This document shows positions 1-64,000 of a DNA stretch of 64,000 nucleotides, piece by piece. The notes under the pieces were generated by a model. It worked only from the letters and a program-made list of their open reading frames with translations, was not told the DNA's origin and ran no database searches. How positions within the stretch are numbered: position 1 is the first letter of the stretch; every line of letters starts with the position of its first letter. The DNA comes from Treponema sp. GTDB taxonomy: Bacteria > Spirochaetota > Spirochaetia > Treponematales > Treponemataceae. The translations under genes and the position numbers were made by a program. The stretch lies in NCBI RefSeq assembly GCF_045641405.1, contig NZ_JAZUGX010000001.1, positions 41,233-105,232 of the forward strand, given 5' to 3'.

Positions 1-3000
1 CATCGACAGCCTTGATGTAAACCGGAATTGTCCAAATGTTGTTTGCGTTTACAGTTCCATATGTTGCATTTGCATAAGTATCAAAAGCAGGACATGAATT
101 TGCACCGTTTTCACCATTGAAACTGAAACTCCATTTATCCTTCAAAATAGATTTATCCTGCCATACAGAAACTGCAGGTGTGCCTTTTTTCAAGCTTGCA
201 AGTTCAGCATCTGTCTTAGTTGTTTCAGATACCATTGGAATATAATAAGTAAGGCTTGCAAGTCCTGAACGGCCTGTACTCATATCGCTTGCATCACCGG
301 AAACTTCAAAGTGTCCAGTTTTTTCATCAGTTGCAAGAGGAGTTACATTCTTAATTTCTGGGGCACTATTATCTACGTTGAATGAATAGCTTCCGTTACC
401 TTTAAGACCAGACTTATCATAAACATTGACAGTAACGGAGATTTCTCCTGTCAGCCATTTATCAGCCAGAGTATTACTGTTAAGATCAAGCAAGCCTGTT
501 GTCCAGGTAGATTCTGTATTGTCATTTGTATCCATGACAAGGGAACCATTTGAACTGGAAGCATAACCTTCACTTTCTTTTCTTGCATCTGAAGGAACAT
601 TTCCTATCCAGTACTTTACCCCATGAGGAGTTTTTCCCTCTTCCGGATTTGCTTCAGCTGCTTCGAGAGTAAAGCCATCAATTTTATTTGCGTCCTTACC
701 AAGAATACGGAACTTAATGTATCTTCTGTTTACACCACCAACAATAAGAGTAGTTCCTATTGCATCTGTTGATACGGCAGCTGCATTTGCACCATTATTA
801 TCGTAGCTAACAATTTCTACACTTTTTACTTCAGGGCTTTCACAGTCACTGCCGTAAACAAGAGCGGCACCCGAATTCTCCAGCGATTCAGACTTGTGCT
901 GGAAATATGGTTTGAGGAGATTTCCATTGCTTGTATTTCCAGTATAGAAAATTCCGTCCTTATTATCGTTTACATAGAAGAATACAGATTTTGAACCGTC
1001 CTTTGTATCTGCCGGAGTATAGGTCCAGTCAGTTCCAGTAAGGGTTGTCGTTCCGTAGTCTTTGTTTGTCCATGTAATTTTGCTTCCATCTTTAGAATAT
1101 ACAAACTCTGCCGTAGCATTATCAGTAAATGTTGCGATGTATTTATTACCATTTGTTGGAATTACAACAGACTTGATCTGCTTTGAACTTCCAAGCAATA
1201 CTTTAACCACAGAATCTGTTTCAGCATCATCATCAGAAATCGTTCCGCTTATCTGTGCATTTGTACCGTACTTAAGTATATATGTATATGGATCTGCGCT
1301 TTCACCTGAACCATTACGGGTAAGATTTGTTACCTGGACTGTAGGACGGTCCCTGTTCATGTCTACTTCAAACTTTGTTGCATTCCATGAATAGGTTGGG
1401 TTATCTTCAGTTCCACCAATCTTATAGGCGCTTGAGTTTCCTGCCTTATCCTTGGCTACAGGAAGAACATAGACAACTCCAGTTCCTGCATTATTTTCTG
1501 CACTTTCCGCACCAGAAGCTGTATTGAAGTTAAAACCATCAATCTTCCAGCTGTAAATCTTTGCAATGTCGGTTTCTGTTGTTGCAGTAAATCTCGTCCA
1601 TCCGTAAGTAGTAAGATCCTTTGAAGTATCGTCGTAGATTTCCTTAGCCTTGTTTGCTGGCAATGCTCCCTTTGCATAGTACAGGTCAAAGCCTGCAAGA
1701 CTGAAGTTTTCTGTTACCGAACCTTCAATGGATTCAGAAGAACCGTTCACACCAACAGTATTTGAACGAATCGTTACAACAGGAGCCTCTTTATCAACAG
1801 TGAACATAAGCACACTTGGATTCTGGAATTTTGTTCCCGCAACATCAGTACATTCTGCTACAAGAGTTCCACTAGTTGCTTTAGCGGCAGCGATTTCAGT
1901 TTTCCATCCAGTGATTCTTGTCTTATCCGCAATTGCAGAGTATGCAACGTAACTTGCACCCTTTGCTACAGACCATGAATCAAGTTCACCTTCATTTGTT
2001 GTAAATGTTGTTACACATACAAGGTCGTTATCACCAAGAGTATAATCAAGGGCATTTCCACTGCTAAGGACACCGATACCACTCTGAAGATCCTTGAGAG
2101 TTCCATAAAGAGTTACGGATTGTTTTCCGTTTATTGTAACTGTACCTGTTGCAGAAGAACTTGTTACACCACCGTCTACTGACACAAAATTAGCCTTATA
2201 TTCCGGTGATGTTTCATCCATTCTTACAATGACGGTCTTCTTGTCCGACGAATTGCCGCAAGAATCAGTAGCCCAAAGCTGAAGTTTATTGGAAGCTCCC
2301 TTTTCATAACCACTTATTGTTCCCTTGAACTTATAGTAACCAAGATTGGTATCCTTATCGACAAGAATATATGTTGCAACAATATCACCAGTTATAGGAG
2401 CTGGAGCTGGCTTGCCAGATTCATAGTGAGGTACAAGGCTATAATTTACCTGAGTAATACCAGAATCTTTGTCATAGAAATAGCCTTCAATGGAAATATC
2501 TTTTCCCTTATACCATGTAGCGGCCGCATAAAGCCCCTGAGCCATATGAATGTTATAATCTGTAAGGTTTGAATAACCATTCTGTCCAAATGCAATATCA
2601 TCCTTAATCTTTGGAGCTGTATCATCAATGATATATGTAATTTTAGCACTTGCACTCTGTCCAAAAATATCAGTAACAGTATATTCAATATCCATTGAGT
2701 CTCCAGAATTTAGTCTAGAGAGTGGTTGAATTGTTGATGTAAACTGGCCATCACCAGACTGATTTGGAGTCAGAGAATAGCCCGCAGAATTTGTAATCTG
2801 TTTGCCACCAACTTCCTTATCTCTTTCATCAGATCCATATGTACGAATGACATTTCTGATAAGTGTTGTTGTATCATGACTGTAGTTACCAACAAGACCA
2901 ACTACATTAAGTTCAGCTTTATTCTCATCAGAATCCTTGTAGCTTCTTGTATACCCCTTATTCTCTGGAGCAGACATGGAGATTGTAGGAGCACCCTTTG

Positions 3001-6000
3001 AAACACCTACATAATAACTATTGCTCTTGAACTTATTGTATGGAGTATCACTGTCATTTCTGTAGTTTGTATCTTCAACTTCAAAATAAATCTCATATTT
3101 TCCTTCCTGAGATGGAAGAATCTGACTAAGATTTACACTTGTAGAAGATCCGTTTGAAATGATAGAGAATGGTCCGCTAAAACTTTTCGAGAATGTTGCA
3201 GAACCAACTTTCTCTTCTTCAGTTTCTCCCACATCCTCGTAAGAAGAAGCAATCCTGTAATAACATACGGCATTTCTTATACCGTCATCATCAGAAATAG
3301 AGCCCATAAGCTTGTTGTTGCTTGAAACTCCAAAGAGGTTTCCATCAACACCACTTGAGATATCCTTTGCTCCATTTGCAAGAGCAACAAAGTTTGAAGG
3401 ATTGATTATTGGACGGTCTGATTCCTGATCGGCATAATAACAAACATTTGTCTGTGCTCCTGTCTGGGCCTTAAGGAATTCACTTGATGTAGTCCTACTT
3501 GTATTGCCTGCGACGTCTGTTACTTCAATGACAACAAAAATATTATCCTTGGTCGTGTTGTCTTTTTCTGTTATCTTGGTTGTATCAATGGAAATTTCCC
3601 ATCCATTGACATTGGAAACAGCTGTAAAGTCACCTTTATTTATATGAGACTGATCCTGTGTCTTGTAACGAACTCCAGACATAACGGAAGTTCCAGTTGC
3701 GGAAGAGCCTTTATATACCTTATATTCAACACGTTCGATTTCATTGTTATCACTGGACTTTCCAGTAACAGTGATATTGCCATTTACATTATAGACAATC
3801 GAAGGTGATGTTCCTGTTATTACAACAGGTGTAATTGCTGTAATGTCGATTTTAGGATCTTCATCGTCAATGTAATATGTAAGCTTAGCTGTTGAAGACT
3901 GGCCTACTGTATTTGTCGCAGTGTAATTGACAGTTTTTTCCGTTTCAGTACCTGCAAGTGCAAGTGCTTCAAAAGCATCTGTAAATGCCCCTGAATGGCC
4001 TGAAGTTATGCTTCCCCTGTTTAAGGTAATATAGTTATCCCAGGAAGTAGCCGTACCCTTTACATTTACAATATCCTTTGGATCTGCATCTGACCTGAAA
4101 TATCGTTTTCCTTCAGAAGTTACGCTTATAGAAGGTGCATTTGAAGAAACTGCAAATTTAATTTTATCAGAAACATTCTTAACTGCTGTTTCTTTCCCCT
4201 CTTCCTTATCGATTGCGGTGATTTCAACATAATAGAAACCGTCTGATTCAGGAACCGGAACAGAGCCCTGATATGTCGTTGATTCTATGTTATGCCTGCT
4301 TATAGTATCGCCAACCTGAGTTGTCTTATCGGCAGCATAGAATTTAATATCTACAGCATCAATCATGTCATCATCAGTGACACTGAACATAAGGTTGTTG
4401 TTGCTTGCAGAGAAAAGGTTTCCGCTTGTAGTATTTATTACTATGTATTCATAAACAGGATTACCATTATTTTTCTTACCTGTAACCTCACTACCTTTTT
4501 CTGGGGGCTGTCCCTCAGGACAGTGAATGTCATTCCTATCTCCAGAAACGGCAGCTTCTGCGGTACTGAAGAATTTACCTGCTGCAGCCTGATCATCTGT
4601 TGCATATGCTGTAGCCTTATTGAAATTCATTGTTTTGATTACAGGTTTATCTGTTTCCTGATCAACAATAAAGTTCCTTAAAACATAAGCAACGTTCTGG
4701 GCGCTGTCTGTAGCTTTAAGTAAAATGGCAAAAGATTTTCTTGTTTTTCCGGTAGCAACTTTAGTTGTATCAACCTTAAAAGTTTTGCCAAATTTACTAT
4801 CATCTGTGAATACATTGTTTACACTAAGAGCAGAAACTTCAGTACCACCAGTGACAGTACCATTTACGGCATTTACTGAAATATTTGTCGTGTCATTTTC
4901 TGCTGCATAGCAAATGTATTCAACTTTTGTAAGTTCATAGTTGTCGCTTGCATTAAAGGTTACAGAAACATTTCCATTTACATAAGGCAATGCAGGATTG
5001 TCTTTATCTTCAACTGTCGGTGTAACAGCCGTAATAGATATTGAAGGTGCCTGGTTATCAACAACATAACTGAATTTTTCTGATTCACTCTGACCAAATT
5101 TGTCCACAAGAGTATACGAAACAGTAACAGTTTCTTTTGCCTCATTTGAATTAACAGTTATTGTATCAGTAAAAGTTGCTTCTCCATCCTTATTGTCTGA
5201 ATGTGCAGGAACTTCTATTTCCTCTTTAGTAGTTCCATCAGCTTTTGTAAGAGTTACCTTTGCTTTTGAAACGGAAGAATTCGTAAGCTTTCCATTTACT
5301 GTTATTACTGCACCTTTTTTATAAGAATTATTATCTGGAGTAAATGAAATCTTTGGCGCACCCTTTGAAACAGCAATTTTATAATTTTCTCTGATATAGC
5401 TGTTAGGTGTATCCGCATCAGATATCCATGAGGAATCCTTTGCATATATTGTAACCTCATGCTCACCTTCGCCAAGAGAGCTTACATCAACCGCACCTCC
5501 AGAAACAGGAAGAGCTTTTAAGACAGGGGAACCCACATATGCTGTAATATCAGATACCTTTCCATCATCGTCCTCTACATTGAATTTCATCTTGTTGTTG
5601 CTTGAAATACCAAAAAGATTTTTACCTGCTTCAATGTTAGAATAATCAGCGACCTTCTCAAAGTTGGTAGGCTTAATTTTTGGCTTGTCCGAAACCTGAT
5701 CTACAATGATATCTTCACCATCTGGTCTTCCTAGAGTTTTATTGTAGTCTGTGGATGTTGTAAATCCAACATTTCCCTTTCCTTCAGTCTTACTTGCACT
5801 GTCCTCTGCAGTTACCCTTACAATGAATTCCTTTGCCTCCGAAGGATCTGTATTGTTTACAATTCCAGTAGATGGATCTCTTGTATCATATTCATCTGTA
5901 AAGCTGAAGGTCTTTCCGAGGTTAACTGTTTTCTTTACTTCGCTTGTAGCCTTATCTATATATTCAATTTTTACGGATTTAAGGTTTGTTTCTTCTACAT

Positions 6001-8143
6001 TGCCTTTTACCTTGATAATGCCATTTACATATGATTTGCCATCCGCAGCATAGTCATTGATGACAGGAGTTATGGATGTGATTGTGACTACAGGCTTGAT
6101 TGCATCAACATGAACCGTAGAATTTACTGTAGTCTGAGAATTTCCAGTCTCATGAACAAGGAAATCCACAGAGTAAAGATAGGCCTTGTCTTTCTCACAT
6201 TTTACAGCATCATAGCCTTCACATTCTGCTGGAGAGAATTCCCAGGTATAGGAGCCTATAGTTCCAGTTTCCGAAATTCCCTTGCCGCTTCCAATTTCAA
6301 GTTTTTTCTTAATTTCGCCCTTCAACTCATTTGTCGATTCATCAGTTACAGTCACAGTTGCCATGATATAGTCAATCTGGCTGTCTCCATTCTTTGCAGT
6401 TCCCTTGAAAGTAAGACCATCGTTATCGTCAGTTTTCTTTGCAGAAGTCTTTACCAGTGAAAGATTCGATGGAGAAGTTACATGGATCTCTGGAAGCTTA
6501 CCTGTTCCTGTCGCGGTGAAACCGTAGTACTTTGCCTGTCCAAATTCAAGGCCGTCAAGATCATAACCTGTAAGTGCGATTATATACTTATGGTTTACCT
6601 TAAGGAAATTTCCAGCTGCTTCACTCATTCCAAAAGGAACTGTAAGAAGAGTTCCGGATGAGGAGCCACTTTCTGTATTATCCTTTACGCACCAGACATC
6701 ATGCTGACCTGGTGTTTCAAGTGCATTTATTACATCAGTCTTGAAATTAGCATTTGTATAGCTTGCATCATAGGCAGGATTGTTTTCTTCCATCTTCAGT
6801 CGTTTTTCAGCGACCACCCTGTTCAGAGCATCAATAAATTTCTTAGCATCGTCTTCTGTGTAAGGATCAGGTTCCGCTTTGTCTGACGCACTTGTCATAT
6901 CCTTTACCCAGACATGAATTGTTTTTGGCAATATGCCAGTGTTGTTCAAACCCGCGGAAACTGTCGCCGTTACATTGGATGAGCTTGCAAGCTGATTTGT
7001 CGTAAAATCGTTTTTACCATTGAAAATTTCAAGACCGCTCAATACATAGGTAGGATTTGCCGCTGGGTTAAGTGTAAATGAAAGGCGGTTGTCAACTGTA
7101 TCGAAATCTGAAGTATCCACCGCTTTTTCCTTAAGGGTAGCCATCGCCAAATCATTATTCGGCACACTACCATTGGAAATATTCATGAGGTTTGTTGCAG
7201 AAAGCCCAAGACCTTTAGAAGAACTCAAATAAGCAGAATAAACGTCATCATAAAGATAGACTTCACTTGTTGTGTTACCTTCTCCAGTTCCACTGTCCCC
7301 AGGATTTTTATATTCTTTGGCAGCGTCAGTAAGCCTTACTGTACACTTATATGATTTTGTTTCAGTTTTATTTTCTACTGTTCCATAGAGGTGAACATAA
7401 CGCTGATAGGCTACAGGTTCCGAGCCGGATGCACTTCTTGTAGTATTTGCAAAATCAACGCTTGTTCCACCAGCTGTAGCAACAGATGTTTCATATATGT
7501 TTTCTGCAAGATTTGAGCTTGTTGAACTTGTAAGGAGCACATTAGTCTTTCCATCATAAACATCAAGAGCCATCTTTGATATTTCATGAAGGTCGGCGAT
7601 TGTTCCTGTAACGGTGAAATTTGAACCGTAAGCAGCAGGATCCACACCATTTGCAACAGTAACACCAGGCTTTGAGATGATAAAGAAAGGAGCCGTATTA
7701 TCAACATCTACAGAGCGTGATGAAACTCCGGAGGTTTTTCCGCTGTTATCGTTTGCCCAGGCGGTGATTTCATATGTTCCGTCCGGGTATTGCCATCCGT
7801 TGGTGGCGGCATATGCATTTTCATCGTAATTGTTAAGGTCGATCCTCCAGCTTGTGCCAGCAACCGCGGCAGTTCCCTTGTAGACTTCCCTGCCAGTGCT
7901 TGTATTTACGACACGCACATTTACATTGGTGATCATTACATCATCCTTACATTCTCCAGCAAGGACAAAGCTGTCTCTGATCACAGCCCCAGAAGGAGGA
8001 TAGCTGATTGTAAGGGTTGGTGCTGAAACATCGACTGCTTCACCAAGACCAATGTCACACGAGAGGGTTGATGCCAAAGGAATAATAATTGCAGCTGCAA
8101 AAACTACCTTGGACCAAAGAGATTTAAAAACATTTTTGTGCAT
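1..8143 (-). CDS. Giant spirochaetal lipoprotein with many bacterial Ig-like repeats (>2714 aa; 3' end lies beyond the left window edge); not in the ORF track
   Basis: ATG at 8143 preceded by GAGGAG. It translates MHKNVFKSLWSKVVFAAAIIIPLASTLS-CDIGLGEAVDVSAPTLTISYP (signal peptide plus lipobox Cys). The same frame was checked at 6109, 5062, 3871, 2629 and at the edge (..NIWTIPVYIKAVD), with no stop found. Recurrent DxxGN / VDxxxP Ig-like linkers. Confidence 0.9.
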   Translation of the reverse strand, partial: MHKNVFKSLWSKVVFAAAIIIPLASTLSCDIGLGEAVDVSAPTLTISYPPSGAVIRDSFVLAGECKDDVMITNVNVRVVNTSTGREVYKGTAAVAGTSWRIDLNNYDENAYAATNGWQYPDGTYEITAWANDNSGKTSGVSSRSVDVDNTAPFFIISKPGVTVANGVDPAAYGSNFTVTGTIADLHEISKMALDVYDGKTNVLLTSSTSSNLAENIYETSVATAGGTSVDFANTTRSASGSEPVAYQRYVHLYGTVENKTETKSYKCTVRLTDAAKEYKNPGDSGTGEGNTTSEVYLYDDVYSAYLSSSKGLGLSATNLMNISNGSVPNNDLAMATLKEKAVDTSDFDTVDNRLSFTLNPAANPTYVLSGLEIFNGKNDFTTNQLASSSNVTATVSAGLNNTGILPKTIHVWVKDMTSASDKAEPDPYTEDDAKKFIDALNRVVAEKRLKMEENNPAYDASYTNANFKTDVINALETPGQHDVWCVKDNTESGSSSGTLLTVPFGMSEAAGNFLKVNHKYIIALTGYDLDGLEFGQAKYYGFTATGTGKLPEIHVTSPSNLSLVKTSAKKTDDNDGLTFKGTAKNGDSQIDYIMATVTVTDESTNELKGEIKKKLEIGSGKGISETGTIGSYTWEFSPAECEGYDAVKCEKDKAYLYSVDFLVHETGNSQTTVNSTVHVDAIKPVVTITSITPVINDYAADGKSYVNGIIKVKGNVEETNLKSVKIEYIDKATSEVKKTVNLGKTFSFTDEYDTRDPSTGIVNNTDPSEAKEFIVRVTAEDSASKTEGKGNVGFTTSTDYNKTLGRPDGEDIIVDQVSDKPKIKPTNFEKVADYSNIEAGKNLFGISSNNKMKFNVEDDDGKVSDITAYVGSPVLKALPVSGGAVDVSSLGEGEHEVTIYAKDSSWISDADTPNSYIRENYKIAVSKGAPKISFTPDNNSYKKGAVITVNGKLTNSSVSKAKVTLTKADGTTKEEIEVPAHSDNKDGEATFTDTITVNSNEAKETVTVSYTLVDKFGQSESEKFSYVVDNQAPSISITAVTPTVEDKDNPALPYVNGNVSVTFNASDNYELTKVEYICYAAENDTTNISVNAVNGTVTGGTEVSALSVNNVFTDDSKFGKTFKVDTTKVATGKTRKSFAILLKATDSAQNVAYVLRNFIVDQETDKPVIKTMNFNKATAYATDDQAAAGKFFSTAEAAVSGDRNDIHCPEGQPPEKGSEVTGKKNNGNPVYEYIVINTTSGNLFSASNNNLMFSVTDDDMIDAVDIKFYAADKTTQVGDTISRHNIESTTYQGSVPVPESDGFYYVEITAIDKEEGKETAVKNVSDKIKFAVSSNAPSISVTSEGKRYFRSDADPKDIVNVKGTATSWDNYITLNRGSITSGHSGAFTDAFEALALAGTETEKTVNYTATNTVGQSSTAKLTYYIDDEDPKIDITAITPVVITGTSPSIVYNVNGNITVTGKSSDNNEIERVEYKVYKGSSATGTSVMSGVRYKTQDQSHINKGDFTAVSNVNGWEISIDTTKITEKDNTTKDNIFVVIEVTDVAGNTSRTTSSEFLKAQTGAQTNVCYYADQESDRPIINPSNFVALANGAKDISSGVDGNLFGVSSNNKLMGSISDDDGIRNAVCYYRIASSYEDVGETEEEKVGSATFSKSFSGPFSIISNGSSTSVNLSQILPSQEGKYEIYFEVEDTNYRNDSDTPYNKFKSNSYYVGVSKGAPTISMSAPENKGYTRSYKDSDENKAELNVVGLVGNYSHDTTTLIRNVIRTYGSDERDKEVGGKQITNSAGYSLTPNQSGDGQFTSTIQPLSRLNSGDSMDIEYTVTDIFGQSASAKITYIIDDTAPKIKDDIAFGQNGYSNLTDYNIHMAQGLYAAATWYKGKDISIEGYFYDKDSGITQVNYSLVPHYESGKPAPAPITGDIVATYILVDKDTNLGYYKFKGTISGYEKGASNKLQLWATDSCGNSSDKKTVIVRMDETSPEYKANFVSVDGGVTSSSATGTVTINGKQSVTLYGTLKDLQSGIGVLSSGNALDYTLGDNDLVCVTTFTTNEGELDSWSVAKGASYVAYSAIADKTRITGWKTEIAAAKATSGTLVAECTDVAGTKFQNPSVLMFTVDKEAPVVTIRSNTVGVNGSSESIEGSVTENFSLAGFDLYYAKGALPANKAKEIYDDTSKDLTTYGWTRFTATTETDIAKIYSWKIDGFNFNTASGAESAENNAGTGVVYVLPVAKDKAGNSSAYKIGGTEDNPTYSWNATKFEVDMNRDRPTVQVTNLTRNGSGESADPYTYILKYGTNAQISGTISDDDAETDSVVKVLLGSSKQIKSVVIPTNGNKYIATFTDNATAEFVYSKDGSKITWTNKDYGTTTLTGTDWTYTPADTKDGSKSVFFYVNDNKDGIFYTGNTSNGNLLKPYFQHKSESLENSGAALVYGSDCESPEVKSVEIVSYDNNGANAAAVSTDAIGTTLIVGGVNRRYIKFRILGKDANKIDGFTLEAAEANPEEGKTPHGVKYWIGNVPSDARKESEGYASSSNGSLVMDTNDNTESTWTTGLLDLNSNTLADKWLTGEISVTVNVYDKSGLKGNGSYSFNVDNSAPEIKNVTPLATDEKTGHFEVSGDASDMSTGRSGLASLTYYIPMVSETTKTDAELASLKKGTPAVSVWQDKSILKDKWSFSFNGENGANSCPAFDTYANATYGTVNANNIWTIPVYIKAVD
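2630..6109 (-). repeat. Three degenerate protein-level super-repeats (349, 397, 414 aa), each about three Ig-like domains, inside the giant lipoprotein
   Basis: Units start VDAIKP (6109), VDNQAP (5062) and IDDEDP (3871). Each contains, in order, TP..(Y)VNG, DQx(S/T)DxP..NF, NLFxxSxNN..DDD, VS(K/S)(G/N)AP and GQS. Confidence 0.8.
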
Positions 8144-8184
8144 ATGTGGCTCCTCAACATAACAAACTGACAAAATTCTCATTT

Positions 8185-8210
8185 CTTTATCGGAATAAAT
8201 TCCAATAAAG
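8185..8210 (-). promoter_or_regulatory. Near-perfect inverted repeat in the predicted 5' leader of the giant lipoprotein gene
   Basis: CTTTATCGGAAT-AA-ATTCCAATAAAG: 12-bp arms with one mismatch, which is a G.U pair in the minus-strand RNA. Confidence 0.45.
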
Positions 8211-8272
8211 CAAAGCATTTTTTTCCATTTGGTAGAGAAAGTGCATATTTTAGAGAAAATGGAGATATTTAT

Positions 8273-8302
8273 AGTATAATTCTTTTTCTACTCGTCTGGC
8301 AA
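8273..8302 (-). promoter_or_regulatory. Sigma70-type promoter of the giant lipoprotein gene
   Basis: Minus strand TTGCCA (8302-8297) - 18 nt - TATACT (8278-8273), directly after the T-tract of the upstream terminator. Confidence 0.6.
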
Positions 8303-8303
8303 G

Positions 8304-8336
8304 AAAAAAAAGACCGCTCGGATTTACCGAACGGTC
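8304..8336 (-). terminator. Intrinsic terminator of the 2120-aa Ig-like protein gene
   Basis: Minus strand GACCGTTCGG-TAAAT-CCGAGCGGTC followed by T8, about 40 nt after the stop codon. Confidence 0.85.
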
Positions 8337-8378
8337 CTCAAATTCCTTTAGCTATGTGCCAAGCTGTTTCAGTTCAAC

Positions 8379-11300
8379 TTAGAAGAGTGTTGTTCTCGCA
8401 CCAATGCTGAATGTGAATACATACTTCTTGGCATCATCACCGCCAACATCGGATGGGATGAACCAAACCTGTGGTTCTACATATGTAGACCAGGTCCTGA
8501 AGTACTTTGCCTTCTCAATCGTTACGCGAGGGAATTCAAACTGCATGAGAGCGGCAGAAAGAACCTGTGCGACCTTTTCACCCGTTGTTGCGGATGCACC
8601 AGAGTCGGTGAAGTAAGAGAAGTTGGCACCGATGGAAACTGTTGCAGTAAGCCAGTCCCAGTCACGTCCCCAGAAGTATCTGAATGGTATGTAGGCAAGC
8701 TGAGCGATGATCTTACCGCTGAATACATTGCCACCAAAGCGCATACCTGTCAGTCCCTTTCCGAACATCTTGGAAATGCTGTCACGCTGTTCCTGAGTAA
8801 ACTGTCCAAAGCTTGCCTGAACCTTTACGGCACCGTCAAATGCTGTAAGACCAACACCTACATTCCAGAGTGTAGCACCCCAGACAGAGGCGTCAAAGTA
8901 AAGTCCCTGGATGAACTTTGGTACCTCATAAGATGCCTTGTCACCCTTACGCAATGTAAGAGTTACATCGTTAAGGTCGATATCATCACCAGAAAGTCCA
9001 CTGAACAGGAGCTGCTGGTTGTATCTTCCGCTTTCACCTGGAGAAATCAATGTTACGGATGGGTTGGTTCTATCAACCTGAACTACAGTTCTTGTGATAG
9101 CCTTGTCACCGTTGTACATTTCTGCCTTAACGAGCATGAAGTGGAATCCTGCAGGGATATCAAGGTTTTCTACCCTGTATTCCCAGTGTGTCTTTCCTTC
9201 CTTTGCAACAGGTTCGTAAGTCTTACCGTTGTCAAAGCTGATGTAGATTCTCTTTACCTTTCTGTTTTCAAGTTCACGGCGGCGGTCAGAAGGAATGGTC
9301 TTGTCCTTCATCTCAAGCTTTTCTTCTTCTGTAAGAATGTAGCCTGCATTACCTTCAAGCAATGGTCTGTTTCTTGCAAAGTCACCGTATGTGAACGTCT
9401 CAAGTGTTACCCATGGACCTGTTGCACTGTATACAAACGACTGCTCATTTGAAAGTACACGTTTACCGTTCTTTGTTACGGCAATTGTCTGGAATGAATG
9501 AACTCCATCCTTGAGCTCGTATTCTTCGCCAGCTGGATATGCAACGACATTTCCGTTTGCATCCTTTTCTTCAATAAGCTTTGGAGTAATTGTGTGGTTA
9601 AGAGTGAACTTGAAGTATCCACTCTTTGTTACTTCTGCGCTGCCAAGTTCTTCCATCTTGCGGCGGTCGATGTAAAGGTCAACATGGTCGATAGGATCAT
9701 CTTTTTCTGAGTATGTACTACCATAGATGTTGAACTGTCCATGACAGTGTTCACCGTTAAGTGGATAGAGAACGTCAACCTTAGAAAGAGGCTTTGTCTT
9801 GTCTACTTCAATGTTGCGGCTGACACGAGTGATGTTGCCTGCGGCATCTGTACCTGTAAGCTCGATGTTGTAGAATCCATTGTTGAGCTCAGAAATATCG
9901 ATGACCTGAGTGATGATCTCATCTGGAACAAGAACTCTCTTTGCAAGGCGGTCTGGGATTGTCTTTCCTTCAAGACTGCGGATTGTAAGGAAGAGGCTTG
10001 TAAGCTCGATGTTATCAGTTGTCTGACCAGACATGAAGATCCTTCTTGAAACCTTTGAATCGTCAAGTGGCAGCTCAAGTCTTAGGTTTGGAGCAGTATT
10101 ATCGATGTTGATCAAAGATGAATAGAGAGCTCCGATTCCATACTTATCGTAGATGCGGATGAATACAACATGGGTTCCATCCTGAACAACAGCTGTGTTG
10201 AATGTGTATGACCAGTCTGTAGTTCCCTTTGCATCGTTGAATGTCGCACCGTTGTCCACGGAAATCTGAACAAGACCGATGTCGTTCTTATCGCTTGCCC
10301 AACCCTTGAGTGTAACAGTTCCCTTTACCGTCTTTTCGATTTCAGGAGAAGTCATTCCACCCTTTGGTTCCTCGAGGGATACGCGGAATGTACGCTTGAT
10401 TTCGTCACCCTTTACTCCGTTTACATCGATTGCATATGCAGTGATCACATGCTCGTTGTCCTTGAGTGAAAGGAGTGGAATGTCAAACTTATAGCTTGAA
10501 GAATATTCGCTGCCATCTTCCGTGATGTACTGCTTGTATTCATCGTTGTCGATCTTGTAGAAGATCTTACACTTGCCATCATCATCGTAAACTACACCGG
10601 AAATTGTGAAGTCTGTCGTAACAACCTGCATTTCTTCTGGAAGGTGGATTTCTGTGACAGGCTTATCGCTCTTTTCATCTACCTTGAAGTCCCACTTGTT
10701 GATTACGGTTTCGTTTCCGTTGTCGTCTGTGAATGTGAATGACATGTTGTTGTCGATAGGAGCATCAAATGTTCCTACCCTCATGTTTGGAAGCTGGAAG
10801 TTCATTGTTCTGAGAGGATCGTATCTCTCCGATGAATCAACTTCATTTCCATCAGCATCCTTGTCCTTCTTTACAGGCACATCGCTTGCGTGGACGAAGA
10901 TCTCATATGGGAGCTTTGTTCTTCCGCTTGCACTTGTGTACATGATCTTGTTTGTTCTGCCAGCATCCTTAACGGAGAATACAATTGTATTTTCGCCGTT
11001 AACTACAGATCCTTCTTCTGGAAGAATGACCTTTACCTCTGGAGGAGTTACATCCTTGTGAAGGACACTGTTCACATATGTCGTCTTTCCGACAGTATCA
11101 GTTACACGGAATGAGAATGGAACATATCCATCAGGAATTTCCTTGAGGGAAACATTTACCCAGAATTCACCTGCCTTTGTGAAAGCTACGTTCTTCCAGG
11201 CTGCCTTTCCAGATTCCCTGACAGTTCCGTCCTTTTCCTTGATATCCTGTTTTTCATCTGTGATTGCGTATTCAATCTTTGCGATTCCATTGCCGTCGCT

Positions 11301-14300
11301 AGCAGTACCAGAGATGATGAATGAATCCTTTACGAACGACATCACCTTAGGACTGTTCATGTTTACAGTTGGCTTTGCTGTATCTACGACAAGGTTGACA
11401 TCAGGAGCAAGATATGAACCACCATCTTCACCGTTTACGCGAACGCTTACACCGCGGAAAGTTCCGTCAGTAGTCGCAGTAAGCTTGATGATGTTGCCTT
11501 CTGAAGAAACCTTAAGACCTGGTGTCTCACCGCGGACTCTTGCCGTAACTGGACCTGGAACATTGCAGTATCCTACCAAAGCTGAACCGTCGTTGAGGAC
11601 ATAGGCCTTGAGGCTATCGTCGTAGCGTGTCTTTCCTTCACACTGCCAGTAGATAGCAGGCTGGTTGTCAATATTTTCATGCTGGCGGATTACATTGAAT
11701 GTACCCTTTGCAACGACTGTCTTTCCTCTTGCTTCTGCAGAAACCGCAATGTTCGTTATGCGTGCAGGAAGATTGGAAAGTGGAATTGTAGCCGAGTATA
11801 CATTTTCAAATGTCTCAGGATCCGAAGAAATAAGATTGAGTGGTGCGGAACCAGACTGTTTTGAAAGTCCGCCTGGAGCATCAACACCGTCGATTGTGTA
11901 TGAAACAGATTTGATTACGCTGTTGCTCTTTACCGTAACAGAGACTGCATGGCTTTCATCCTTTGGTGCGCCCCTGCCGAGAAGAACATTCATACCGCTC
12001 TTGTATGTTTCGTTGTCAATGTTTGAAAGCTCAACATCAATCCTGCTTTCTGCCTGAACATTGAGCGGTGATGAAGAAATCTTTACAGGCTTTGGAGTAT
12101 CCTGTGTATTTGCAGTAAATACGATTGCAGGCTCGTCTGCACGGAGATTTTCCTTGCGGACATACTTGAATGCATTGTCCAATGATCCCTGATATACACA
12201 TACACCGTAGTTGTCGCGTCCAGAAAGCCAGTACATCTTAGGAGCTGCCTTTACAACCTTCTTCTTTCCATCCATTACATCTTCTTCTGGAGCGTATGGA
12301 ATCTTGCGGATAAACACTGCCTGTGCAGAATCCTGACCATCTGCTGTCTCTGCTACGATTTCAACGACAGCAACTCCTTCCGCAAATGAATTGAAATTAA
12401 GGTTTGTAATCGACCATGTTCCTCTTCTTGAAACATCGATTGTCGACCAGTCTGTATCTTCTGCACGTTCTGAACCTACGAGAAGAACATCGTTGAACAT
12501 ATTTGCCTTTACTGAAAGGATTCTGTAGCGAACCTTTGCAGAAGGAACTGTAACCTTACCAGAAATGCTGAGCTTTGTATCAGGTGTCTCGAATTCAAAA
12601 GGAATGCCACGGTCTGCGTTGTATGCCTCTGTGTCGTCGAGGGAAAGAACAAGCTTTTCAAGTGGAGCTACAAACTTGAGTGCCCTTGATGTATACACGG
12701 CTCCAGAAGCGTCCGTCACCTGTACCTTGAATTCAGTTGAATCAGTTTCAGAAGAAAGAGTGATTACATTTCCCTTGAAAGAAACATCAACACCTCTCTG
12801 GGCTGGGCTGAGGGCAACAGAAGAAATCTTTCCGCCAGCAAAGTAACCTGTGAGAGGTTTGTCCTTAAGTGCGATCACTGCACCATCTTCCGTTATCTTT
12901 GAATCTGTAAAATAGACACCAGGTGTGTCTGTCCATATCTTTGTAAGGTCACGGATATTTACTATTGAATTGAATACTGTTGGACGGCCGTAGATGTCTG
13001 TTGCTGTAACTTCAATCTTTGCAACGCCCCATGGAAGAGCATCGCCTGAAAGTGGAACGGATACGGCTACGTTCTTTTCTCCGCCCTTAAGTCCTGCATC
13101 GCCTTCAATGAGTCCGTTCTTTCCCCAAGTAAGTCTATACTTTGCAGAAGAAAGTCCGCATGTTGAAGAAACTGGAACTTCATATGTTCCGTCTGCTTCT
13201 GGATTTACAGTAAGTCCATTGACGAAATCAACCGATGATCCGCCTGCCTTGTAGACTGGCTGCCCAAACACAGGAGCAACACCCTTGGACTTGAATGTGC
13301 TTGTCGTAACGTTACCCTTGACTCCGTACTTGTCAGTTCCATAAACAGAGATTGTATGGTTTCCGTCTGCAAATGTGCCTTCCACTGGGGCATAGAATAC
13401 ACCGATGCAGTCGATTGTCTTTTCTTCGCCATTATCAACCTTGTAAGTAACGCTTACAGGACCATCATCATCTGTAACGATACCACGGAGGAAAAGAGCA
13501 CCCTCCTCGCCTTCGAATTCAACACCGTTTGATGGATATCCGATGGTAACAACAGGTTTGTCATCTTCCTGGTTAAGTGCAATCGTATGCTTTACGACAA
13601 CAGTGTTTCCCATCGTATCTGTACCAGTCACTGTAAACACTTCAGATTTCTGCTTTCCGATGGAGTTTACTTCCTTTACCCAGTATGGGTTTCCTGGAGT
13701 AAGCTCAAACTCGCCTGTCTCCTGTCCCCACTGCCATGTAAGCTTCTGGATACCGTTGATATCCTTTGCATAACCCGCGATCGTGAACACACCGTTCTTT
13801 ACTTCATCCTTTGCAGGAGAAATGATCCTGATGTCTGGATTTGTGTTGTCAATGAAATAAAGGAATGCATAGTTTCCTACAGAACCAGCGTTGTCCCTGG
13901 CACGGAACCAACAAGTCGCAACACCGTCTGGGAAGTCCTTTGTGTTTACGGATATATTGAACTTGAATTCACTTATAAGTCCGTCTTCCGTTCTTTCCTT
14001 ATATTTTTCTTCCTTGATCGATGCAAAGCTATAATACTTTCCACCATCGAGGGAATATTCAAGAGTATTGATACCGTTACCGTCTTTGATTGTTCCCGAA
14101 AGATCAATCCTGCCTGAAACAAGCTGTCCCATCGTAAGGTTTGTAACTTCAATTACAGGGGCACGGCGGTCAAGCTGCCAGGTTACCTTTGTGCGGTTTC
14201 CTTTCTTTGGAATTACACGGGTTGTATCTATCTTTCCGTTTTCATCCTTGTATGCATCAGGATTACCGTTATCAATACCGTATACTTCGATTGTATGAGG

Positions 14301-14741
14301 TCCTTCAAAAAGTTTTGTAGTATCAAGGAAGTAGGACCAGAATTCTGTACCTTGAGCCTTTACAGGATTCTCTTCGTCACCGTCAAGGATGAGCCATACT
14401 TCTGTAACCTTATCATCATCAACACAGGTTCCGACGATGTTGAGGTTACCTGGAACGCGCATGTTCTCTACAGGATTCGTGATGCCACTGACTGGGAGGT
14501 CTGACTTTGGATCAATGTAGATGTTGAACGGTCCAGCGATAGTCTTATTGCCTGCCTTGTCTTCCGCAGTAACAAGAACATTGTACTTTCCCGCTTCATG
14601 TTCGGTTTCCTGATTGATGTCGAACTTTTCCTGCCAGCTGTTTTCAGATCCAACAGAGCGAGAAGTAATCTTCTTTGCTGCAAACAAAGAAACAGGCAAC
14701 AGCGATACTGCTACCAGGAATGCCAGTACTTTTTTTTGCAT
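8379..14741 (-). CDS. Large secreted Ig-like-repeat protein (2120 aa) with a C-terminal outer-membrane beta-barrel-like domain
   Basis: Signal peptide MQKKVLAFLVAVSLLPVSLFA. Many DxxGN..DxxxP Ig-like units. The last ~180 aa are amphipathic, aromatic-rich strands ending FTFSIGARTTLF (terminal Phe). Confidence 0.85.
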   Translation of the reverse strand: MQKKVLAFLVAVSLLPVSLFAAKKITSRSVGSENSWQEKFDINQETEHEAGKYNVLVTAEDKAGNKTIAGPFNIYIDPKSDLPVSGITNPVENMRVPGNLNIVGTCVDDDKVTEVWLILDGDEENPVKAQGTEFWSYFLDTTKLFEGPHTIEVYGIDNGNPDAYKDENGKIDTTRVIPKKGNRTKVTWQLDRRAPVIEVTNLTMGQLVSGRIDLSGTIKDGNGINTLEYSLDGGKYYSFASIKEEKYKERTEDGLISEFKFNISVNTKDFPDGVATCWFRARDNAGSVGNYAFLYFIDNTNPDIRIISPAKDEVKNGVFTIAGYAKDINGIQKLTWQWGQETGEFELTPGNPYWVKEVNSIGKQKSEVFTVTGTDTMGNTVVVKHTIALNQEDDKPVVTIGYPSNGVEFEGEEGALFLRGIVTDDDGPVSVTYKVDNGEEKTIDCIGVFYAPVEGTFADGNHTISVYGTDKYGVKGNVTTSTFKSKGVAPVFGQPVYKAGGSSVDFVNGLTVNPEADGTYEVPVSSTCGLSSAKYRLTWGKNGLIEGDAGLKGGEKNVAVSVPLSGDALPWGVAKIEVTATDIYGRPTVFNSIVNIRDLTKIWTDTPGVYFTDSKITEDGAVIALKDKPLTGYFAGGKISSVALSPAQRGVDVSFKGNVITLSSETDSTEFKVQVTDASGAVYTSRALKFVAPLEKLVLSLDDTEAYNADRGIPFEFETPDTKLSISGKVTVPSAKVRYRILSVKANMFNDVLLVGSERAEDTDWSTIDVSRRGTWSITNLNFNSFAEGVAVVEIVAETADGQDSAQAVFIRKIPYAPEEDVMDGKKKVVKAAPKMYWLSGRDNYGVCVYQGSLDNAFKYVRKENLRADEPAIVFTANTQDTPKPVKISSSPLNVQAESRIDVELSNIDNETYKSGMNVLLGRGAPKDESHAVSVTVKSNSVIKSVSYTIDGVDAPGGLSKQSGSAPLNLISSDPETFENVYSATIPLSNLPARITNIAVSAEARGKTVVAKGTFNVIRQHENIDNQPAIYWQCEGKTRYDDSLKAYVLNDGSALVGYCNVPGPVTARVRGETPGLKVSSEGNIIKLTATTDGTFRGVSVRVNGEDGGSYLAPDVNLVVDTAKPTVNMNSPKVMSFVKDSFIISGTASDGNGIAKIEYAITDEKQDIKEKDGTVRESGKAAWKNVAFTKAGEFWVNVSLKEIPDGYVPFSFRVTDTVGKTTYVNSVLHKDVTPPEVKVILPEEGSVVNGENTIVFSVKDAGRTNKIMYTSASGRTKLPYEIFVHASDVPVKKDKDADGNEVDSSERYDPLRTMNFQLPNMRVGTFDAPIDNNMSFTFTDDNGNETVINKWDFKVDEKSDKPVTEIHLPEEMQVVTTDFTISGVVYDDDGKCKIFYKIDNDEYKQYITEDGSEYSSSYKFDIPLLSLKDNEHVITAYAIDVNGVKGDEIKRTFRVSLEEPKGGMTSPEIEKTVKGTVTLKGWASDKNDIGLVQISVDNGATFNDAKGTTDWSYTFNTAVVQDGTHVVFIRIYDKYGIGALYSSLINIDNTAPNLRLELPLDDSKVSRRIFMSGQTTDNIELTSLFLTIRSLEGKTIPDRLAKRVLVPDEIITQVIDISELNNGFYNIELTGTDAAGNITRVSRNIEVDKTKPLSKVDVLYPLNGEHCHGQFNIYGSTYSEKDDPIDHVDLYIDRRKMEELGSAEVTKSGYFKFTLNHTITPKLIEEKDANGNVVAYPAGEEYELKDGVHSFQTIAVTKNGKRVLSNEQSFVYSATGPWVTLETFTYGDFARNRPLLEGNAGYILTEEEKLEMKDKTIPSDRRRELENRKVKRIYISFDNGKTYEPVAKEGKTHWEYRVENLDIPAGFHFMLVKAEMYNGDKAITRTVVQVDRTNPSVTLISPGESGRYNQQLLFSGLSGDDIDLNDVTLTLRKGDKASYEVPKFIQGLYFDASVWGATLWNVGVGLTAFDGAVKVQASFGQFTQEQRDSISKMFGKGLTGMRFGGNVFSGKIIAQLAYIPFRYFWGRDWDWLTATVSIGANFSYFTDSGASATTGEKVAQVLSAALMQFEFPRVTIEKAKYFRTWSTYVEPQVWFIPSDVGGDDAKKYVFTFSIGARTTLF

Positions 14742-15019
14742 AATTTACCCCATTATTTATGAACTTTTTTTTATTGCCAAATATTCAGAAATAAAAAAAC
14801 CAAAGAAAATCCAATTCTTATATGAAGAGAAATTCCCATATAGTCTTATCGGCATGATTTTTAAATTTCTATATATTCATTTTATCATAACTCCAAAATG
14901 TCAAAATCGTCAAACAAAACTTATAAAGAGGTGTTAACATTGAAATTTTCCTCTAACTTTATATAGGAATTTCAGATTTCAGGCGCTTTTTATGCCAACC
15001 GATGGTATAATTTCTGGAT

Positions 15020-15757
15020 ATGGAAGACAAAATAAAAGAACTTCAGCGCCTTGTGGACGAGGCCAGCAGGATTGTTTTTTTTGGAGGAGCAGGCGTTTCA
15101 ACGGAAAGCGGAATTCCTGACTTCAGGAGCGTAGACGGACTATACAACCAGAAATGGGATTATCCGCCTGAAACCATAATCAGCGCATCCTTTTTTGCAG
15201 CAAAGACAAAGGAATTCTACAGGTTCTACAGGGAAAAGCTTCTGCTGAACGGAATAAAACCCAATGCGGCCCACCTTAAGCTTGCAGAACTTGAAAAGGC
15301 AGGCAAGCTTCTTGGCATCGTAACGCAGAACATTGACGGTCTGCATCAGGCTGCAGGCAACAAAAAGGTTTGGGAACTCCACGGAAGCGTATTGAGGAAC
15401 TATTGCACCAGGTGCGGAGAATTTTATGACGACAGCTATCTGAGGGAAAATCCAGGCGAAGATGGAATACCAAGATGCAGCAGCTGCAACGGCATCATCA
15501 AACCAGATGTCGTACTCTACGAAGAACCTCTGAATGAAAGAACCGTGGAAGGAGCCTTTGATGCAATCTCAAACGCAGACCTTCTCATCATAGGAGGAAC
15601 TTCACTTACCGTATATCCAGCCGCTGGAATGGTAAGGTATTTCAAGGGAAACAACATCGTCCTTATCAACCGAGATCCAACCCAGAGCGACGAAATCGCA
15701 GACCTTGTGATCCACGACAGCATAGGAAAGGTACTCAGCCAGATTAAGGTTACTTAA
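15020..15757 (+). CDS. cobB: NAD-dependent protein deacylase (sirtuin, Sir2/CobB family)
   Basis: GAGVSTESGIPDFRS, QNIDGLH, HGS, Zn motif CTRC..CSSC, GTSLTVYPAA. Confidence 0.93.
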   Translation: MEDKIKELQRLVDEASRIVFFGGAGVSTESGIPDFRSVDGLYNQKWDYPPETIISASFFAAKTKEFYRFYREKLLLNGIKPNAAHLKLAELEKAGKLLGIVTQNIDGLHQAAGNKKVWELHGSVLRNYCTRCGEFYDDSYLRENPGEDGIPRCSSCNGIIKPDVVLYEEPLNERTVEGAFDAISNADLLIIGGTSLTVYPAAGMVRYFKGNNIVLINRDPTQSDEIADLVIHDSIGKVLSQIKVT

Positions 15758-16106
15758 GGGCAGAACGCTGGCTCATTTTTGCCTTGAGGGAACTGATTTC
15801 TTTTTTTACGTTCTCCCTGGCGTTTCCTGCAATTGCCTGTTCACATGCAGAGCTTACGGCAGTTATCCTTCCGAGGATATCCTGCTCAAGCTTTGCTGCA
15901 AGAATTTCCTTAGACTCCTCGATTGAAGCAGCTTCTTCGGCAATCGATGCAATTTCCGCTTTTTCCACCTCAAAGGTATCATTGAGATTTCCAGATTTTT
16001 CAACAAGAAGGACCATGTGCCTGTTGATCTGTTCTATCAGACTTGGACCTGCTGGCTTTTCTTCCTTCTTTCTAAAAATATTCTTTATCATATCAGCAAC
16101 TGCCAT
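15750..16106 (-). CDS. Hypothetical helical protein (118 aa), last gene of the aryl-polyene operon
   Basis: The ATG immediately follows the TAA of the upstream KS gene (TAAATG), with GGAG upstream. Charged, helix-like composition; no recognisable motif. Confidence 0.65.
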   Translation of the reverse strand: MAVADMIKNIFRKKEEKPAGPSLIEQINRHMVLLVEKSGNLNDTFEVEKAEIASIAEEAASIEESKEILAAKLEQDILGRITAVSSACEQAIAGNARENVKKEISSLKAKMSQRSALK

Positions 16107-17372
16107 TTAGTTTTCGCTCCATTTTCTGAAGATGAGGGATGTGTTGACTCCGCCAAATGCAAAATTGTTTGACATTACATACTCTGCATCAATTTCCCGT
16201 CCATCACCCATGATGTAGTCCAAAGGTGCACATTCAGGATCCACCTCAGAAAGATTGAGGTTTGGATGGAACCATCCTTCATTCATCATATTTATTGTAA
16301 GCCATGACTCTATGGCTCCGCAAGCACCCAGTGTATGCCCAATGTAACTCTTTGTGGTACTGACTGGAACCGCACGGTTAAAGACCTTGTAAACGGCATT
16401 GCTTTCCGAAACATCACCGTGGGCTGTCGCCGTTCCATGAGCATTGACATAGGCAATGTCTTCTGGAGACACCTTTGCATCATCAAGGGCAAGCTTAAGG
16501 GCAACCGCCTGAGTCTCGCTGTTTGGACTTGTGATATGTGTACCGTCCATGTTCGTTCCAAAACCTGCGACCTCCGCATAGATTCTGGCACCACGCTTGA
16601 CGGCATGCTCCATGTCCTCAAGGATCAACGTTCCTGCACCTTCTCCGATTACAAGACCGTCTCTTTTTGCATCCCATGCCGTAGGCGTTGTCTCTGGTGC
16701 GGAATTTCTTGCACTGGCGGCTCCCATGACATCAAAGATGGCACTGTCGGCAGCGGAAAGTTCATCCGCCCCACCTGCGATCATCATATCCTGCCTTCCG
16801 TCCGAGATTGCTTCGTAAGCATATCCTATTGCCTGACTTCCAGAAGTACACGCCGTATCCGTTACGATCACACGACCACGGATCTGATAATAGATGCTTA
16901 GATTGGCGGCACAGGTCTGAGGCATGCACTTGATGTAGGTCTGGGAATCGACCTTGCTGAAGTCTCCCCTTTCCACTATGCCGATCATGTCAGACAAAGC
17001 CTGCATGGAACCCATACAGCATCCATAGGCAATGCCAGTCCTTCCATTCTTAATTTCTTCTATGGAATTTCCTTCTTCATCAAGAAGACCTGCCATCCTG
17101 AGGGCATCGTCTGTTGCCACAAGAGACAAAAGTCCAACTCGGCCCATTCCGCGTATCTTCTTTCTTGGAAATTTTGGAAGCTCCTCTGTATAAGGGCAGG
17201 CAAGCTTTGTGTTCATCTTGTCCAGATGTTCCCATTCCTGCATGTACTTTATGAGGTTTTTCTTTTCCTTTAATCTTGAGTATGCTTCGTCCCAGCTGCG
17301 ACCAAGTGCCGAAAGCATTCCAGCACCAGTAACAACAACACGTCGCTTTCCATTAGGCTTTGTGAATGTCAT
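16107..17372 (-). CDS. Beta-ketoacyl-ACP synthase (FabF-like; ApeR-type)
   Basis: Catalytic TACTSG (Cys), HGTAT and KSYIGHTLGA (His-His), C-terminal NNFAFGGVN; last KS in ape-like order. Confidence 0.9.
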   Translation of the reverse strand: MTFTKPNGKRRVVVTGAGMLSALGRSWDEAYSRLKEKKNLIKYMQEWEHLDKMNTKLACPYTEELPKFPRKKIRGMGRVGLLSLVATDDALRMAGLLDEEGNSIEEIKNGRTGIAYGCCMGSMQALSDMIGIVERGDFSKVDSQTYIKCMPQTCAANLSIYYQIRGRVIVTDTACTSGSQAIGYAYEAISDGRQDMMIAGGADELSAADSAIFDVMGAASARNSAPETTPTAWDAKRDGLVIGEGAGTLILEDMEHAVKRGARIYAEVAGFGTNMDGTHITSPNSETQAVALKLALDDAKVSPEDIAYVNAHGTATAHGDVSESNAVYKVFNRAVPVSTTKSYIGHTLGACGAIESWLTINMMNEGWFHPNLNLSEVDPECAPLDYIMGDGREIDAEYVMSNNFAFGGVNTSLIFRKWSEN

Positions 17373-17374
17373 TG

Positions 17375-18103
17375 TCAGATCAATCCTCCGTTAACAGAGA
17401 TAACCTGACGGGTGATATAACCAGCTTCCTCGGAAAGAAGAAAGACCGCAAGGGCACTTACTTCCGAAGGTTTTCCTGCACGTTTCATTGGAATCGTCTG
17501 CATTATCATTTCCTGAGGGGCATCCTTTATCATATCCGTTTCAATAAGACCAGGTGCAATGCAGTTCACAGTGATTGAGCGGCTGGCAAGTTCCGTGGCA
17601 AGGGACTTTGTCGCACCGATGATACCAGCCTTTGAGGCACTGTAATTTGTCTGACCTCTATTTCCCATGATGCCGCTGACGGAAGCAATGGTGATGATGC
17701 GTCCCTTTTTCTTTCTTGCCAATGGCATCACAAGAGGATTGAGCACATTGAAAAAACTGTCCAGATTTGTATGGACTACGCTGTCCCATTCTTCTCCGCT
17801 CAAGCCTGCAAAGGTATTGTCCTTTGTTATGCCCGCATTGCTTACGATTCCCCAGAGGGCACCATGAGTTTCTGTCATTGCATCAAGTTTTATCTTACAG
17901 TCATCGCGGTCGGTGATGTCAAACTGGATGAGTTCTCCATTGCCACCGAAAGACTTTATCTCTTCAAGCAGACTTTCTGCTTTTTCCTTTCCACGGTTGT
18001 AGTGGCAGATAACATAGTAGCCTGCCTTGGCGCAATCCAAGGCTATCGCTCTTCCTATTCCACCTGAGGCACCTGTAACCAAAACCTTCTTATCTTCATT
18101 CAT
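17375..18103 (-). CDS. fabG: 3-oxoacyl-ACP reductase (FabG-like; ApeQ-type)
   Basis: VTGASGGIG, SNAGI, YSASK, NCIAPGLIETDM, VNGG. Confidence 0.92.
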   Translation of the reverse strand: MNEDKKVLVTGASGGIGRAIALDCAKAGYYVICHYNRGKEKAESLLEEIKSFGGNGELIQFDITDRDDCKIKLDAMTETHGALWGIVSNAGITKDNTFAGLSGEEWDSVVHTNLDSFFNVLNPLVMPLARKKKGRIITIASVSGIMGNRGQTNYSASKAGIIGATKSLATELASRSITVNCIAPGLIETDMIKDAPQEMIMQTIPMKRAGKPSEVSALAVFLLSEEAGYITRQVISVNGGLI

Positions 18104-18118
18104 TGCAATAATTCTCCA

Positions 18119-18598
18119 CTATCGGTTGAGGATTGTTTCAATATCCTCTGTCTGCATCACCGTTATTGTCGCTTCAACTGCAGTTTCAGTCGCTTCTGGC
18201 GAAACATAGGCTGCACATTTATAGCGATAGATGTGGCTTTCGTCGTCCCTATATTCTTCTACGGCAGCCGCCTTTATGGTCGTTCCAGCCTTGAATACTT
18301 CAATATTCGACTCAAATCCAATGACGCTGAGGATGCATCCAGCCTTAGGTTCAATTCCGTAGAAGTTGTCATGAATTCCAGTGAGCGCCGATATGGCCTG
18401 AGCCATGATCTCAAAAGTACACCAGTTTGGGATTCCATCCAGTTCCTTTTCATAGAAGATAAAATCTTCCGATATATCGGTTTCCACCGTGATGGAAAGC
18501 TTTTCAACATCGTGCTGGGTAACCCTTGAAAGCAGGAACATCTTTCCCTTGTGAGGAAGATATTCCACTAGCCGATCTTTTTCTATCCTCTGGTTCAT
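18119..18598 (-). CDS. Hotdog-fold 3-hydroxyacyl-ACP dehydratase (ApeP-type), 159 aa
   Basis: YLPHKGKMFLL and EIMAQAISA. Start moved to the ATG at 18598, which overlaps the upstream TGA (ATGA). Confidence 0.8.
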   Translation of the reverse strand: MNQRIEKDRLVEYLPHKGKMFLLSRVTQHDVEKLSITVETDISEDFIFYEKELDGIPNWCTFEIMAQAISALTGIHDNFYGIEPKAGCILSVIGFESNIEVFKAGTTIKAAAVEEYRDDESHIYRYKCAAYVSPEATETAVEATITVMQTEDIETILNR

Positions 18599-19791
18599 GA
18601 TTCCCCCACGACAAGGCAGCAGTTGGATCCACCGAAAGCAAAGGAATTGCTCATGCATGTCCTGATCTTTCTGTTGGCTATGGAGTTTTCCTTATCCACA
18701 AAATTGAGTGTAGGCATTTCCTCGTCGCGAATTCCATCCCACATCTGCAGTGGAAGCACAGGAGTTTCGCTGCCCCTGTTGATCTTTATTGCTTCATAGC
18801 AGACTGCAAGCTCAACGGCACTTCCAGCGCCGAGGGTATGGCCTGTAAATGGTTTCGTGGTACTTGCAGCAACCTTGTATTCCCCAAAGACTGAATCTAC
18901 AGCCTTGCTTTCCATCAAATCATTGAGCTTTGTTCCCGTACCATGGAGATTGATGTAGTCTATGTCAGTAGCCTTGAGACCTGAAGACCTGAGGGCACTT
19001 TCCATGGCACGCCTTGCACCGTCTCCACTAGGATCAGGAGATGTCATGTGATGTGCATCACAGCTTTCGCCGTAGCCAAGAAGCGCTATGTCAGTTCCAA
19101 ACAGATTTTCCTTTGTCATTACAAAAAAGGCAGCTCCCTCTCCCAAGGTTATTCCATGCCTATTTGCACTGAAAGGATTTGTTATTTCTGAGGAAACAGC
19201 TTCCAGCGCACCAAAGCCAAGGAGAACCGTATCCGATGCAATGTCCACACCTCCAGCGACGACGGCATCTGCAACTCCAGAGGCAAGCAGCTGGGCCCCC
19301 TTGACCATAGCCTCCGCACTCGAAGAACAGGCAGTGCTGAAAGAAAGGCATGGTCCTGCAAGTCCAAATTTTTCCTTTACGAATGTAGAAGGATAGTCAG
19401 CCCCCTGCATCTCTATGGAATATGTATCATCGAATTTTCCCGTCTCAAAGAAAGCCTTGTGTCCCGCAACGGAAAATTCAGTTCCGTTGTCGCAGGAGCC
19501 TACACAGACGGCAATGCGGTCAGGTCCGAATTTTTCTTTTACGGAAGCAACGGCAGAGGATATCTGATCCAATGCCATTTCCTGGATTCGATGGATCCTC
19601 ATGTCGAATCTTGCAGTAGTTTTCTTTAGTTTGTCTTCATCAATTCTTCCTGCATAGAATTCTTCACCTGAAACCGCAGCAACTTTCTTGATGCCGCTTT
19701 GATTCCCTTTTGTGACTGAATCCCAAAGTTCCCTGGCACTTAGCCCTGCACAGGTCACGACGCCAGGATCACTAAGATAAACTCTATTCAT
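18595..19791 (-). CDS. Beta-ketoacyl-ACP synthase (ApeO-type), 398 aa
   Basis: STACSSS, HGTGT, KPFTGHTLGA, SNSFAFGGSN. The start at 19791 (MNRVYL) overlaps the end of the upstream gene. Confidence 0.9.
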   Translation of the reverse strand: MNRVYLSDPGVVTCAGLSARELWDSVTKGNQSGIKKVAAVSGEEFYAGRIDEDKLKKTTARFDMRIHRIQEMALDQISSAVASVKEKFGPDRIAVCVGSCDNGTEFSVAGHKAFFETGKFDDTYSIEMQGADYPSTFVKEKFGLAGPCLSFSTACSSSAEAMVKGAQLLASGVADAVVAGGVDIASDTVLLGFGALEAVSSEITNPFSANRHGITLGEGAAFFVMTKENLFGTDIALLGYGESCDAHHMTSPDPSGDGARRAMESALRSSGLKATDIDYINLHGTGTKLNDLMESKAVDSVFGEYKVAASTTKPFTGHTLGAGSAVELAVCYEAIKINRGSETPVLPLQMWDGIRDEEMPTLNFVDKENSIANRKIRTCMSNSFAFGGSNCCLVVGES

Positions 19792-20383
19792 CGCCGACTC
19801 CAATGAGATGGTATTCATAGCCGCGAAGGATGTTCTTTATCTCCATGTAATTTTTTCTGAGAGTGATTTCTTCTATTATTTTGCTGCCGTCAAGAATTCT
19901 TCTGACTTCTGTTTCTCCGTCAGATTCAACGGTAAAAACAAGCTTCTGTCTTGCAAGTCTCTGAGACAGAGCCTCTGCCTTATATATCGCAAGCTGAATG
20001 TCCCAGACTATGTATTCAGCCTTAAGGTTTTCAGGGAACAAAGAAGATGAAAATTCCACAACATTGTCGCTGTAAGTAAGGTCACCAAGACTGGTTCCAA
20101 AATCATTGAGCATGGAAATGCTTATTCCTTTCTCGTCAGCCTGTATGTACAGAGGGAGAGAAAAGCTTCTGTCACCAAAGGATCCTTCAAAAAGCTGAAC
20201 TTCATCCATTGGCTTAATGATGTTGTCCGCAGTGAGTATATTTACTTTCTTAAGGTTGGTAACAAAAACGGCAGGTGTCTTAACCTCCGCCTCAACGCCA
20301 CCTGATGCGCAGGAAACAAAAAAAGCTGAAGTCAAAACAACCAGCGAGACAATTCCTGCACAGAATCTGGAAAATCTAATCAT
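19784..20383 (-). CDS. DUF3261-like lipoprotein (ApeN-type)
   Basis: Lipobox ..SAFFVS-C; QLFEGSFG..LND.G..L.Y pattern; sits between MMPL and KS genes as in ape clusters. Confidence 0.7.
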   Translation of the reverse strand: MIRFSRFCAGIVSLVVLTSAFFVSCASGGVEAEVKTPAVFVTNLKKVNILTADNIIKPMDEVQLFEGSFGDRSFSLPLYIQADEKGISISMLNDFGTSLGDLTYSDNVVEFSSSLFPENLKAEYIVWDIQLAIYKAEALSQRLARQKLVFTVESDGETEVRRILDGSKIIEEITLRKNYMEIKNILRGYEYHLIGVGDE

Positions 20384-20389
20384 AGATAA

Positions 20390-20418
20390 AGTTTAAATAT
20401 TATGGATATTTTTGTCAA
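20390..20418 (-). promoter_or_regulatory. Internal, apparently leaderless sigma70 promoter for the apeN-O-P-Q-R-like genes
   Basis: TTGACA (20418-20413) - 17 nt - TAAACT (20395-20390) - 6 nt - ATG (20383); no Shine-Dalgarno sequence. Confidence 0.7.
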
Positions 20419-20446
20419 ATTGACGGCGTCCATTGCATCATGACAG

Positions 20447-22798
20447 CTATCTTTCATAGAAGAATGAGCTGTAATATGCAGTTATAAGTCCAACCAGAAT
20501 TGCAAGTCCCATAAGATGCACAGGAGTAAAGGAACTCAAGGAAATCGCACCAAAGGAAATTGCCGTCGTAAAGAAGGAAAGCAGGATCGCATATGGTTCA
20601 AGCCTCTTGTTTTCCGTTGAATCATTTCGCTTCTGGGCTTCCACCATGTAGATGACATAATCAAGTCCAAGACCAAAGACAAGGATGATTCCAGTAATCG
20701 AGAAAAATTCCAGATGAATCTTTGCGATGGCAAAAACAGAGCTTACAAGGAGAATTATCAGCAGTGGAATCGAAATGATCTTAAGGGACTGCTTGAGCTT
20801 GTAGAACATCTTTAGGACAACAAAGATGAGCACATAGGCAACGGCAAAGAACTTAAGGATCATTACAGTAAGGATATCCATGTCGTGGCTGATGTCCGCC
20901 ATCTTGTTTATATAGAAAACATCCTGACCGTATTTTGCGGCAAAGGTCTTTCCATCAAGCCCTTCTGGAATGAAGGAAGGCATAACGACGGAATACCAGG
21001 TTCCCTCGATTTCACCGAGCCATGAATTGGCACAGGCAGTCTGAATGAATTCAGGAAAATCTTCCATGGTCGTGTAGACATTCTTTTTGGATTCCCATTC
21101 AGCTCGAATTTCCTGAGCCATGGATTCATCTTCTCCGATATAGGAAAGCTGGGCTTCCATCACAGGAAGAAGGCTTTCATAGATTTTCTTGGACCTATCC
21201 TGCTGCTCCCTTGAAGGAAGGAAGTCAGAAGTACAGAAAAGTGATATGCCCTCTATATTATTTCTTAAATCCGATACGACTTTCTTTTCCAGGACAATGA
21301 GCTCGTCAGCGCTTGATCCACGGATGATGAACCAGCCTCGTGGCGCATAGTTGAGCACTCTGGCACTTTCAATCTGATCTTCAAGCACACGACCTTCCAT
21401 CTTGTATAGGCGCGAAAGATCATTTTCAATCCTGCAGTGCTTGTATCCAACGCCAAGGCAAGTGAAAGCAAAAACAAACATTGCGGTGACTGCACAGCGG
21501 CCTGCAATTTTTCTGTTGTACCATTTTGGAATCCTTACGAACCTTGTTCCACGGACACGGCGTTTCTTGTTCTCTGGAACTGGAACCAGAGGATATATAC
21601 AGACAACGGAAAGGAAGGAACTGAAAATTCCTGACAATGAGAAAACCGACATCTGCTTAAGAAGCTCAAAGGGTGCAAAGATAAGGATTGCAAAACAGAT
21701 TTCCGTAGAGATGAGCGAAAGCAGAAGCCCCGAAAACAGATACTTCCTGATTTCAGCACCAGTTGTCAATGAAGTGTTTGCCTTCCAGTTGATGAAGTAA
21801 TGAAGGCTGTAGTCAATGCAGGAACCTATGAGGGATGTACCGAAAATCAAGGTCAGGACATGAACCCTATGGAATACGGAGATTGTAAGAAGGAATGCCG
21901 TAAGGACAGACACTCCGATGGAGCCAAGGGAAAGAAGAATAGGAACAGGTGTCCTGAAAACAAGAAGCAGCATGGCAAGGACCGCAGTGAGGGACACCAC
22001 GGAAATAATGGTAATTTCCTTTGAAGCTGCGTTTGAACTTTTATGGCTATGGAAAGTCGTACCTGAATAAACAAAGCGCTGGCCATCCTTTTCGTACTTT
22101 GAGCATACATCGTAGATTTCGGAAATTCCGTTCTTTCTGCTTGCCAGCGCAGAGCCTTCCTTGCTTAAAAGACCACGGACCATTACATACCAGCTGCCGT
22201 TGTATTCCTTTGCAAGGACATTATCCTTTAGTCCCAAAGCAGTGCCGTTTGATGCAAGGGAACCAAGATAATTTTCCATCTCCATTTCAGTCAAAAGGAA
22301 AGGATCCCTATCCAGATACCCAAGGCTTGAATAGGTGAAAGGGCTGTACAGCTTTTCCATTGCCTTTTCTGAAATTGCAGAAGCATCTCCTGCATCTTCA
22401 TCTATGAAATTGAATCTGTTTTCCAGAAGAAAATTTTCAAACTGCCCCAAGGTCTCTGTATCCTGATACAAGGACAGGGACTTGAAATTTCGGCTGCCTT
22501 TAAGCTCCTCGTAGACTTTCTCCGCGGTATCCTTTGCCGCATCGAAATCTTTGTTGCAGGAAAGGATGAACACATTGCGGCTGGTCACTTCTGAAAGCTT
22601 TCTGTCAGCCTTCTCGACCGATTCACCAGAGAACTGCTTTGGAAGCATGTTGAACAGATCAGCATCAATCTTCAGGGACCCCTTTGAAAACAGAAGGGAA
22701 AGACCGAATATGGCGAGGACAATGAAATGGGTTACAAGCCAAAGAGCAAAAAAGTGCCTGTTGGAAAATCTATCTGTTATTGAAGCAAGCTTTTTCAT
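20447..22798 (-). CDS. MMPL/RND-family exporter (ApeM-type)
   Basis: Two hydrophobic TM bundles with G.SLIGSCIDYSLH and GLGLDYVIY motifs, separated by soluble loops. Confidence 0.88.
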   Translation of the reverse strand: MKKLASITDRFSNRHFFALWLVTHFIVLAIFGLSLLFSKGSLKIDADLFNMLPKQFSGESVEKADRKLSEVTSRNVFILSCNKDFDAAKDTAEKVYEELKGSRNFKSLSLYQDTETLGQFENFLLENRFNFIDEDAGDASAISEKAMEKLYSPFTYSSLGYLDRDPFLLTEMEMENYLGSLASNGTALGLKDNVLAKEYNGSWYVMVRGLLSKEGSALASRKNGISEIYDVCSKYEKDGQRFVYSGTTFHSHKSSNAASKEITIISVVSLTAVLAMLLLVFRTPVPILLSLGSIGVSVLTAFLLTISVFHRVHVLTLIFGTSLIGSCIDYSLHYFINWKANTSLTTGAEIRKYLFSGLLLSLISTEICFAILIFAPFELLKQMSVFSLSGIFSSFLSVVCIYPLVPVPENKKRRVRGTRFVRIPKWYNRKIAGRCAVTAMFVFAFTCLGVGYKHCRIENDLSRLYKMEGRVLEDQIESARVLNYAPRGWFIIRGSSADELIVLEKKVVSDLRNNIEGISLFCTSDFLPSREQQDRSKKIYESLLPVMEAQLSYIGEDESMAQEIRAEWESKKNVYTTMEDFPEFIQTACANSWLGEIEGTWYSVVMPSFIPEGLDGKTFAAKYGQDVFYINKMADISHDMDILTVMILKFFAVAYVLIFVVLKMFYKLKQSLKIISIPLLIILLVSSVFAIAKIHLEFFSITGIILVFGLGLDYVIYMVEAQKRNDSTENKRLEPYAILLSFFTTAISFGAISLSSFTPVHLMGLAILVGLITAYYSSFFYER

Positions 22799-23396
22799 CT
22801 GTAGTTAATTCCTTAGGATGAGACTGGTTCATGAATCTGTAGAGGACAGCACCTCCCTTTGCTTCATTGAGGATGATTTCGGAAATTTCCGAGCTGACGG
22901 AGCTGCTTTTTCCATTGAGGACTATGCTGCTCATTACGGAAGCAACAGTCTTATCCTTAGGTTCAAGCGAAACAGTCCATGTATTGTCTGCACCTGCCGA
23001 AAAAACAAGCTTGAAATTCTGCCCCAGCTTCGAAACATCGTTTGAGAATAGGGCAAGCAAGGTTGAAGAAACGCTCTTGAAGGCATCGTTACCTTTTGCA
23101 TCAGTCACCTTTCTGCTTCCGTCCGCTCCAATCTGAACCATGTAGTCTTCACCAAGAACCAATGTCGAAGGAAAAGGCTTTTCTGTGCTCCAGACAATTC
23201 CCTCTGTACTGAAAATGAATTTTCCGTTTGACCTGAGTGTCTTTCCTGTCTTGCTGAGTGTCTTTTCCTGGACAAAATCCCCCTTTGTGATCCTGTTCCT
23301 TGAAAGGTCAGCGCAGACTGATTCTATTGAAAGGCTCTGCGCAAAAGTATATAAAGCGGCAAAAAGAACTGCCGTAAAAGCCATTATTTTTTTCAT
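22770..23396 (-). CDS. LolA-like periplasmic lipid/lipoprotein carrier (ApeL-type)
   Basis: Signal peptide MKKIMAFTAVLFAALYTFA; GDFVQEKTL..LRSNGKFIF..GIVW..EKPFPSTL. The track start (TTG 23402) is an alternative. Confidence 0.8.
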   Translation of the reverse strand: MKKIMAFTAVLFAALYTFAQSLSIESVCADLSRNRITKGDFVQEKTLSKTGKTLRSNGKFIFSTEGIVWSTEKPFPSTLVLGEDYMVQIGADGSRKVTDAKGNDAFKSVSSTLLALFSNDVSKLGQNFKLVFSAGADNTWTVSLEPKDKTVASVMSSIVLNGKSSSVSSEISEIILNEAKGGAVLYRFMNQSHPKELTTDEKACFNNR

Positions 23397-23429
23397 ATCC
23401 AAACATCTCCTGTATCGGTCATCGGCAAA

Positions 23430-23855
23430 TCATCCTGCAATGGCTGCCTTCATCCTGTTGATGAAAGTTTCTGGGCAGACGAACATGGTCTCACCTGTAG
23501 ATTCCTTGACAACCATCTGTGTCGATTCAGCCTTTGTTGTAAGCTCTCCTTTTGAATTGAAAATCTCATACTTCACCTTGAGGCAGTTCTCGTATTCAAT
23601 TACTGAAGAACGGATTTTTGCAACCTCATTGAAGTGGAGGGATTTCATATAGCGGACCTTTATGTCCACGACAGGAAAGGAATAGCCCTCATCCTTCATA
23701 TCTATATAATTATAACCAATTTCATCAAGAAGAGCACAACGCCCGACTTCCATGAACCGCACATAGTTTCCGTGATAGCAGATGTCCATGGAATCCACGT
23801 CGTAGAATTCAACCTTGAATTCCTTTTCTACTGTGAAATATTCTTTACTCATCAT
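23430..23855 (-). CDS. Acyl-CoA/ACP thioesterase, 4HBT/YbgC hotdog family (ApeK-type)
   Basis: VEFYDVDSMDICYHGNYVRFMEVGR. Confidence 0.88.
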   Translation of the reverse strand: MMSKEYFTVEKEFKVEFYDVDSMDICYHGNYVRFMEVGRCALLDEIGYNYIDMKDEGYSFPVVDIKVRYMKSLHFNEVAKIRSSVIEYENCLKVKYEIFNSKGELTTKAESTQMVVKESTGETMFVCPETFINRMKAAIAG

Positions 23856-24811
23856 TCAGCCTCACTCCAGAAATCAAAAAAGTTGTACCACTGGTTTGGA
23901 AACCACATGCAGTATTTTTCAAGCATCATCACATAGTTTTCACAAAGCCGCTTTATTCTTTCATCGCGCTCACTTCTTTTGCAGTCGGTAAAGTCGATGT
24001 CTGACCTGTGCATATACACGGCATTCACAGGACGGAGCATTACGGCTTCATCCCTAAGCCCAAAGCAGAAATAGGTCGGACATTCCAGAAGGGCTGCGAT
24101 GAGGAATACGCCATATGGGAAATTTGCCTCTTTGCCAAGAAACCTTGTCTTTATGAACCTGTTGGTTGAATGTGCGGAAATCCTGTCTCCTGTGAGCACG
24201 ACAATCTCTCCGTTCTTTATCTTTTCCTGCAATGAAATGATCGTCTCTGGTGTAATGTCGGTCGGATCAAGAGCGGTAAGTTCATAGTCAGGATTTATGG
24301 ACTTAAGAACCTTGTTGAATTTTTCAGAAGACTTGATTTCCATGATGACAGTAACAGGCACGACCTTGTCCACACCTGCCCTGCTGAAGGTTGAAAGGCT
24401 TCTAAGAAGATCTACATTTCCAAGATGGGAAGCAAGCATAAGACAGCCCTGTCCATTCTCAAGATTTTCCCAGTAGTCATCTATGTCGTCATCGTTGTAG
24501 AAGATATCTTCCTCGTCGATCTTTCCAATCCAGCCAGCGATTCGTTCAACAAGACAAAGACTGAAGGAAAAAAGCGTCCTGTAGGTCGAAAGCTTCCGAG
24601 GAAGATGTCCACCAGTAAAAGTCCTCATCTGGTTCTGGAACCTGCGAATCTCCGTCCGTGCGCGTTTTGAAAAAAGATAGTAAAAGAAAGCGACAGGAAA
24701 AATAATGACACTGACCACTGGCAAAGGAAGAACCTTTACAAGTCCAAGCGTCAAAAGAAGAGGGAAACTTGTCTTTACCTGCTCTTTTTCGTCGAACCAC
24801 TGTCTATCCAT
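23852..24811 (-). CDS. LpxL/HtrB-like lipid acyltransferase (counterpart of the C-terminal half of ApeJ), 319 aa
   Basis: ASHLGNVD, LTGDR, FLGKEANFPYG, PNQWYNFFDFW. The start at 24811 overlaps the GT stop. Confidence 0.82.
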   Translation of the reverse strand: MDRQWFDEKEQVKTSFPLLLTLGLVKVLPLPVVSVIIFPVAFFYYLFSKRARTEIRRFQNQMRTFTGGHLPRKLSTYRTLFSFSLCLVERIAGWIGKIDEEDIFYNDDDIDDYWENLENGQGCLMLASHLGNVDLLRSLSTFSRAGVDKVVPVTVIMEIKSSEKFNKVLKSINPDYELTALDPTDITPETIISLQEKIKNGEIVVLTGDRISAHSTNRFIKTRFLGKEANFPYGVFLIAALLECPTYFCFGLRDEAVMLRPVNAVYMHRSDIDFTDCKRSERDERIKRLCENYVMMLEKYCMWFPNQWYNFFDFWSEAE

Positions 24812-25565
24812 TTTTCCTTGAACCTCTTTTAAACATTCTCCAGACAAGGACGGGTGAACGGAACATCATGCCTATGCAAAGCCTTGTGTAGGTGAGTGAT
24901 ATATGAATGTTGTCCCTTACTACGCGGAAATTGGAAACACCATCCTTTGGATAGTTTACCTTTACAGCACTCTGAACGACAGGAATGCCCTTCCACATAA
25001 GGTGGACAAGTATGTCTGTGTCAAAACCCATATGGGTATCGATGATGGCATGGGATTTTAGCAGCTTATGGTAAGGAGCCACAGGATACACACGGAAGCC
25101 GATAAGACAGTCCTTGATTTCATTGGACAGGGTAACGATGTGCACCCAGGTGTTGGCAACCTTTCTTGCCTTAAGCCTTGCTGTAGGCGCGCTTTCATCA
25201 TATTCAGGATATCCGCATATGATTGCTTCTGGATTCTTTTCCGAAAGCTCAAGAAAATGCTTTACACGCCCCACATCATGCTGACCGTCTGAATCAATCT
25301 GAAGGAAATGGGTGACTCCAAGCTCATGGGCCTTGCGTACACCATCATTCACAGCCCTTCCCTTTCCTCCGTTACTGCTGCGCCATACAGGAACGACACA
25401 CGGATATTTTTCCACAACCTGACGGATGAATGCCTTGTCCTCTTCTCCGTTTCCATCATCGACAACGATTATTGGACAATTGAATTCAAGGAGAGAGGAA
25501 ACGACATAGTCCAGGGTCGACCCATGTCTATAAACTGGAATGATAAAAGCAAATCTGTTCATCAA
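24804..25565 (-). CDS. GT2 glycosyltransferase (counterpart of the N-terminal half of ApeJ)
   Basis: IIPVY, VVDDG, NGGKG, IDSDGQH, GFRVYP. Confidence 0.9.
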   Translation of the reverse strand: MMNRFAFIIPVYRHGSTLDYVVSSLLEFNCPIIVVDDGNGEEDKAFIRQVVEKYPCVVPVWRSSNGGKGRAVNDGVRKAHELGVTHFLQIDSDGQHDVGRVKHFLELSEKNPEAIICGYPEYDESAPTARLKARKVANTWVHIVTLSNEIKDCLIGFRVYPVAPYHKLLKSHAIIDTHMGFDTDILVHLMWKGIPVVQSAVKVNYPKDGVSNFRVVRDNIHISLTYTRLCIGMMFRSPVLVWRMFKRGSRKNG

Positions 25566-25951
25566 CTTTTTACCGCCGCAAATACTCCAGAAGAATAGAC
25601 CTTTGCTTCATCTGCAGAAGACCAGAGCTTAAAGGCTACTGAATTCTTCTCTGCATTGAAATCCAGCTTCATCCTGACCTTTGCATCAGGCAGAATAGGA
25701 GCCGAAAATTTCATCCTCTTGATGGACGAGATTCCACGGCTTACATGGAAGTATTTTTTTGAAAAACGTGAAATCAATTCAAACTGTCCTACGGCAGGCA
25801 AAAGCTTGAACTGAGGAAAATGTCCGTCAAAGAAATCACTTTCCTTTGGAACAACGAATTCCAACATAACGGAAGAGTCATCCTTGCTTATTACGGTTTC
25901 ATTTTCTATTGAATGGCTGCTCATGGTTCTATGCATCCTGCTGGTTTTCAA
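25562..25951 (-). CDS. FabA/FabZ-like dehydratase (ApeI-type); true start probably 25936 or 25924
   Basis: FFDGHFPQFKLLPAVGQ, MKFSAPILP. Confidence 0.82.
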   Translation of the reverse strand: MKTSRMHRTMSSHSIENETVISKDDSSVMLEFVVPKESDFFDGHFPQFKLLPAVGQFELISRFSKKYFHVSRGISSIKRMKFSAPILPDAKVRMKLDFNAEKNSVAFKLWSSADEAKVYSSGVFAAVKS

Positions 25952-27935
25952 ACATGGCGGCTATCTCATTCCTGTGCTTCTTACCCTGAACATCTACAGG
26001 AAGCGCATCCACAAAACGCCATTTCTTTGGAAGTACAACATTCTCAAAGAACTTCATGAGCCAGTCATGGAAATATCTGTTGATGAGGTATTTTTCAGTT
26101 CCTTCGAATTTCTTTTTTCCTTCGGCATTGAGCACGACCGCCGCCGCAAGAAACTGACGGACATCATTTGAAAGGGCAATGACCTTTACATCTGCAACAA
26201 GACCGCTTTCAAGGATCCTGTTTTCGACTTCCGTCATGGATATGCGTTTTTCCTCGATCTTCACAATGGAATCGCTGCGACCTTTAAGGAGGAACTTCTG
26301 GCCTTCACCAGTGAATTCAACAAGATCTGCCGTGGCAAACCCATCTGGATTCTTGATGTACGGTGATATGATACGAAGACATCCGTCATCACCTTTCCAG
26401 ACCTTTGCGTTGTCGAATGGAGTCCATACAGAACCATCCTTTGCCTGCTGGCGGTAGGCTATTCCACTTGTCTCCGTAGAGCCATAGACCTCAAGGGGAC
26501 AGAATCCAAACACCTTTTCGGTAAGGACCGCAAGTTCTGGGCTTACGGCACCACCACTGGTAAAAATCCATGTGTCGTCAAGGGGAAGCTTTTCCTTTGA
26601 TTCAACCGTGCGCTTAAGGAATGCTGGAGTCGCAATGATGATGTATTTGTCGTCCGTAAGCTTTTCAAAGTCCTCAGGAAATTCAATTCTTGTCCTGCGG
26701 AAAGGTACACCCAAAGTGAAAGGCAGACAGATCCCAAAAAGGAAGCCATAGATATGATGCTGGCTTACTGTCGTAACAAGACGGCGGCTAAGGAATTCCT
26801 GTCCCCATTTGGAGATGATGAACGCATTGTCTTCTTCAAATTCCTTCATGCGCTGGGGAACTGCCTTTGGAGTGCCAGTCGAACCTGAAGTATACATGAA
26901 GATGTTGGAATCCTCAGGATTGATGGCAGGAACGGTCCTGATTTCTTCTTCTGAAGGTTCCGCAGCATTTTCAATCAAGTCTGGGATGAAGGCAGATCCT
27001 TCGATCACCTCGTTGTTTTTCTTCTGGTCGGTAAGGAATTCCGTTCCCTCTTTTTTTATCTCTGCGATGAAAGATTCCGCGATGTTCTGCGTAAGGAAGA
27101 CCTTTTTGCCGCATTGGAGAAGCGCAATAAAGACAACCAGAAAATACCAGTAGTCTTCACAGTGAAGTATCCATTCCTCCGCACTCTTGGCAGAAATGTA
27201 TTTTCTTGCCTTTGCAGTGTCGCAGAGGAAATCCTTCCATGTCTTGTAGGATCCAGAAGAATACCTTTCGTCATAGCAAAGGATGTGGGAATCCTTTCTT
27301 GATTCCGCATTGAATCTAGAAACAGGATATGTCTTGATCATCTTTCCATCCACCTTCTTTCTAACAATAAATTCCACGGCAAAAAGAAGCCCCATGAGGA
27401 CATAGGAAATCCCGCCGTTATATATGGACCACACCCTGTCACTGGCAAAGAATGCAGTCCAGATTGAAACGCATCCATTCAAAATGAAATAGCAGCACCA
27501 TACGATGGTTACCTTGAAGCAATAGCGTTCAACCTGTTTTTCCCACGAGCTTCCCCTGATGGTTCGGTCCATGAGAGTTGCAAACCTGAAGATGATGCTT
27601 GGAGCTGAAAAAAGAGTGCTTCCGAAAGCAACAAGGAATATCAGGCTTATGGCCACAGAATAGAGCTTAAGAAAAATCGTCCTCTGTGTTATAAAACAAA
27701 AAAGACCGGCAGCAAGAAAAAGGGCCGATGACACCAAGGGGCGCCAGCTTAAGGCAGACTTTTTATCACTATTACCGGTTTTAGCGGTTGCACTAAGAAA
27801 AAATGCAGCCGCAAGAATCATTATGCAGAGGGAAAGAATCCTTACAGGCAGCTTGAACACCACCAGCATGGAGAAAACCAGCACTGGATACACAGCCGCC
27901 ACTGCATAAAAAAGAATCCTAAGGAACCTGGACAA
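25929..27935 (-). CDS. Fusion of a COG4648-like membrane domain (ApeG-type) and an adenylate-forming acyl-CoA/ACP ligase (ApeH-type), 668 aa
   Basis: N-terminal ~6 TM segments with YCFKVTIVWC..NG..W..YNG.ISY. C-terminal YTSGSTGTPK, YGSTETSG, FATAD, GRSD..VKIEEKRIS, P-x4-GK. TTG start at 27935 follows AAGGA. Confidence 0.87.
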   Translation of the reverse strand: MSRFLRILFYAVAAVYPVLVFSMLVVFKLPVRILSLCIMILAAAFFLSATAKTGNSDKKSALSWRPLVSSALFLAAGLFCFITQRTIFLKLYSVAISLIFLVAFGSTLFSAPSIIFRFATLMDRTIRGSSWEKQVERYCFKVTIVWCCYFILNGCVSIWTAFFASDRVWSIYNGGISYVLMGLLFAVEFIVRKKVDGKMIKTYPVSRFNAESRKDSHILCYDERYSSGSYKTWKDFLCDTAKARKYISAKSAEEWILHCEDYWYFLVVFIALLQCGKKVFLTQNIAESFIAEIKKEGTEFLTDQKKNNEVIEGSAFIPDLIENAAEPSEEEIRTVPAINPEDSNIFMYTSGSTGTPKAVPQRMKEFEEDNAFIISKWGQEFLSRRLVTTVSQHHIYGFLFGICLPFTLGVPFRRTRIEFPEDFEKLTDDKYIIIATPAFLKRTVESKEKLPLDDTWIFTSGGAVSPELAVLTEKVFGFCPLEVYGSTETSGIAYRQQAKDGSVWTPFDNAKVWKGDDGCLRIISPYIKNPDGFATADLVEFTGEGQKFLLKGRSDSIVKIEEKRISMTEVENRILESGLVADVKVIALSNDVRQFLAAAVVLNAEGKKKFEGTEKYLINRYFHDWLMKFFENVVLPKKWRFVDALPVDVQGKKHRNEIAAMFENQQDA

Positions 27936-27945
27936 AACACTTTCC

Positions 27946-28197
27946 TTACGCCCAGACCTTTGCAATGGCATCGACAACATCCTGGACGGTCTTCACTTCC
28001 TTGAAGATGGAAGCATCGATAGTCGGCTTTCCTTCTGGAGTATATTCCTTCATTTTAACTACAAGATCGATGGCATCGATAGAATCCAGATCAAGGTCAT
28101 CGCCAAGAAGGGCATCTGGGGTAATGTCAGCTTCATCAAGTTCAAAAACCGAGACTAGAATTTCCTTGAGCTTTACAAAAATTTCTTCCTTTGACAT
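27946..28197 (-). CDS. Acyl carrier protein (ApeF-type)
   Basis: DLDLDSIDAIDL (phosphopantetheine Ser); acidic, 83 aa. Confidence 0.9.
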   Translation of the reverse strand: MSKEEIFVKLKEILVSVFELDEADITPDALLGDDLDLDSIDAIDLVVKMKEYTPEGKPTIDASIFKEVKTVQDVVDAIAKVWA

Positions 28198-28207
28198 CCT
28201 GAACCTC

Positions 28208-28474
28208 TTAGTTTGCCTTTGCGCGTTCTGCCGTTATATATTCTGCAAGTGCATTTACAGAAGCAAAAACCTTTTTTGTATCTTCGCCTTCTGTTGCAAA
28301 TTTAATTCCAAACTTCTTCTTGAGGGCAACACCAAGTTCAAGAGCGTCGATTGAGTCCAAACCAAGACCTTCGTTGAACAAAGGTGCGTCATCAACTATG
28401 TTTTCTGGCTTGATGTCTTCAAGCTGCAATGAAGAAATGATTACTTCCTTGATTTCCTGTTTCAATTCGTCCAT
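28208..28474 (-). CDS. Acyl carrier protein (ApeE-type), 88 aa
   Basis: GLGLDSIDALELG; ATG at 28474 follows AGGAG. Confidence 0.9.
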   Translation of the reverse strand: MDELKQEIKEVIISSLQLEDIKPENIVDDAPLFNEGLGLDSIDALELGVALKKKFGIKFATEGEDTKKVFASVNALAEYITAERAKAN

Positions 28475-28519
28475 GATAAATTCTCCTGAGAACAAAAACT
28501 ACAAATAATGTTAACCTTT

Positions 28520-28549
28520 ATTATATAGTAGAAATGAATGCTGATTCAA
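28520..28549 (-). promoter_or_regulatory. Sigma70 promoter of the leftward ape operon, within the ~100-bp divergent gap
   Basis: TTGAAT (28549-28544) - 18 nt - TATAAT (28525-28520). A possible rightward -10 TAGAAT lies at 28552-28557. Confidence 0.6.
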
Positions 28550-28575
28550 TATAGAATGATTTCCACGAGGGAATT

Positions 28576-29691
28576 ATGGACAGATCCAAATATTCATTTG
28601 ACAAGTATAAAGATGACGACATACGCGCCATCGACGCACGCTTTGAAGCCCAGAAAATAGCCTTTGCCCCTATGACATTCCAGGCAATCAGGGCAATGAT
28701 TGAACTTGGCATTCTTAACCTTATCGAGGATGCTGGTGACGACGGAATTTCCATTGCCGACCTTGCAAAAAAGACCAGCCTTACGGAATACGGTGTGGGT
28801 GTCCTTTGCGAAATGGCATTGGGAATGAATGTAATCAGGATAACAAAGGATTCCACCTGCCAGAAGGATGAAAAGTACACATTGGGTAAAACAGGCTGGT
28901 TCCTCCTGAACGATACCCTTACAAAGGTGAACTTCAATTTCACCAACGACATCTGCTACAAAGGCGCCTTCAAGCTCAAGGAATCTGTAGTAAACGGCAA
29001 GCCAGAAGGACTAAAGGAATTTTCCGACAAGTGGACCGTCATCTATGAAGGACTTTCTCAGCTTGATGAACGTTCAAAGAAATCCTGGTTTGAATTCGAT
29101 CATTTTTATTCCGACATAGCTTTTCCTGTTGCCCTTCCTGTAGTTTTTGGAAGCAATGCACCAAAGACCCTTGTCGACATCGGCGGAAACACGGCAAAGT
29201 GGTCCATCGCCTGCTGCAAATACAACAAGGATGTAAAGGTGACCATAGTAGACCTGCCAGGACAGACTGCGGTCGCAGAAAAGAATGCGGCAGCAGCCGG
29301 TTTTGCAGACAGAATCAGCACCTGCAGCGGAAACGTTCTTGATGAAACTACAAAACTTCCAGCCGGTGCAGACGCCTACTGGATGAGCCAGTTCCTTGAC
29401 TGCTTCAGCCTTAAGCAGGTTACTAAAATTGCAAAGAAAATCTATGAAGCTGCCGGAGACAATACAACCGTCTATGTTCTTGAACCATTGTGGGACAAGC
29501 AGCAGTTTGAAGGCAATGCATACTCCGTAATGGCAACTTCCCTTTACTTTACCTGCATGGCAAACGGCAACAGCAAGATGTACCGCTTTGAAGAATTAAG
29601 GGATGCCATAGAAGCAGCCGGATTCCGTCTTAAGGACGCCCACCACAATTTAGGCAGCAACGCATACTCTCTTCTGGAGTTCGGCAAGTAA
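28576..29691 (+). CDS. SAM-dependent methyltransferase (ApeB-type aryl methyltransferase)
   Basis: N-terminal EAQKIAFAPMTFQA, VDIGGNT SAM motif, YWMSQFLDCFS. Confidence 0.85.
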   Translation: MDRSKYSFDKYKDDDIRAIDARFEAQKIAFAPMTFQAIRAMIELGILNLIEDAGDDGISIADLAKKTSLTEYGVGVLCEMALGMNVIRITKDSTCQKDEKYTLGKTGWFLLNDTLTKVNFNFTNDICYKGAFKLKESVVNGKPEGLKEFSDKWTVIYEGLSQLDERSKKSWFEFDHFYSDIAFPVALPVVFGSNAPKTLVDIGGNTAKWSIACCKYNKDVKVTIVDLPGQTAVAEKNAAAAGFADRISTCSGNVLDETTKLPAGADAYWMSQFLDCFSLKQVTKIAKKIYEAAGDNTTVYVLEPLWDKQQFEGNAYSVMATSLYFTCMANGNSKMYRFEELRDAIEAAGFRLKDAHHNLGSNAYSLLEFGK

Positions 29692-30329
29692 TGAAATTTT
29701 ACATCAGCAGTACAAAGGCATGGGCCCCTGGAATTGAAAACGGGCTTGATGCCATTCAGAACGAAAAGCTTTCGCCAAAAATTGAATTCACAGATCCACT
29801 GTTCCGCAGAAGATTCAGCCAGATAACAAAGATGACGGTTCAGGTTGTTCATGATGTGGTTGAAGAAATTCCAGGCGCAAGAGATTTCAAGATTGTTTTT
29901 TCTTCTTTCCGCGGTGAAATAGAAAGGGAATTCGCCATCGATAAAATGCTCATAGAAGACAAAATGATTCTTCCTGCCGCATTCTCCCTTTCTGTGTTCA
30001 ACACTCCCATTGCCGCCGCGACGATAGCACTGGGCATGAAGGGAGGCTATAGCGTAATCTATCCTTCAAAGGGATGCTTCAAGGATGCCCTTCTTTCTGC
30101 GGCAGCAAGCGTCCTTTGCGGAGATGAAAAGGAAATCCTCTTTGTCTATGCGGATGAAAAAATTCCTGACGAATATGCTGGAACCATGAAGAACTATGAA
30201 TCCTCTTCTGAACCTGTACCTTTAGCCTTTGCCTGCATTCTTTCTGCAGACAAAAAAGAAGGTTCTGTAGAATTTGATTCAGAATCTCTTGCAAATACTC
30301 CGCTGGATTTTTTAAGACAGGCGCTTTAG
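29691..30329 (+). CDS. Ketosynthase chain-length factor (ApeC-type, non-catalytic)
   Basis: PLFRRRFS, SFRGEIER, PAAFSLSVFNT; KS-like fragment lacking the Cys/His triad. Confidence 0.8.
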   Translation: MKFYISSTKAWAPGIENGLDAIQNEKLSPKIEFTDPLFRRRFSQITKMTVQVVHDVVEEIPGARDFKIVFSSFRGEIEREFAIDKMLIEDKMILPAAFSLSVFNTPIAAATIALGMKGGYSVIYPSKGCFKDALLSAAASVLCGDEKEILFVYADEKIPDEYAGTMKNYESSSEPVPLAFACILSADKKEGSVEFDSESLANTPLDFLRQAL

Positions 30330-30338
30330 GAAAATTCA

Positions 30339-31214
30339 ATGGCAGCTGAAAAACTTTCAAAAGAAGAATTCGACGAAAAATACAACTGGCGTGATTTGCC
30401 TAAAGTCTCAAACTGGATTGCATACACTTACCGTGCCTTCATGAAGCTTTTCTGGATCTTCTTCATCGGTTTCGGGGCAGTGATCCTTGCCGCCATCGTC
30501 TTTCCTGCCTTCAAGATTTTCATACACTCCAAGGATAGGTTCCGCTGCACCGCACAAAGGTTTGTCTCCGCAACCTTCAGGTTCTTCATGTTCCTTCTGA
30601 AAATTTCGGGCATCGCAAAATTACTTACGGATTCCAGGGAAGAATTCCGCAACATGCATTCACGCATCGTTGTCGCAAACCATCCATCAATACTTGATAC
30701 CGTAGTACTCATCGCCCTGATTCCAAACGCCACTGTCATAGCAGGCGAAAAATATGCTAAGGGTGTTCTTGGCGGAGTGATAAAGGCCTGCTACATAATC
30801 AACTCTTTGGATTTTGATGAACTCTGCAGGCGGTGCAAGGAAAGCCTTGATCTTGGAAGCAACGTAATCATTTTTCCAGAAGGAACCCGAACACCTCGCC
30901 ATGGGCAGAACAACTTCAAGAAAGGTGCCGCAAGAATCGCAAGGGCAACGGGCGCAAACATAATTCCAGTCCTCATTGCAGGCAGCGATAAATTCGGACT
31001 TGGGAAAAGCAATCCTTTCTGGTCCTTCAATCCTGTCGAGCAGCTGATCTACCATTTGATCATGCTTCCTGAAATCGACATATCTGAATATGCGGAGCTG
31101 ACAGATCCTATCGCCGCAAAGAGAATTACACAGAAATGCTCAGAATCCATCCACAACGCAGCGGACCAATACAAAAAAGACCATCCGCTTACACGGACGG
31201 TCAACAACGTTTAG
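30339..31214 (+). CDS. PlsC-like glycerol-phosphate/lysophospholipid acyltransferase (ApeD-type)
   Basis: VANHPSILD, IIFPEGTR, FKKGAA. Confidence 0.88.
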   Translation: MAAEKLSKEEFDEKYNWRDLPKVSNWIAYTYRAFMKLFWIFFIGFGAVILAAIVFPAFKIFIHSKDRFRCTAQRFVSATFRFFMFLLKISGIAKLLTDSREEFRNMHSRIVVANHPSILDTVVLIALIPNATVIAGEKYAKGVLGGVIKACYIINSLDFDELCRRCKESLDLGSNVIIFPEGTRTPRHGQNNFKKGAARIARATGANIIPVLIAGSDKFGLGKSNPFWSFNPVEQLIYHLIMLPEIDISEYAELTDPIAAKRITQKCSESIHNAADQYKKDHPLTRTVNNV

Positions 31215-32518
31215 TTTGCAAGTTCCTTTATGATGCGTCCAAGTCTTTCATTGACTTCTTTGTAGACTTCTTCCTTGTTGATGAAGGCAAAGTTTCCGTC
31301 GCGGTAAACTACTCGGCCGTCAATCATGTTCATCACAATGTTTGAACTCTGTGCACTGAAAACAACGTTGGCAAGAGTGTCAAAATCCGGCTGCATGTTT
31401 GGTGTCATAAGGTCAAAGACAATCATGTCCGCCTTGTTGCCAACTTTGATTGCACCGCAGTCTTTTCTTCCCTGGGCAAGGGCACCGTTTACAGTTGCCA
31501 TCTTAACAATGTCTGCTGCAGAAACCGCATTGGCATCTTTTGTTGCACCGCGGCAAAGAAGGGCGGCAACATGGATTTCTTCCATCATATCCAGATTGTT
31601 GTTGCTTGAAGCACCATCAGTTCCTATGCAGACCTTGAGTCCCTTTTCCACCCAACGCTTTACAGGAGCAATGCCGCTGCCAAGCTTAAGGTTGCTTGAA
31701 GGATTGTGAACTAGGAAAGAACCAGCCTTCTTCAAAAGCTCCTCGTCTTCTTCGGTTACATAAACGCAGTGGGCAAACTGACACTGACTTTCAAGGACAC
31801 CTGCATTTTCCATGAACTCGGCAGGGGTCTTTCCTTCATGTCGTTCCTTACATTCAGTCTGTTCCTTTTCCGTTTCTGAAAGATGGGCGTGAATGTTGAG
31901 ACCTGCTTTCTTTGCTTCCTCAGCTATGATTTTTGCAACGCGGTCGTTGTTTGTGTATTCAGCATGAAGTCCCATATCCACCTTGATGCGGCTGCTGAAC
32001 TTTCCGTTCTTAACAGAATCAAGAAGAGCCCATGTCTCATTCCAGCCACGGTTGTTTGCAAGGTCTTCGTTCGGATCAAAAGAAGTAACACCGTTACAGA
32101 TGTTTGCCTTCATTCCACATTCATCAAGAGCCTTTGCTTCATCTTCAATACGGAAATACATGTCGCTGATGCTTGCACAGCCACTGGCAATAAGTTCCAT
32201 GGCACCGAGCTTTGTTGTCCAGTAAATATCTTCAGCCGTAAGCTTTGCCTCAAATGGAAAGATCTTTGTAAAGAGCCAGTCCTGCAACGAAAGCCCTTCA
32301 CCATAGCCGCGGAGAATTGTCATTGGAACATGGCAGTGGGTGTTGAAGAAACCGTTCATGAGGAACTTTCCTTTTCCGTCATAAATTTCTTCCTCTGCCG
32401 AAGTTTTTTCCGGCATGGTTGTACCGATATAGGAAATCTTTTCATCCTTTGTCTGGACAAACATATTTTCAAGAACCTTGAAATTCTCATCGAGCATCTT
32501 TATGTTTGAAAAAATCAT
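31211..32518 (-). CDS. mtaD: Amidohydrolase, MTA/SAH deaminase (MtaD/DadD family)
   Basis: NTHCH, HAEYT, HLSET, HCV, HNPSSN, GTDGASSNN. Confidence 0.78.
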   Translation of the reverse strand: MIFSNIKMLDENFKVLENMFVQTKDEKISYIGTTMPEKTSAEEEIYDGKGKFLMNGFFNTHCHVPMTILRGYGEGLSLQDWLFTKIFPFEAKLTAEDIYWTTKLGAMELIASGCASISDMYFRIEDEAKALDECGMKANICNGVTSFDPNEDLANNRGWNETWALLDSVKNGKFSSRIKVDMGLHAEYTNNDRVAKIIAEEAKKAGLNIHAHLSETEKEQTECKERHEGKTPAEFMENAGVLESQCQFAHCVYVTEEDEELLKKAGSFLVHNPSSNLKLGSGIAPVKRWVEKGLKVCIGTDGASSNNNLDMMEEIHVAALLCRGATKDANAVSAADIVKMATVNGALAQGRKDCGAIKVGNKADMIVFDLMTPNMQPDFDTLANVVFSAQSSNIVMNMIDGRVVYRDGNFAFINKEEVYKEVNERLGRIIKELAN

Positions 32519-32597
32519 GCTGCTTCTTCCTTACTGTAAAATTAAAACTTAGCTTTCAGGGGTGTCCATAAAAACTCATTTCATTATAATGGAAAAC

Positions 32598-33353
32598 ATG
32601 AGTAATTCAAACTTCCCTTCTTCAATTAAAAGCATTTTGATTTTTGGCGCAATGAATGTAGAAACTGAGTACATGGTTTCAAAGCTTTCAGATGTAAAGA
32701 AAACTGAAATCGGAGGCTATCCTTTTTTCGAAGGAAATTTCAGCGGAAAAAAAATCATAGTCTGCAGGACTTTCACCGGGATGGAAAATTCAGCGGCAGC
32801 AACAGCAATAGGAATACTCAACTTTTCTCCTGACTGCATCATAAGCCAGGGAACTGCTGGCGGTCATGATCCTCTTCTTCACAAAAAGGACATCGTGATC
32901 GGGGAACGGCTCGTGAACATTTCTTCGTTCAAAACCAACAGATATGGAAAAGGCGAAGGCATTCATCCGACCGAATGGGAAATAAAGGACTGGGACCTTT
33001 TTGAAGGCGATGAAAAAGAAAAGGATGTGCCATGCCTCTACAGCAACAGCAGCCTTGTTGATCTTGCCATGGCAACCGAATACAAAAACGGAAACCTTGT
33101 AAAGGGAACGATTTCTTCAAGCAACAACTGGAACATGGAAATGGACCGCATAAATCATCTTGTAGAAACTTACGGTTCAACCTGTGAAGAAATGGAAAGC
33201 TATGCCGCAACTCAGATAGCAAACAGATTCAACATTCCCTCATTGACCATAAGAATAATTTCAAATTCAGAGCAGCATCCCGGTGAAGAATACGAACGCA
33301 CGACTGGGCAGCTGTGTCAGGAATTCGTTCTTGATGTAGTTAAAAAGCTATAG
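32598..33353 (+). CDS. mtnN: MTA/SAH nucleosidase (MtnN/Pfs; PNP_UDP_1 family)
   Basis: FGAMNVE, GTAGG, EMES, IRIISN. The start at 32598 is favoured because TATAAT lies 7 nt upstream; 32562 (GTG) and 32589 are alternatives. Confidence 0.78.
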   Translation: MSNSNFPSSIKSILIFGAMNVETEYMVSKLSDVKKTEIGGYPFFEGNFSGKKIIVCRTFTGMENSAAATAIGILNFSPDCIISQGTAGGHDPLLHKKDIVIGERLVNISSFKTNRYGKGEGIHPTEWEIKDWDLFEGDEKEKDVPCLYSNSSLVDLAMATEYKNGNLVKGTISSSNNWNMEMDRINHLVETYGSTCEEMESYAATQIANRFNIPSLTIRIISNSEQHPGEEYERTTGQLCQEFVLDVVKKL

Positions 33354-33836
33354 CCAGACCCTTATGCCTGCATTTATCGGGAAGCAGGCAGGAACAAAAC
33401 GTATACTGATTTTTTCATCATCCCTGTCATAGTTCACTCCCACCGAAGGATTCCATGCCGCATGGGTGTAGAATTCAAGGCAACGGCTTTCAAAGCAGAA
33501 GGCATTGATTCCAATTCCAACGCGGGCACCTGTTTCTGCATAGGATTCATTTTCAATTCTTCCACCAAAGGACATTCCCCAAAGGGCAAACCAGTTTATA
33601 TTGGAATTCATTTTTTTATAGACCCACCAGTTGTCAAGAACAAGATCTGCAGATTTTTCCTTGAAGTTATAGGAAGCGGAAATTCCCCACGGAGTATATT
33701 CAGAACGGATGGTGATTCCTGCACTGCCATCAGGTGACGGACTGAACTTTACGCCCCCTTGCACACCGCAACCGACCTTGGCAAATGCAACGGAACAAAA
33801 AAACATACACCCAATGAACAAAAGAATCTTTTTCAT
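33348..33836 (-). CDS. Small outer-membrane beta-barrel protein (spirochaete type, DUF3996-like)
   Basis: Signal peptide MKKILLFIGCMFFCSVAFA; alternating hydrophobic, Gly/aromatic-rich strands; C-terminus PINAGIRVWL. Confidence 0.6.
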   Translation of the reverse strand: MKKILLFIGCMFFCSVAFAKVGCGVQGGVKFSPSPDGSAGITIRSEYTPWGISASYNFKEKSADLVLDNWWVYKKMNSNINWFALWGMSFGGRIENESYAETGARVGIGINAFCFESRCLEFYTHAAWNPSVGVNYDRDDEKISIRFVPACFPINAGIRVWL

Positions 33837-33918
33837 TCTTCCATTGTATTTTTTTTTGCCACATTATCAAAGGGGCAACCTTTGTTTATTGCCAGATTTT
33901 TCGTTACAATATAGATAG

Positions 33919-34809
33919 ATGAAAAAATCTCTTCTAATATTATCAATTTTATTCTCATTTGCGGCTCTGGGATTCTGCGGAGAAAGATCAAAGTACAGCA
34001 AAATCTATCTTTGGCAGAATATAAAAGGCATGGAAGTGAATGTCCGCGACACAATTCTCTTTGCCCCGAAAAAAACAGGACAAGGCGAAACAAAAAAAGC
34101 GGCAGTAGTAATCTGTCCAGGCGGAAGCTACCATCATCTTGGAATGCCCCATGAAGGATTTGCAAGCGCAAAATGGTTTGACAGCATAGGAGTCGTTCCC
34201 TTTGTACTTCAGTATCGGGTTGCCTACAACTGCCACCATCATCCGGAAATGCTTGAAGATATTGAAATGGCAATCAAATACATCAGGGAAAATGCTGATG
34301 TTTACGGAATCGACATAGATAAAATCGGAGCCATCGGTTATTCTGCAGGCGGTCACCTTGTCACTATGGCAGGAGTCTATGGCGGATCAAGAAATGAACT
34401 TGAAAAGCTTGGCGTGCATACAGAAGTTTCACTCCGCCCCAATTTCGTAATGCCGATTTATCCTGTGGTTACAATGCAGGACGACATATGCCATAGATGG
34501 TCCAGAAGAAGTCTTCTTGGGCATCAGGAATACACACAGCAGCTTAAGGATGAATATTCAATGGAACTCAATATCCCGTCTGACATGGTTCCAACTTACA
34601 TCCTTGCCTGCCGTGACGATCCCGTTGTCATCTTTGAAAATTCCGTTCGCCTTGAAAATGCTCTGGCAGAAAAAAACATTCCGCACCACTTTGCAGTCTA
34701 TGAAAAAGGCGGACACGGTTTTGGAATGAAGAACGGCTGGTTCATGAAGGAAACTCACTGGAACGAAGACCTTAAAAACTGGCTGAAGGAAATAAAAATT
34801 ATCGACTGA
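33919..34809 (+). CDS. Exported alpha/beta-hydrolase (esterase, BD-FAE/acetyl-xylan-esterase-like)
   Basis: Signal peptide, CPGGSY, GYSAGG nucleophile elbow, DDPVV, GGHGFG. Confidence 0.85.
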   Translation: MKKSLLILSILFSFAALGFCGERSKYSKIYLWQNIKGMEVNVRDTILFAPKKTGQGETKKAAVVICPGGSYHHLGMPHEGFASAKWFDSIGVVPFVLQYRVAYNCHHHPEMLEDIEMAIKYIRENADVYGIDIDKIGAIGYSAGGHLVTMAGVYGGSRNELEKLGVHTEVSLRPNFVMPIYPVVTMQDDICHRWSRRSLLGHQEYTQQLKDEYSMELNIPSDMVPTYILACRDDPVVIFENSVRLENALAEKNIPHHFAVYEKGGHGFGMKNGWFMKETHWNEDLKNWLKEIKIID

Positions 34810-34840
34810 AAATAAGTCATTAAATCATCTGGAGGAAAAT

Positions 34841-36205
34841 ATGAGTGTTGTAGAAAACTACAAGAACTTCCTGAAAAACGGAAAGACAGAAAGAGAATGC
34901 ACAAGCGAAATCATCCGCCTGGCAGAAGAAAAAGGATACAAGGACATAAATAAAGTTGAAAAGCTCAAGGCTGGAGACAAGGTTTACATTTCAAAATGGA
35001 ACAAGTCTGTCGCCCTCTTCCACATCGGATCAGAGCCAATTGAAAAGGGAATGAACATCCTCGGTGCCCACATCGACTCCCCTCGCCTGGACATAAAGCA
35101 GAACCCACTCTACGAAAGCGACTTCATAGTTTACCTCAACACCCACTACTACGGAGGAATTAAAAAGTACCAGTGGGTTACGATTCCTCTCGCCCTCCAC
35201 GGCGTTGTCTGCCTTAAGGACGGTACAACGGTAAACATCAATGTTGGTGAAAATGACGATGATCCTGTATTCTGCATCAGCGACATTCTTCCTCACCTTG
35301 CACAGAAACAGATGGAAGGAAACGCAAGGGAATTCATTCCTGGTGAAATCCTCGACATCATCTGCGGAAGTGGAATCGTTGACAGCGAAGATGAAAATGA
35401 AAAAAACGAAAACTCAGAGGACGACAAGAAAAAAGAAAAGGAATCAGCAAAGAAAAACATCCTAAAGATCCTCAAGGACAAATACGGTTTTGAAGAAAAA
35501 GACTTCAACTCAGCGGAACTTGAAGTTGTTCCTGCAGGTGCCCCACGCGATCTTGGCTTTGACAGGAGCCTTATCCTTGCCTACGGACAGGATGACCGTT
35601 CATGCGCATACACTTCGGTACAGGCAATCCTTGATACAGAAAAGACAGACAAGACACTCTGCTGCCTTTGCGTAGACAAAGAAGAAATCGGCAGCGTAGG
35701 TGCAACAGGCATGGCAAGCCACTTCATGGAAAATGCAGTGGCAGAAGTTGTTGCACGTCTCGGAGACTACAGTGACCTTACCTTAAGAAGATGCCTTAAC
35801 AGCAGCTACATGCTTTCAAGCGATGTTAATTCAGCATACGACCCGATGAATGCAGGACTCTACGACAAGAAAAATTCTTCTTTTCTTGGTGGCGGAATCG
35901 TATTCAACAAGTACACGGGCAGCCGTGGAAAGTCAGGGGCAAGCGACGCGAATCCAGAATTCATCGCAATGCTGAGAAATGCTTTGGACAACGCCAAAAT
36001 CAAATACCAGCTTGCAGAACTTGGAAAAGTTGACCAGGGTGGCGGCGGAACAATCGCATACCTTGCTGCAAAATACGGAATGTATGTCCTTGACGCTGGC
36101 GTTGCCGTCCTTTCAATGCACGCTCCTTGGGAAATCACATCAAGATTCGACATTGAGGAAGCCTACAAGGCATACAAGGAATTCCTGAGGCTCAGCAATG
36201 TTTAA
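34841..36205 (+). CDS. M18 family (aspartyl) aminopeptidase
   Basis: GAHIDSPRLD, YYGGIKKYQW, QDDR, DKEEIGS, SMHAP; GGAGG Shine-Dalgarno. Confidence 0.92.
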   Translation: MSVVENYKNFLKNGKTERECTSEIIRLAEEKGYKDINKVEKLKAGDKVYISKWNKSVALFHIGSEPIEKGMNILGAHIDSPRLDIKQNPLYESDFIVYLNTHYYGGIKKYQWVTIPLALHGVVCLKDGTTVNINVGENDDDPVFCISDILPHLAQKQMEGNAREFIPGEILDIICGSGIVDSEDENEKNENSEDDKKKEKESAKKNILKILKDKYGFEEKDFNSAELEVVPAGAPRDLGFDRSLILAYGQDDRSCAYTSVQAILDTEKTDKTLCCLCVDKEEIGSVGATGMASHFMENAVAEVVARLGDYSDLTLRRCLNSSYMLSSDVNSAYDPMNAGLYDKKNSSFLGGGIVFNKYTGSRGKSGASDANPEFIAMLRNALDNAKIKYQLAELGKVDQGGGGTIAYLAAKYGMYVLDAGVAVLSMHAPWEITSRFDIEEAYKAYKEFLRLSNV

Positions 36206-36848
36206 GAATATTCTCTTTGATTTTGACGGCACAATCATGGACACTTCCCCTGGGATCTACGATTCCTTTGACAGGGTTGTGGAACACTATAAACTTGACT
36301 ACCCTCGCTCTGAGTATCACCGCATGATAGGACCACCGATACGTGACAGCTTCAGGGACTTTCTGGGATTCCAGGAAGCGGAGGTTGAAAATGCCATCAA
36401 GGTCTACAGGGATTACTACGCAGTCGAAGGAATGTACAACGGTGACATATACACAGGTATAGTTCCTCTGATCACAAATCTGAGAAAATCGGGAAAAAAG
36501 ATATTCACCGCAACAAGCAAGCCAGAATATTACACAAGAAAAATCATAGAAAGGAAGGGACTGCTTGAATTATTTGATTTCATCGGTGGAAGCGATATTT
36601 CCGAAAAGGGTCGCACCTCAAAGCAAGATGTGGTAGAATATGTACTGGAGACTCAAAACCTCTCTGAAAAAAAGGAAGATTGTATTTTGATCGGCGATAG
36701 AAAATTCGACGTTATCGGGGCCCATGCTGTCGGCATTAAATGTGCAGGCATACTTTGGGGATTCGGCAGCAGAGAAGAATTCGAAAAAGCAGAAGCGGAC
36801 TGGATTTTTGAAACACCTGAGGATGTGGAAAAGTTCCTTCTTTCATGA
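36198..36848 (+). CDS. HAD-superfamily phosphatase (phosphoglycolate phosphatase / 5'-nucleotidase-like)
   Basis: FDFDGT, ATSKPE, K, IGDRKFD. Confidence 0.9.
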   Translation: MFKNILFDFDGTIMDTSPGIYDSFDRVVEHYKLDYPRSEYHRMIGPPIRDSFRDFLGFQEAEVENAIKVYRDYYAVEGMYNGDIYTGIVPLITNLRKSGKKIFTATSKPEYYTRKIIERKGLLELFDFIGGSDISEKGRTSKQDVVEYVLETQNLSEKKEDCILIGDRKFDVIGAHAVGIKCAGILWGFGSREEFEKAEADWIFETPEDVEKFLLS

Positions 36849-36875
36849 GCAAGATATAATTTAAAAAAGGCATAG

Positions 36876-37973
36876 ATGTATTTCAATTTAATCATGGTTT
36901 TATTTTTATGTAACATCCTCCTGATCATTTTTGGAATTGTTGCTATATGGAAAATTCGTGTTTCATATAACCAGAAAAGGGAGGAGATAAAAAAGAGCTT
37001 CCAGAGAAATGAACGTCTCATGGAACGCTCCGTAATGGCACTTAGCAATGCCATAGAAGCAAAGGACAGCTACACGAGCGGACACTCACGACGTGTCGCT
37101 GCCTACGCAAAGGAAATAGCAAGACGCATGGGAAAGTCCGAGGACTATCAGCGCGACATATACCATGCAGGACTTTTGCATGACATAGGAAAGATACGCA
37201 TTCCAGACAAGATAATTTCCAAGAAAGGAAAACTTTCCGACATGGAATTTGAATGTCTTAGGCTTCATCCGATAATGTCATTCTCAATGCTTAGCGGAAT
37301 ATCTGACGATGGAAACATAGAATCCGCCGCCAAATATCACCACGAGCATTACGACGGTACTGGGTATCCAGAAGGACTTTCAGGAAAATCCATTCCTGAA
37401 TTTGCGCGTATCCTTGCCGTTGCAGATACATACGATGCAATGACCTCGAGCAGAAGCTTCAGGAATCTTTTCCCACAGAAGTTCGTCAGGTCAGAGATCG
37501 AATACCAGATGGGAAAGCAGTTTGATCCAGATATTGCACAGGTCATGATAGACATGATCGATGAGGACAAGGACTTTACCCTCAAGCAGAAGGACGACGT
37601 AAACAAGAAAATACTTGTAGTCGATGACGATGTAATTGCGGTCAAGCTCGTCGAGTTCATGCTGGACGAAGACAGAACGCTGGAAATTACTTCCGTAAAG
37701 ACAGGTGAGCACTGTATAAAAGCTCTTGAAGAATATAAATACGACTTGATCATCCTTGACATCTATCTGCCTGACAGCGACGGATTCAAGATCCTGGAAT
37801 TGATCAAGGAAAAATACAAGACACCCGTGATCTTCATGTCGTCGGACAAAAACGAGGAGACCATCACCCGTGCCAGAGAAAATGGAATTAAATACTATCT
37901 GGTCAAGCCATTCCTCAAACAGGAACTGGCAGAAGCATTGAGAGATGTTTTCAGATATGATCTGGAGCCGTAA
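36876..37973 (+). CDS. Membrane-anchored HD-GYP cyclic-di-nucleotide phosphodiesterase with a C-terminal receiver domain
   Basis: One N-terminal TM; YTSGHSRRV, HDIGK, HHEHYDGTGYP; REC motifs VVDDD, ILDIYLP, KPF. Confidence 0.9.
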   Translation: MYFNLIMVLFLCNILLIIFGIVAIWKIRVSYNQKREEIKKSFQRNERLMERSVMALSNAIEAKDSYTSGHSRRVAAYAKEIARRMGKSEDYQRDIYHAGLLHDIGKIRIPDKIISKKGKLSDMEFECLRLHPIMSFSMLSGISDDGNIESAAKYHHEHYDGTGYPEGLSGKSIPEFARILAVADTYDAMTSSRSFRNLFPQKFVRSEIEYQMGKQFDPDIAQVMIDMIDEDKDFTLKQKDDVNKKILVVDDDVIAVKLVEFMLDEDRTLEITSVKTGEHCIKALEEYKYDLIILDIYLPDSDGFKILELIKEKYKTPVIFMSSDKNEETITRARENGIKYYLVKPFLKQELAEALRDVFRYDLEP

Positions 37974-40205
37974 ATGAGATTTACACTGGAAGACATAAAG
38001 AACAAGCTTATGTCGGATGACAATCCGACCCAGCTTACGCTTTTCAACATTATCATTCCTGCAGGAACAATCGGTGGAATTTTTTCCATCTTCATATCCC
38101 TTACTGATGCTGCACTCTTCATTCAATTCGGTGTCTGCATAACAGGCATGATTTTTCTGGGAATACTCTTTTACCTTGCCAACTGGAAAAAGAAGGTCCA
38201 GTTGGCTTCCATACTCAGCATCACCATCATGGGGGACATAATATTCCCTATAATGTTTTTCTTTGGCGGTGGAATCGACAGTGGAATGTCCTCGTGGTTC
38301 TTCCTTGCCATCATCTTTGCATTCCTCGTTCTTGAACGAGGTCCGTTCTTTGCGGTTTTCTCCATCCAGGTAATCGTTATTTTTCTATGCTATGGAATCG
38401 CCTACCGCTATCCTGAATTGGTAAGGCCATTCTCATCAGAGAAAATCAGGACAATCGATGTCGTCCAGAGTCTTTTGCTTTCATCCATCGTCATCGGTTG
38501 CATCATCAAATTCCAGAACAGAATCAACAAGCACGCCGTTGAAACCATAAAGAAGGCAAATGAAGACCTTAAGGACTCCGAGCTTAAAGCTGAAAACGCA
38601 AATCATGCAAAATCGGACTTCCTTTCAAACATGTCCCACGAAATCCGTACTCCTATCAATGCGATCCTCGGTATGAATGAAATGATTCTACGAGAATGCA
38701 AGGACAAGAACATCCTGGAATATGCTTCTGCGGTTCAGACTTCAAGCAATGCCCTTCTTTCCCTCGTAAACGACGTTCTCGATCTTTCAAAGATTGAATC
38801 TGGAAAACTTGAGATCAAGGAAGAAGAATACAAGCTTCAGGACCTTATCCTGGGCAGCTACGGCATGGTTGCAGAGCGCCTTGAAAAAAAAGGACTCCGC
38901 GGTTCTATCTTCTGCAACGAAAACCTTCCACAGGGACTTATCGGAGACTTCTCGCACCTGAGACAGATCCTCATCAACTTCCTTACAAACGCCTGCAAAT
39001 ATACTGAAAAAGGAAACGTCGATTTCTTCATCCTTGGATCAGTTTCTGGTGATGAAGCAAAATTGATTTTCTCCGTTAAAGATACTGGTATCGGCATCAA
39101 GGAAGAGAACCGCGCAAAGATGTTCAAGAAATTCGAACGCTTTGACCTCCAGAGAAACAGAAATATTGAAGGTACAGGTCTCGGCTTGAGCATTTCAAAA
39201 CAGCTCTGTGACCTTATGGGCGGAAAGATTGAAGTAAAGAGTGAATACGGAAAGGGATCGGAATTCATAATAACCGTTCCACAAAAAGTATTCGATGCGA
39301 CACCAGTCGGAGAAGTTTCACCAAAGGGCAAGCAGAAGGAAAAGGAAATCAAGGTTTATCACCAGAGTTTTGAAGCTCCCGATGTTGATGTTCTCGCAGT
39401 CGACGACGTTGAGCTCAACCTCATCGTTTTTGAAAATCTCCTGAAAGAAACAAAGATGAAGATCGATCTCGTGGAAAGCGGTGCTGCAGCCATTGAACGC
39501 GCATCGGAAAAGCACTACGACATCATCTTCATGGACTACATGATGCCAGAAATGGACGGTATCCAGACATTGGAAAAGCTTCGCAGCATGGATACCCCTA
39601 ACAACAAGACGCCTATCATCGTCCTTACTGCAGATGCCCTTGCAGGTGTCCGCGAAAAATACATCCGCGCAGGTTTCAAGGATTACATTTCAAAGCCTAT
39701 CGACGGCAACAACCTTGAAAAAATGCTCATCCGATATCTTCCACAGCAGAAGGTTTTCCTCAAGACAGGAAAAGAAGACATTCCTTGCGGTGAAAAGATT
39801 TCACGGCTTAAGAACATGCTTCCTGAGTTTGACTACGAGACCGCTCTAAGTTACTGCGATGAAAGCGAAGACTTCTGCATCGAAATCATAAGCGAATACT
39901 GCACAAACAACCATGCAGAAGAGATCAAGATGTTCTTTGATGAATGCGAATGGGAAAACTACAGACAACGTCTGCATTCCCTCAAGAGCACTTCACGCAC
40001 AGTTGGTCTTTCAGGTCTTGCAGAGGAATTCAAGATCCAGGAAGCCGCAGTCAAGAAATGTGAGCTTGATTTTGCAAGAAAGAACCACAAGCATCTCATG
40101 GACCACTATGTCTTCTGCACATCAAAAATGCTTGAAGCAGGTTTCATCCTAGAAGCAGATGATGAGGTGATTGAGGATATCGATTCAGAATCAGACATGT
40201 TCTAG
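37974..40205 (+). CDS. Hybrid sensor histidine kinase (TM bundle-HisKA-HATPase-REC-Hpt)
   Basis: SNMSHEIRTPIN, NACKYT, DTGIGI, GTGLGL, FMDYMMP, Hpt LHSLKSTS. Confidence 0.93.
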   Translation: MRFTLEDIKNKLMSDDNPTQLTLFNIIIPAGTIGGIFSIFISLTDAALFIQFGVCITGMIFLGILFYLANWKKKVQLASILSITIMGDIIFPIMFFFGGGIDSGMSSWFFLAIIFAFLVLERGPFFAVFSIQVIVIFLCYGIAYRYPELVRPFSSEKIRTIDVVQSLLLSSIVIGCIIKFQNRINKHAVETIKKANEDLKDSELKAENANHAKSDFLSNMSHEIRTPINAILGMNEMILRECKDKNILEYASAVQTSSNALLSLVNDVLDLSKIESGKLEIKEEEYKLQDLILGSYGMVAERLEKKGLRGSIFCNENLPQGLIGDFSHLRQILINFLTNACKYTEKGNVDFFILGSVSGDEAKLIFSVKDTGIGIKEENRAKMFKKFERFDLQRNRNIEGTGLGLSISKQLCDLMGGKIEVKSEYGKGSEFIITVPQKVFDATPVGEVSPKGKQKEKEIKVYHQSFEAPDVDVLAVDDVELNLIVFENLLKETKMKIDLVESGAAAIERASEKHYDIIFMDYMMPEMDGIQTLEKLRSMDTPNNKTPIIVLTADALAGVREKYIRAGFKDYISKPIDGNNLEKMLIRYLPQQKVFLKTGKEDIPCGEKISRLKNMLPEFDYETALSYCDESEDFCIEIISEYCTNNHAEEIKMFFDECEWENYRQRLHSLKSTSRTVGLSGLAEEFKIQEAAVKKCELDFARKNHKHLMDHYVFCTSKMLEAGFILEADDEVIEDIDSESDMF

Positions 40206-40271
40206 ACATTTGCTGGACCTATGCCTGTATTTTATGGATTCATTATGTAAATTCTTTCCAGGTGCTTAAAC

Positions 40272-41777
40272 ATGAACATATTTGAGAAATTCAAGGAAAC
40301 CTTGTACTCTGTCCTGCCCATAATGGCGATCGTCCTTATCCTTTCCATGACGGCTGTTCCTTTTTCCGCTGGACTTATCCTTAGATTCCTTTTGGGCGGA
40401 CTCATGGTGATCATAGGACTGACCTTCTTTCTTATCGGTGTCGACATCGGTATTCTGCCCATCGGAGAACGCAGCGGTGCAGCCCTTACATCAAAGCGCA
40501 ACCTTAAGCTTCTGCTTTCAGTTTCATTCATCATCGGTTTCATGATTACAATTGCAGAGCCTGATGTACAGGTTCTTGCCACACAGATAGGAAATCTTTC
40601 AACCAGCGTCAACAAATGGTCCCTTGTCATAATGATTGCCCTTGGTGTAGGATCCTTCGTTACCCTTGGACTTTGCCGAACAGTTCTTTCCTTAAGGCTT
40701 AGAGGAGTGCTAATAGTTTCTTACCTAGCTCTCTTTACCCTTGCTTTTTTTTGTCCAGAAAATCTTCAGGGAGCAGCCTTTGATGCAGGTGGGGCAACAA
40801 CAGGACCTATGACTGTTCCATTCATCATGGCATTGGGAATGGGTGTTGCTTCCGTTCGTGCTGGAGGAGAAAAAAAAGGCTCAGAAGATGACAGCGCCTT
40901 TGGCTTGACTGGCATTGCAAGCATCGGTCCTATAGCTGCGGTCTGCTTCTATGGAATCATCCTAAACATGTACAGCAGCCAGAATGGAAATGATGCAGCC
41001 AACATGACAGAAGCAACTCATTCTCTTCCAGAAGGTATGGGTGTTTTCATGTCCATCCTTCCAACGATTCTTGGGGATGTCTTTAAATCCCTCTTACCTC
41101 TTCTTGTCATGTTCATTTTCTTTCAGATCTTTCTTCTCAAGATGCCACCTGTCCAGCTTAGAAAAATGTTCAACGGTGTAGTCTACTGTTTCGTAGGACT
41201 CGTTCTTTTCCTTTTGGGAGCAGAGGGAGGCTTCATGCCTGCAGGACAGAAGCTTGGAGAATCCCTTGGAATGCTCGCCTCCTGCAAGGGTGGCTTCTGG
41301 ATTTTTCTTGTCGTTGCAGTTGCCTTTGTCTTCGGTGCCATTACCGTCTGCGCAGAGCCTGCCGTATGGGTACTTACCCAGCAGGTAGAAGAAGCAAGTG
41401 GCGGTGCGATAAAAAGAAAAATCATGCTCACTTCCCTTTCTCTTGGAGTCGCCCTTTCCATAGGACTCAGCATCCTTAAAATCATCCATGGATTCAGCCT
41501 TTGGTACATCCTTATTCCAGGATACGCTCTGGCACTCATACTGACTTTTTTCTGTCCGCCGCTATTTACTGGCATCGCCTTTGACTCTGGAGGAGTAGCA
41601 TCAGGTCCAATGACAAGCACCTTCATACTTTCCTTCACTCTTGGATGTGCTTCAAGCTATTCATTTGCGGAAACCAATGCTTTTGGTGTAATTGCCCTTG
41701 TAGCAATGACACCGTTGATTGCAATACAGATTCTTGGAATCATCTTTAAGCTCAAGACAAAGGAGGCAGCAACATGA
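40272..41777 (+). CDS. DUF1538 family membrane protein (two fused repeats), putative transporter
   Basis: Two copies of TIAEPD/VCAEPA, FDAGG/FDSGG and TTGPMT/ASGPMT; highly hydrophobic. Confidence 0.85.
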   Translation: MNIFEKFKETLYSVLPIMAIVLILSMTAVPFSAGLILRFLLGGLMVIIGLTFFLIGVDIGILPIGERSGAALTSKRNLKLLLSVSFIIGFMITIAEPDVQVLATQIGNLSTSVNKWSLVIMIALGVGSFVTLGLCRTVLSLRLRGVLIVSYLALFTLAFFCPENLQGAAFDAGGATTGPMTVPFIMALGMGVASVRAGGEKKGSEDDSAFGLTGIASIGPIAAVCFYGIILNMYSSQNGNDAANMTEATHSLPEGMGVFMSILPTILGDVFKSLLPLLVMFIFFQIFLLKMPPVQLRKMFNGVVYCFVGLVLFLLGAEGGFMPAGQKLGESLGMLASCKGGFWIFLVVAVAFVFGAITVCAEPAVWVLTQQVEEASGGAIKRKIMLTSLSLGVALSIGLSILKIIHGFSLWYILIPGYALALILTFFCPPLFTGIAFDSGGVASGPMTSTFILSFTLGCASSYSFAETNAFGVIALVAMTPLIAIQILGIIFKLKTKEAAT

Positions 41778-42421
41778 ATACATTCAAACTGATAACAGCC
41801 ATCGTTCCCCACAACAGATGCAACTCAGTTTCAGAAGCAGCTCAAAAAGCAGGCTCTTGGGGAGGAACTGTCCTTACAGGCCGTGGAATCAGCGCAAACA
41901 AATTCCTGGACTTTCTTGGACTTGGGGAAACAAGCCTTGATGTAATGATGATCCTTACTGAATCTGAAAAATGCAATGGAATCTTTTCTGCGATCGTAGA
42001 TTCCGTTTCAGAAGAAAAAAAGAATTTTGGCATCGCCTATTCAACCAATGCTGGACAGCTGTTGAAGGCGGGAAACATCACAGGAGATAAACCAGTTATG
42101 AATGGAAACAAAAAACAGCAGTTAATCACAGTCATCCTGAACAGAGGATTTGCGGACGATGCCATGGCAGCAGCAAGAAATGCAGGAGCTGGAGGAGGAA
42201 CTGTCCTAAACGCAAGAGGAACTGCAAAAGAAGATGATGAGAAATTCTTTGGAGTCAACATCGTTCCAGAAAAAGAAATGCTCCAGATTGTGGTTTCTGA
42301 AGAAAAAAAGGATGCCGTCCTTGATGCCATCAAGACCTTGCCTTGCCTTTCACAACCAGGCAGCGGTATCTGCTTCTGCAGCGAAATTGAAAACTTCAGC
42401 GTCCTTGGAAAAAATAATTGA
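41774..42421 (+). CDS. Tandem (two-domain) P-II-like regulator
   Basis: Two repeats: AAQKAGSWGGTVLTGRG and AARNAGAGGGTVLNARG..PEKE..GSGI.F. Confidence 0.85.
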   Translation: MNTFKLITAIVPHNRCNSVSEAAQKAGSWGGTVLTGRGISANKFLDFLGLGETSLDVMMILTESEKCNGIFSAIVDSVSEEKKNFGIAYSTNAGQLLKAGNITGDKPVMNGNKKQQLITVILNRGFADDAMAAARNAGAGGGTVLNARGTAKEDDEKFFGVNIVPEKEMLQIVVSEEKKDAVLDAIKTLPCLSQPGSGICFCSEIENFSVLGKNN

Positions 42422-43287
42422 ACGACATTTTCTCAAGCAAGGAATTCCTAAGCAATTTTTCTCATGAACAGGTCCAAGAAATCGAAGGGAAAATTTCATT
42501 GGTCGAATCCATTGACAGCACAAACACTTTTCTTATGAATGAAGCAGACAGATTTTTGCCTTTGCTCGATGAACATGGCTGTCTTACTTCCAACGGAAGC
42601 AGATTCAATTTTTCACTCAAGGCTGCGGAAAGCCAGACAAAAGGTAGAGGAAGGATGGGTAGAACATTCATTTCTCCCATTTCAAGTGGAATATATTTCA
42701 GCATTTCCTACGTCAAGAAGGGAGGAATTACCGACCCTGCCCTTGCAACAGTCTCCGCATGTGTCGGTGTTTGCAGGGCCATTGAAAAAACCTTCAACGT
42801 GCCATGTCGGATAAAATGGGTAAATGACATTTACTGCAATCACAAGAAAGTCTGCGGAATCCTTACGGAAGGAATATTCAATCAAACTTCAGGCCGAATC
42901 GAAGGCTGCATAATTGGCATTGGAATCAACATCAGGACAGACAAAAGCTTTGACTGCGAGCTTAAGAACAAGGCAGGCGGAATTCTTGACGGAACGATCC
43001 CATCCATCGAAACTCCATCAAGGACATATTTTCTTGCCAACTGCTATAAGGAAATAAAGAAAATCCTTAGCTCTGATGAACGCATTATCGATGAATACAA
43101 GGAAAGATCCATACTCAACGGAAAAACTGTAACGGTGACACCTGTAATTGGCGATGACAGGAGTGCATATGAAGCTACAGTGAAAGGAATTTCCGACAGG
43201 GCAGAACTTGTCGTCACCCTTGCAGACGGAACAACAAGAAATCTAAGCAGCGGTGAAGTAAGCCTTCATGGAACAACACTCTCATGA
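42418..43287 (+). CDS. birA: Biotin-[acetyl-CoA-carboxylase] ligase (no HTH, non-repressor type)
   Basis: IDSTN, QTKGRGRMGR, IKWVND, KKVCGIL, GIGIN, SGEV. Confidence 0.93.
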   Translation: MNDIFSSKEFLSNFSHEQVQEIEGKISLVESIDSTNTFLMNEADRFLPLLDEHGCLTSNGSRFNFSLKAAESQTKGRGRMGRTFISPISSGIYFSISYVKKGGITDPALATVSACVGVCRAIEKTFNVPCRIKWVNDIYCNHKKVCGILTEGIFNQTSGRIEGCIIGIGINIRTDKSFDCELKNKAGGILDGTIPSIETPSRTYFLANCYKEIKKILSSDERIIDEYKERSILNGKTVTVTPVIGDDRSAYEATVKGISDRAELVVTLADGTTRNLSSGEVSLHGTTLS

Positions 43288-44936
43288 AAATACTCCTTGC
43301 CGCAGTCAACGCTAAATTCAACCACACAAACATAGCAGTTCGTTCAATTTCAAAGTACATAGATTCTCCTGATGTTGAATTTGCAGAATGGACAATAAAC
43401 ATGCCGCTCACGGAAATTCTCCGCGGCATTTCTGCAAGAACTCCTGACATGGTTCTTTTTTCAACCTACATCTGGAATTCGGATATAATACAGAAAATCA
43501 TTCCCGACCTAAAGAAAATTCTTCCAGGCATAGTAATCGGAGCAGGTGGACCAGAAGCAGGATTCAACGCGGAATTCTGGCTTTTAAAACATCCCCAGCT
43601 GGACTTTGTAATCTCTGGTGAAGGCGAAGAAACCGTAAAAGAGATTTCCGAAGGCAAGAATCTTTGTGACATTAGAGGACTTTGGATCAGGGATTCAAAA
43701 GGAAAAGCAGTCTGGACTTGCAACCGTGACCTAATCTGCAATCTTGATGACATTCCATTTCCATACGATGATTTTGATGATCCTGAACACAAAATCTATT
43801 ACTACGAATCAAGCAGAGGATGTCCTTTCAGCTGCTCATACTGCATGAGCTCCATGGACAAGCGTGTAAGATTTCATTCCCTTGACAGGGTTTTTGCCGA
43901 TCTAAAGAAGTTTCTTGATGCGGGTGTAAGCCTTGTAAAGTTTGTTGACCGAACCTATAACCTGAAGGAAGAAAGATACATCGCCATCTGGAATTTCATA
44001 TTGAACAACCTCAATGGCAAGACCATGTTCCATTTTGAAATAGAAGCGGAATTCCTTAGCGACAAGGCACTATCCATTCTTCAGACAGTACCAGAAAACA
44101 TCATGCAGTTTGAAATCGGAATCCAATCTTGCAACCAAAGGACACTTGAAGCCGTTGGACGCTCAAAGGAAACAGTCAAGCTTTTTGAAAACATCAGTAA
44201 GATTCCAGAAACCATCCACACACACCTTGACCTGATTGCTGGGCTTCCATATGAAAACCTTGAATCCTTTGGCAATTCTCTTGAAAAAGTAATGACACTA
44301 AAGCCTGACGCACTTCAACTTGGATTCCTCAAGGTTCTTCACGGTACCAGCATGGAAGGCTACGCAAAGAAGAACGGATGGCAGTGGACCGACAATGCCC
44401 CCTACGAAGTTCTTTCCACCCCCTATCTTTCATACAAAGAAATTCTTTTTCTTAAGGATGTGGAAGTCATTCTCGATGCATATTGGAACAGCGGAATTTT
44501 CTCAACCACAATGAACTACATCTTACGGAAACAAGGAAGCTGGAACTTTTTATGCAACGCAGCAGAAATTGCCCGTAATGACGGTTCCCTTGATTCAGCA
44601 AGGAAAACCATATGGTGGTTCAATTGGCTTGCCGAGCATTCAAAACAGGATCCTGTCATCATGGAACTGTTGAAATTTGATTTCCTTAAGATGGGAAAGA
44701 CAAGCAGCTTTCCAAAATGGCTTGAACATAGATACAGCAAAAAAGAACACCTGGAAGCAATGGTCCAGCATGAAAACAGATTCGACAGCAGGATTGAATT
44801 TGCATTCTCAGAGTATGATGAATTCACCGTAAATCCTTTTGCCGAAGAACCTGAAAAAACAAAGGGCACATACAAAGTTCTTTTTGTATATGCCCGCCAT
44901 AATTCTTCAATCAAAAACTGTCAGATACTTCTTTAG
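43284..44936 (+). CDS. B12-binding-domain radical SAM protein (DUF4080-type C-terminus)
   Basis: N-terminal B12-binding-like domain (GGPE), ESSRGCPFSCSYC, FVDRT, DLIAGLP. Confidence 0.9.
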   Translation: MKILLAAVNAKFNHTNIAVRSISKYIDSPDVEFAEWTINMPLTEILRGISARTPDMVLFSTYIWNSDIIQKIIPDLKKILPGIVIGAGGPEAGFNAEFWLLKHPQLDFVISGEGEETVKEISEGKNLCDIRGLWIRDSKGKAVWTCNRDLICNLDDIPFPYDDFDDPEHKIYYYESSRGCPFSCSYCMSSMDKRVRFHSLDRVFADLKKFLDAGVSLVKFVDRTYNLKEERYIAIWNFILNNLNGKTMFHFEIEAEFLSDKALSILQTVPENIMQFEIGIQSCNQRTLEAVGRSKETVKLFENISKIPETIHTHLDLIAGLPYENLESFGNSLEKVMTLKPDALQLGFLKVLHGTSMEGYAKKNGWQWTDNAPYEVLSTPYLSYKEILFLKDVEVILDAYWNSGIFSTTMNYILRKQGSWNFLCNAAEIARNDGSLDSARKTIWWFNWLAEHSKQDPVIMELLKFDFLKMGKTSSFPKWLEHRYSKKEHLEAMVQHENRFDSRIEFAFSEYDEFTVNPFAEEPEKTKGTYKVLFVYARHNSSIKNCQILL

Positions 44937-44959
44937 CATCTGGTTCTATAGTTCCACTT

Positions 44960-45988
44960 TTATTCGACAACAACCTTTGCTGTTTCAACACCCATGACAG
45001 ACAGGATGAGGGTGGTGTTTTTCTTTACATTGTATGGTGCCGTGAATTTCTTTCCTAAATGGTTGGCAGAAAGAAGAACTGTTGTTTTTCCATCAGACCC
45101 CTTTGCCTCAAGGACATAAGGAACTGGGAATGGATAATCTGTAAGGTCGCAGGAGAACACGCCCTGAACCATCTCATCCTTTTCTCCACGAGGCTTGACT
45201 TCGAGAATTGCCTTGACCCTTGTATAAGCTTCAACTTCATCCTTGGTCTTTTCAACATCACCGACATTTCCCTTTGCAGGAGCTCCTTCATCTTCCTTTA
45301 CATCAAGATCAACTATGATCTTATGTTCTCCCATGACAGAAAGAAGCTGCTCGATGTTAAGACCTTCCAGCTTAGGCATGTCGACTTTTTCTGTCTCCGT
45401 TCCGCAGCTTACGACAAACTGAAGCCTTATCTTTTCGGAAAGTGAAGTTCCTGCTTCTGGATACTGTGCAATGATTGTACCTGGCGTACTTTCATCCTTT
45501 ACATATACGAATGGTGAAACTTCAACAAGAGAATCGGAACCGCTGAAAAGAAGATCCAGTGAATTACGTACCTCATCGGCATTTTTTCCTACATAGTCTT
45601 CAATGAAATCAATCGCAATTCCACGGCTTACTGTAAGAGTAACGCGGCGGTATGCCTTTACGATCGCACCAGCCTTTGGATTCTGCTCAAGGATTGTACC
45701 CTTGTCACCAGGAAAGTCGGAATACTTAAGCTGTATCTTCGGATAGAGTTCCTTAGCCTGCATCTTGAGAAGAGCATCGGTAAGGCTTTCTCCAACAACA
45801 TCAGGAACAAGAACTTTTTCCGCTCCCTGGACAGATGCAAAGAAAACTGCAAGACAAGCAGCAAAAGTAATCACAAGGGAAACGATTGCCGTGACAACAG
45901 AAGTCTTTCCACCCTTGAGAAAGCTGTCAGTGAATTCCGAAAACTCAATTTTTACCTTTGAAAAAATATCCTTGATATTCATATTCAT
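44960..45988 (-). CDS. PASTA-domain membrane protein
   Basis: One TM followed by repeats VPDVVG..G.ILEQNP.AG..V and MPKLEG. Confidence 0.88.
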   Translation of the reverse strand: MNMNIKDIFSKVKIEFSEFTDSFLKGGKTSVVTAIVSLVITFAACLAVFFASVQGAEKVLVPDVVGESLTDALLKMQAKELYPKIQLKYSDFPGDKGTILEQNPKAGAIVKAYRRVTLTVSRGIAIDFIEDYVGKNADEVRNSLDLLFSGSDSLVEVSPFVYVKDESTPGTIIAQYPEAGTSLSEKIRLQFVVSCGTETEKVDMPKLEGLNIEQLLSVMGEHKIIVDLDVKEDEGAPAKGNVGDVEKTKDEVEAYTRVKAILEVKPRGEKDEMVQGVFSCDLTDYPFPVPYVLEAKGSDGKTTVLLSANHLGKKFTAPYNVKKNTTLILSVMGVETAKVVVE

Positions 45989-45990
45989 CC

Positions 45991-47004
45991 CTACTCAAGA
46001 ACAGTGCCGATGAAATTTCTGGCTCCGTTCATAAATGATTTATAATCCATTGCTTTCTTAGACTGCCACTGAAGCTCCGTTGCAAGAAGAACTCCATCTC
46101 CAGTCTGAATCAAAATTCCACGCTGCTTGTTGTAATCAAGGACAGTACCTGGAACTGCAGATGTGTTTTTTGTAATCGCAGGATCCTGTGCTGCAACTTT
46201 TGATGCAGCCCTTCCCTTCAATATCCTAAGCTGAACACCGTTTGCAGTCGTAAAGCAACCTGGCCATGGAGTATAGGCCCTTATCATTGCATCTATCTTT
46301 TCCGCAGAAAGCTTCCAGTCAATCTTACCGTCTTCTTTCTTTATCTTTGTGCAATAAGAAGGCTCTCCTACCTGTGGCGTTGCAGGAGGAAGAACTCCTG
46401 TGCGTGAAATCTGCCTCAAATACTGAGTAAACATTGCAGTACCGTAAACGGAACACTGGCGCAAAAGGTATTCAGCATTTTCATTTCCCGTCAGTCGATA
46501 CCTGTGGCAGGTTATGATGTCACCTTCGTCCATTCCCAAAGCCATTGTCTGAATTGAACAGCCTGTCTCTTCATCCATATTCAGAATACATTCGTTGATT
46601 GGAGTTGCACCCCTGTATTTTGGAAGTATGGAAGGATGGATGTTGATTCCACCGTATTTGAAAAGAGAGAAGAACTTTGGTCCAAGAATGTGTCCGTATG
46701 CAAAACAGATGAAAATATCAGGCTTAAGGGACGCAAGAATTTCACGCTCAGGTGCGCATACATGTTCAGGGCAAAGAATTTTTATGTCAGTTCCTCTTGC
46801 TTCATTCCAGGTGCGGGCATACTGTTCTACTTCAGTTGGAACCAGCTCAGAATGGCGACCTCTTGCTGTAGGAGGATTTGTGAGGACTCCGACAATTTCA
46901 TACTGTTCATCAGGTGTTGCCTTTGACATTTCACTGTCACGCAAAAGAAGTTCAAGGATTGTCGCTGCAACCTGTGGACTTCCACCATAAACTACTCTAA
47001 GCAT
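45991..47004 (-). CDS. fmt: Methionyl-tRNA formyltransferase
   Basis: AYGHIL, NIHPSILPKYRGATPI, MDEGDI, PWPG. Confidence 0.95.
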   Translation of the reverse strand: MLRVVYGGSPQVAATILELLLRDSEMSKATPDEQYEIVGVLTNPPTARGRHSELVPTEVEQYARTWNEARGTDIKILCPEHVCAPEREILASLKPDIFICFAYGHILGPKFFSLFKYGGINIHPSILPKYRGATPINECILNMDEETGCSIQTMALGMDEGDIITCHRYRLTGNENAEYLLRQCSVYGTAMFTQYLRQISRTGVLPPATPQVGEPSYCTKIKKEDGKIDWKLSAEKIDAMIRAYTPWPGCFTTANGVQLRILKGRAASKVAAQDPAITKNTSAVPGTVLDYNKQRGILIQTGDGVLLATELQWQSKKAMDYKSFMNGARNFIGTVLE

Positions 47005-47016
47005 TTACTTTATTAC

Positions 47017-47595
47017 CTACTTATTTTTTTTGGCTTCTCTTGCAGCCTTCTTTGCTTCAATGCTACGCTGCTTTGCTTCTTTTGCCGCTGCTTTTTTTGC
47101 GGCTCTTTCTGCACGGCGCTGCATTGTTTCAATTACTTCCTGCTTATATGCTTCATCACCGTGGTCGATATAAAGGATTCCGTCAAGGTGATCGTTTTCA
47201 TGCTGAATGCATCTTGCAAGAAGTCCATCAGCATCATTGATTACAAAAGGCTTTCCGTTTTCATCAAGAGCACTTACAGAAACTTTTACAGGACGAACAA
47301 TGTCTTCTGAAAATCCAGGAAGAGAAAGACAACCTTCCTCGTATGAAGAAGTTTCAGAAGAAGTCTTGATGATTTCAGGATTGATGAAAACACGCTTTAC
47401 ATCGTCACCAACATCGATGACAAAAAAGCGCTTTGCAATTCCAACCTGAGGAGCAGCAAGACCGACTCCGTTGGCACTTACCATTGTCTCAAACATCTCT
47501 TCAAAAAGAGCACGCATTTCATCGTTGATTTCTTCAGGCTTTACTGGTTCGCATTTCTGTCTGAGTATTTCTTCACCAAGCTTTGTAATTCTCAT
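47017..47595 (-). CDS. def: Peptide deformylase
   Basis: GVGLAAPQ, EGCLS, QHENDHL. Confidence 0.97.
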   Translation of the reverse strand: MRITKLGEEILRQKCEPVKPEEINDEMRALFEEMFETMVSANGVGLAAPQVGIAKRFFVIDVGDDVKRVFINPEIIKTSSETSSYEEGCLSLPGFSEDIVRPVKVSVSALDENGKPFVINDADGLLARCIQHENDHLDGILYIDHGDEAYKQEVIETMQRRAERAAKKAAAKEAKQRSIEAKKAAREAKKNK

Positions 47596-47613
47596 CTATC
47601 TAACTTCCTTAAT

Positions 47614-48924
47614 TTACAATCTGAATCTTGCGGCTCTTGCATGTCCTGCAAGTCCTTCTGCATCACCAAGAATTCCTGCTGCCTTTGCAGAATTTGCAGG
47701 ACCTTCCTTTGCAGCATCAGTACGCAAAGTTGTAACAGTCTTTAAGAATACACGAACGCTCAAACCACCAGTAAATCTTGCGCTGCCACTTGTAGGCAAT
47801 GTGTGGTTCAATCCTGCTGCATAGTCACCGAATACTTCCGCTGCACCGTGGCCGATGAAAAGTGAACCGTAATTGTGAACAAGGCTTTCAATTTTGTCAC
47901 GAACAGCACCTGCTTCCATTGCAAGCTCAAGATGTTCTGGAGCCTTTCTGTTTGCAAGCTCGGCTGCTTCTTCAAGGGAAGAACAAACTATGATTCTTCC
48001 GTAGCTGTCGATGCTCTGACGGGCAATCTTTGCAGTCTCAAGAGTTTCAAGCTGCTTTTCAATTTCTTCAGAAACACGCTTTGCAAGGTTTTCATCAGTA
48101 AGGGCAAGGACGGGCTGAGCTACAATGTCGTGTTCTGCCTGAGCAAGCAGATCTGCTGCAACCCATTCAGGATTTGCACTTTCATCTGCAATGATGAAAA
48201 CTTCTGTAGGACCTGCAACCATATCGATGCCAACAGTTCCGTAAACAAGTTTCTTTGCTTCCGCAACGAATTTATTTCCAGGTCCAACGATTACATCTAC
48301 TGCAGGAATTGATTCTGTTCCAAATGCCATTGCTCCGATAGCCTGAGAACCACCGCAGGCAAAAGCTTTTGTAACACCGCAGATGTAGGCAGCAGCCATG
48401 ATGTTTTCATCGGCATAAGCCTTATCTTCTCCAGACGGATGTTTTCTTGGAGGAGTACAGAGAATGATTTCCTTTACGCCCGCAGCAACGGCAGGAGCAA
48501 CCGTCATAACCATTGTAGAAACCAATGGGAATCTACCCGCAGGAACATAAACACCTGCACGGTCAACGGCAATATTTTTCTGTCCTGTAAAAAGTCCAGG
48601 TTCAAGTTCAACTTCAAAGTCATCAAAGGATTCACGCTGTTTTTTTGCAAAACGAACTGCAAGGTCACGGCTGTAGCAAAGAGCATGATAGAGATCAGGA
48701 TTTTCTTTCTGCATTTTTTCCGCAGCAGCCTTAAGTTCTGCCTGAGGAATTTCCAATGCAGATGGTGAGGCAACATCAAACTGCTTTGAGTATTTTTGTA
48801 CGGCTGCATCACCGTTTGCACGCACATCATTCAAAACATCGCGGACAACATCGATAGAAGAACCAAAGTCTCTGCCGCCAAAAAATGCGTTTTCAATTTC
48901 TGATGCTTTCTGAATTCTGATCAT
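47614..48924 (-). CDS. hisD: Histidinol dehydrogenase
   Basis: GVYVPAG, GPGNKFV, AGPTE, QAEHD, APEHL, NHTLPT. Confidence 0.96.
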   Translation of the reverse strand: MIRIQKASEIENAFFGGRDFGSSIDVVRDVLNDVRANGDAAVQKYSKQFDVASPSALEIPQAELKAAAEKMQKENPDLYHALCYSRDLAVRFAKKQRESFDDFEVELEPGLFTGQKNIAVDRAGVYVPAGRFPLVSTMVMTVAPAVAAGVKEIILCTPPRKHPSGEDKAYADENIMAAAYICGVTKAFACGGSQAIGAMAFGTESIPAVDVIVGPGNKFVAEAKKLVYGTVGIDMVAGPTEVFIIADESANPEWVAADLLAQAEHDIVAQPVLALTDENLAKRVSEEIEKQLETLETAKIARQSIDSYGRIIVCSSLEEAAELANRKAPEHLELAMEAGAVRDKIESLVHNYGSLFIGHGAAEVFGDYAAGLNHTLPTSGSARFTGGLSVRVFLKTVTTLRTDAAKEGPANSAKAAGILGDAEGLAGHARAARFRL

Positions 48925-48946
48925 CTTGAAGACCCCATTTTAAAAT

Positions 48947-48981
48947 AAAAAAAGAACACCCAGAAAAGCCTGGATATTCTT
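48947..48981 (-). terminator. Terminator-like hairpin plus T7 between pepT and hisD
   Basis: Minus strand AAGAATATCCAGG-CTTT-TCTGGGTGTTCTT then further Ts; three G.U pairs. Confidence 0.55.
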
Positions 48982-48983
48982 TT

Positions 48984-49012
48984 ATTTTACCAAAAATAAT
49001 GGATGTTTACAA
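48984..49012 (-). promoter_or_regulatory. Sigma70 promoter upstream of hisD-def-fmt-PASTA
   Basis: TTGTAA (49012-49007) - 17 nt - TAAAAT (48989-48984), preceded by TGG (extended -10). Confidence 0.55.
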
Positions 49013-49049
49013 TTAAAGGACTTATATACAGTCCAGCATATTTCCCGGT

Positions 49050-50201
49050 CTACGCCTTTACAAGATTGATTAAAACTTCAGCCGCTTTTTCCATTTCATT
49101 CAGGCTAGCCCATTCGTCACGGCTGTGGAAATTGTGACCGCCCGTAAAGATGTTTGGAGTTGGAATTCCCATTTCTGTAAGGCGGCTTCCGTCAGTTCCA
49201 CCGCGGATAGGAACAAATTTTGGTTCTATTCCTGCAGCCTTATATGCGGCGACAAGATTTGAGACAACCTCTGGGGCTTCATCCATCTTTTCCTTCATGT
49301 TGAGATACTGCTGGGTATGGGTAACCTTTACCATTCCCCCAAAAGATGCAGCCGTACTGCGGGCAAGCATTTCAACTATTTCACGGCGGTTTTCCATTTC
49401 CTTAAGATCAAAATCCCTTAGGAAAAGAACAACCTTTGCTTTTTCTATGGAACCTTCAATGCTCATGGGTGCATAGAATCCCTGATATCCGTCTGTAGTT
49501 TCAGGACGCTCGCCATGAGGAAGGCTGTTAAGGAAAGCGGCTGCCATACTTGCGGCATTCACCATCACACCGCGGGCAGTTCCCGTATGACAGGCAACAC
49601 CTGTAAATTCAATTTCAGATTTCCAGGCATTAAAGCATTCAACCTCAAGCTCTCCAAGAGAGCCACCATCCACAGTATATGCACACTTTGATTTCAAAAG
49701 TTCAAGAGGAACCTTGTCCATGCCGTGACCAGTTTCTTCATCAGGACTGAAGATAACTTCAATGCCGCAATGCTTTGCTTCAGGATGATCTACATAGTAT
49801 TCAATGGTTGTCATGATTTCAGCAACGCCAGCCTTGTCATCTGCACCAAGTAAAGTATTTCCGTCTGTGCGGATTATTACATCACCGTCTTCTTCTGAAA
49901 TCTGTGGATTAACATTGAGGCCGCTGACCTCATCGACTGTATCAATGTGCGCAAGAAGACAGATGCTTTTTTCACTTCCGTTGTTTGCAGGAAGAAAACC
50001 ATAGGTATAGCAATATTCAGTTGTCTGAACATTCTGCAAGCCAAGATTTTTAAGTTCTTCGCACAAAACCTTTGCCATTTCAAACTGCTGCGGTGTACTT
50101 GGCATCACGCCTTCGTCAGCCTTAACACTGTCACTCTGGCTATAGGTTCTGACATATTTGATAAAACGCTCAAGGAGCTTGTCTTTAATTTCTGAATTCA
50201 T
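49050..50201 (-). CDS. pepT: Peptidase T (tripeptide aminopeptidase, M20B)
   Basis: AHIDT, LGADDKAG, PDEETG, YTVDG, RGGTDG, NFHS. Confidence 0.95.
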   Translation of the reverse strand: MNSEIKDKLLERFIKYVRTYSQSDSVKADEGVMPSTPQQFEMAKVLCEELKNLGLQNVQTTEYCYTYGFLPANNGSEKSICLLAHIDTVDEVSGLNVNPQISEEDGDVIIRTDGNTLLGADDKAGVAEIMTTIEYYVDHPEAKHCGIEVIFSPDEETGHGMDKVPLELLKSKCAYTVDGGSLGELEVECFNAWKSEIEFTGVACHTGTARGVMVNAASMAAAFLNSLPHGERPETTDGYQGFYAPMSIEGSIEKAKVVLFLRDFDLKEMENRREIVEMLARSTAASFGGMVKVTHTQQYLNMKEKMDEAPEVVSNLVAAYKAAGIEPKFVPIRGGTDGSRLTEMGIPTPNIFTGGHNFHSRDEWASLNEMEKAAEVLINLVKA

Positions 50202-50272
50202 GGTTCAAATGATAAACCATTTTCGCGGATTACGGTAGTGCAATTGCATTCAATTCAGGCAGAGAAAATTCA

Positions 50273-51082
50273 TCAGACGATTTTTTGAATTTCCTTCAGG
50301 TAGCTTTCTGCATACCAGTATGAACTTTCATTGAGTATCTTCAAGGCTTCATCCCTTTGGAAAACCTTTCTGTAGGATCTTTTGCTTGTAAGGGAGACAA
50401 AGGTTTCTGAAACACGGATCATCTGGGCTATCTTTGGAATTTCTTCATCATGAAGGCCTTCAGGATAACCACTGCCGTTGTAGTTTTCGTGATGGAACAT
50501 GGCCGCATCAAAAAAGACAGAACGTATATCCTCTGGAACAAAAAGAAGATGCTCATAGCTATTCATGATGTGGGCGCGCAAAAGCTTTCTTTCCTTTGCA
50601 GAAAGAACCTCAGTATGAAAGTAAACTGCATTCACATCGAGAAAGCCTACGTCATAGACCATGGCGGCACAGGTATAGAGAATTGAAGTCTCCTTGTCCA
50701 ATCCAAGGTCGCAGCACATTTTCCATATAATCTGACTTACGCTTTTTGAATTGTTTTTTCTGTTGGTGTGAAAATCAATTTTTGCGCCAAGTATAACACA
50801 TTGGAGGATAAGGTCACGAAGCATCTTTTTTCTTGCATCATCCGCATCCAGTTTTTCAATGCTGTTGAGCGCATCAAGATTCTTGATGTAGCGTTCGGAC
50901 TTATGCCTGATGTAGAACCTTACAACCACATAGGACAAAACAAAAATTCCCAGGAAGGAGAACACAGCAATGCTGAAATATTTGAAGATAGTGATGAATG
51001 TGGAAACAGGAACACCAGGAAAAAGATCCATCAAAAACGGAAGGACTTCCCTGGCTATCTCATCTTTCTCGCTCATTGGCAA
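50273..51082 (-). CDS. Membrane-anchored degenerate HD-GYP-domain protein
   Basis: N-terminal TM; HHENYNGSGYP kept, but HD is replaced by YD (VYDVG) and the upstream metal His by N. Confidence 0.8.
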   Translation of the reverse strand: MPMSEKDEIAREVLPFLMDLFPGVPVSTFITIFKYFSIAVFSFLGIFVLSYVVVRFYIRHKSERYIKNLDALNSIEKLDADDARKKMLRDLILQCVILGAKIDFHTNRKNNSKSVSQIIWKMCCDLGLDKETSILYTCAAMVYDVGFLDVNAVYFHTEVLSAKERKLLRAHIMNSYEHLLFVPEDIRSVFFDAAMFHHENYNGSGYPEGLHDEEIPKIAQMIRVSETFVSLTSKRSYRKVFQRDEALKILNESSYWYAESYLKEIQKIV

Positions 51083-51094
51083 TTCCAGACTGCA

Positions 51095-51838
51095 CTAGTT
51101 GCGCCAGGCGTCATATTTTTCGCACTCAAGGATTTCCTTCGCCTTCTTTACGCTTTCGGCACTAGGGCTTTCAAGATCCTTGAGCTCATATTCAATTCCA
51201 AGATCCTTATACTTTACTGCACCAAGACCATGATATGGAAGAACTTCAACACGCTGAACGTTTGAAAGGGTGCGGATGAAGTCGCGGGTCTTGATAAGGT
51301 ATTCTTCCTTGTCTGTAATTCCAGGAACAAGAACGTGGCGGATCCAGATCGGCTTTTTGATTTCATCAAGGTAGGCAAACATCTCGCGGATGTTCTTTCC
51401 GCTCTGCCCCGTAAGCTTTACATGCTCGTCTTCATCTATGTGCTTGATGTCCATAAGAAGAATGTCAGTCACATCCATAAGCTTCTGGAATTTTTCAAAC
51501 CACTCTCCTTCCTTTTTGAAAGGTGCACCGCTTGTATCGATGCAGGTGTTGATTCCACGCTGCTTTGCCTTTGTAAAAAGTTCAAGAAGAAAATCCAGCT
51601 GGAACAAGGGCTCGCCACCGCTTACGGTAATTCCGCCTTTGCTGCCCCAGTAGCTCTTGCAGCTTTCAGCCTCATCAAGAAGCTGGTCTGCAGTGTAATC
51701 CTTTCCGTCGGCAAGGTTCCATGAGTCAGGATTGTGGCAATACTTGCAGCGGAGCGGACAACCTGCAAAAAAGATGATGAAACGAACGCCTGGTCCGTCT
51801 ACGCTGCCGAATGATTCAAGCTGAAATACTTTACCCAT
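51095..51838 (-). CDS. pflA: Pyruvate formate-lyase activating enzyme (radical SAM)
   Basis: GSVDGPGVRF, GCPLRCKYCHNPD, SGGEPL, LPYH. Confidence 0.97.
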   Translation of the reverse strand: MGKVFQLESFGSVDGPGVRFIIFFAGCPLRCKYCHNPDSWNLADGKDYTADQLLDEAESCKSYWGSKGGITVSGGEPLFQLDFLLELFTKAKQRGINTCIDTSGAPFKKEGEWFEKFQKLMDVTDILLMDIKHIDEDEHVKLTGQSGKNIREMFAYLDEIKKPIWIRHVLVPGITDKEEYLIKTRDFIRTLSNVQRVEVLPYHGLGAVKYKDLGIEYELKDLESPSAESVKKAKEILECEKYDAWRN

Positions 51839-51867
51839 GGTAAGACCTCCGTTTTATAAGTATAAAT

Positions 51868-51911
51868 AAAAAACAAAACCCTGGCAAATGAACAAGTCAT
51901 AAGCCAGGGTT
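51868..51911 (-). terminator. Intrinsic terminator between pflB and pflA
   Basis: Arms AACCCTGGC (51877-51885) / GCCAGGGTT (51903-51911) with an inner ATGA/TCAT stem; followed by TTGTTTTTT on the minus strand. Confidence 0.75.
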
Positions 51912-51943
51912 AATTATGCATTATGAATTATGCATTATGAATT
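51912..51943. repeat. Heptamer tandem array AATT(ATGCATT ATGAATT)x2 starting at the pflB stop codon
   Basis: Read directly: aatt atgcatt atgaatt atgcatt atgaatt. Confidence 0.85.
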
Positions 51944-54254
51944 ACAAAGAAGCATGGCATGTACGAGCGATAACGTCGTCCTGCTGTTCCTTTGTAAGGT
52001 TGATGAAGCGTACTGCATAACCTGAAACGCGAACTGTGAAGTTTGCATATTCTGGCTTTTCAGGATGAGCCTGGCAGTCCTTGAGCTTTTCAACACCGAA
52101 TACGTTAACGTTAAGGTGATGTGGTCCCTTAGAGAAGTAACCGTCAAGAACGTTAACAAGGTTTTCAACTCTTTCAGCTTCATCGTGTCCGAGAGCAGAA
52201 GGGTTGATTGTCTGTGTGTTAGAGATACCATCAAGAGCGTACTTGTATGGAACCTTAGCAACAGAGTTGAGGGACTTTACGAGACCCTTTGTTTCTGCAC
52301 CGTAAGATGGGTTAGCACCTGGTGAGAATGGTTCTCCAGCCTTGCGTCCGTCTGGCAATGAACCTGTAGCCTTTCCGTATACAACGTTTGATGTGATTGT
52401 AAGGATAGATGTAGAAGGTTCTGCATTGCGGTATGTTGGGTGCTTTGCAATCTTTGCCATGAATGTCTTGAGGAGCCATACTGCAATTTCGTCAGCTCTG
52501 TCGTCATCCTGACCGTAGCGTGGGAAGTCGCCTTCGATAACGAAGTCCTTTGCCATATCCTTTGCTACACCGATAACTTCACCAGTCTTCTTATTCTTGA
52601 TTTCAACATCTTCACGGATAACCTTAACCTTTGCGTATTTGATAGCACAAAGTGAGTCAACAACGTGAGAGAAACCTGCGATACCAGTTGCAAATGTTCT
52701 CTTAACGTTTGTGTCTTCGAGAGCAAGTTCAGCTGCTTCGTAGTAGTACTTATCGTGCATGTAGTGGATTGCGTTCAATGTGTTTACATAGAGGTCAGCA
52801 AGCCATTCAAGCATTGCGTCGTACTTGCGTACAACTTCATTGTAGTCAAGGTATTCAGATGTGATTGGTGCCATTTCTGGTCCAACCTGTGCACCTGGTG
52901 TAAGACCTGCTGCTTCGTCGCGTCCACCGTTGATGGCGTAAAGAAGAGCCTTAGCAAGGTTAGCGCGAGCACCGAAGAACTGCATTTCCTTACCTGTCTG
53001 TGTTGCAGAAACACAACAGCAGATTGAGTAGTCATCACCCCAGATTGGGCGCATGAGTTCGTCGTTTTCGTACTGGATAGAAGATGTATCGATAGAAATC
53101 TTTGCACAGTAGTCGCGGAAAATCTTTGGAAGTCTCTTTGAGTAGAGAACTGTCATGTTTGGCTCTGGAGAAGGAGACATGTTTTCGAGTGTGTGGAGGA
53201 AGCGGTAGTCGTTCTTTGTTACCATGTGGCGACCATCCTGTCCAAGTCCACCAACTTCGAGTGTTGCCCATACTGGGTCACCAGAGAAGAGCTGGTTGTA
53301 AGAAGCGATACGAGCAAAGCGTACCATGCGGAACTTCATTACCATGTGGTCAACAAGTTCCTGTGCCTTTGTTTCGTCGAGGATTCCCTTCTTGATATCG
53401 CGTTCGATGTAGATGTCGAGGAATGTAGAGATACGTCCTACAGACATTGCAGCACCGTTCTGTGTCTTGATTGCAGCAAGGTATCCGAAGTAGAGCCACT
53501 GGAATGCTTCCTTAGCTGTTGTAGCAGGCTTAGAAATATCGAATCCGTAAGCTGCTGCCATTTCCTTCATCTGCTTGAGGCACTTGATCTGTTCAGAAAC
53601 TTCTTCGCGGAGGCGGATAACTTCTTCAGTCATTGTTCCGTTTCCAACGCTAGCCTTGTCAGCTTCCTTTGCCTTGATGAGGTAATCGATACCGTAAAGT
53701 GCTACACGGCGGTAGTCACCAACGATACGTCCGCGTCCGTATGTATCAGGCAAACCTGTCAAAAGGTGTGCTGAACGAGCCTTGCGGATCTCTGGAGTGT
53801 ATACATCAAATACAGCGTCGTTGTGTGTCTTGTGGTACTTTGTGAAGATTTCCTTGAGCTTTGGAGAAACTTCATATCCGTACATTTCGCATGACTGAAC
53901 AGCCATGTTGATTCCACCATAAGGCATGAAAGCGCGCTTGAGAGGCTTGTCTGTCTGGAGACCTACAACCTGTTCAAGATTCTTTCCTTCTGCGCAGATG
54001 TATCCTGGTTCATGTGCTGTGATACCTGTAACAACATCTGTGTCCATATCAAGAACACCGTTCTTGTCGTGTTCTGCCTTCTGGAGCTTCATAAGTTCAT
54101 TGAAGAGCTTTGTTGTAGCTTCTGTTGGTCCTGCCAGGAACTTTGCATCACCATCATAAGGTGTGTAGTTAGCCTGGATAAAGTCGCGAACGTTAACTTC
54201 GCTTGTCCACAAACCGTCAGGATTAAATCCTTCCCATTCTGGTCTCATTTCCAT
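51942..54254 (-). CDS. pflB: Pyruvate formate-lyase (formate C-acetyltransferase)
   Basis: [17 protein letters not shown], active-site ICCCVS, glycyl-radical loop TVRVSGYAV. Confidence 0.98.
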
Positions 54255-54313
54255 AGTTAAAACCTCTTTGTATTTGTTGGCCGCAAAAATCTACGGCAAG
54301 AATCTCTGCGAAG

Positions 54314-54422
54314 ATTATAATCTATAGAAAAGAACTTTTCAATAAATTATAGCCAGTCTTGTAATAATTATTTTTGTAATCATTACAATTATGAATATAT
54401 TACAATAATTCTCATTTGTCAA
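54314..54422 (-). promoter_or_regulatory. Tandem sigma70 promoters and a 7-1-7 operator array upstream of pflB
   Basis: TTGAAA (54342-54337) - 17 - TATAAT (54319-54314); TTGACA (54422-54417) - 17 - TATATT (54399-54394); perfect TTGTAAT-C-ATTACAA at 54374-54388 with extra half-sites at 54359 and 54399. A leader hairpin lies just downstream at 54280-54297. Confidence 0.75.
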
Positions 54423-54426
54423 CGGC

Positions 54427-54468
54427 AATTCATAATTCATAATTATTAATTCCTAATTCTTAATTAAT
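54427..54468. repeat. Six degenerate tandem heptamers AATTnnT between pflB and rnhA
   Basis: AATTCAT AATTCAT AATTATT AATTCCT AATTCTT AATTAAT. Confidence 0.85.
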
Positions 54469-54484
54469 ATACTATACTTTTTCT

Positions 54485-54934
54485 ATGGAAAATTTAGTTA
54501 TTTACACAGACGGTGGATGTTCGGGAAACCCAGGACCTGGTGGATGGGGAACAGTAATCATAGACGGAACAAAAATCACAAAGCTTTCAGGCGGAGAAAG
54601 GCAGACCACAAACAACCGCATGGAACTTAGCGCCGCAATAAACGCACTGGACGCAGTTGTTAAAAACACAGACTGGAGAAACCGACATGTGGAAGTATAC
54701 AGCGACAGCCAGTATGTAAAGAACGGCATCACCTCATGGATAAAGAACTGGAAGAAAAACGGATGGAAGACAGCCGCAAAAAAACCTGTACTGAACCAGG
54801 ACCTATGGATTGCACTGGACAACCTTTACAACCAGCTGGACATCGAATGGAAATGGGTAAAGGGACACGCAGGCGTTGAATACAATGAAATCTGCGACCA
54901 GCTTTGCCGTATGGAAATGGACAAATTCCAATAA
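54485..54934 (+). CDS. rnhA: Ribonuclease HI
   Basis: YTDGGCSGNPGPGG, TNNRMEL, DSQYV, N.DLW, WVKGH, NE.CD. Confidence 0.97.
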   Translation: MENLVIYTDGGCSGNPGPGGWGTVIIDGTKITKLSGGERQTTNNRMELSAAINALDAVVKNTDWRNRHVEVYSDSQYVKNGITSWIKNWKKNGWKTAAKKPVLNQDLWIALDNLYNQLDIEWKWVKGHAGVEYNEICDQLCRMEMDKFQ

Positions 54935-55028
54935 TTCAGCCTAAAACAAAAAAAATATAAAAACTCATAATTCAGTGTTTTTAATTCCATTGTTGTGTTA
55001 TCCTTGATATTAGGAAGGATTGCAGGCA

Positions 55029-56783
55029 ATGGAACAAACCTACAATAACGACAGCATAGAATCTCTCAAGAAGCAACTGTTTTATGAATCCCAGTACCGT
55101 AAGGCGATCATTTCCGATGCAATCTGCTATTATGATGCAAACCTTACTAAGGATCTCATAGAAAAAGAAGTTTTTTATATTGATGAAGAAGGAAAGCTTT
55201 ACCCTTCCCTTAAACTGGTGGATCTTAAAGCTCCATGCAAATTTTCTGAATTCATCGATAGATGGGTAAAGAAATTCATAGATCCAGATTACGCAAGCAA
55301 GCACAAGGTGTTTTTCAACACAAAGGACTTCCTCATAGAATCCTTCAAAAATGGGAAAAAGGATTACATAATAGACTACTGGTACACCAATGACAAAGGA
55401 AAGGAGCTCTTCCTCAGCCAGAGATTTTTTCTTACCCAGAACGAAGACGGCGACATATGTACCCTGGCAGTCCTCAACAACACAACCCATGCAAAAAAGA
55501 TCGAGGAGCAGCAGCACAAGGACGAACTTGAACATTATGCCTATTACGACCCGATCACGAACGGATACAATTACATCAAGTTCCAGAAAAAATTGACGGA
55601 ACTGGGAACTCCAGGATCAATCATCTCCATTGACATCCACGCCTTTAAGATCATCAACACCATCTGTGGAATTGGAACAGGCGACAAAGTCATAAAGGCA
55701 ATATGGAACAGAATCGAAGAAGTGTTCGACTATTCCCGCGGAGAACTTGCCGCCCACATCAATGCAGACCAGTTCATCATTTTCTGCCCTACCGTAGATC
55801 AGAAAGAAATCATACCGAAACTTAAGGCAATATCCTACGCTCTCAACCTCATATCTGCAGATCTTTCCGTACCTCAGATGAAGCCGTATTTCGGAATCTC
55901 GTCATGGAATCCCAACAAGAAAATCGAAATGGCATACAGCGAGGCAGTCACGGCAAAGAACAACGCAAAGAAACTTCAGAAGTCGGAATATGCTTTCTTT
56001 GAAGAAAAGGATATGGACAGCCTGGTGCACGACGAAAGCATCATAGACGGTTTTGAGGATGCCCTTGCGCAGAATGAATTCAACATCTGGTACCAGCCTA
56101 AATACAATCCTGAATCCCACACGATGATCGGAGCCGAGGCGCTGGTCAGATGGATAAGGAATGGAAAATCATTCACTTCTCCAAGCGAGTTCATTCCTAT
56201 CTTTGAGAACAACGGTTTGATAAAAAACTTTGACCAATATATATTCAGGAAAGTGTGCGAACAGCAGAAGAAATGGCTAGACGAAGGAAAGAAGGTAGTT
56301 CCAGTTTCCATAAACCTGTCGCGCATCAGTCTGTATTACAAGGACATCGTCAGCATATATACCCACATCGTTGACACCATCGGCATCGACAAAAAATTGA
56401 TTCCAATTGAAATAACTGAGACCGCGGCTGTCACCAACAGTTCGATCATGGACATTGCAGAATCCTTCATCAAGGCAGGATTTGTGCTTCATATGGATGA
56501 CTTTGGTTCAGGCTATTCTTCCCTGTCGACATTGAACACCATGCAGTTTGAAACATGGAAGCTTGATAAAAGCCTGATTGATTTCATCGGAAACTATGGC
56601 GGTGAACGGCTCATCGTCCATATGGTCCAGCTGGCAAAAGAGCTTGGAATACATATAACTGCCGAAGGCGTTGAAACAAAAGAACAGACAGAATTCCTTT
56701 TAGGAATCGGATGCGACAGCATTCAAGGATATTTCTATTCAAAACCTCTGCCTCTCAAAGACTTCGAAGCATTCCTTGACTAG
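55029..56783 (+). CDS. EAL-domain c-di-GMP phosphodiesterase with a degenerate GGDEF domain
   Basis: GGDEF replaced by NADQF; intact YQPK, EALVRW, EITET, DDFGSGYSS, EGVET, QGYFY. The TTG at 55020 is an alternative start. Confidence 0.9.
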   Translation: MEQTYNNDSIESLKKQLFYESQYRKAIISDAICYYDANLTKDLIEKEVFYIDEEGKLYPSLKLVDLKAPCKFSEFIDRWVKKFIDPDYASKHKVFFNTKDFLIESFKNGKKDYIIDYWYTNDKGKELFLSQRFFLTQNEDGDICTLAVLNNTTHAKKIEEQQHKDELEHYAYYDPITNGYNYIKFQKKLTELGTPGSIISIDIHAFKIINTICGIGTGDKVIKAIWNRIEEVFDYSRGELAAHINADQFIIFCPTVDQKEIIPKLKAISYALNLISADLSVPQMKPYFGISSWNPNKKIEMAYSEAVTAKNNAKKLQKSEYAFFEEKDMDSLVHDESIIDGFEDALAQNEFNIWYQPKYNPESHTMIGAEALVRWIRNGKSFTSPSEFIPIFENNGLIKNFDQYIFRKVCEQQKKWLDEGKKVVPVSINLSRISLYYKDIVSIYTHIVDTIGIDKKLIPIEITETAAVTNSSIMDIAESFIKAGFVLHMDDFGSGYSSLSTLNTMQFETWKLDKSLIDFIGNYGGERLIVHMVQLAKELGIHITAEGVETKEQTEFLLGIGCDSIQGYFYSKPLPLKDFEAFLD

Positions 56784-56794
56784 GCAAGCAGGCC

Positions 56795-57409
56795 TCATTT
56801 CTTTATCGCAAACCTGACAGGATATCTGAATCTTACCGCTACATTCTGTCCATTTGCCGTAGCTGGAATGCATCCTAAACCTTCGATGGCTTTTAGCGCG
56901 GCATCCGCAAAACCGTGTCCTGGATCTTTTAAGACAACAGTCTTTCTGATGGTTCCATTCTGATCGATGTACAGTTCAAGATATACCACACCTTCAATAC
57001 CCTCCTGCAATGCCATCGAAGGATACACTATACGCGATAGGATTTTATCAGTCGGAATGACAGGAATGCTTGAAATCTTGTGCTGCGGTAAAAAATCCGC
57101 ATCGTTCATCTCCGCCATGGTCGTATCAGGGATTTCCTGGATATTTTCTTCCGTCTCTACGATCTGTTCTGCAGATTTTGACTGCTGTGTCATAACAATG
57201 ACTTTTTCCTGCACAGGTGGAGGTGGCGCATATTCCATTACATCAACGAGCTTGAACATGGTCGAATCAAAATCAGAAAGCTCATATTTTGTTTCTTCAG
57301 GGCCAGCCTTTACAAAATGAAACAAAATGACATAGACAGCACAGACAATGACAATGCTTGCAAGTCTAACATACGATGGAATTTTTTCTTTATTGATATG
57401 CAATGTCAT
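56795..57409 (-). CDS. tonB: TonB family energy transducer
   Basis: N-terminal TM with His, short PPPP linker, C-terminal YPSMALQEGIEGVV..IDQNG..DPG.GF..AA..PA. Confidence 0.9.
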   Translation of the reverse strand: MTLHINKEKIPSYVRLASIVIVCAVYVILFHFVKAGPEETKYELSDFDSTMFKLVDVMEYAPPPPVQEKVIVMTQQSKSAEQIVETEENIQEIPDTTMAEMNDADFLPQHKISSIPVIPTDKILSRIVYPSMALQEGIEGVVYLELYIDQNGTIRKTVVLKDPGHGFADAALKAIEGLGCIPATANGQNVAVRFRYPVRFAIKK

Positions 57410-57810
57410 CTGCTACTCTCCTGGACAACAAAACTAACGACACGATGCTGCAGTCTTTGCAGAATCTGAACTACACCATCAACATGCTCATAGGGAGTAT
57501 TTTTATCTGCTATCAAATGGATTCTTACTCCAGGATTGGCAAGTACGGCTGATGCGATTTTCTGCTCAAGGCTTTGACATGACTGTCTTTCACCGTCCAC
57601 AAAAATTTCGCCTTCGACAGTGATCCAGATCTCAAAGTTTTTTTCAGCCTGAGTCTTTTCTATTTTCAACGCTTCAGAATATTCAATATGCTGTTCATGC
57701 CGCTGATTCATCAAGGATATGAGCATGATAAAAATCAAAAGCAAAAACCCAATGTCCGACATTGATGATGTCGTGATGGAACAGCTTCTGCGCTTTCGGA
57801 TTATATTCAT
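57406..57810 (-). CDS. exbD: ExbD/TolR family protein (copy 2), 134 aa
   Basis: SMSDIGFLLLIFIM, IADKNTPY; the ATG at 57810 overlaps the upstream TGA. Confidence 0.88.
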   Translation of the reverse strand: MNIIRKRRSCSITTSSMSDIGFLLLIFIMLISLMNQRHEQHIEYSEALKIEKTQAEKNFEIWITVEGEIFVDGERQSCQSLEQKIASAVLANPGVRIHLIADKNTPYEHVDGVVQILQRLQHRVVSFVVQESSR

Positions 57811-58211
57811 TGCTGTGTCTCCATTCTGAATGAAAAATTCTCGACGCCACAAAGACGGACCGAATGGATCACATCGATGACACGCTGATAAGGACACTGT
57901 GGAGAAACAAGCAGCAGAAACGTCATATTAGGAAAGGACTGCTTCATTGCAAAAATCTTTTCTTCAAGGGCAGATGGATCCATAACCTCATTCTTTACGG
58001 ATATACTTCCATCAGAAAGAAGAACGCAGGTCATAAGGTCCTGGCTGTTTACTACACGAGGCTTTTCCTTTTCTGGAAGATTAAGAAGAAATCCCTTGTT
58101 TACATTGAACCCTGCAATCACGATGAAGAACACAATAAGAAGAAATGAAAGATCGTTGAGAGAACCGCTGCTTCCTGCATCTTCAATTCCACGGCGACAT
58201 CGTCTAATCAT
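57807..58211 (-). CDS. exbD: ExbD/TolR family protein (copy 1), 134 aa
   Basis: SLNDLSFLLIVFFIV, LPE, PYQRVIDVI; the ATG at 58211 overlaps the exbB end. Confidence 0.88.
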   Translation of the reverse strand: MIRRCRRGIEDAGSSGSLNDLSFLLIVFFIVIAGFNVNKGFLLNLPEKEKPRVVNSQDLMTCVLLSDGSISVKNEVMDPSALEEKIFAMKQSFPNMTFLLLVSPQCPYQRVIDVIHSVRLCGVENFSFRMETQQ

Positions 58212-58830
58212 TTTCCCTTTCCTTGAGCAGAATTGGAACAAGATCATTTACTGCCTTTGAAATTTCTGCGGCGAAATTATCGACACGCTGTACCAAAAGG
58301 TTGTATCCAATGGAAGCAATGATGGCAATGATCAGACCAAAGACCGTTGTTATCAAGGCTTCGTAAATTCCACCTGCTACAAGCTGGGCATTTACATCGG
58401 TTGCACTGGCAATGCTTTTAAAGGCGCCGATCATTCCGCTGACCGTTCCGAGAAAACCTGTCAAAGGAGCAAGGGACGCAAGGGCTGTAAGATAGTTGAA
58501 TCCACTTTCCATCCTGCGTATCCTTTCCTGCGCCTCGCCTTCCGCAGCGCGTTCCATTCTGTTTTCACCGAACGCAGAATTTTCAAGCAATGCAAGAAAA
58601 ACAGTAGCCGCAGTTTTTTTTCTTGTGCACTGCTTGAGCATGTTCTCAGCATCCCTTTTTCTGTTGTCCTTGAGAAAATTCTTTATTTCCTTTGCGAGTC
58701 CATCAACCTTGCAGTCATGCCAGAACAGATAAACGCAGCGTTCGATTATAAGCGCAAAAGTCGCAATGCTGAACATAAGCAGGATCCACATGAATGGACC
58801 ACCCAGATTAAACATTTCCAAAAGATTCAT
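58204..58830 (-). CDS. exbB: MotA/TolQ/ExbB proton channel
   Basis: GGPFMW, APLTGFLGTVSGMI, GIYEALITTVFGL. Confidence 0.93.
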   Translation of the reverse strand: MNLLEMFNLGGPFMWILLMFSIATFALIIERCVYLFWHDCKVDGLAKEIKNFLKDNRKRDAENMLKQCTRKKTAATVFLALLENSAFGENRMERAAEGEAQERIRRMESGFNYLTALASLAPLTGFLGTVSGMIGAFKSIASATDVNAQLVAGGIYEALITTVFGLIIAIIASIGYNLLVQRVDNFAAEISKAVNDLVPILLKEREND

Positions 58831-58840
58831 TTTATAACTC

Positions 58841-61381
58841 CTATATACTCAATCTGTAGCCAAGTGAAATCATCGGGATTCCAATGCTGAAATTGACATC
58901 ACTGCTTTCAGGTTTTCCCGTTGTCTGATTGAATCTGTCCGATCCCTTTGGCGAATATAGATTCAGGAAGATATCCTCGGCTCCCAGATACCACTCCCAC
59001 TTCCACTTAGGATGATTCTTGAATGTTCCCGTATGGGCAATCCTTATGTCCACAGGACAGCTGATATCCGTCCTCAAGGTATCGCTGTAGAAATGGCTTC
59101 TTGTATAGCGCTGCATCACGGTTCCATCAGGAGCAATCGCAGCATAGCAGTATTTGTCGCCATCTGTTCTTGGTGTTCCAGTCGCCAAAGTTCCTTTAAG
59201 TGTGAAAGTCCAACTTGGAACAGGCTTGTAGTTTACAATTAGATTCATCGTGTTGAACCTGTGGAACTGTGGATAATACCATTCATCCAGAGGATCACCC
59301 CGTGTAGTTTCCTGATACTTGTATTCAGCCTTAGTAGGATTCATATACCTTGCATAGATGTAAGAATATGTAAGATATCCATTCCATTTTTCTCCTACGC
59401 TTTTCTGTGCCATAAGATCAAATCCTGCAGTATACCCCTTTCCGTCAGTGTATGACCTTGTGATTACATCCACTGGATTTCTTTCGTCATTGACGACATA
59501 CAGCCTATTCAGGTACTGCTTGTAATATCCTTCAAGCGAAAATTTCCATCCGTCTTCAAGATCAAGCTCTGCTCCAAGAACGGAAAACACAGCCCTATCC
59601 ATCCTCGTCTTGTCTTCCACCAGAATTCTTTCCGAAACCATGGAAGCATCAAATGGAACTGCAGAAAACAAACCTGCCCCTGTCGTAAAAACAACTTTTT
59701 CTATTTTTCCACATACCCTTACTGGAACATAATGAACAGTCACCCTAGGATTGATATCTACAGGTGAATTAATATCAACTCCCTTGCCCGTAATCTTCAT
59801 GTGGTCAAGTCTTACTCCTACCTCTCCTTTCAAAAGGCTATCGTCGTTTCCATATTTCCAGATTGCAAAAGAAGAGGTATTCCATGTCTTGTTGTTTTCT
59901 GACTTGGAAGAAAATTTAACAGGACGATACAAGGGACTTGGACCTCCAAAATCATGCTCAAGCCACATGTCTGCATCCATCTCAACTGAACCGAATGCAA
60001 GGACTTCTTCTGCTCCAAATTTGAATCTGTTGAATTCATCCATCCTTATTTCCGTGTCGAGCTTTCCCTGAAGCTGATGGTTGTTGACTTTCTCTGTGTA
60101 GCTGTTGCTTGTATTCAGATTGTATCCACCACCGCTTGCAACTTTCCCAGGATACACTGCGCTGTATTTCTCAACAAAATCCTGATTGTATTTTATGAAA
60201 CCGCTTTCCTTTGTATTCATGGAAAGATCTTCCTTCATCATGCTCCAGGCAAAACGTCCATTGACCTGGACATCATCGTTCACCATCCATTTTGCATCAA
60301 AACCTGTAAAAGCCTGATAAAGATCATATTTCATCAATCCCGTCGAAATCACTTCATCTTTACTTTCAACATTGTCTTCATTCATATCAAGGCCTATTCC
60401 ATCGCTGCCAAAGAAACCATTGAAAGTAAAAGTTATTTTATCCGTCGGTTCATAGAAAGCCTTGGTATAAAAATCCCTGATGTAAGGAGGTTTTTCAATC
60501 ATGTCCGTCTGGCTTCCTTTGAAAACATGACGATAGGTTCCGATCAAAGTTTCAAGATAGGTTACCTTCGCACCAAAGACCACTCCAGCTTTTTTACTGA
60601 TAGGAGCTGAAAGGAACAATGAAGATGAAATGTAATTCAAATCAAAGGTAAAATGCACCTGGTCATCAGGCATCACGCTGTTAACCTCTAGAAGACCAGA
60701 GACAGCACGACCATATTCTGCAGAAAAAACTCCATTGTTAAGCTTTGTGCTTTCTACGAAATTGGGATTGAAAATTGAATATGCACCGCCCCAGTGCCAA
60801 GGAAACATTATGTATACGCCATCAAAGGCATACGCCATCTCCCTTGGATAACCGCCGCGCACGCTTGGTTCGCTGTTCCATTGGCCGCCAAAAGTCATAC
60901 CAGGCATCGTACCGACACTGGACATCACATCTTCCACGAGGCCGCTTCTCGCAGTTGTGTCCATCTGTTCCTTGGTCATTACGACTGAAACTCCTGACTG
61001 CTGGCTGCTTTTTTGCGCAGCACGGGCAACAATAAGCTCCTTGCCTTCAAGGAAATTGCTTATGGTCATCAGAATTTTGATTTCATTTTCACCAGATTCT
61101 ATATGTTGGATTGACTGTGCATAGCCAGGAAACTGGCAGACGATGTTCCCCTGTTCAAAACCGTCATCAAGTTCAAGGACTGCAGTTCCCTCAAAATCCG
61201 TTTCAGCTGTAAGGGAACGGTTTTCATTAAGGAAAATTTTTGCACCTTCAAGTGGAAGGTCAAGTTCACCATCAAGAACCGTGATCCTGACCTGTTCTGC
61301 ATGTGCCGCCACAATGATCACACAGCCTAAAAGATAGCAAAGAATTCTACATCTGATACTTTTTGCATAAAAACTACTCAT
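58841..61381 (-). CDS. TonB-dependent outer-membrane receptor (N-terminal carboxypeptidase-regulatory-like domain, plug, barrel)
   Basis: Signal peptide; plug-type SVRGG..DG..FPWHWGG..IFNPN..FSAEYG..SG; long amphipathic barrel; directly upstream of exbB-exbD-exbD-tonB. Confidence 0.88.
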   Translation of the reverse strand: MSSFYAKSIRCRILCYLLGCVIIVAAHAEQVRITVLDGELDLPLEGAKIFLNENRSLTAETDFEGTAVLELDDGFEQGNIVCQFPGYAQSIQHIESGENEIKILMTISNFLEGKELIVARAAQKSSQQSGVSVVMTKEQMDTTARSGLVEDVMSSVGTMPGMTFGGQWNSEPSVRGGYPREMAYAFDGVYIMFPWHWGGAYSIFNPNFVESTKLNNGVFSAEYGRAVSGLLEVNSVMPDDQVHFTFDLNYISSSLFLSAPISKKAGVVFGAKVTYLETLIGTYRHVFKGSQTDMIEKPPYIRDFYTKAFYEPTDKITFTFNGFFGSDGIGLDMNEDNVESKDEVISTGLMKYDLYQAFTGFDAKWMVNDDVQVNGRFAWSMMKEDLSMNTKESGFIKYNQDFVEKYSAVYPGKVASGGGYNLNTSNSYTEKVNNHQLQGKLDTEIRMDEFNRFKFGAEEVLAFGSVEMDADMWLEHDFGGPSPLYRPVKFSSKSENNKTWNTSSFAIWKYGNDDSLLKGEVGVRLDHMKITGKGVDINSPVDINPRVTVHYVPVRVCGKIEKVVFTTGAGLFSAVPFDASMVSERILVEDKTRMDRAVFSVLGAELDLEDGWKFSLEGYYKQYLNRLYVVNDERNPVDVITRSYTDGKGYTAGFDLMAQKSVGEKWNGYLTYSYIYARYMNPTKAEYKYQETTRGDPLDEWYYPQFHRFNTMNLIVNYKPVPSWTFTLKGTLATGTPRTDGDKYCYAAIAPDGTVMQRYTRSHFYSDTLRTDISCPVDIRIAHTGTFKNHPKWKWEWYLGAEDIFLNLYSPKGSDRFNQTTGKPESSDVNFSIGIPMISLGYRLSI

Positions 61382-61451
61382 GGGAAAACTATATCATCGA
61401 AAATACTCCAGTTTTTCCACATGGCAAAATTTGCGTTATTTATGGTAAATT

Positions 61452-61736
61452 TTACAGATCGGCTTTGACGGCAAACATCTTGATTCCTTCGCCCGAAAAT
61501 TTTTCTTTTATCGCCGCAATGACCTTTTTTGCCGTTTCGAAATCTTCATCCTCGATATAGCTGATCATTGCAAAGTTGGTTTCAGGCCAGGTAGCGGTTC
61601 CGAGTTTTCTATTCTCGCCTCCTCTACCAAGTACCAATGGAATTATGGTGTAATAAAAATTCTTTATGTTCCTTTCCATTGCCTTTTCAATGTCTTCCTG
61701 AACTGACTTGTTTGAAATTATTTCTATCCTGATCAT
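61452..61736 (-). CDS. PG0541-family P-II-like protein associated with RND transporters
   Basis: V.GRG...KLGTATWPETN; overlaps the RND stop (ATGA). Confidence 0.75.
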   Translation of the reverse strand: MIRIEIISNKSVQEDIEKAMERNIKNFYYTIIPLVLGRGGENRKLGTATWPETNFAMISYIEDEDFETAKKVIAAIKEKFSGEGIKMFAVKADL

Positions 61737-64000
61737 ACGACGATTCCTTCTTCTTTCCTCTTACGGCTTTTCATCACATAACTGTAAAGAACTGGGATAA
61801 AAAACAAAGTGATGAAGGTTGAACTTACAAGACCACCGACAACGGCAATACCGATAGGCTGAACCATACCTGCGCTTCCACTTGAAGCAAAGCACATTGG
61901 AATCATTCCAAGGATTGTTGTAAGTGTGGTCATAAGAACTGGGCGCAGACGGCTTACACCTGCTTCATAACAGGCATCAAGCATCGGACGTCCACGCTCA
62001 CGCAAAAGATTAGTGTAGTCAACAAGAATGATACCATTGTTAACGACGATACCGACAAGCATGATCAGACCAACAGCACTCATCAAGCTGAACGCCTGTC
62101 CTGTAATCTTATAGATCAGAATCACGCCGATGACCATGAACGGAATCGTAAATATGTTTATGATCGGAGCCTTAAAGCTTTCATAGGTTGCCGCCATGAC
62201 ACCGAAAACAAGGATGATGGCCATGAGGATGATTGTTCCGTAAACCTTTCCCTGCTTTGCCATTTCTGTCCAGCTGCCTTCATAGCTTACTGAAACTCCT
62301 TCAGGAACAATGAAAGTCTTTGCACATTCTTCCTTGATTCTTTTTTCCACGATGTTTGCATTTTCATCATTGAGGATATTTGCCGTAACATGCACAAGCC
62401 TGTTTCTGTTTTCATGCTTGATGGAAACAGGACCAAGACCTTTGTTTACACTTGCGATGTTCGAAAGTGCCACCAATCCTCTTGAACCGCTCACATAAAT
62501 CTGTTCAAGGTCCATCACCTTCTGTCTGTCTTCAGGCCTCAACATTACAAGAACACTGTAATCTTCGCCGTTATCACGGAATGTTGTTGCCGTAACGCCT
62601 TCGATGGAAGCCTTGATTTCATTAGCAACCGTATTGATGTTCACTCCAAAGTTATAGGCACGCTGTCTGTCTACTTCAATCTGAACCTGCGGCAAACCTT
62701 CTTCAGTATCAACGCTTGGCTCACCGATCTCTCCCATGGTTGCCATTACATCTGAAATTTCCTTGGCAACATCCATTGCCTTTGTCAGGCTCTGACTTCT
62801 GACAACAATATCGATGTCGGCACCTGTCATCTGCTGGCGTCTACCCTGTCCAAAACTGAATTCAACATCAGTAAAATCTCCAAAGTGTGCCCTGAGTTTC
62901 TTCTGGATTGCAACATCATTGTCTATCTGTCTGTCACTTGGAGGCAACTGAATCTGAATCTGTCCGGTATATGAAGTTGCATTTCGTGACCCGGAACCGA
63001 TGGAAGTAATGATGTTTTTATATCCTTTGATTTCGTTCATTACAATCTGCTCAAACTGAAGAACCATATCCGTAGTCTCTTCAAGGCTGGTACCAGTAGG
63101 AAGCACCATCTTTACCGTAACACTGTCATCATGTCCACCCGTCATCATCTGGATTTTCAAAGTAGGAACAAAGATGAGGGAAATTGCAAGAGCGCTCACA
63201 CAGGCAACGACAGAAGTGATCCTATGCCTCAATGCCGCTTTCAAGGCTCTGCCGTAAAGTTTTTCAATAAAACCTTGTGCCGCTCCAAACATTCCATAAA
63301 GAAACTTGAACAATGGTGAAGTTACAGGTTTTTCCTTTCTGTTGGTAAGAGGCAGAAAATGGCCTGCAAGAACGGGAACAAGGAAAATGGCAACGAACAA
63401 TGAAGAGACCAATGAAATAACGATCGTAAAGATAATGCCCTTGAACATCTGTCCCATGAAACCAAGATCCTTCATAAAGAAAAGGAAAGGAATGAATACG
63501 CATATTGTCGTAAGGTTTCCAGAGACAACGGAAACGATCATTTCCTGACTGCCAAGGACAGCCGCAACATGTGCCTTTGTTCCACGAATTCTGTAGGAAT
63601 AGATATTGTCGATCATGACGACTGAAGCATCTACTATCATGCCGACACCAAGGATAAGACCAGTCATGGTCATCATGTTCAATGTGATTCCACACATGTT
63701 CATCGAAAGCAAAGTGATGATGATGCTGAGTGGAATCGAAACTGCAATTATGATCGTAGATTTTATCGAGCAGAGGAAAACAAAGAGAATTATGATTGCA
63801 AGAACAAGACCTTGCCAGGCACTGTCCAAAAGGGTTTTCAGCGTATCACGGATACTGTCAGTATCATCGCGAATGATTTCCATCGTAATGTCCGCAGGAA
63901 GAACATCCTTAAGGCTGTTCATCTTTTCATACACGGCATTGGCGACATTGACTGAATTTTCTCCAGACTGCTTTGTAACGGAAACATAGACACCAGGTTC
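61733..64000 (-). CDS. RND efflux permease (AcrB/AcrD/AcrF family), C-terminal ~755 aa; 5' end beyond the right edge
   Basis: The frame stays open upstream of the track start to base 64000 (EPGVYVSVTKQSGENSVNVA); SIPLSII, GMIVDAS, GIVVNNGI, RLRPVLMT, GGL.SST.ITL. Confidence 0.93.
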   Translation of the reverse strand, partial: EPGVYVSVTKQSGENSVNVANAVYEKMNSLKDVLPADITMEIIRDDTDSIRDTLKTLLDSAWQGLVLAIIILFVFLCSIKSTIIIAVSIPLSIIITLLSMNMCGITLNMMTMTGLILGVGMIVDASVVMIDNIYSYRIRGTKAHVAAVLGSQEMIVSVVSGNLTTICVFIPFLFFMKDLGFMGQMFKGIIFTIVISLVSSLFVAIFLVPVLAGHFLPLTNRKEKPVTSPLFKFLYGMFGAAQGFIEKLYGRALKAALRHRITSVVACVSALAISLIFVPTLKIQMMTGGHDDSVTVKMVLPTGTSLEETTDMVLQFEQIVMNEIKGYKNIITSIGSGSRNATSYTGQIQIQLPPSDRQIDNDVAIQKKLRAHFGDFTDVEFSFGQGRRQQMTGADIDIVVRSQSLTKAMDVAKEISDVMATMGEIGEPSVDTEEGLPQVQIEVDRQRAYNFGVNINTVANEIKASIEGVTATTFRDNGEDYSVLVMLRPEDRQKVMDLEQIYVSGSRGLVALSNIASVNKGLGPVSIKHENRNRLVHVTANILNDENANIVEKRIKEECAKTFIVPEGVSVSYEGSWTEMAKQGKVYGTIILMAIILVFGVMAATYESFKAPIINIFTIPFMVIGVILIYKITGQAFSLMSAVGLIMLVGIVVNNGIILVDYTNLLRERGRPMLDACYEAGVSRLRPVLMTTLTTILGMIPMCFASSGSAGMVQPIGIAVVGGLVSSTFITLFFIPVLYSYVMKSRKRKEEGIVV

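Follow-up and report, generated by a model that had tools for sequence, protein, structure and literature searches.

At the start of a 64,000-nucleotide stretch of Treponema DNA (the window, numbered from its first letter) we found the 5' part of a giant lipoprotein gene. The encoded protein probably consists of a long stalk of Ig-like modules that ends in a propeller head, accompanied in the genome by a silent second head and by the gene for an invertase that would exchange the two heads by inversion.

The giant gene, its lipid anchor and its stalk

The preliminary description had read the first 8.1 kb of the window as one continuous minus-strand gene that has a strong Shine-Dalgarno sequence and encodes a spirochaetal lipoprotein signal followed by many Ig-like modules in a row, and it had claimed that the full protein is larger than the visible part. 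These claims were all borne out: the window indeed opens on the 5' part of a genuine gene from a gut or rumen Treponema, which encodes a surface-type lipoprotein of 4,487 residues. An ORF listing with open ends gave a single open frame at 2..8218 on the minus strand, unclosed at base 1, and the translation between 8143 and 1 (2,714 residues) contained no in-frame stop. In the whole genome the frame runs on past the window edge for another 5,320 nt and is closed by a stop at C1:35912-35914. The ATG of the longest ORF (8218) was passed over in favour of that at 8143, with which homologous N-termini align (MHKNVFKSLWSKV... versus MKKGIFRSLWTKV... in a homologue); this start and the lipobox Cys29 are both conserved in more than 100 Treponema homologues. 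Directly before it the minus strand reads GAGGAG-CCACAT-ATG (8155-8141). The gene upstream is ended by a terminator-like hairpin and the giant gene therefore probably has its own transcript. The features of this part of the locus are (window coordinates, all on the minus strand, unless indicated otherwise):

8379..14741, upstream partner gene, encoding a secreted protein of 2,120 aa in which Pfam marks six Big_7 stretches
8309..8339, intrinsic-terminator-like hairpin and T-run closing the upstream gene
8273..8302, promoter-like TTGCCA-18-TATACT upstream of the giant gene (a consensus match only)
8150..8155, Shine-Dalgarno sequence GAGGAG, separated by 6 nt from the ATG at 8143-8141 (read from the sequence)
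1..8143, the 5' 8,143 nt of the giant gene, codons 1-2714 (ORF listing, translation)
C1:35912-49375 (whole genome), the complete giant lipoprotein gene, 4,487 codons
8057..8143, predicted lipoprotein signal peptide, residues 1-29, with a K-rich n-region, a hydrophobic core and the lipobox TLS-C
8057-8059, codon of the lipobox Cys29, an invariant or almost invariant residue among homologues
7760..8020, first Ig-like domain, residues 42-128 (Pfam Big_7)
2606..6166, three-fold super-repeat of ~390 aa, residues ~660-1846, with several Big_7-like beta-sandwich modules per copy

The lipoprotein signal is present as described (..TLS-CDIGLGEAVD). Its Cys is conserved in nearly all full-length homologues, and so is the motif GLG-x-x-VD-x-x-AP that follows it; the lipobox mostly reads [LVAF][STAG][SGA]C. 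With the arrangement MHKNVFKSLWSK-VVFAAAIIIPLAS-TLS-C29 the N-terminus has the sequence of an SPase II substrate, and the giant protein is predicted to be a lipoprotein anchored by Cys29.

Behind the anchor lies a very long stalk, built from 15 or more Big_7-like beta-sandwich modules. In Pfam the window part gave a single Big_7 match (PF17957; 25.9 bits versus a cut-off of 24.1), a marginal one whose score falls to 22.8 bits in a scan of the full 4,487-aa protein; Pfam and NCBIfam scans of the whole protein gave nothing further, and PDB sequence searches with the whole protein and with the C-terminus gave no meaningful match. Self-BLAST of the whole protein returned the identity match only and the internal repeats emerged from 150-aa pieces, the middle copy of the super-repeat being variable in number among homologues. 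With the Big_7 domain as seed, iterated HMM searching recovered 15 modules, of which 13 lie in the part encoded by the window. The AlphaFold2 model, made for residues 28-1200 (pLDDT 73), is a chain of beta-sandwiches and nearly all strand, with a helical insert at ~430-475. Its Foldseek matches include mastigoneme, the MG domains of alpha-2-macroglobulin, titin/MyBP-C and contactin (E 5e-18 to 1e-14), and among PDB folds the model most resembles chains of Ig/MG/FN3 sandwiches (E 5e-18). The earlier remark that no catalytic domain is recognised still holds for the visible part.

Two head cassettes, an inverted repeat and an invertase

The remainder of the locus (L002, C1:29500-49400) lies beyond the window edge and contains the following features:

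C1:37892-37916 (L002 8393-8417), minus strand, inverted-repeat arm inside the giant gene, codons T3821-S3828
C1:35912-37915, minus strand, expressed head cassette A, residues 3821-4487 and stop
C1:33127-35085 (L002 3628-5586), plus strand, silent head cassette B, open for 652 codons, with an in-frame TAA ahead of them
C1:33126-33150 (L002 3627-3651), plus strand, second inverted-repeat arm, at the head of cassette B
C1:32457-33107 (L002 2958-3608), plus strand, serine invertase gene, 216 aa
L002 5602-5636 (plus strand) and L002 6306-6281 (minus strand), terminator-like hairpins inside the segment, one per cassette
Junction sequences, constant region …GTTCCGTATGT-AACCAAGGTT…; cassette B …AGTGGACTTACTCG

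Cassette B has no start codon, lies tail-to-tail with the giant gene and is 37-41% identical to the expressed head module. The 25-nt inverted repeat is complementary at 24 of its 25 positions, against a background DNA identity of 54%. It is located exactly at the 5' edge of the cassette homology, has the core AACC-AA-GGTT, and in both copies encodes TKVTTSLS in the cassette frame; in the genome this core forms one nearby inverted pair only. When the segment was flipped in silico, an uninterrupted ORF of 4,472 aa resulted and cassette A was left preceded by a stop.

The product of the adjoining gene (P0124) is by its sequence an Mpi-like small serine invertase. It matches Pfam Resolvase (5e-32), it carries the catalytic motif YLRVS9T and an intact SRLGR, and its best PDB match is Mu Gin. 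The match to the NCBIfam model of the master DNA invertase Mpi (NF009949) extends over residues 1-201 versus 1-200 of 203 (248 bits, E 6e-74); assignment as the Mpi equivalog was rejected, the score being below the curated cut-off of 272. The gene is present in single copy in the genome and ends 19 nt before the repeat.

The in-frame repeats, the silent spare tip and the invertase gene together imply that the cell can probably swap the tip, and such flipping presumably takes place in this strain. The invertase would act on the two 25-nt repeats and thereby invert a 4.8-kb segment, which would fuse head B in frame to the constant stalk and silence head A.

Alternatively, cassette B might be what is left of an inverted duplication in decay, with the recombinase belonging to an unrelated mobile element, so that the protein has one fixed head; we consider this quite improbable. 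Decay does occur at the locus, as a relic of the cassette 3' end is found downstream of the giant gene's stop, but the 652 codons of cassette B have stayed open in 40%-GC DNA. These genomes commonly contain scattered small serine recombinases (37-56% identity), often at contig ends, a pattern that would suit a chance neighbour, but no transposase or phage genes were found in the flanks of this invertase gene. The flipped state was absent from our junction scans: exact patterns for the constant-side junction gave no match in JGI metagenomes and public GTDB genomes, and a looser 18-nt pattern retrieved only the pair on contig JAZLGN010000006.1 (see below), plus chance matches in unrelated taxa, with 0 of the 22 metagenome matches encoding a relative. 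A remnant would hardly explain, on the other hand, why the repeat keeps the reading frame and marks the precise edge of homology, such that its flip yields a perfect ORF.

For the head itself, modelled for residues 3290-4487, AlphaFold2 reached a pLDDT of 64 and a pTM of 0.60. The top Foldseek matches were beta-propellers, sialidases and PLL/AAL lectins (E 1.5e-7 to 1e-5, target TM ≤ 0.63), and a viral structure library returned the same fold class. We therefore predict, with moderate confidence, that the last ~660 aa comprise one small beta-sandwich and a lectin/sialidase-like beta-propeller. Sialidases, KDNases and GH32/GH43 enzymes are among the top fold matches and Asp, His and Tyr positions are invariant in the propeller across the family, so that the propeller could be an enzyme (a glycoside hydrolase or sialidase-like) and the cassettes two substrate specificities of a cell-surface glycosidase. 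We regard this as unlikely, since neither cassette contains an Asp-box (S-x-D-x-G-x-x-W, or more widely S-x-D-x-G-x-x-[WFY]) or a FRIP motif ([FY]RIP), no Pfam or NCBIfam family was found for the ORF of cassette B (P0123) or for cassette A within the whole protein, and the lectin propellers PLL and AAL match equally well, with a higher target TM. Identity as a GH33-type sialidase was rejected because these signature motifs are missing from both cassettes, the fold alone matching. The head would rather bind a ligand, probably a glycan.

The giant lipoprotein is presumably exposed on the cell surface, a property of Treponema lipoproteins that is not readable from sequence; many Treponema lipoproteins are subsurface, as established for T. 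pallidum. This background favours a structural lipoprotein of the periplasm or inner leaflet, for instance an envelope scaffold formed with the upstream Big_7 protein, for which head variation would amount to partner matching. The Big_7 gene is a conserved neighbour: with products of 2,052-2,122 aa it adjoins the giant gene in three other Treponema loci (four in all). The C-terminal ~200 aa of the 2,120-aa protein, which ends in Phe, have no family match, and a PDB search with its C-terminal region returned nothing. We nevertheless give a subsurface structural role a low probability: within a family that is otherwise collinear, divergence is greatest in the head, the propeller fold resembles secreted lectins and sialidases, and programmed variation of a terminal module, as in Mu tail fibres and shufflon PilV, typifies exposed specificity tips (PMC9881135). 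The role of adhesin or surface scaffold that had been suggested from the stalk can likewise be entertained with more reason, being strengthened by the propeller head and by a head replacement for which the locus appears inversion-ready.

Conservation of the layout within Treponema

The family comprises at least 194 giant Treponema proteins that are collinear over nearly their whole length, and is present in 90 of the 151 species genomes of the genus. The closest protein in the collection is 56% identical; a near-identical strain was not found there. Two homologues (P0013 and P0014) reach 5.9 kaa each.

The most informative relative is a second Treponema MAG (contig JAZLGN010000006.1), in which the same gene order was recovered with an invertase that is 79% identical, a 29-nt inverted repeat without mismatches that shares the core and falls on the same codons (VPYITKV), and a 636-aa silent cassette convergent with a 5,061-aa giant gene. 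The cassettes of the two genomes have diverged to ~41%, and retention of the invertase, the repeat position and the cassette despite this divergence again argues against a decaying remnant. The layout is nonetheless rare in the genus, as such a remnant would be: of the listed cassette matches from the 151 species genomes, only those in this genome form a convergent pair, and in the other Treponema species genomes searched no invertase was found near a cassette on the same contig. In the complete genome of the cultured species T. ruminis (CP031518.1) a partial cassette lies convergent with the gene; the inverted repeat there is perfect over 411 nt, the segment measures 5.2 kb, and no invertase gene is its neighbour.

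The position of the repeat also coincides with a boundary that is visible in the wider family. In at least three lineages the stalks are 85-97% identical upstream of VVPY(V/I)T and the heads just 25-47%, and in the one lineage that was aligned in detail (P0011-P0016) divergence begins exactly after DVVPYVTK(V/I)TTAL. For the occurrence of both orientations these head exchanges in other lineages are indirect support. We suggest, as a tentative possibility, that the locus represents the first invertase-driven head switching (antigenic or adhesin variation) of a spirochaete surface protein. In that case VVPY(V/I)TKV may be a family-wide exchange point, and a dedicated, co-inherited Mpi-like invertase may allow gut and rumen Treponema to re-aim a stalk of ~4,500 residues at different glycans or cells, or to evade phages or antibodies.

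Two further candidates were rejected. Contig ends near the 3' ends of many homologues were considered as assembly breaks at invertible segments, an idea that was dropped because those retrieved (L014-L023) contain just one cassette and lack the repeat core. Several short 'orphan' C-terminal ORFs, considered as silent cassettes, proved to be pieces of giant genes that were frameshifted or cut by contig ends (L009, L010, L012, L013).

Comparison with known systems

Programmed inversions that exchange parts of coding sequences have been surveyed by Milman, Yelin and Kishony (2023; PMC9881135), with HsdS, PilV, tail fibres, SusC/D, PglX and others as target families; Treponema, spirochaetes and propeller heads are not mentioned in the main text of that survey. 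With its adjoining recombinase, in-frame repeats and conserved layout, the present locus would fall in the same class of gene-altering programmed inversions, in which coding parts are exchanged in a specificity-determining gene (PMC9881135). Within the genus, site-specific inversion inside a coding sequence has been shown experimentally for the hsdS epigenetic invertons of Treponema denticola, where the target is the specificity subunit of a type I restriction-modification system and not a surface protein (PMC7672463).

The Ig-repeat giants of T. zioleckii and T. saccharophilum (Big_7, Big_13, Big_3) are true homologues, 32-56% identical, that remain collinear along most of the sequence, share the lipobox and the N-terminal motif and are annotated as 'Ig-like domain-containing protein' or 'beta strand repeat-containing protein'. 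Most such homologues have no invertase and silent cassette, and many are found in tandem arrays of two or three paralogues. Surface variation in spirochaetes, as in vlsE of Borrelia and tprK of T. pallidum, proceeds by gene conversion; site-specific inversion acting on a surface lipoprotein would, if true, be a different route in the phylum. Gut and rumen harbour abundant commensal Treponema that are poorly understood, their largest genes being annotated only as 'hypothetical'. The family now gains an architecture of lipid anchor, Ig-like stalk and putative propeller head, with the head as a swappable module that could provide a testable handle on the attachment targets and surface variation of gut and rumen spirochaetes. 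The short repeat and the 216-aa invertase form a compact recombinase/site pair and thereby a potential genetic tool.

The closest parallels are the G segment of phage Mu (Gin) and the C segment of P1 (Cin). There, too, a small serine invertase gene adjoins the segment, the inverted repeats are short, with one of them within the expressed gene, and a constant N-terminus is combined with one of two convergent C-terminal cassettes; the core of our repeat presumably resembles the hix/gix core. The target is different, being a chromosomal 4,487-aa lipoprotein instead of a phage tail fibre, the segment has no second gene (a U/U'-type chaperone), a prophage context is absent, and the invertase is by NCBIfam closer to the Mpi family of Bacteroides. 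The proposed mechanism is of the known Mu G-segment type and the protein family is new for it.

The giant lipoprotein gene and its stalk

Within positions 1-8300 of the window the sole long frame is 2..8218 (-), which is open at base 1 (ORF listing with open ends allowed). Translation from the ATG at 8143 (-) runs for 2,714 residues without a stop, which bears out the preliminary description of one continuous minus-strand gene over the first 8.1 kb; the strong Shine-Dalgarno sequence that it reported is GAGGAG, 6 nt ahead of this ATG. The ATG of the longest ORF, at 8218, lacks such a site, and the 25 extra residues that it would add are missing in the homologues; in alignment the N-termini of these coincide with the 8143 start. 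That the frame continues beyond base 1 and encodes more than 2714 aa was likewise correct: in the genome, in which the window spans C1:41233-105232, it ends at a stop at C1:35912, giving a protein (P0003) of 4,487 residues. Inspection of the sequence upstream of the gene revealed:

8339-8309 (-): strong terminator-like hairpin, ending the preceding gene
8302-8273 (-): promoter-like TTGCCA-18-TATACT

Because of this hairpin and promoter-like site, the giant gene probably has its own transcript. The gene directly upstream (8379-14741, -) encodes a 2,120-aa secreted protein with a signal peptide and six Pfam Big_7 stretches, of which the C-terminal ~200 aa have no family match and end in ...ARTTLF (terminal Phe). 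Two metagenome contigs and T. saccharophilum AP025288.1 have an orthologue of 2,052-2,122 aa adjoining the giant gene, and none lies beside that gene in the loci of more distant homologues; a functional partnership with the giant lipoprotein is possible.

The N-terminus of P0003 (MHKNVFKSLWSK / VVFAAAIIIPLAS / TLS-C29) contains all three parts of a lipoprotein signal, in agreement with the signal described earlier, and the lipobox Cys is conserved, together with the C-x-x-GLG-x-x-VD-x-x-AP motif that follows, in essentially all full-length members of the family. A search of a 5.8-billion-protein collection recovered at least 194 relatives of 3,200-7,600 aa. The named ones belong to Treponema (T. 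saccharophilum, T. zioleckii, Treponema sp.) and are annotated solely as hypothetical, 'Ig-like domain-containing' or 'beta strand repeat-containing'. The relatives are collinear with P0003 across nearly the full length; they depart from it in how many copies of the middle super-repeat they carry and in an insert near residues 2800-2900. In two metagenome contigs (L009 2556-12178 and L010 1-11878) the giant gene is broken into two or three overlapping ORFs; these splits are frameshifts or assembly errors and produce false 'orphan' C-terminal proteins in the databases.

For the proposed long run of Ig-like modules, Pfam offered a mixed result: it did call a Big_7 domain (residues 42-128), but this was marginal and no other Ig domain was called. 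Three other lines of evidence support the Ig-like chain: i) comparison of P0003 piece against piece uncovered a three-fold super-repeat of ~390 aa (residues ~660-1846; E down to 6e-17); ii) an HMM that started from the Big_7 domain and was refined over five iterations within the family recognised 15 modules of ~110 aa, 13 of them in the window part of the protein; and iii) an AlphaFold2 model of the stalk segment 28-1200, built with a 19-row family alignment (pLDDT 73), is predicted to be nearly all strand with one helical insert, i.e. a chain of beta-sandwiches. The top PDB fold matches of this model are strings of Ig/MG/FN3 sandwiches (mastigoneme, bacterial alpha-2-macroglobulin, titin/MyBP-C region, contactin; E 5e-18 to 1e-14), and their low TM-scores reflect flexible multi-domain chains.

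The C-terminal head and a putative inversion switch

When the organism's genome was searched with the C-terminal 1,198 residues of P0003, the last ~660 residues matched a second time (41% identical), on the other strand and some 830 bp past the stop of the giant gene. The expressed head (cassette A) and the silent copy (cassette B) are arranged as follows (coordinates of L002, the locus C1:29500-49400 of the same genome):

2958-3608 (+): resolvase-family gene, 216 aa (P0124)
18 nt: spacer between this gene and the repeat
3627-3651 (+): 25-nt repeat AACCAAGGTTACAACCAGCTTAAGT
up to 5586 (+): cassette B, 652 open codons
5602-5636 (+): terminator-like hairpin after cassette B
about 0.8 kb: spacer between this hairpin and the minus-strand hairpin
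6306-6281 (-): terminator-like hairpin of the cassette A side
6413 (-): stop of the giant gene, then cassette A
8393-8417 (-): second repeat arm, then the remainder of the giant gene

The repeat coincides exactly with the 5' limit of the homology between the cassettes, and its arms are complementary at 24 of 25 positions, against an overall DNA identity of 54% for the cassettes. Its codons in the giant gene read T3821-KVTTSLS; those of the silent copy are the same, with an in-frame TAA ahead of them (…F*TKVTTSLSGLTRQEAKKSMFDRTALGHYP…), and cassette B is therefore without a start of its own, yet in frame with the repeat. In-silico inversion of 3627-8417 creates an uninterrupted ORF of 4,472 aa, identical to P0003 through residue 3828 and continuing into cassette B, and leaves cassette A preceded by a stop. 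Inversion of this segment would thus fuse the constant stalk to cassette B and silence cassette A.

The AlphaFold2 model of residues 3290-4487 (pLDDT 64, pTM 0.60; blades at pLDDT 75-90) returned beta-propellers from the PDB with Foldseek: a Micromonospora sialidase (1.5e-7), Photorhabdus PLL lectins (1e-6, target TM up to 0.63), KDNases and the AAL fucose lectin. A viral structure library gave the same fold class. A canonical sialidase was rejected, a motif search having found neither Asp-box nor FRIP motifs in either cassette; since, in addition, neither head matched any Pfam or NCBIfam model, we favour a lectin-like binding head for the predicted propeller. On this model the 4,487-aa protein has a propeller as its head.

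P0124 matches Pfam Resolvase (5e-32) and, over its full length, the NCBIfam model of the Mpi-family master DNA invertase as the best of that collection (6e-74), with a score of 248 bits that is below the cut-off of 272; among solved structures its best match is Mu Gin (4m6f, 6.5e-12). The YLRVS9T and SRLGR motifs and the C-terminal helix-turn-helix (…NTLYRYL) are intact. The repeat core AACCAAGGTT, which we take to resemble the hix/gix cores, occurs 15 times in 2.75 Mb and just once as a nearby inverted pair. As P0124 moreover has no second copy in the genome (at E <= 1e-25), it looks dedicated to the giant-gene locus.

Immediately before the invertase gene (L002 1904-2848, + = C1:31403-32347) there is a Peptidase_M15_4 gene (D-Ala-D-Ala carboxypeptidase-like, with signal peptide), which has, from our reading of the locus, no apparent link to the switch. 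Just past the real stop of the giant gene (L002 6268-6357, - = C1:35767-35856) are the remains of the 3' end of a cassette (…SMSDNIETAQMR*). In the locus of the closest homologue (JAKSLX010000016.1), a 110-nt segment past the stop matches cassette B at its 3' end with 98% identity, despite only 56% identity between the two giant proteins, which points to turnover of cassettes or their exchange among species.

Head exchange in related genomes

Orphan C-terminal ORFs were gathered and their contigs read for layout. The Treponema MAG contig JAZLGN010000006.1 has the identical layout: a 216-aa resolvase, a cassette of 636 aa and, convergent with it, a giant gene of 5,061 aa. Its 29-nt repeat, TTGTTCCGTATATAACCAAGGTTGAAACG, is perfect (9960-9988 and 14298-14326) and has the same core, at the same codons (VPYITKV). 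The two invertases are 79% identical and the silent cassettes ~41%; all other recombinases in the genus stand at no more than 56%. A scan with an 18-nt pattern of 185,579 species genomes, other than that of the window, placed the inverted pair on this contig alone. A cognate invertase appears to be wired to the head in at least two genomes.

In the complete genome of T. ruminis (CP031518.1) a 918-aa partial cassette is convergent with a 5,263-aa giant gene, and a perfect 411-nt inverted repeat (arms L011 9788-10198 and 15421-15831) brackets the 5.2 kb in which this cassette lies. No resolvase or serine recombinase is adjacent to this locus, and the segment may flip by homologous recombination; PDDEXK_2 (Rpn-like) genes were seen nearby.

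In three lineages of related giant proteins (P0011-16, P0018/21 and the P0046-74 group), identity is 85-97% over the 500 residues before VVPY(V/I)T and 25-47% in the heads. In P0011-16, identical stalk ends carry different heads, of three types, which diverge exactly after DVVPYVTK(V/I)TTAL. Because of the JAZLGN010000006.1 layout, the T. ruminis cassette and these head swaps in three lineages, the head appears to be an exchangeable module throughout the family.

The invertible layout itself is rare in the genus: among the cassette matches listed for 151 species genomes, a convergent cassette pair occurs in the window genome alone. The idea that a second cassette is concealed where contigs break off close to the 3' termini of other homologues was dropped: the ends inspected (L014-L023) have just one cassette and lack the repeat core. 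In the protein collection no near-identical strain was found, and exact scans of public genomes and JGI metagenomes for the junction gave zero matches. The C-terminal module is present in 90 of the 151 genomes, often in two or three tandem giant genes. Such paralogues, on one strand, were seen in many species (e.g. G002:C2:642-654 kb, G071:C44, G066:C60, G145:C27 and G016:C76), and may be an alternative way, in place of an invertible cassette, to keep several heads.

Comparison with known switches

The gene, its signal and the Ig chain taken by themselves we regard as practically certain; the combined explanation of a giant lipoprotein with a propeller head and an invertible head switch, with flipping predicted in the strain, we consider likely. 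In its logic the switch follows the Mu G and P1 C segments as well as the 'gene-altering programmed inversions' of a survey (Milman et al. 2023, PMC9881135), the main text of which mentions neither Treponema, spirochaetes nor propeller heads. The invertons shown in Treponema so far concern hsdS only (PMC7672463). The putative switch is most likely of a known class and, most likely too, new for the giant-lipoprotein family and, as far as the literature searched shows, for spirochaete surface proteins.

Follow-up and report, generated by a model that had tools for sequence, protein, structure and literature searches.

An apparently complete aryl polyene lipid cluster of the ape type in Treponema sp., with an ammonia-lyase as candidate source of its aromatic starter

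The window, i.e., the whole stretch of 64,000 nucleotides of Treponema sp. that was analyzed, contains a series of 17 intact ORFs from position 16107 to position 31214 (Table 1), each located by our ORF check where the initial annotation had placed it. That annotation had matched the 17 genes almost one-for-one with apeB-R, and the match held in reciprocal BLASTP and domain searches. With the annotated ape cluster of Escherichia coli CFT073 taken as the reference for orthology, every ApeB-R protein was paired with the expected window gene as mutual best match. The Ape proteins whose identities are not given singly showed 23-27% identity, yet they were in each case the best and sole BLASTP match. 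The genes from apeE to apeR follow the E. coli order, whereas apeB-C-D, co-linear in E. coli, lie on the opposite strand in divergent orientation; both the order and the separate rightward apeB-C-D had been proposed beforehand and agree with the comparison with CFT073.

Table 1. Genes and intergenic region of the ape cluster, with positions in the window, strand and supporting evidence.
Feature	Position	Strand	Evidence
apeR-like initiation ketosynthase, 421 aa	16107..17372	-	NF006587 589 bits vs cut-off 470; 49% identity to ApeR
apeQ-like 3-ketoacyl-ACP reductase, 242 aa	17375..18103	-	TIGR01831 FabG2 346 bits vs 339; 56% to ApeQ
apeP-like dehydratase, 179 aa	18119..18658	-	PF22817 41.7 bits vs cut-off 27; best match ApeP
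apeO-like elongation ketosynthase, 407 aa	18595..19818	-	36% identity to ApeO
apeN-like DUF3261 (LolB-like) protein	19784..20383	-	PF11659 56 bits; best match ApeN
apeM-like MMPL/RND exporter, 783 aa	20447..22798	-	PF03176; 23% identity over 739 aa to ApeM, E 2e-34
apeL-like LolA-type carrier	22770..23402	-	PF03548 + PF19574; best match ApeL, E 2e-21
apeK-like 4HBT thioesterase	23430..23855	-	PF13279; 40% identity to ApeK
ApeJ acyltransferase half (LpxL-like), own gene	23852..24847	-	aligns with ApeJ residues 250-553, E 9e-42
ApeJ GT2 glycosyltransferase half, own gene	24804..25565	-	PF00535; 42% identity to ApeJ residues 10-242
apeI-like dehydratase	25562..25951	-	PF22818 40.7 bits vs cut-off 28.5; best match ApeI
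apeG-apeH fusion, 683 aa	25929..27980	-	residues 96-210 similar to ApeG, 254-679 to ApeH; AMP-binding domains
apeF-like ACP	27946..28197	-	NF003757 89.5 bits vs cut-off 65; 44% identity to ApeF
apeE-like ACP	28208..28495	-	NF006617 100 bits vs cut-off 70; 53% identity to ApeE
divergent intergenic region, 80 bp	28496..28575	.	presumed promoters for apeE-R and apeB-D
apeB-like SAM-dependent (head-group) methyltransferase	28576..29691	+	PF00891 + PF21212; 47% identity to ApeB
apeC-like chain length factor, 212 aa, no catalytic Cys	29691..30329	+	PF13723 Ketoacyl-synt_2 102 bits; best match ApeC
apeD-like PlsC-type (lyso)phospholipid acyltransferase	30339..31214	+	PF01553; 33% identity to ApeD

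Other differences from the E. coli cluster concern single genes. No counterpart of the lipoprotein ApeA was found among the 17 genes of the cluster (apeA-R in E. coli). A single fusion protein unites ApeG and ApeH; it comprises an N-terminal membrane domain (COG4648-like ApeG, 35% identity to E. coli ApeG by BLASTP) and an adenylating aryl-ACP synthetase (27% identity to E. coli ApeH over 429 aa, E 1e-50, with an intact P-loop). ApeJ is divided into a glycosyltransferase gene and an acyltransferase gene; the latter, whose LpxL-like domain match is weak, is also a gene of its own in three other genomes (G113, G079, G076). As the apeP ORF overlaps apeO, its real start may be further downstream.

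Promoter-like hexamers were observed on both strands of the divergent region (minus strand, 28549-28520, 10/12 matches; plus strand, 28529-28557). In a scan of the region, sigma-70 promoters and terminators were not enriched over shuffled sequence. Thus, promoters are placed at 28496..28575 from position only, the total of sites being no higher than in shuffles, and the operon structure is deduced solely from gene spacing.

Domains were assigned by Pfam and NCBIfam profile searches, with scores compared to the curated cut-offs. These searches recovered the domains named initially, among them the N- and C-terminal KS domains in two copies, PP-binding in the two ACPs and an O-methyltransferase. 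The family models of the ApeR ketosynthase (KS), FabG2, both ACPs, ApeI and ApeP were all above their cut-offs, so that the ketoreductase (KR) and two dehydratases (DH) are represented by TIGR01831, PF22817 and PF22818; the apeO product was slightly below the cut-off of NF006618 (397 vs 407 bits). The Pfam search did not reveal any enoyl reductase domain among the 17 genes. The genes for lipid attachment (ApeD, ApeJ) and for export (ApeG, L, M, N) were all mutual best matches to those of E. coli. A motif check confirmed that the catalytic residues are intact, as initially reported: both KSs have Cys-His-His and both ACPs the DSL-type Ser, the KR retains its S-Y-K triad and the ligase its P-loop SGSTGTPK. 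In the KS tree that had been suggested as a check, the ApeR-type KS of the window clustered with E. coli ApeR (support 100/99) and the ApeO-type KS with E. coli ApeO (100/100), and E. coli FabF and the two FabF-like KSs of the genome itself fell outside the ApeR clade. Neither KS groups with FabF, and the ape identity therefore survives.

The window shares all of apeB-R, in the same apeE-to-apeR order, with the apeA-R clusters of E. coli CFT073 and Xenorhabdus doucetiae, which make aryl polyene (APE) lipids (APELs). The common set includes the ApeR KS, the ApeO-ApeC pair of KS and chain length factor (CLF), two ACPs, the FabG2-type KR and two DHs, as well as the methyltransferase, the thioesterase, the attachment enzymes ApeD/ApeJ and the ApeL/M/N/G export set. 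From its sequence, the window very probably harbors a complete and intact APE/APEL cluster of the ape type known from E. coli and Xenorhabdus. It is highly improbable that the cluster is a horizontally acquired relic that is silent or decaying and makes no product. The Xenorhabdus ape cluster is indeed silent under laboratory conditions, but 17/17 ORFs are intact here with their catalytic residues, and gene order and sequences are kept across many species and genera.

In E. coli, the 4-hydroxybenzoate starter comes from UbiC. A profile search of the Treponema genome, which is 99% complete, did not detect any Chor_lyase/UbiC; chorismate synthase is present. The genome encodes a single PF00221 enzyme, a MIO ammonia-lyase (G000:C16:1510-3087) located on a different contig from the ape cluster. 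As this gene is outside the window, the probable starter lyase was missed by the initial annotation. No urocanase was found in the genome, which places the only PF00221 enzyme outside any Hut pathway. The aryl supply that the cluster itself lacks probably comes from this ammonia-lyase.

The link between lyase and ape cluster emerged only from whole-genome searches and from loci inspected individually. Lyase orthologues are within or abutting the ape cluster in G113, G079, G076 and G267, which cover three sister genera and one genome of the same genus: in the three other genera the lyase gene sits inside the ape operon, and in the same genus it adjoins apeR. In two more genomes (G067, G088), the orthologue is 2-3 kb from apeR. 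In none of the 80 loci examined was a lyase within 10 kb of ApeGH. Among 301 Treponemataceae genomes, 81 had both lyase and ApeGH, 1 the lyase only, 37 ape only and 182 neither (Fisher p = 6e-43, a statistic that ignores phylogeny); the one lyase-only genome, G244, likewise has no ApeR-type KS. The absence of UbiC, together with an orphan MIO lyase associated with ape by linkage and co-occurrence, is new in this analysis, and our literature search found no relevant report joining aryl polyenes and ammonia-lyases. Genome miners would overlook the lyase here, as linkage to ape is frequently absent in this genus.

The lyase is not obligatory, since 37/118 ApeGH-positive genomes do not have an orthologue. 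These include close relatives (G279, G262, G230), and leave room for the same APE cluster with a starter scavenged from the herbivore gut, namely 4-hydroxybenzoate, p-coumarate or ferulate freed from plant cell walls, the MIO lyase being then irrelevant or auxiliary. Consistent with this, the relatives inhabit the gut of horse, ruminant and human, and a hydrolase of the BD-FAE type (feruloyl/acetyl-xylan esterase family) is encoded at 33919-34809, 2.7 kb from apeD. We nevertheless regard scavenging as unlikely, because the lyase is found inside the ape operon or next to apeR as described above, because 81/82 lyase carriers also have ape, and because incomplete MAGs (85-95% completeness) account for several of the genomes without the lyase. 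On balance, the sequence data lean toward a lyase-derived starter.

The reaction catalyzed by the MIO enzyme was examined through its profile scores and motifs. All curated NCBIfam models were below cut-off, including the HutH model TIGR01225 (401 bits vs 539), and the NCBIfam HAL subfamily (412 bits) scored close to the best TAL model (426 bits). Motif 2 carries Gln (NQDKVSMG), a residue shared with PAL/TAL and SgTAM. The hallmark of HutH at this motif is Glu (E414 in P. putida), and a genus without Ape indeed has Glu in its HutH-type enzyme (NKEDHVSMG). Motif 1 is an unusual Y-H, replaced by F-H in sister genera. Among solved structures, the tyrosine aminomutase SgTAM and AdmH come closest (~271-275 bits), ahead of HAL and RsTAL (216 bits). 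The Gln of motif 2, the sub-cut-off TIGR01225 score and the lack of urocanase argue against a HutH identity. The motifs are of the PAL/TAL type, and the sequence is compatible with a lyase or an aminomutase and with Tyr or Phe as substrate.

A histidine ammonia-lyase or an aminomutase, which would provide for example urocanate or a beta-amino acid and lead to a heteroaryl or amino-polyene, is quite improbable. Such an enzyme would agree with the second residue of motif 1, a His shared with HAL and SgTAM, with the close HAL and TAL scores and with the aminomutase structures. However, Gln rather than Glu in motif 2 is the stated discriminator of TAL/PAL from HAL, validated on the flexirubin TAL FlxA, and FlxA, a characterized TAL, itself has the same mixed pattern of His in motif 1 and Gln in motif 2 (PMC3992019). 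Also, ApeB, a phenol-directed methyltransferase, is retained.

FlxA belongs to the flexirubin pathway of Chitinophaga pinensis (Bacteroidota), in which it acts with the 4-coumarate-CoA ligase FlxY (PMC3992019). As in flexirubin, the aryl polyene of Treponema would be started from tyrosine by a MIO ammonia-lyase. Flexirubin-related homologues were found for the methyltransferase (FlxJ family, NF053543, 448 bits for the apeB product, under the cut-off of 560), the KR (FlxB, 276 bits) and LolA2 (59 bits), but the flexirubin NCBIfam models FlxA, FlxB, FlxJ and LolA2 were all below cut-off in Treponema. No FabH/DarB-like KAS III was detected in the genome by tblastn with E. coli FabH as query (E <= 1e-8), an indirect test for DarB, and a dialkylresorcinol ester is therefore not expected. 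Based on these scores and on the KAS III result, a flexirubin-type cluster identity was rejected. Unlike the flexirubin pathway, the Treponema cluster has E. coli-type genes for lipid attachment and export, and its ACP would be loaded by an ApeH-type ACP synthetase instead of a CoA ligase. The top NCBIfam match of the ApeH domain, TIGR02372 (4-coumarate-CoA ligase), is weak; it was discarded as evidence on the substrate, as it is equally the top match of the 4-hydroxybenzoate-loading E. coli ApeH.

By homology to characterized systems, we infer the following substrates, product and role. The MIO lyase would most likely convert tyrosine to a 4-coumarate starter, in place of the UbiC-derived 4-hydroxybenzoate of E. 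coli. The ApeH domain would adenylate the aromatic acid and load it on the ACP ApeE, ApeR would prime the chain, and the ApeO-ApeC pair would add malonyl units, with malonyl-ACP supplied by housekeeping FabD/AcpP encoded elsewhere (fabD, fabG, fabF and acpP were found in the genome). ApeQ and ApeI/ApeP would then leave one double bond per unit, giving an aryl polyene whose phenolic ring would be methylated by ApeB. ApeD and the split ApeJ (GT2 and acyltransferase) are predicted to join the chromophore to a sugar-phosphoglycerolipid, which ApeG, ApeL, ApeM and ApeN would carry to the outer membrane. Taken as a whole, a functional cluster for APEL biosynthesis and export with a tyrosine-derived 4-coumarate starter is likely.

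A look-alike whose only product is a non-aromatic conjugated polyene or fatty-acyl glycolipid, devoid of aryl head group, is hardly credible. The Xenorhabdus ape genes also assemble on ApeF a conjugated C26:5 acyl chain that is non-aryl (bioRxiv 10.1101/2020.12.19.423268), and the cluster in the window does not contain an aryl supply gene; but the ApeH adenylation domain and the head-group methyltransferase ApeB are both kept, and the cluster is physically linked to, and co-occurs with, an aromatic amino-acid lyase.

The proposed APEL pathway would pair anchoring and export of the E. coli type with initiation of the flexirubin type. It is conceivable, although doubtful, that Treponemataceae have a distinct hybrid APE subtype, with E. 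coli-type glycolipid anchoring and Lol/MMPL export and with initiation by an undescribed MIO-lyase subfamily characterized by a [Y/F]-H selectivity switch, a GxFYGGH motif and Gln in motif 2. The substrate of the lyase, hence the head group, may then differ from those of known APEs, which would imply a new aryl-polyene glycolipid in the unusual outer membrane of spirochaetes.

Few bacterial natural products are as widespread as APE lipids, which are tied to oxidative-stress protection and biofilm formation. To our knowledge, full APE lipid structures are known from Xenorhabdus only, and we know of no spirochaete, and of no strict gut anaerobe at all, whose APE has been characterized; the earlier statement that no spirochaete product has been characterized still stands in the searchable literature. 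APE clusters are common in other strict anaerobes of gut and mouth, and an anaerobic host is thus not surprising in itself. The Treponema host is an anaerobic spirochaete of the gut, unlike the E. coli ape host, and the initially reported pflB (51942-54254) and pflA (51095-51838) were verified as real genes.

The rarity implied by the initial annotation was overstated, as the fused ApeGH gene was found by whole-genome search in 118 of the 301 sampled Treponemataceae genomes and at least three papers already list Treponema arylpolyene clusters. These antiSMASH surveys reported arylpolyene BGCs in gut Treponema, namely the human-gut Treponema_D sp900541945 (PMC8863827, PMC10904984), as well as in oral Treponema (PMC8549736). 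These are probably the same cluster family, described by BGC class alone, while gene content, starter supply and product were not analyzed there. The cluster is real but fairly ordinary, having been flagged in Treponema by genome surveys. Our work documents that it is complete and widely conserved, which should be of use for annotation and natural-product work, although specialists would not be surprised.

Dozens of Treponema species carry the ape cluster with its ORFs intact (60-98% protein identity), the nearest relatives being Treponema MAGs from horse faeces (87-89% identity). Cultured ApeGH carriers exist (T. bryantii NK4A124, T. porcinum ATCC BAA-908 and T. socranskii), so that Treponema APE chemistry is directly testable. 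More broadly, an ApeR-type KS above the NCBIfam cut-off was detected in 26/351 sampled Spirochaetota, from several families, and in the KS tree E. coli ApeR nests inside Treponemataceae sequences with no more than 88-90% support.

The initial annotation had described an aryl polyene (APE) cluster of 17 adjoining genes at 16107-31214 of the window, and the ORF listing together with Pfam/NCBIfam scans recovered exactly these genes at exactly these coordinates. The minus-strand set and the divergent plus-strand trio are separated by an 80-bp spacer. The catalytic residues are intact, as had been proposed (Cys-His-His of the KSs, ACP Ser, the S-Y-K triad of the KR and the ligase P-loop). Each ApeB-R protein of E. 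coli CFT073, whose ape cluster is annotated (gene table from PMC8253772), was compared with the window by BLASTP and paired with the expected gene and with no other. Three differences from CFT073 were observed: ApeG and ApeH form one fused protein (ApeGH), ApeJ, which E. coli makes as one protein of 558 aa, is present as separate GT2 and acyltransferase halves, and ApeA has no counterpart in the window. Both the fusion and the split were seen again in relatives and are therefore not assembly errors.

Features of the ape cluster and its surroundings (window positions)
Feature	Position	Strand	Location
Two adjoining very large ORFs	1-14741	minus	upstream of cluster
Sir2-family deacetylase	15020-15757	plus	cluster flank
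ORF, 118 aa, coiled-coil-like	15750-16106	minus	immediately downstream of apeR
Two ACPs	28208-28495 and 27946-28197	minus	first in transcription order
Membrane-domain/AMP-ligase fusion, 683 aa	25929-27980	minus	after ACPs
ApeI-like dehydratase, then GT2, then LpxL-like acyltransferase		minus	after membrane-domain/AMP-ligase fusion
4HBT thioesterase, LolA-like protein, MMPL transporter, DUF3261 protein		minus	after LpxL-like acyltransferase
KS, ApeP-like dehydratase, FabG2-type KR, second KS	second KS 16107-17372	minus	end of apeE-R transcription order
O-methyltransferase, Ketoacyl-synt_2 chain length factor, PlsC-type acyltransferase	28576-31214	plus
TRZ/ATZ-type amidohydrolase and PNP/UDP phosphorylase	31211-33353		opposite cluster flank
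Alpha/beta hydrolase (Pfam BD-FAE)	33919-34809	plus	2.7 kb from apeD

Outside the cluster, the genome (2.75 Mb in 75 contigs, 99% complete) encodes two FabF-like KSs (fabF copies), one at C1:22.5 kb, where fabD and fabG adjoin, and one on contig C54; acpP lies on contig C6. In a maximum-likelihood tree, one window KS grouped with ApeR of E. coli (100/99) and the other with ApeO of E. coli (100/100), and the FabF-like proteins of the same genome clustered with E. coli FabF. The ApeR-type KS (16107-17372) scored 589 bits against the curated cut-off of 470 for NF006587, and curated cut-offs were also passed by the KR (TIGR01831), both ACPs, ApeI and ApeP. A grouping with FabF, named beforehand as what would speak against APE-type KSs, was thus not seen. 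No KAS III homologue was found in the genome by tblastn with E. coli FabH as query (E <= 1e-8).

The nearest proteins all came from Treponema MAGs, the best being a horse-faeces MAG (87-89% identity). When species-representative genomes were scanned, the ApeGH fusion turned up in 173 of them; among 80 of these loci, nearly all were labelled Treponema or other spirochaetes, and at most of the 80 the remaining ape genes stood in the same order. Cultured carriers of ApeGH are T. bryantii NK4A124, T. porcinum ATCC BAA-908 and both T. socranskii subspecies. The gene was present in 118 of 301 genomes in an even sample of Treponemataceae, and an ApeR-type KS exceeded its curated cut-off in 26/351 genomes, from several families, in a Spirochaetota sample. 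Arylpolyene BGCs had already been listed by antiSMASH for Treponema_D sp900541945 (PMC8863827; PMC10904984) and for oral Treponema (PMC8549736). These reports give the BGC class label and nothing further on the Treponema clusters, and PMC8549736 states that a role has not been demonstrated for the APE of any oral strain. The cluster is real and was read correctly, and it belongs to a known, extremely widespread family which automated mining had already flagged in Treponema. What is new is modest: the probable route of initiation, and the variants in gene architecture.

The E. coli starter is 4-hydroxybenzoate, the product of UbiC (PMC8253772). Chorismate synthase is encoded in the Treponema genome, and Chor_lyase is absent from the whole of it (99% complete). 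Exactly one PF00221 aromatic amino-acid lyase was found, at C16:1510-3087 outside the window, flanked by genes for a DUF1848 protein and aspartyl-tRNA synthetase and not by ape genes. No urocanase was found in the genome, thus the lyase is not part of histidine catabolism. The highest-scoring NCBIfam model is one for tyrosine ammonia-lyase, although the enzyme falls short of every curated NCBIfam cut-off, that of HutH included. Among solved structures, SgTAM (a tyrosine aminomutase) and AdmH come closest, followed by HAL and RsTAL. The alignment showed the ASG (MIO) motif, Y-H at the Watts selectivity switch, Gln at the Berner position (NQDKVSMG) and a GNFYGGH motif, which place this orphan enzyme in an unusual subfamily of MIO ammonia-lyases. 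A HutH-type enzyme from an ape-less sister genus has S-H at the Watts switch and Glu at the second motif (NKEDHVSMG). At this motif, Glu indicates HAL and Gln TAL/PAL, and the mixed pattern of the present lyase is shared by FlxA, a flexirubin TAL whose activity was proven by experiment (PMC3992019).

The strongest evidence tying the lyase to the ape cluster is genomic association. Among sister-genus genomes, the lyase lies within the ape operon in G113, with the acyltransferase on one side and the thioesterase on the other, is likewise placed between thioesterase and acyltransferase in G076, and starts 40 nt past apeR in G079. Within the genus of the window, G267 has an orthologue (84% identity) about 0.5 kb past apeR, and 2-3 kb separate apeR and lyase in G067 and G088. 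Over the 301 genomes, 81 carried both, 1 the lyase alone, 37 ape alone and 182 neither (Fisher's test, p = 6e-43, uncorrected for phylogeny). On this evidence the lyase is taken to work together with the cluster, most likely by supplying 4-coumarate. Given the 37 ape carriers devoid of lyase and the herbivore-gut habitat, where phenolic acids are plentiful, scavenging of phenolic acids is a possible alternative or supplementary starter route. The BD-FAE hydrolase, of a bifunctional feruloyl/acetyl-xylan esterase family, might release hydroxycinnamates usable as alternative APE starters; its nearness to apeD may equally be coincidence.

Insertions of 7 to 40 kb also part the apeR-lyase pair from apeQ and the other cluster genes in several genomes of this genus, G267 (L088/L089), G067 and G088, so the cluster is being rearranged within the genus.

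The mechanism proposed here for Treponema follows, by homology, the reconstituted Xenorhabdus system and the APEL structure. The ApeH domain would put the aromatic acid onto ApeE, and ApeR would prime the chain, which ApeO/ApeC, ApeQ and ApeI/ApeP are predicted to elongate without enoyl reduction. ApeB would methylate the ring, and ApeD, the GT2 and the acyltransferase would build a glycerol-phosphate-sugar lipid bearing the chromophore, delivered to the outer membrane presumably by ApeG, ApeM, ApeL and ApeN. In G113, accD/accA-like carboxyltransferase genes directly follow the ape cluster (L084 4525-6209), which suggests a dedicated malonyl-CoA supply there; no close homologue of these genes was found in the genome of the window.

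The cluster is flanked by ordinary housekeeping genes. The PNP/UDP phosphorylase probably has a role in nucleoside or MTA salvage, and the amidohydrolase adjoins apeD in the closest relatives too. The 118-aa ORF has no Pfam or NCBIfam match, is not homologous to ApeA, and has its conservation (63-76% identity) limited to the six nearest Treponema loci. Of the two very large ORFs, one is open at the edge of the window and exceeds 2739 aa, and the other has 2120 aa.
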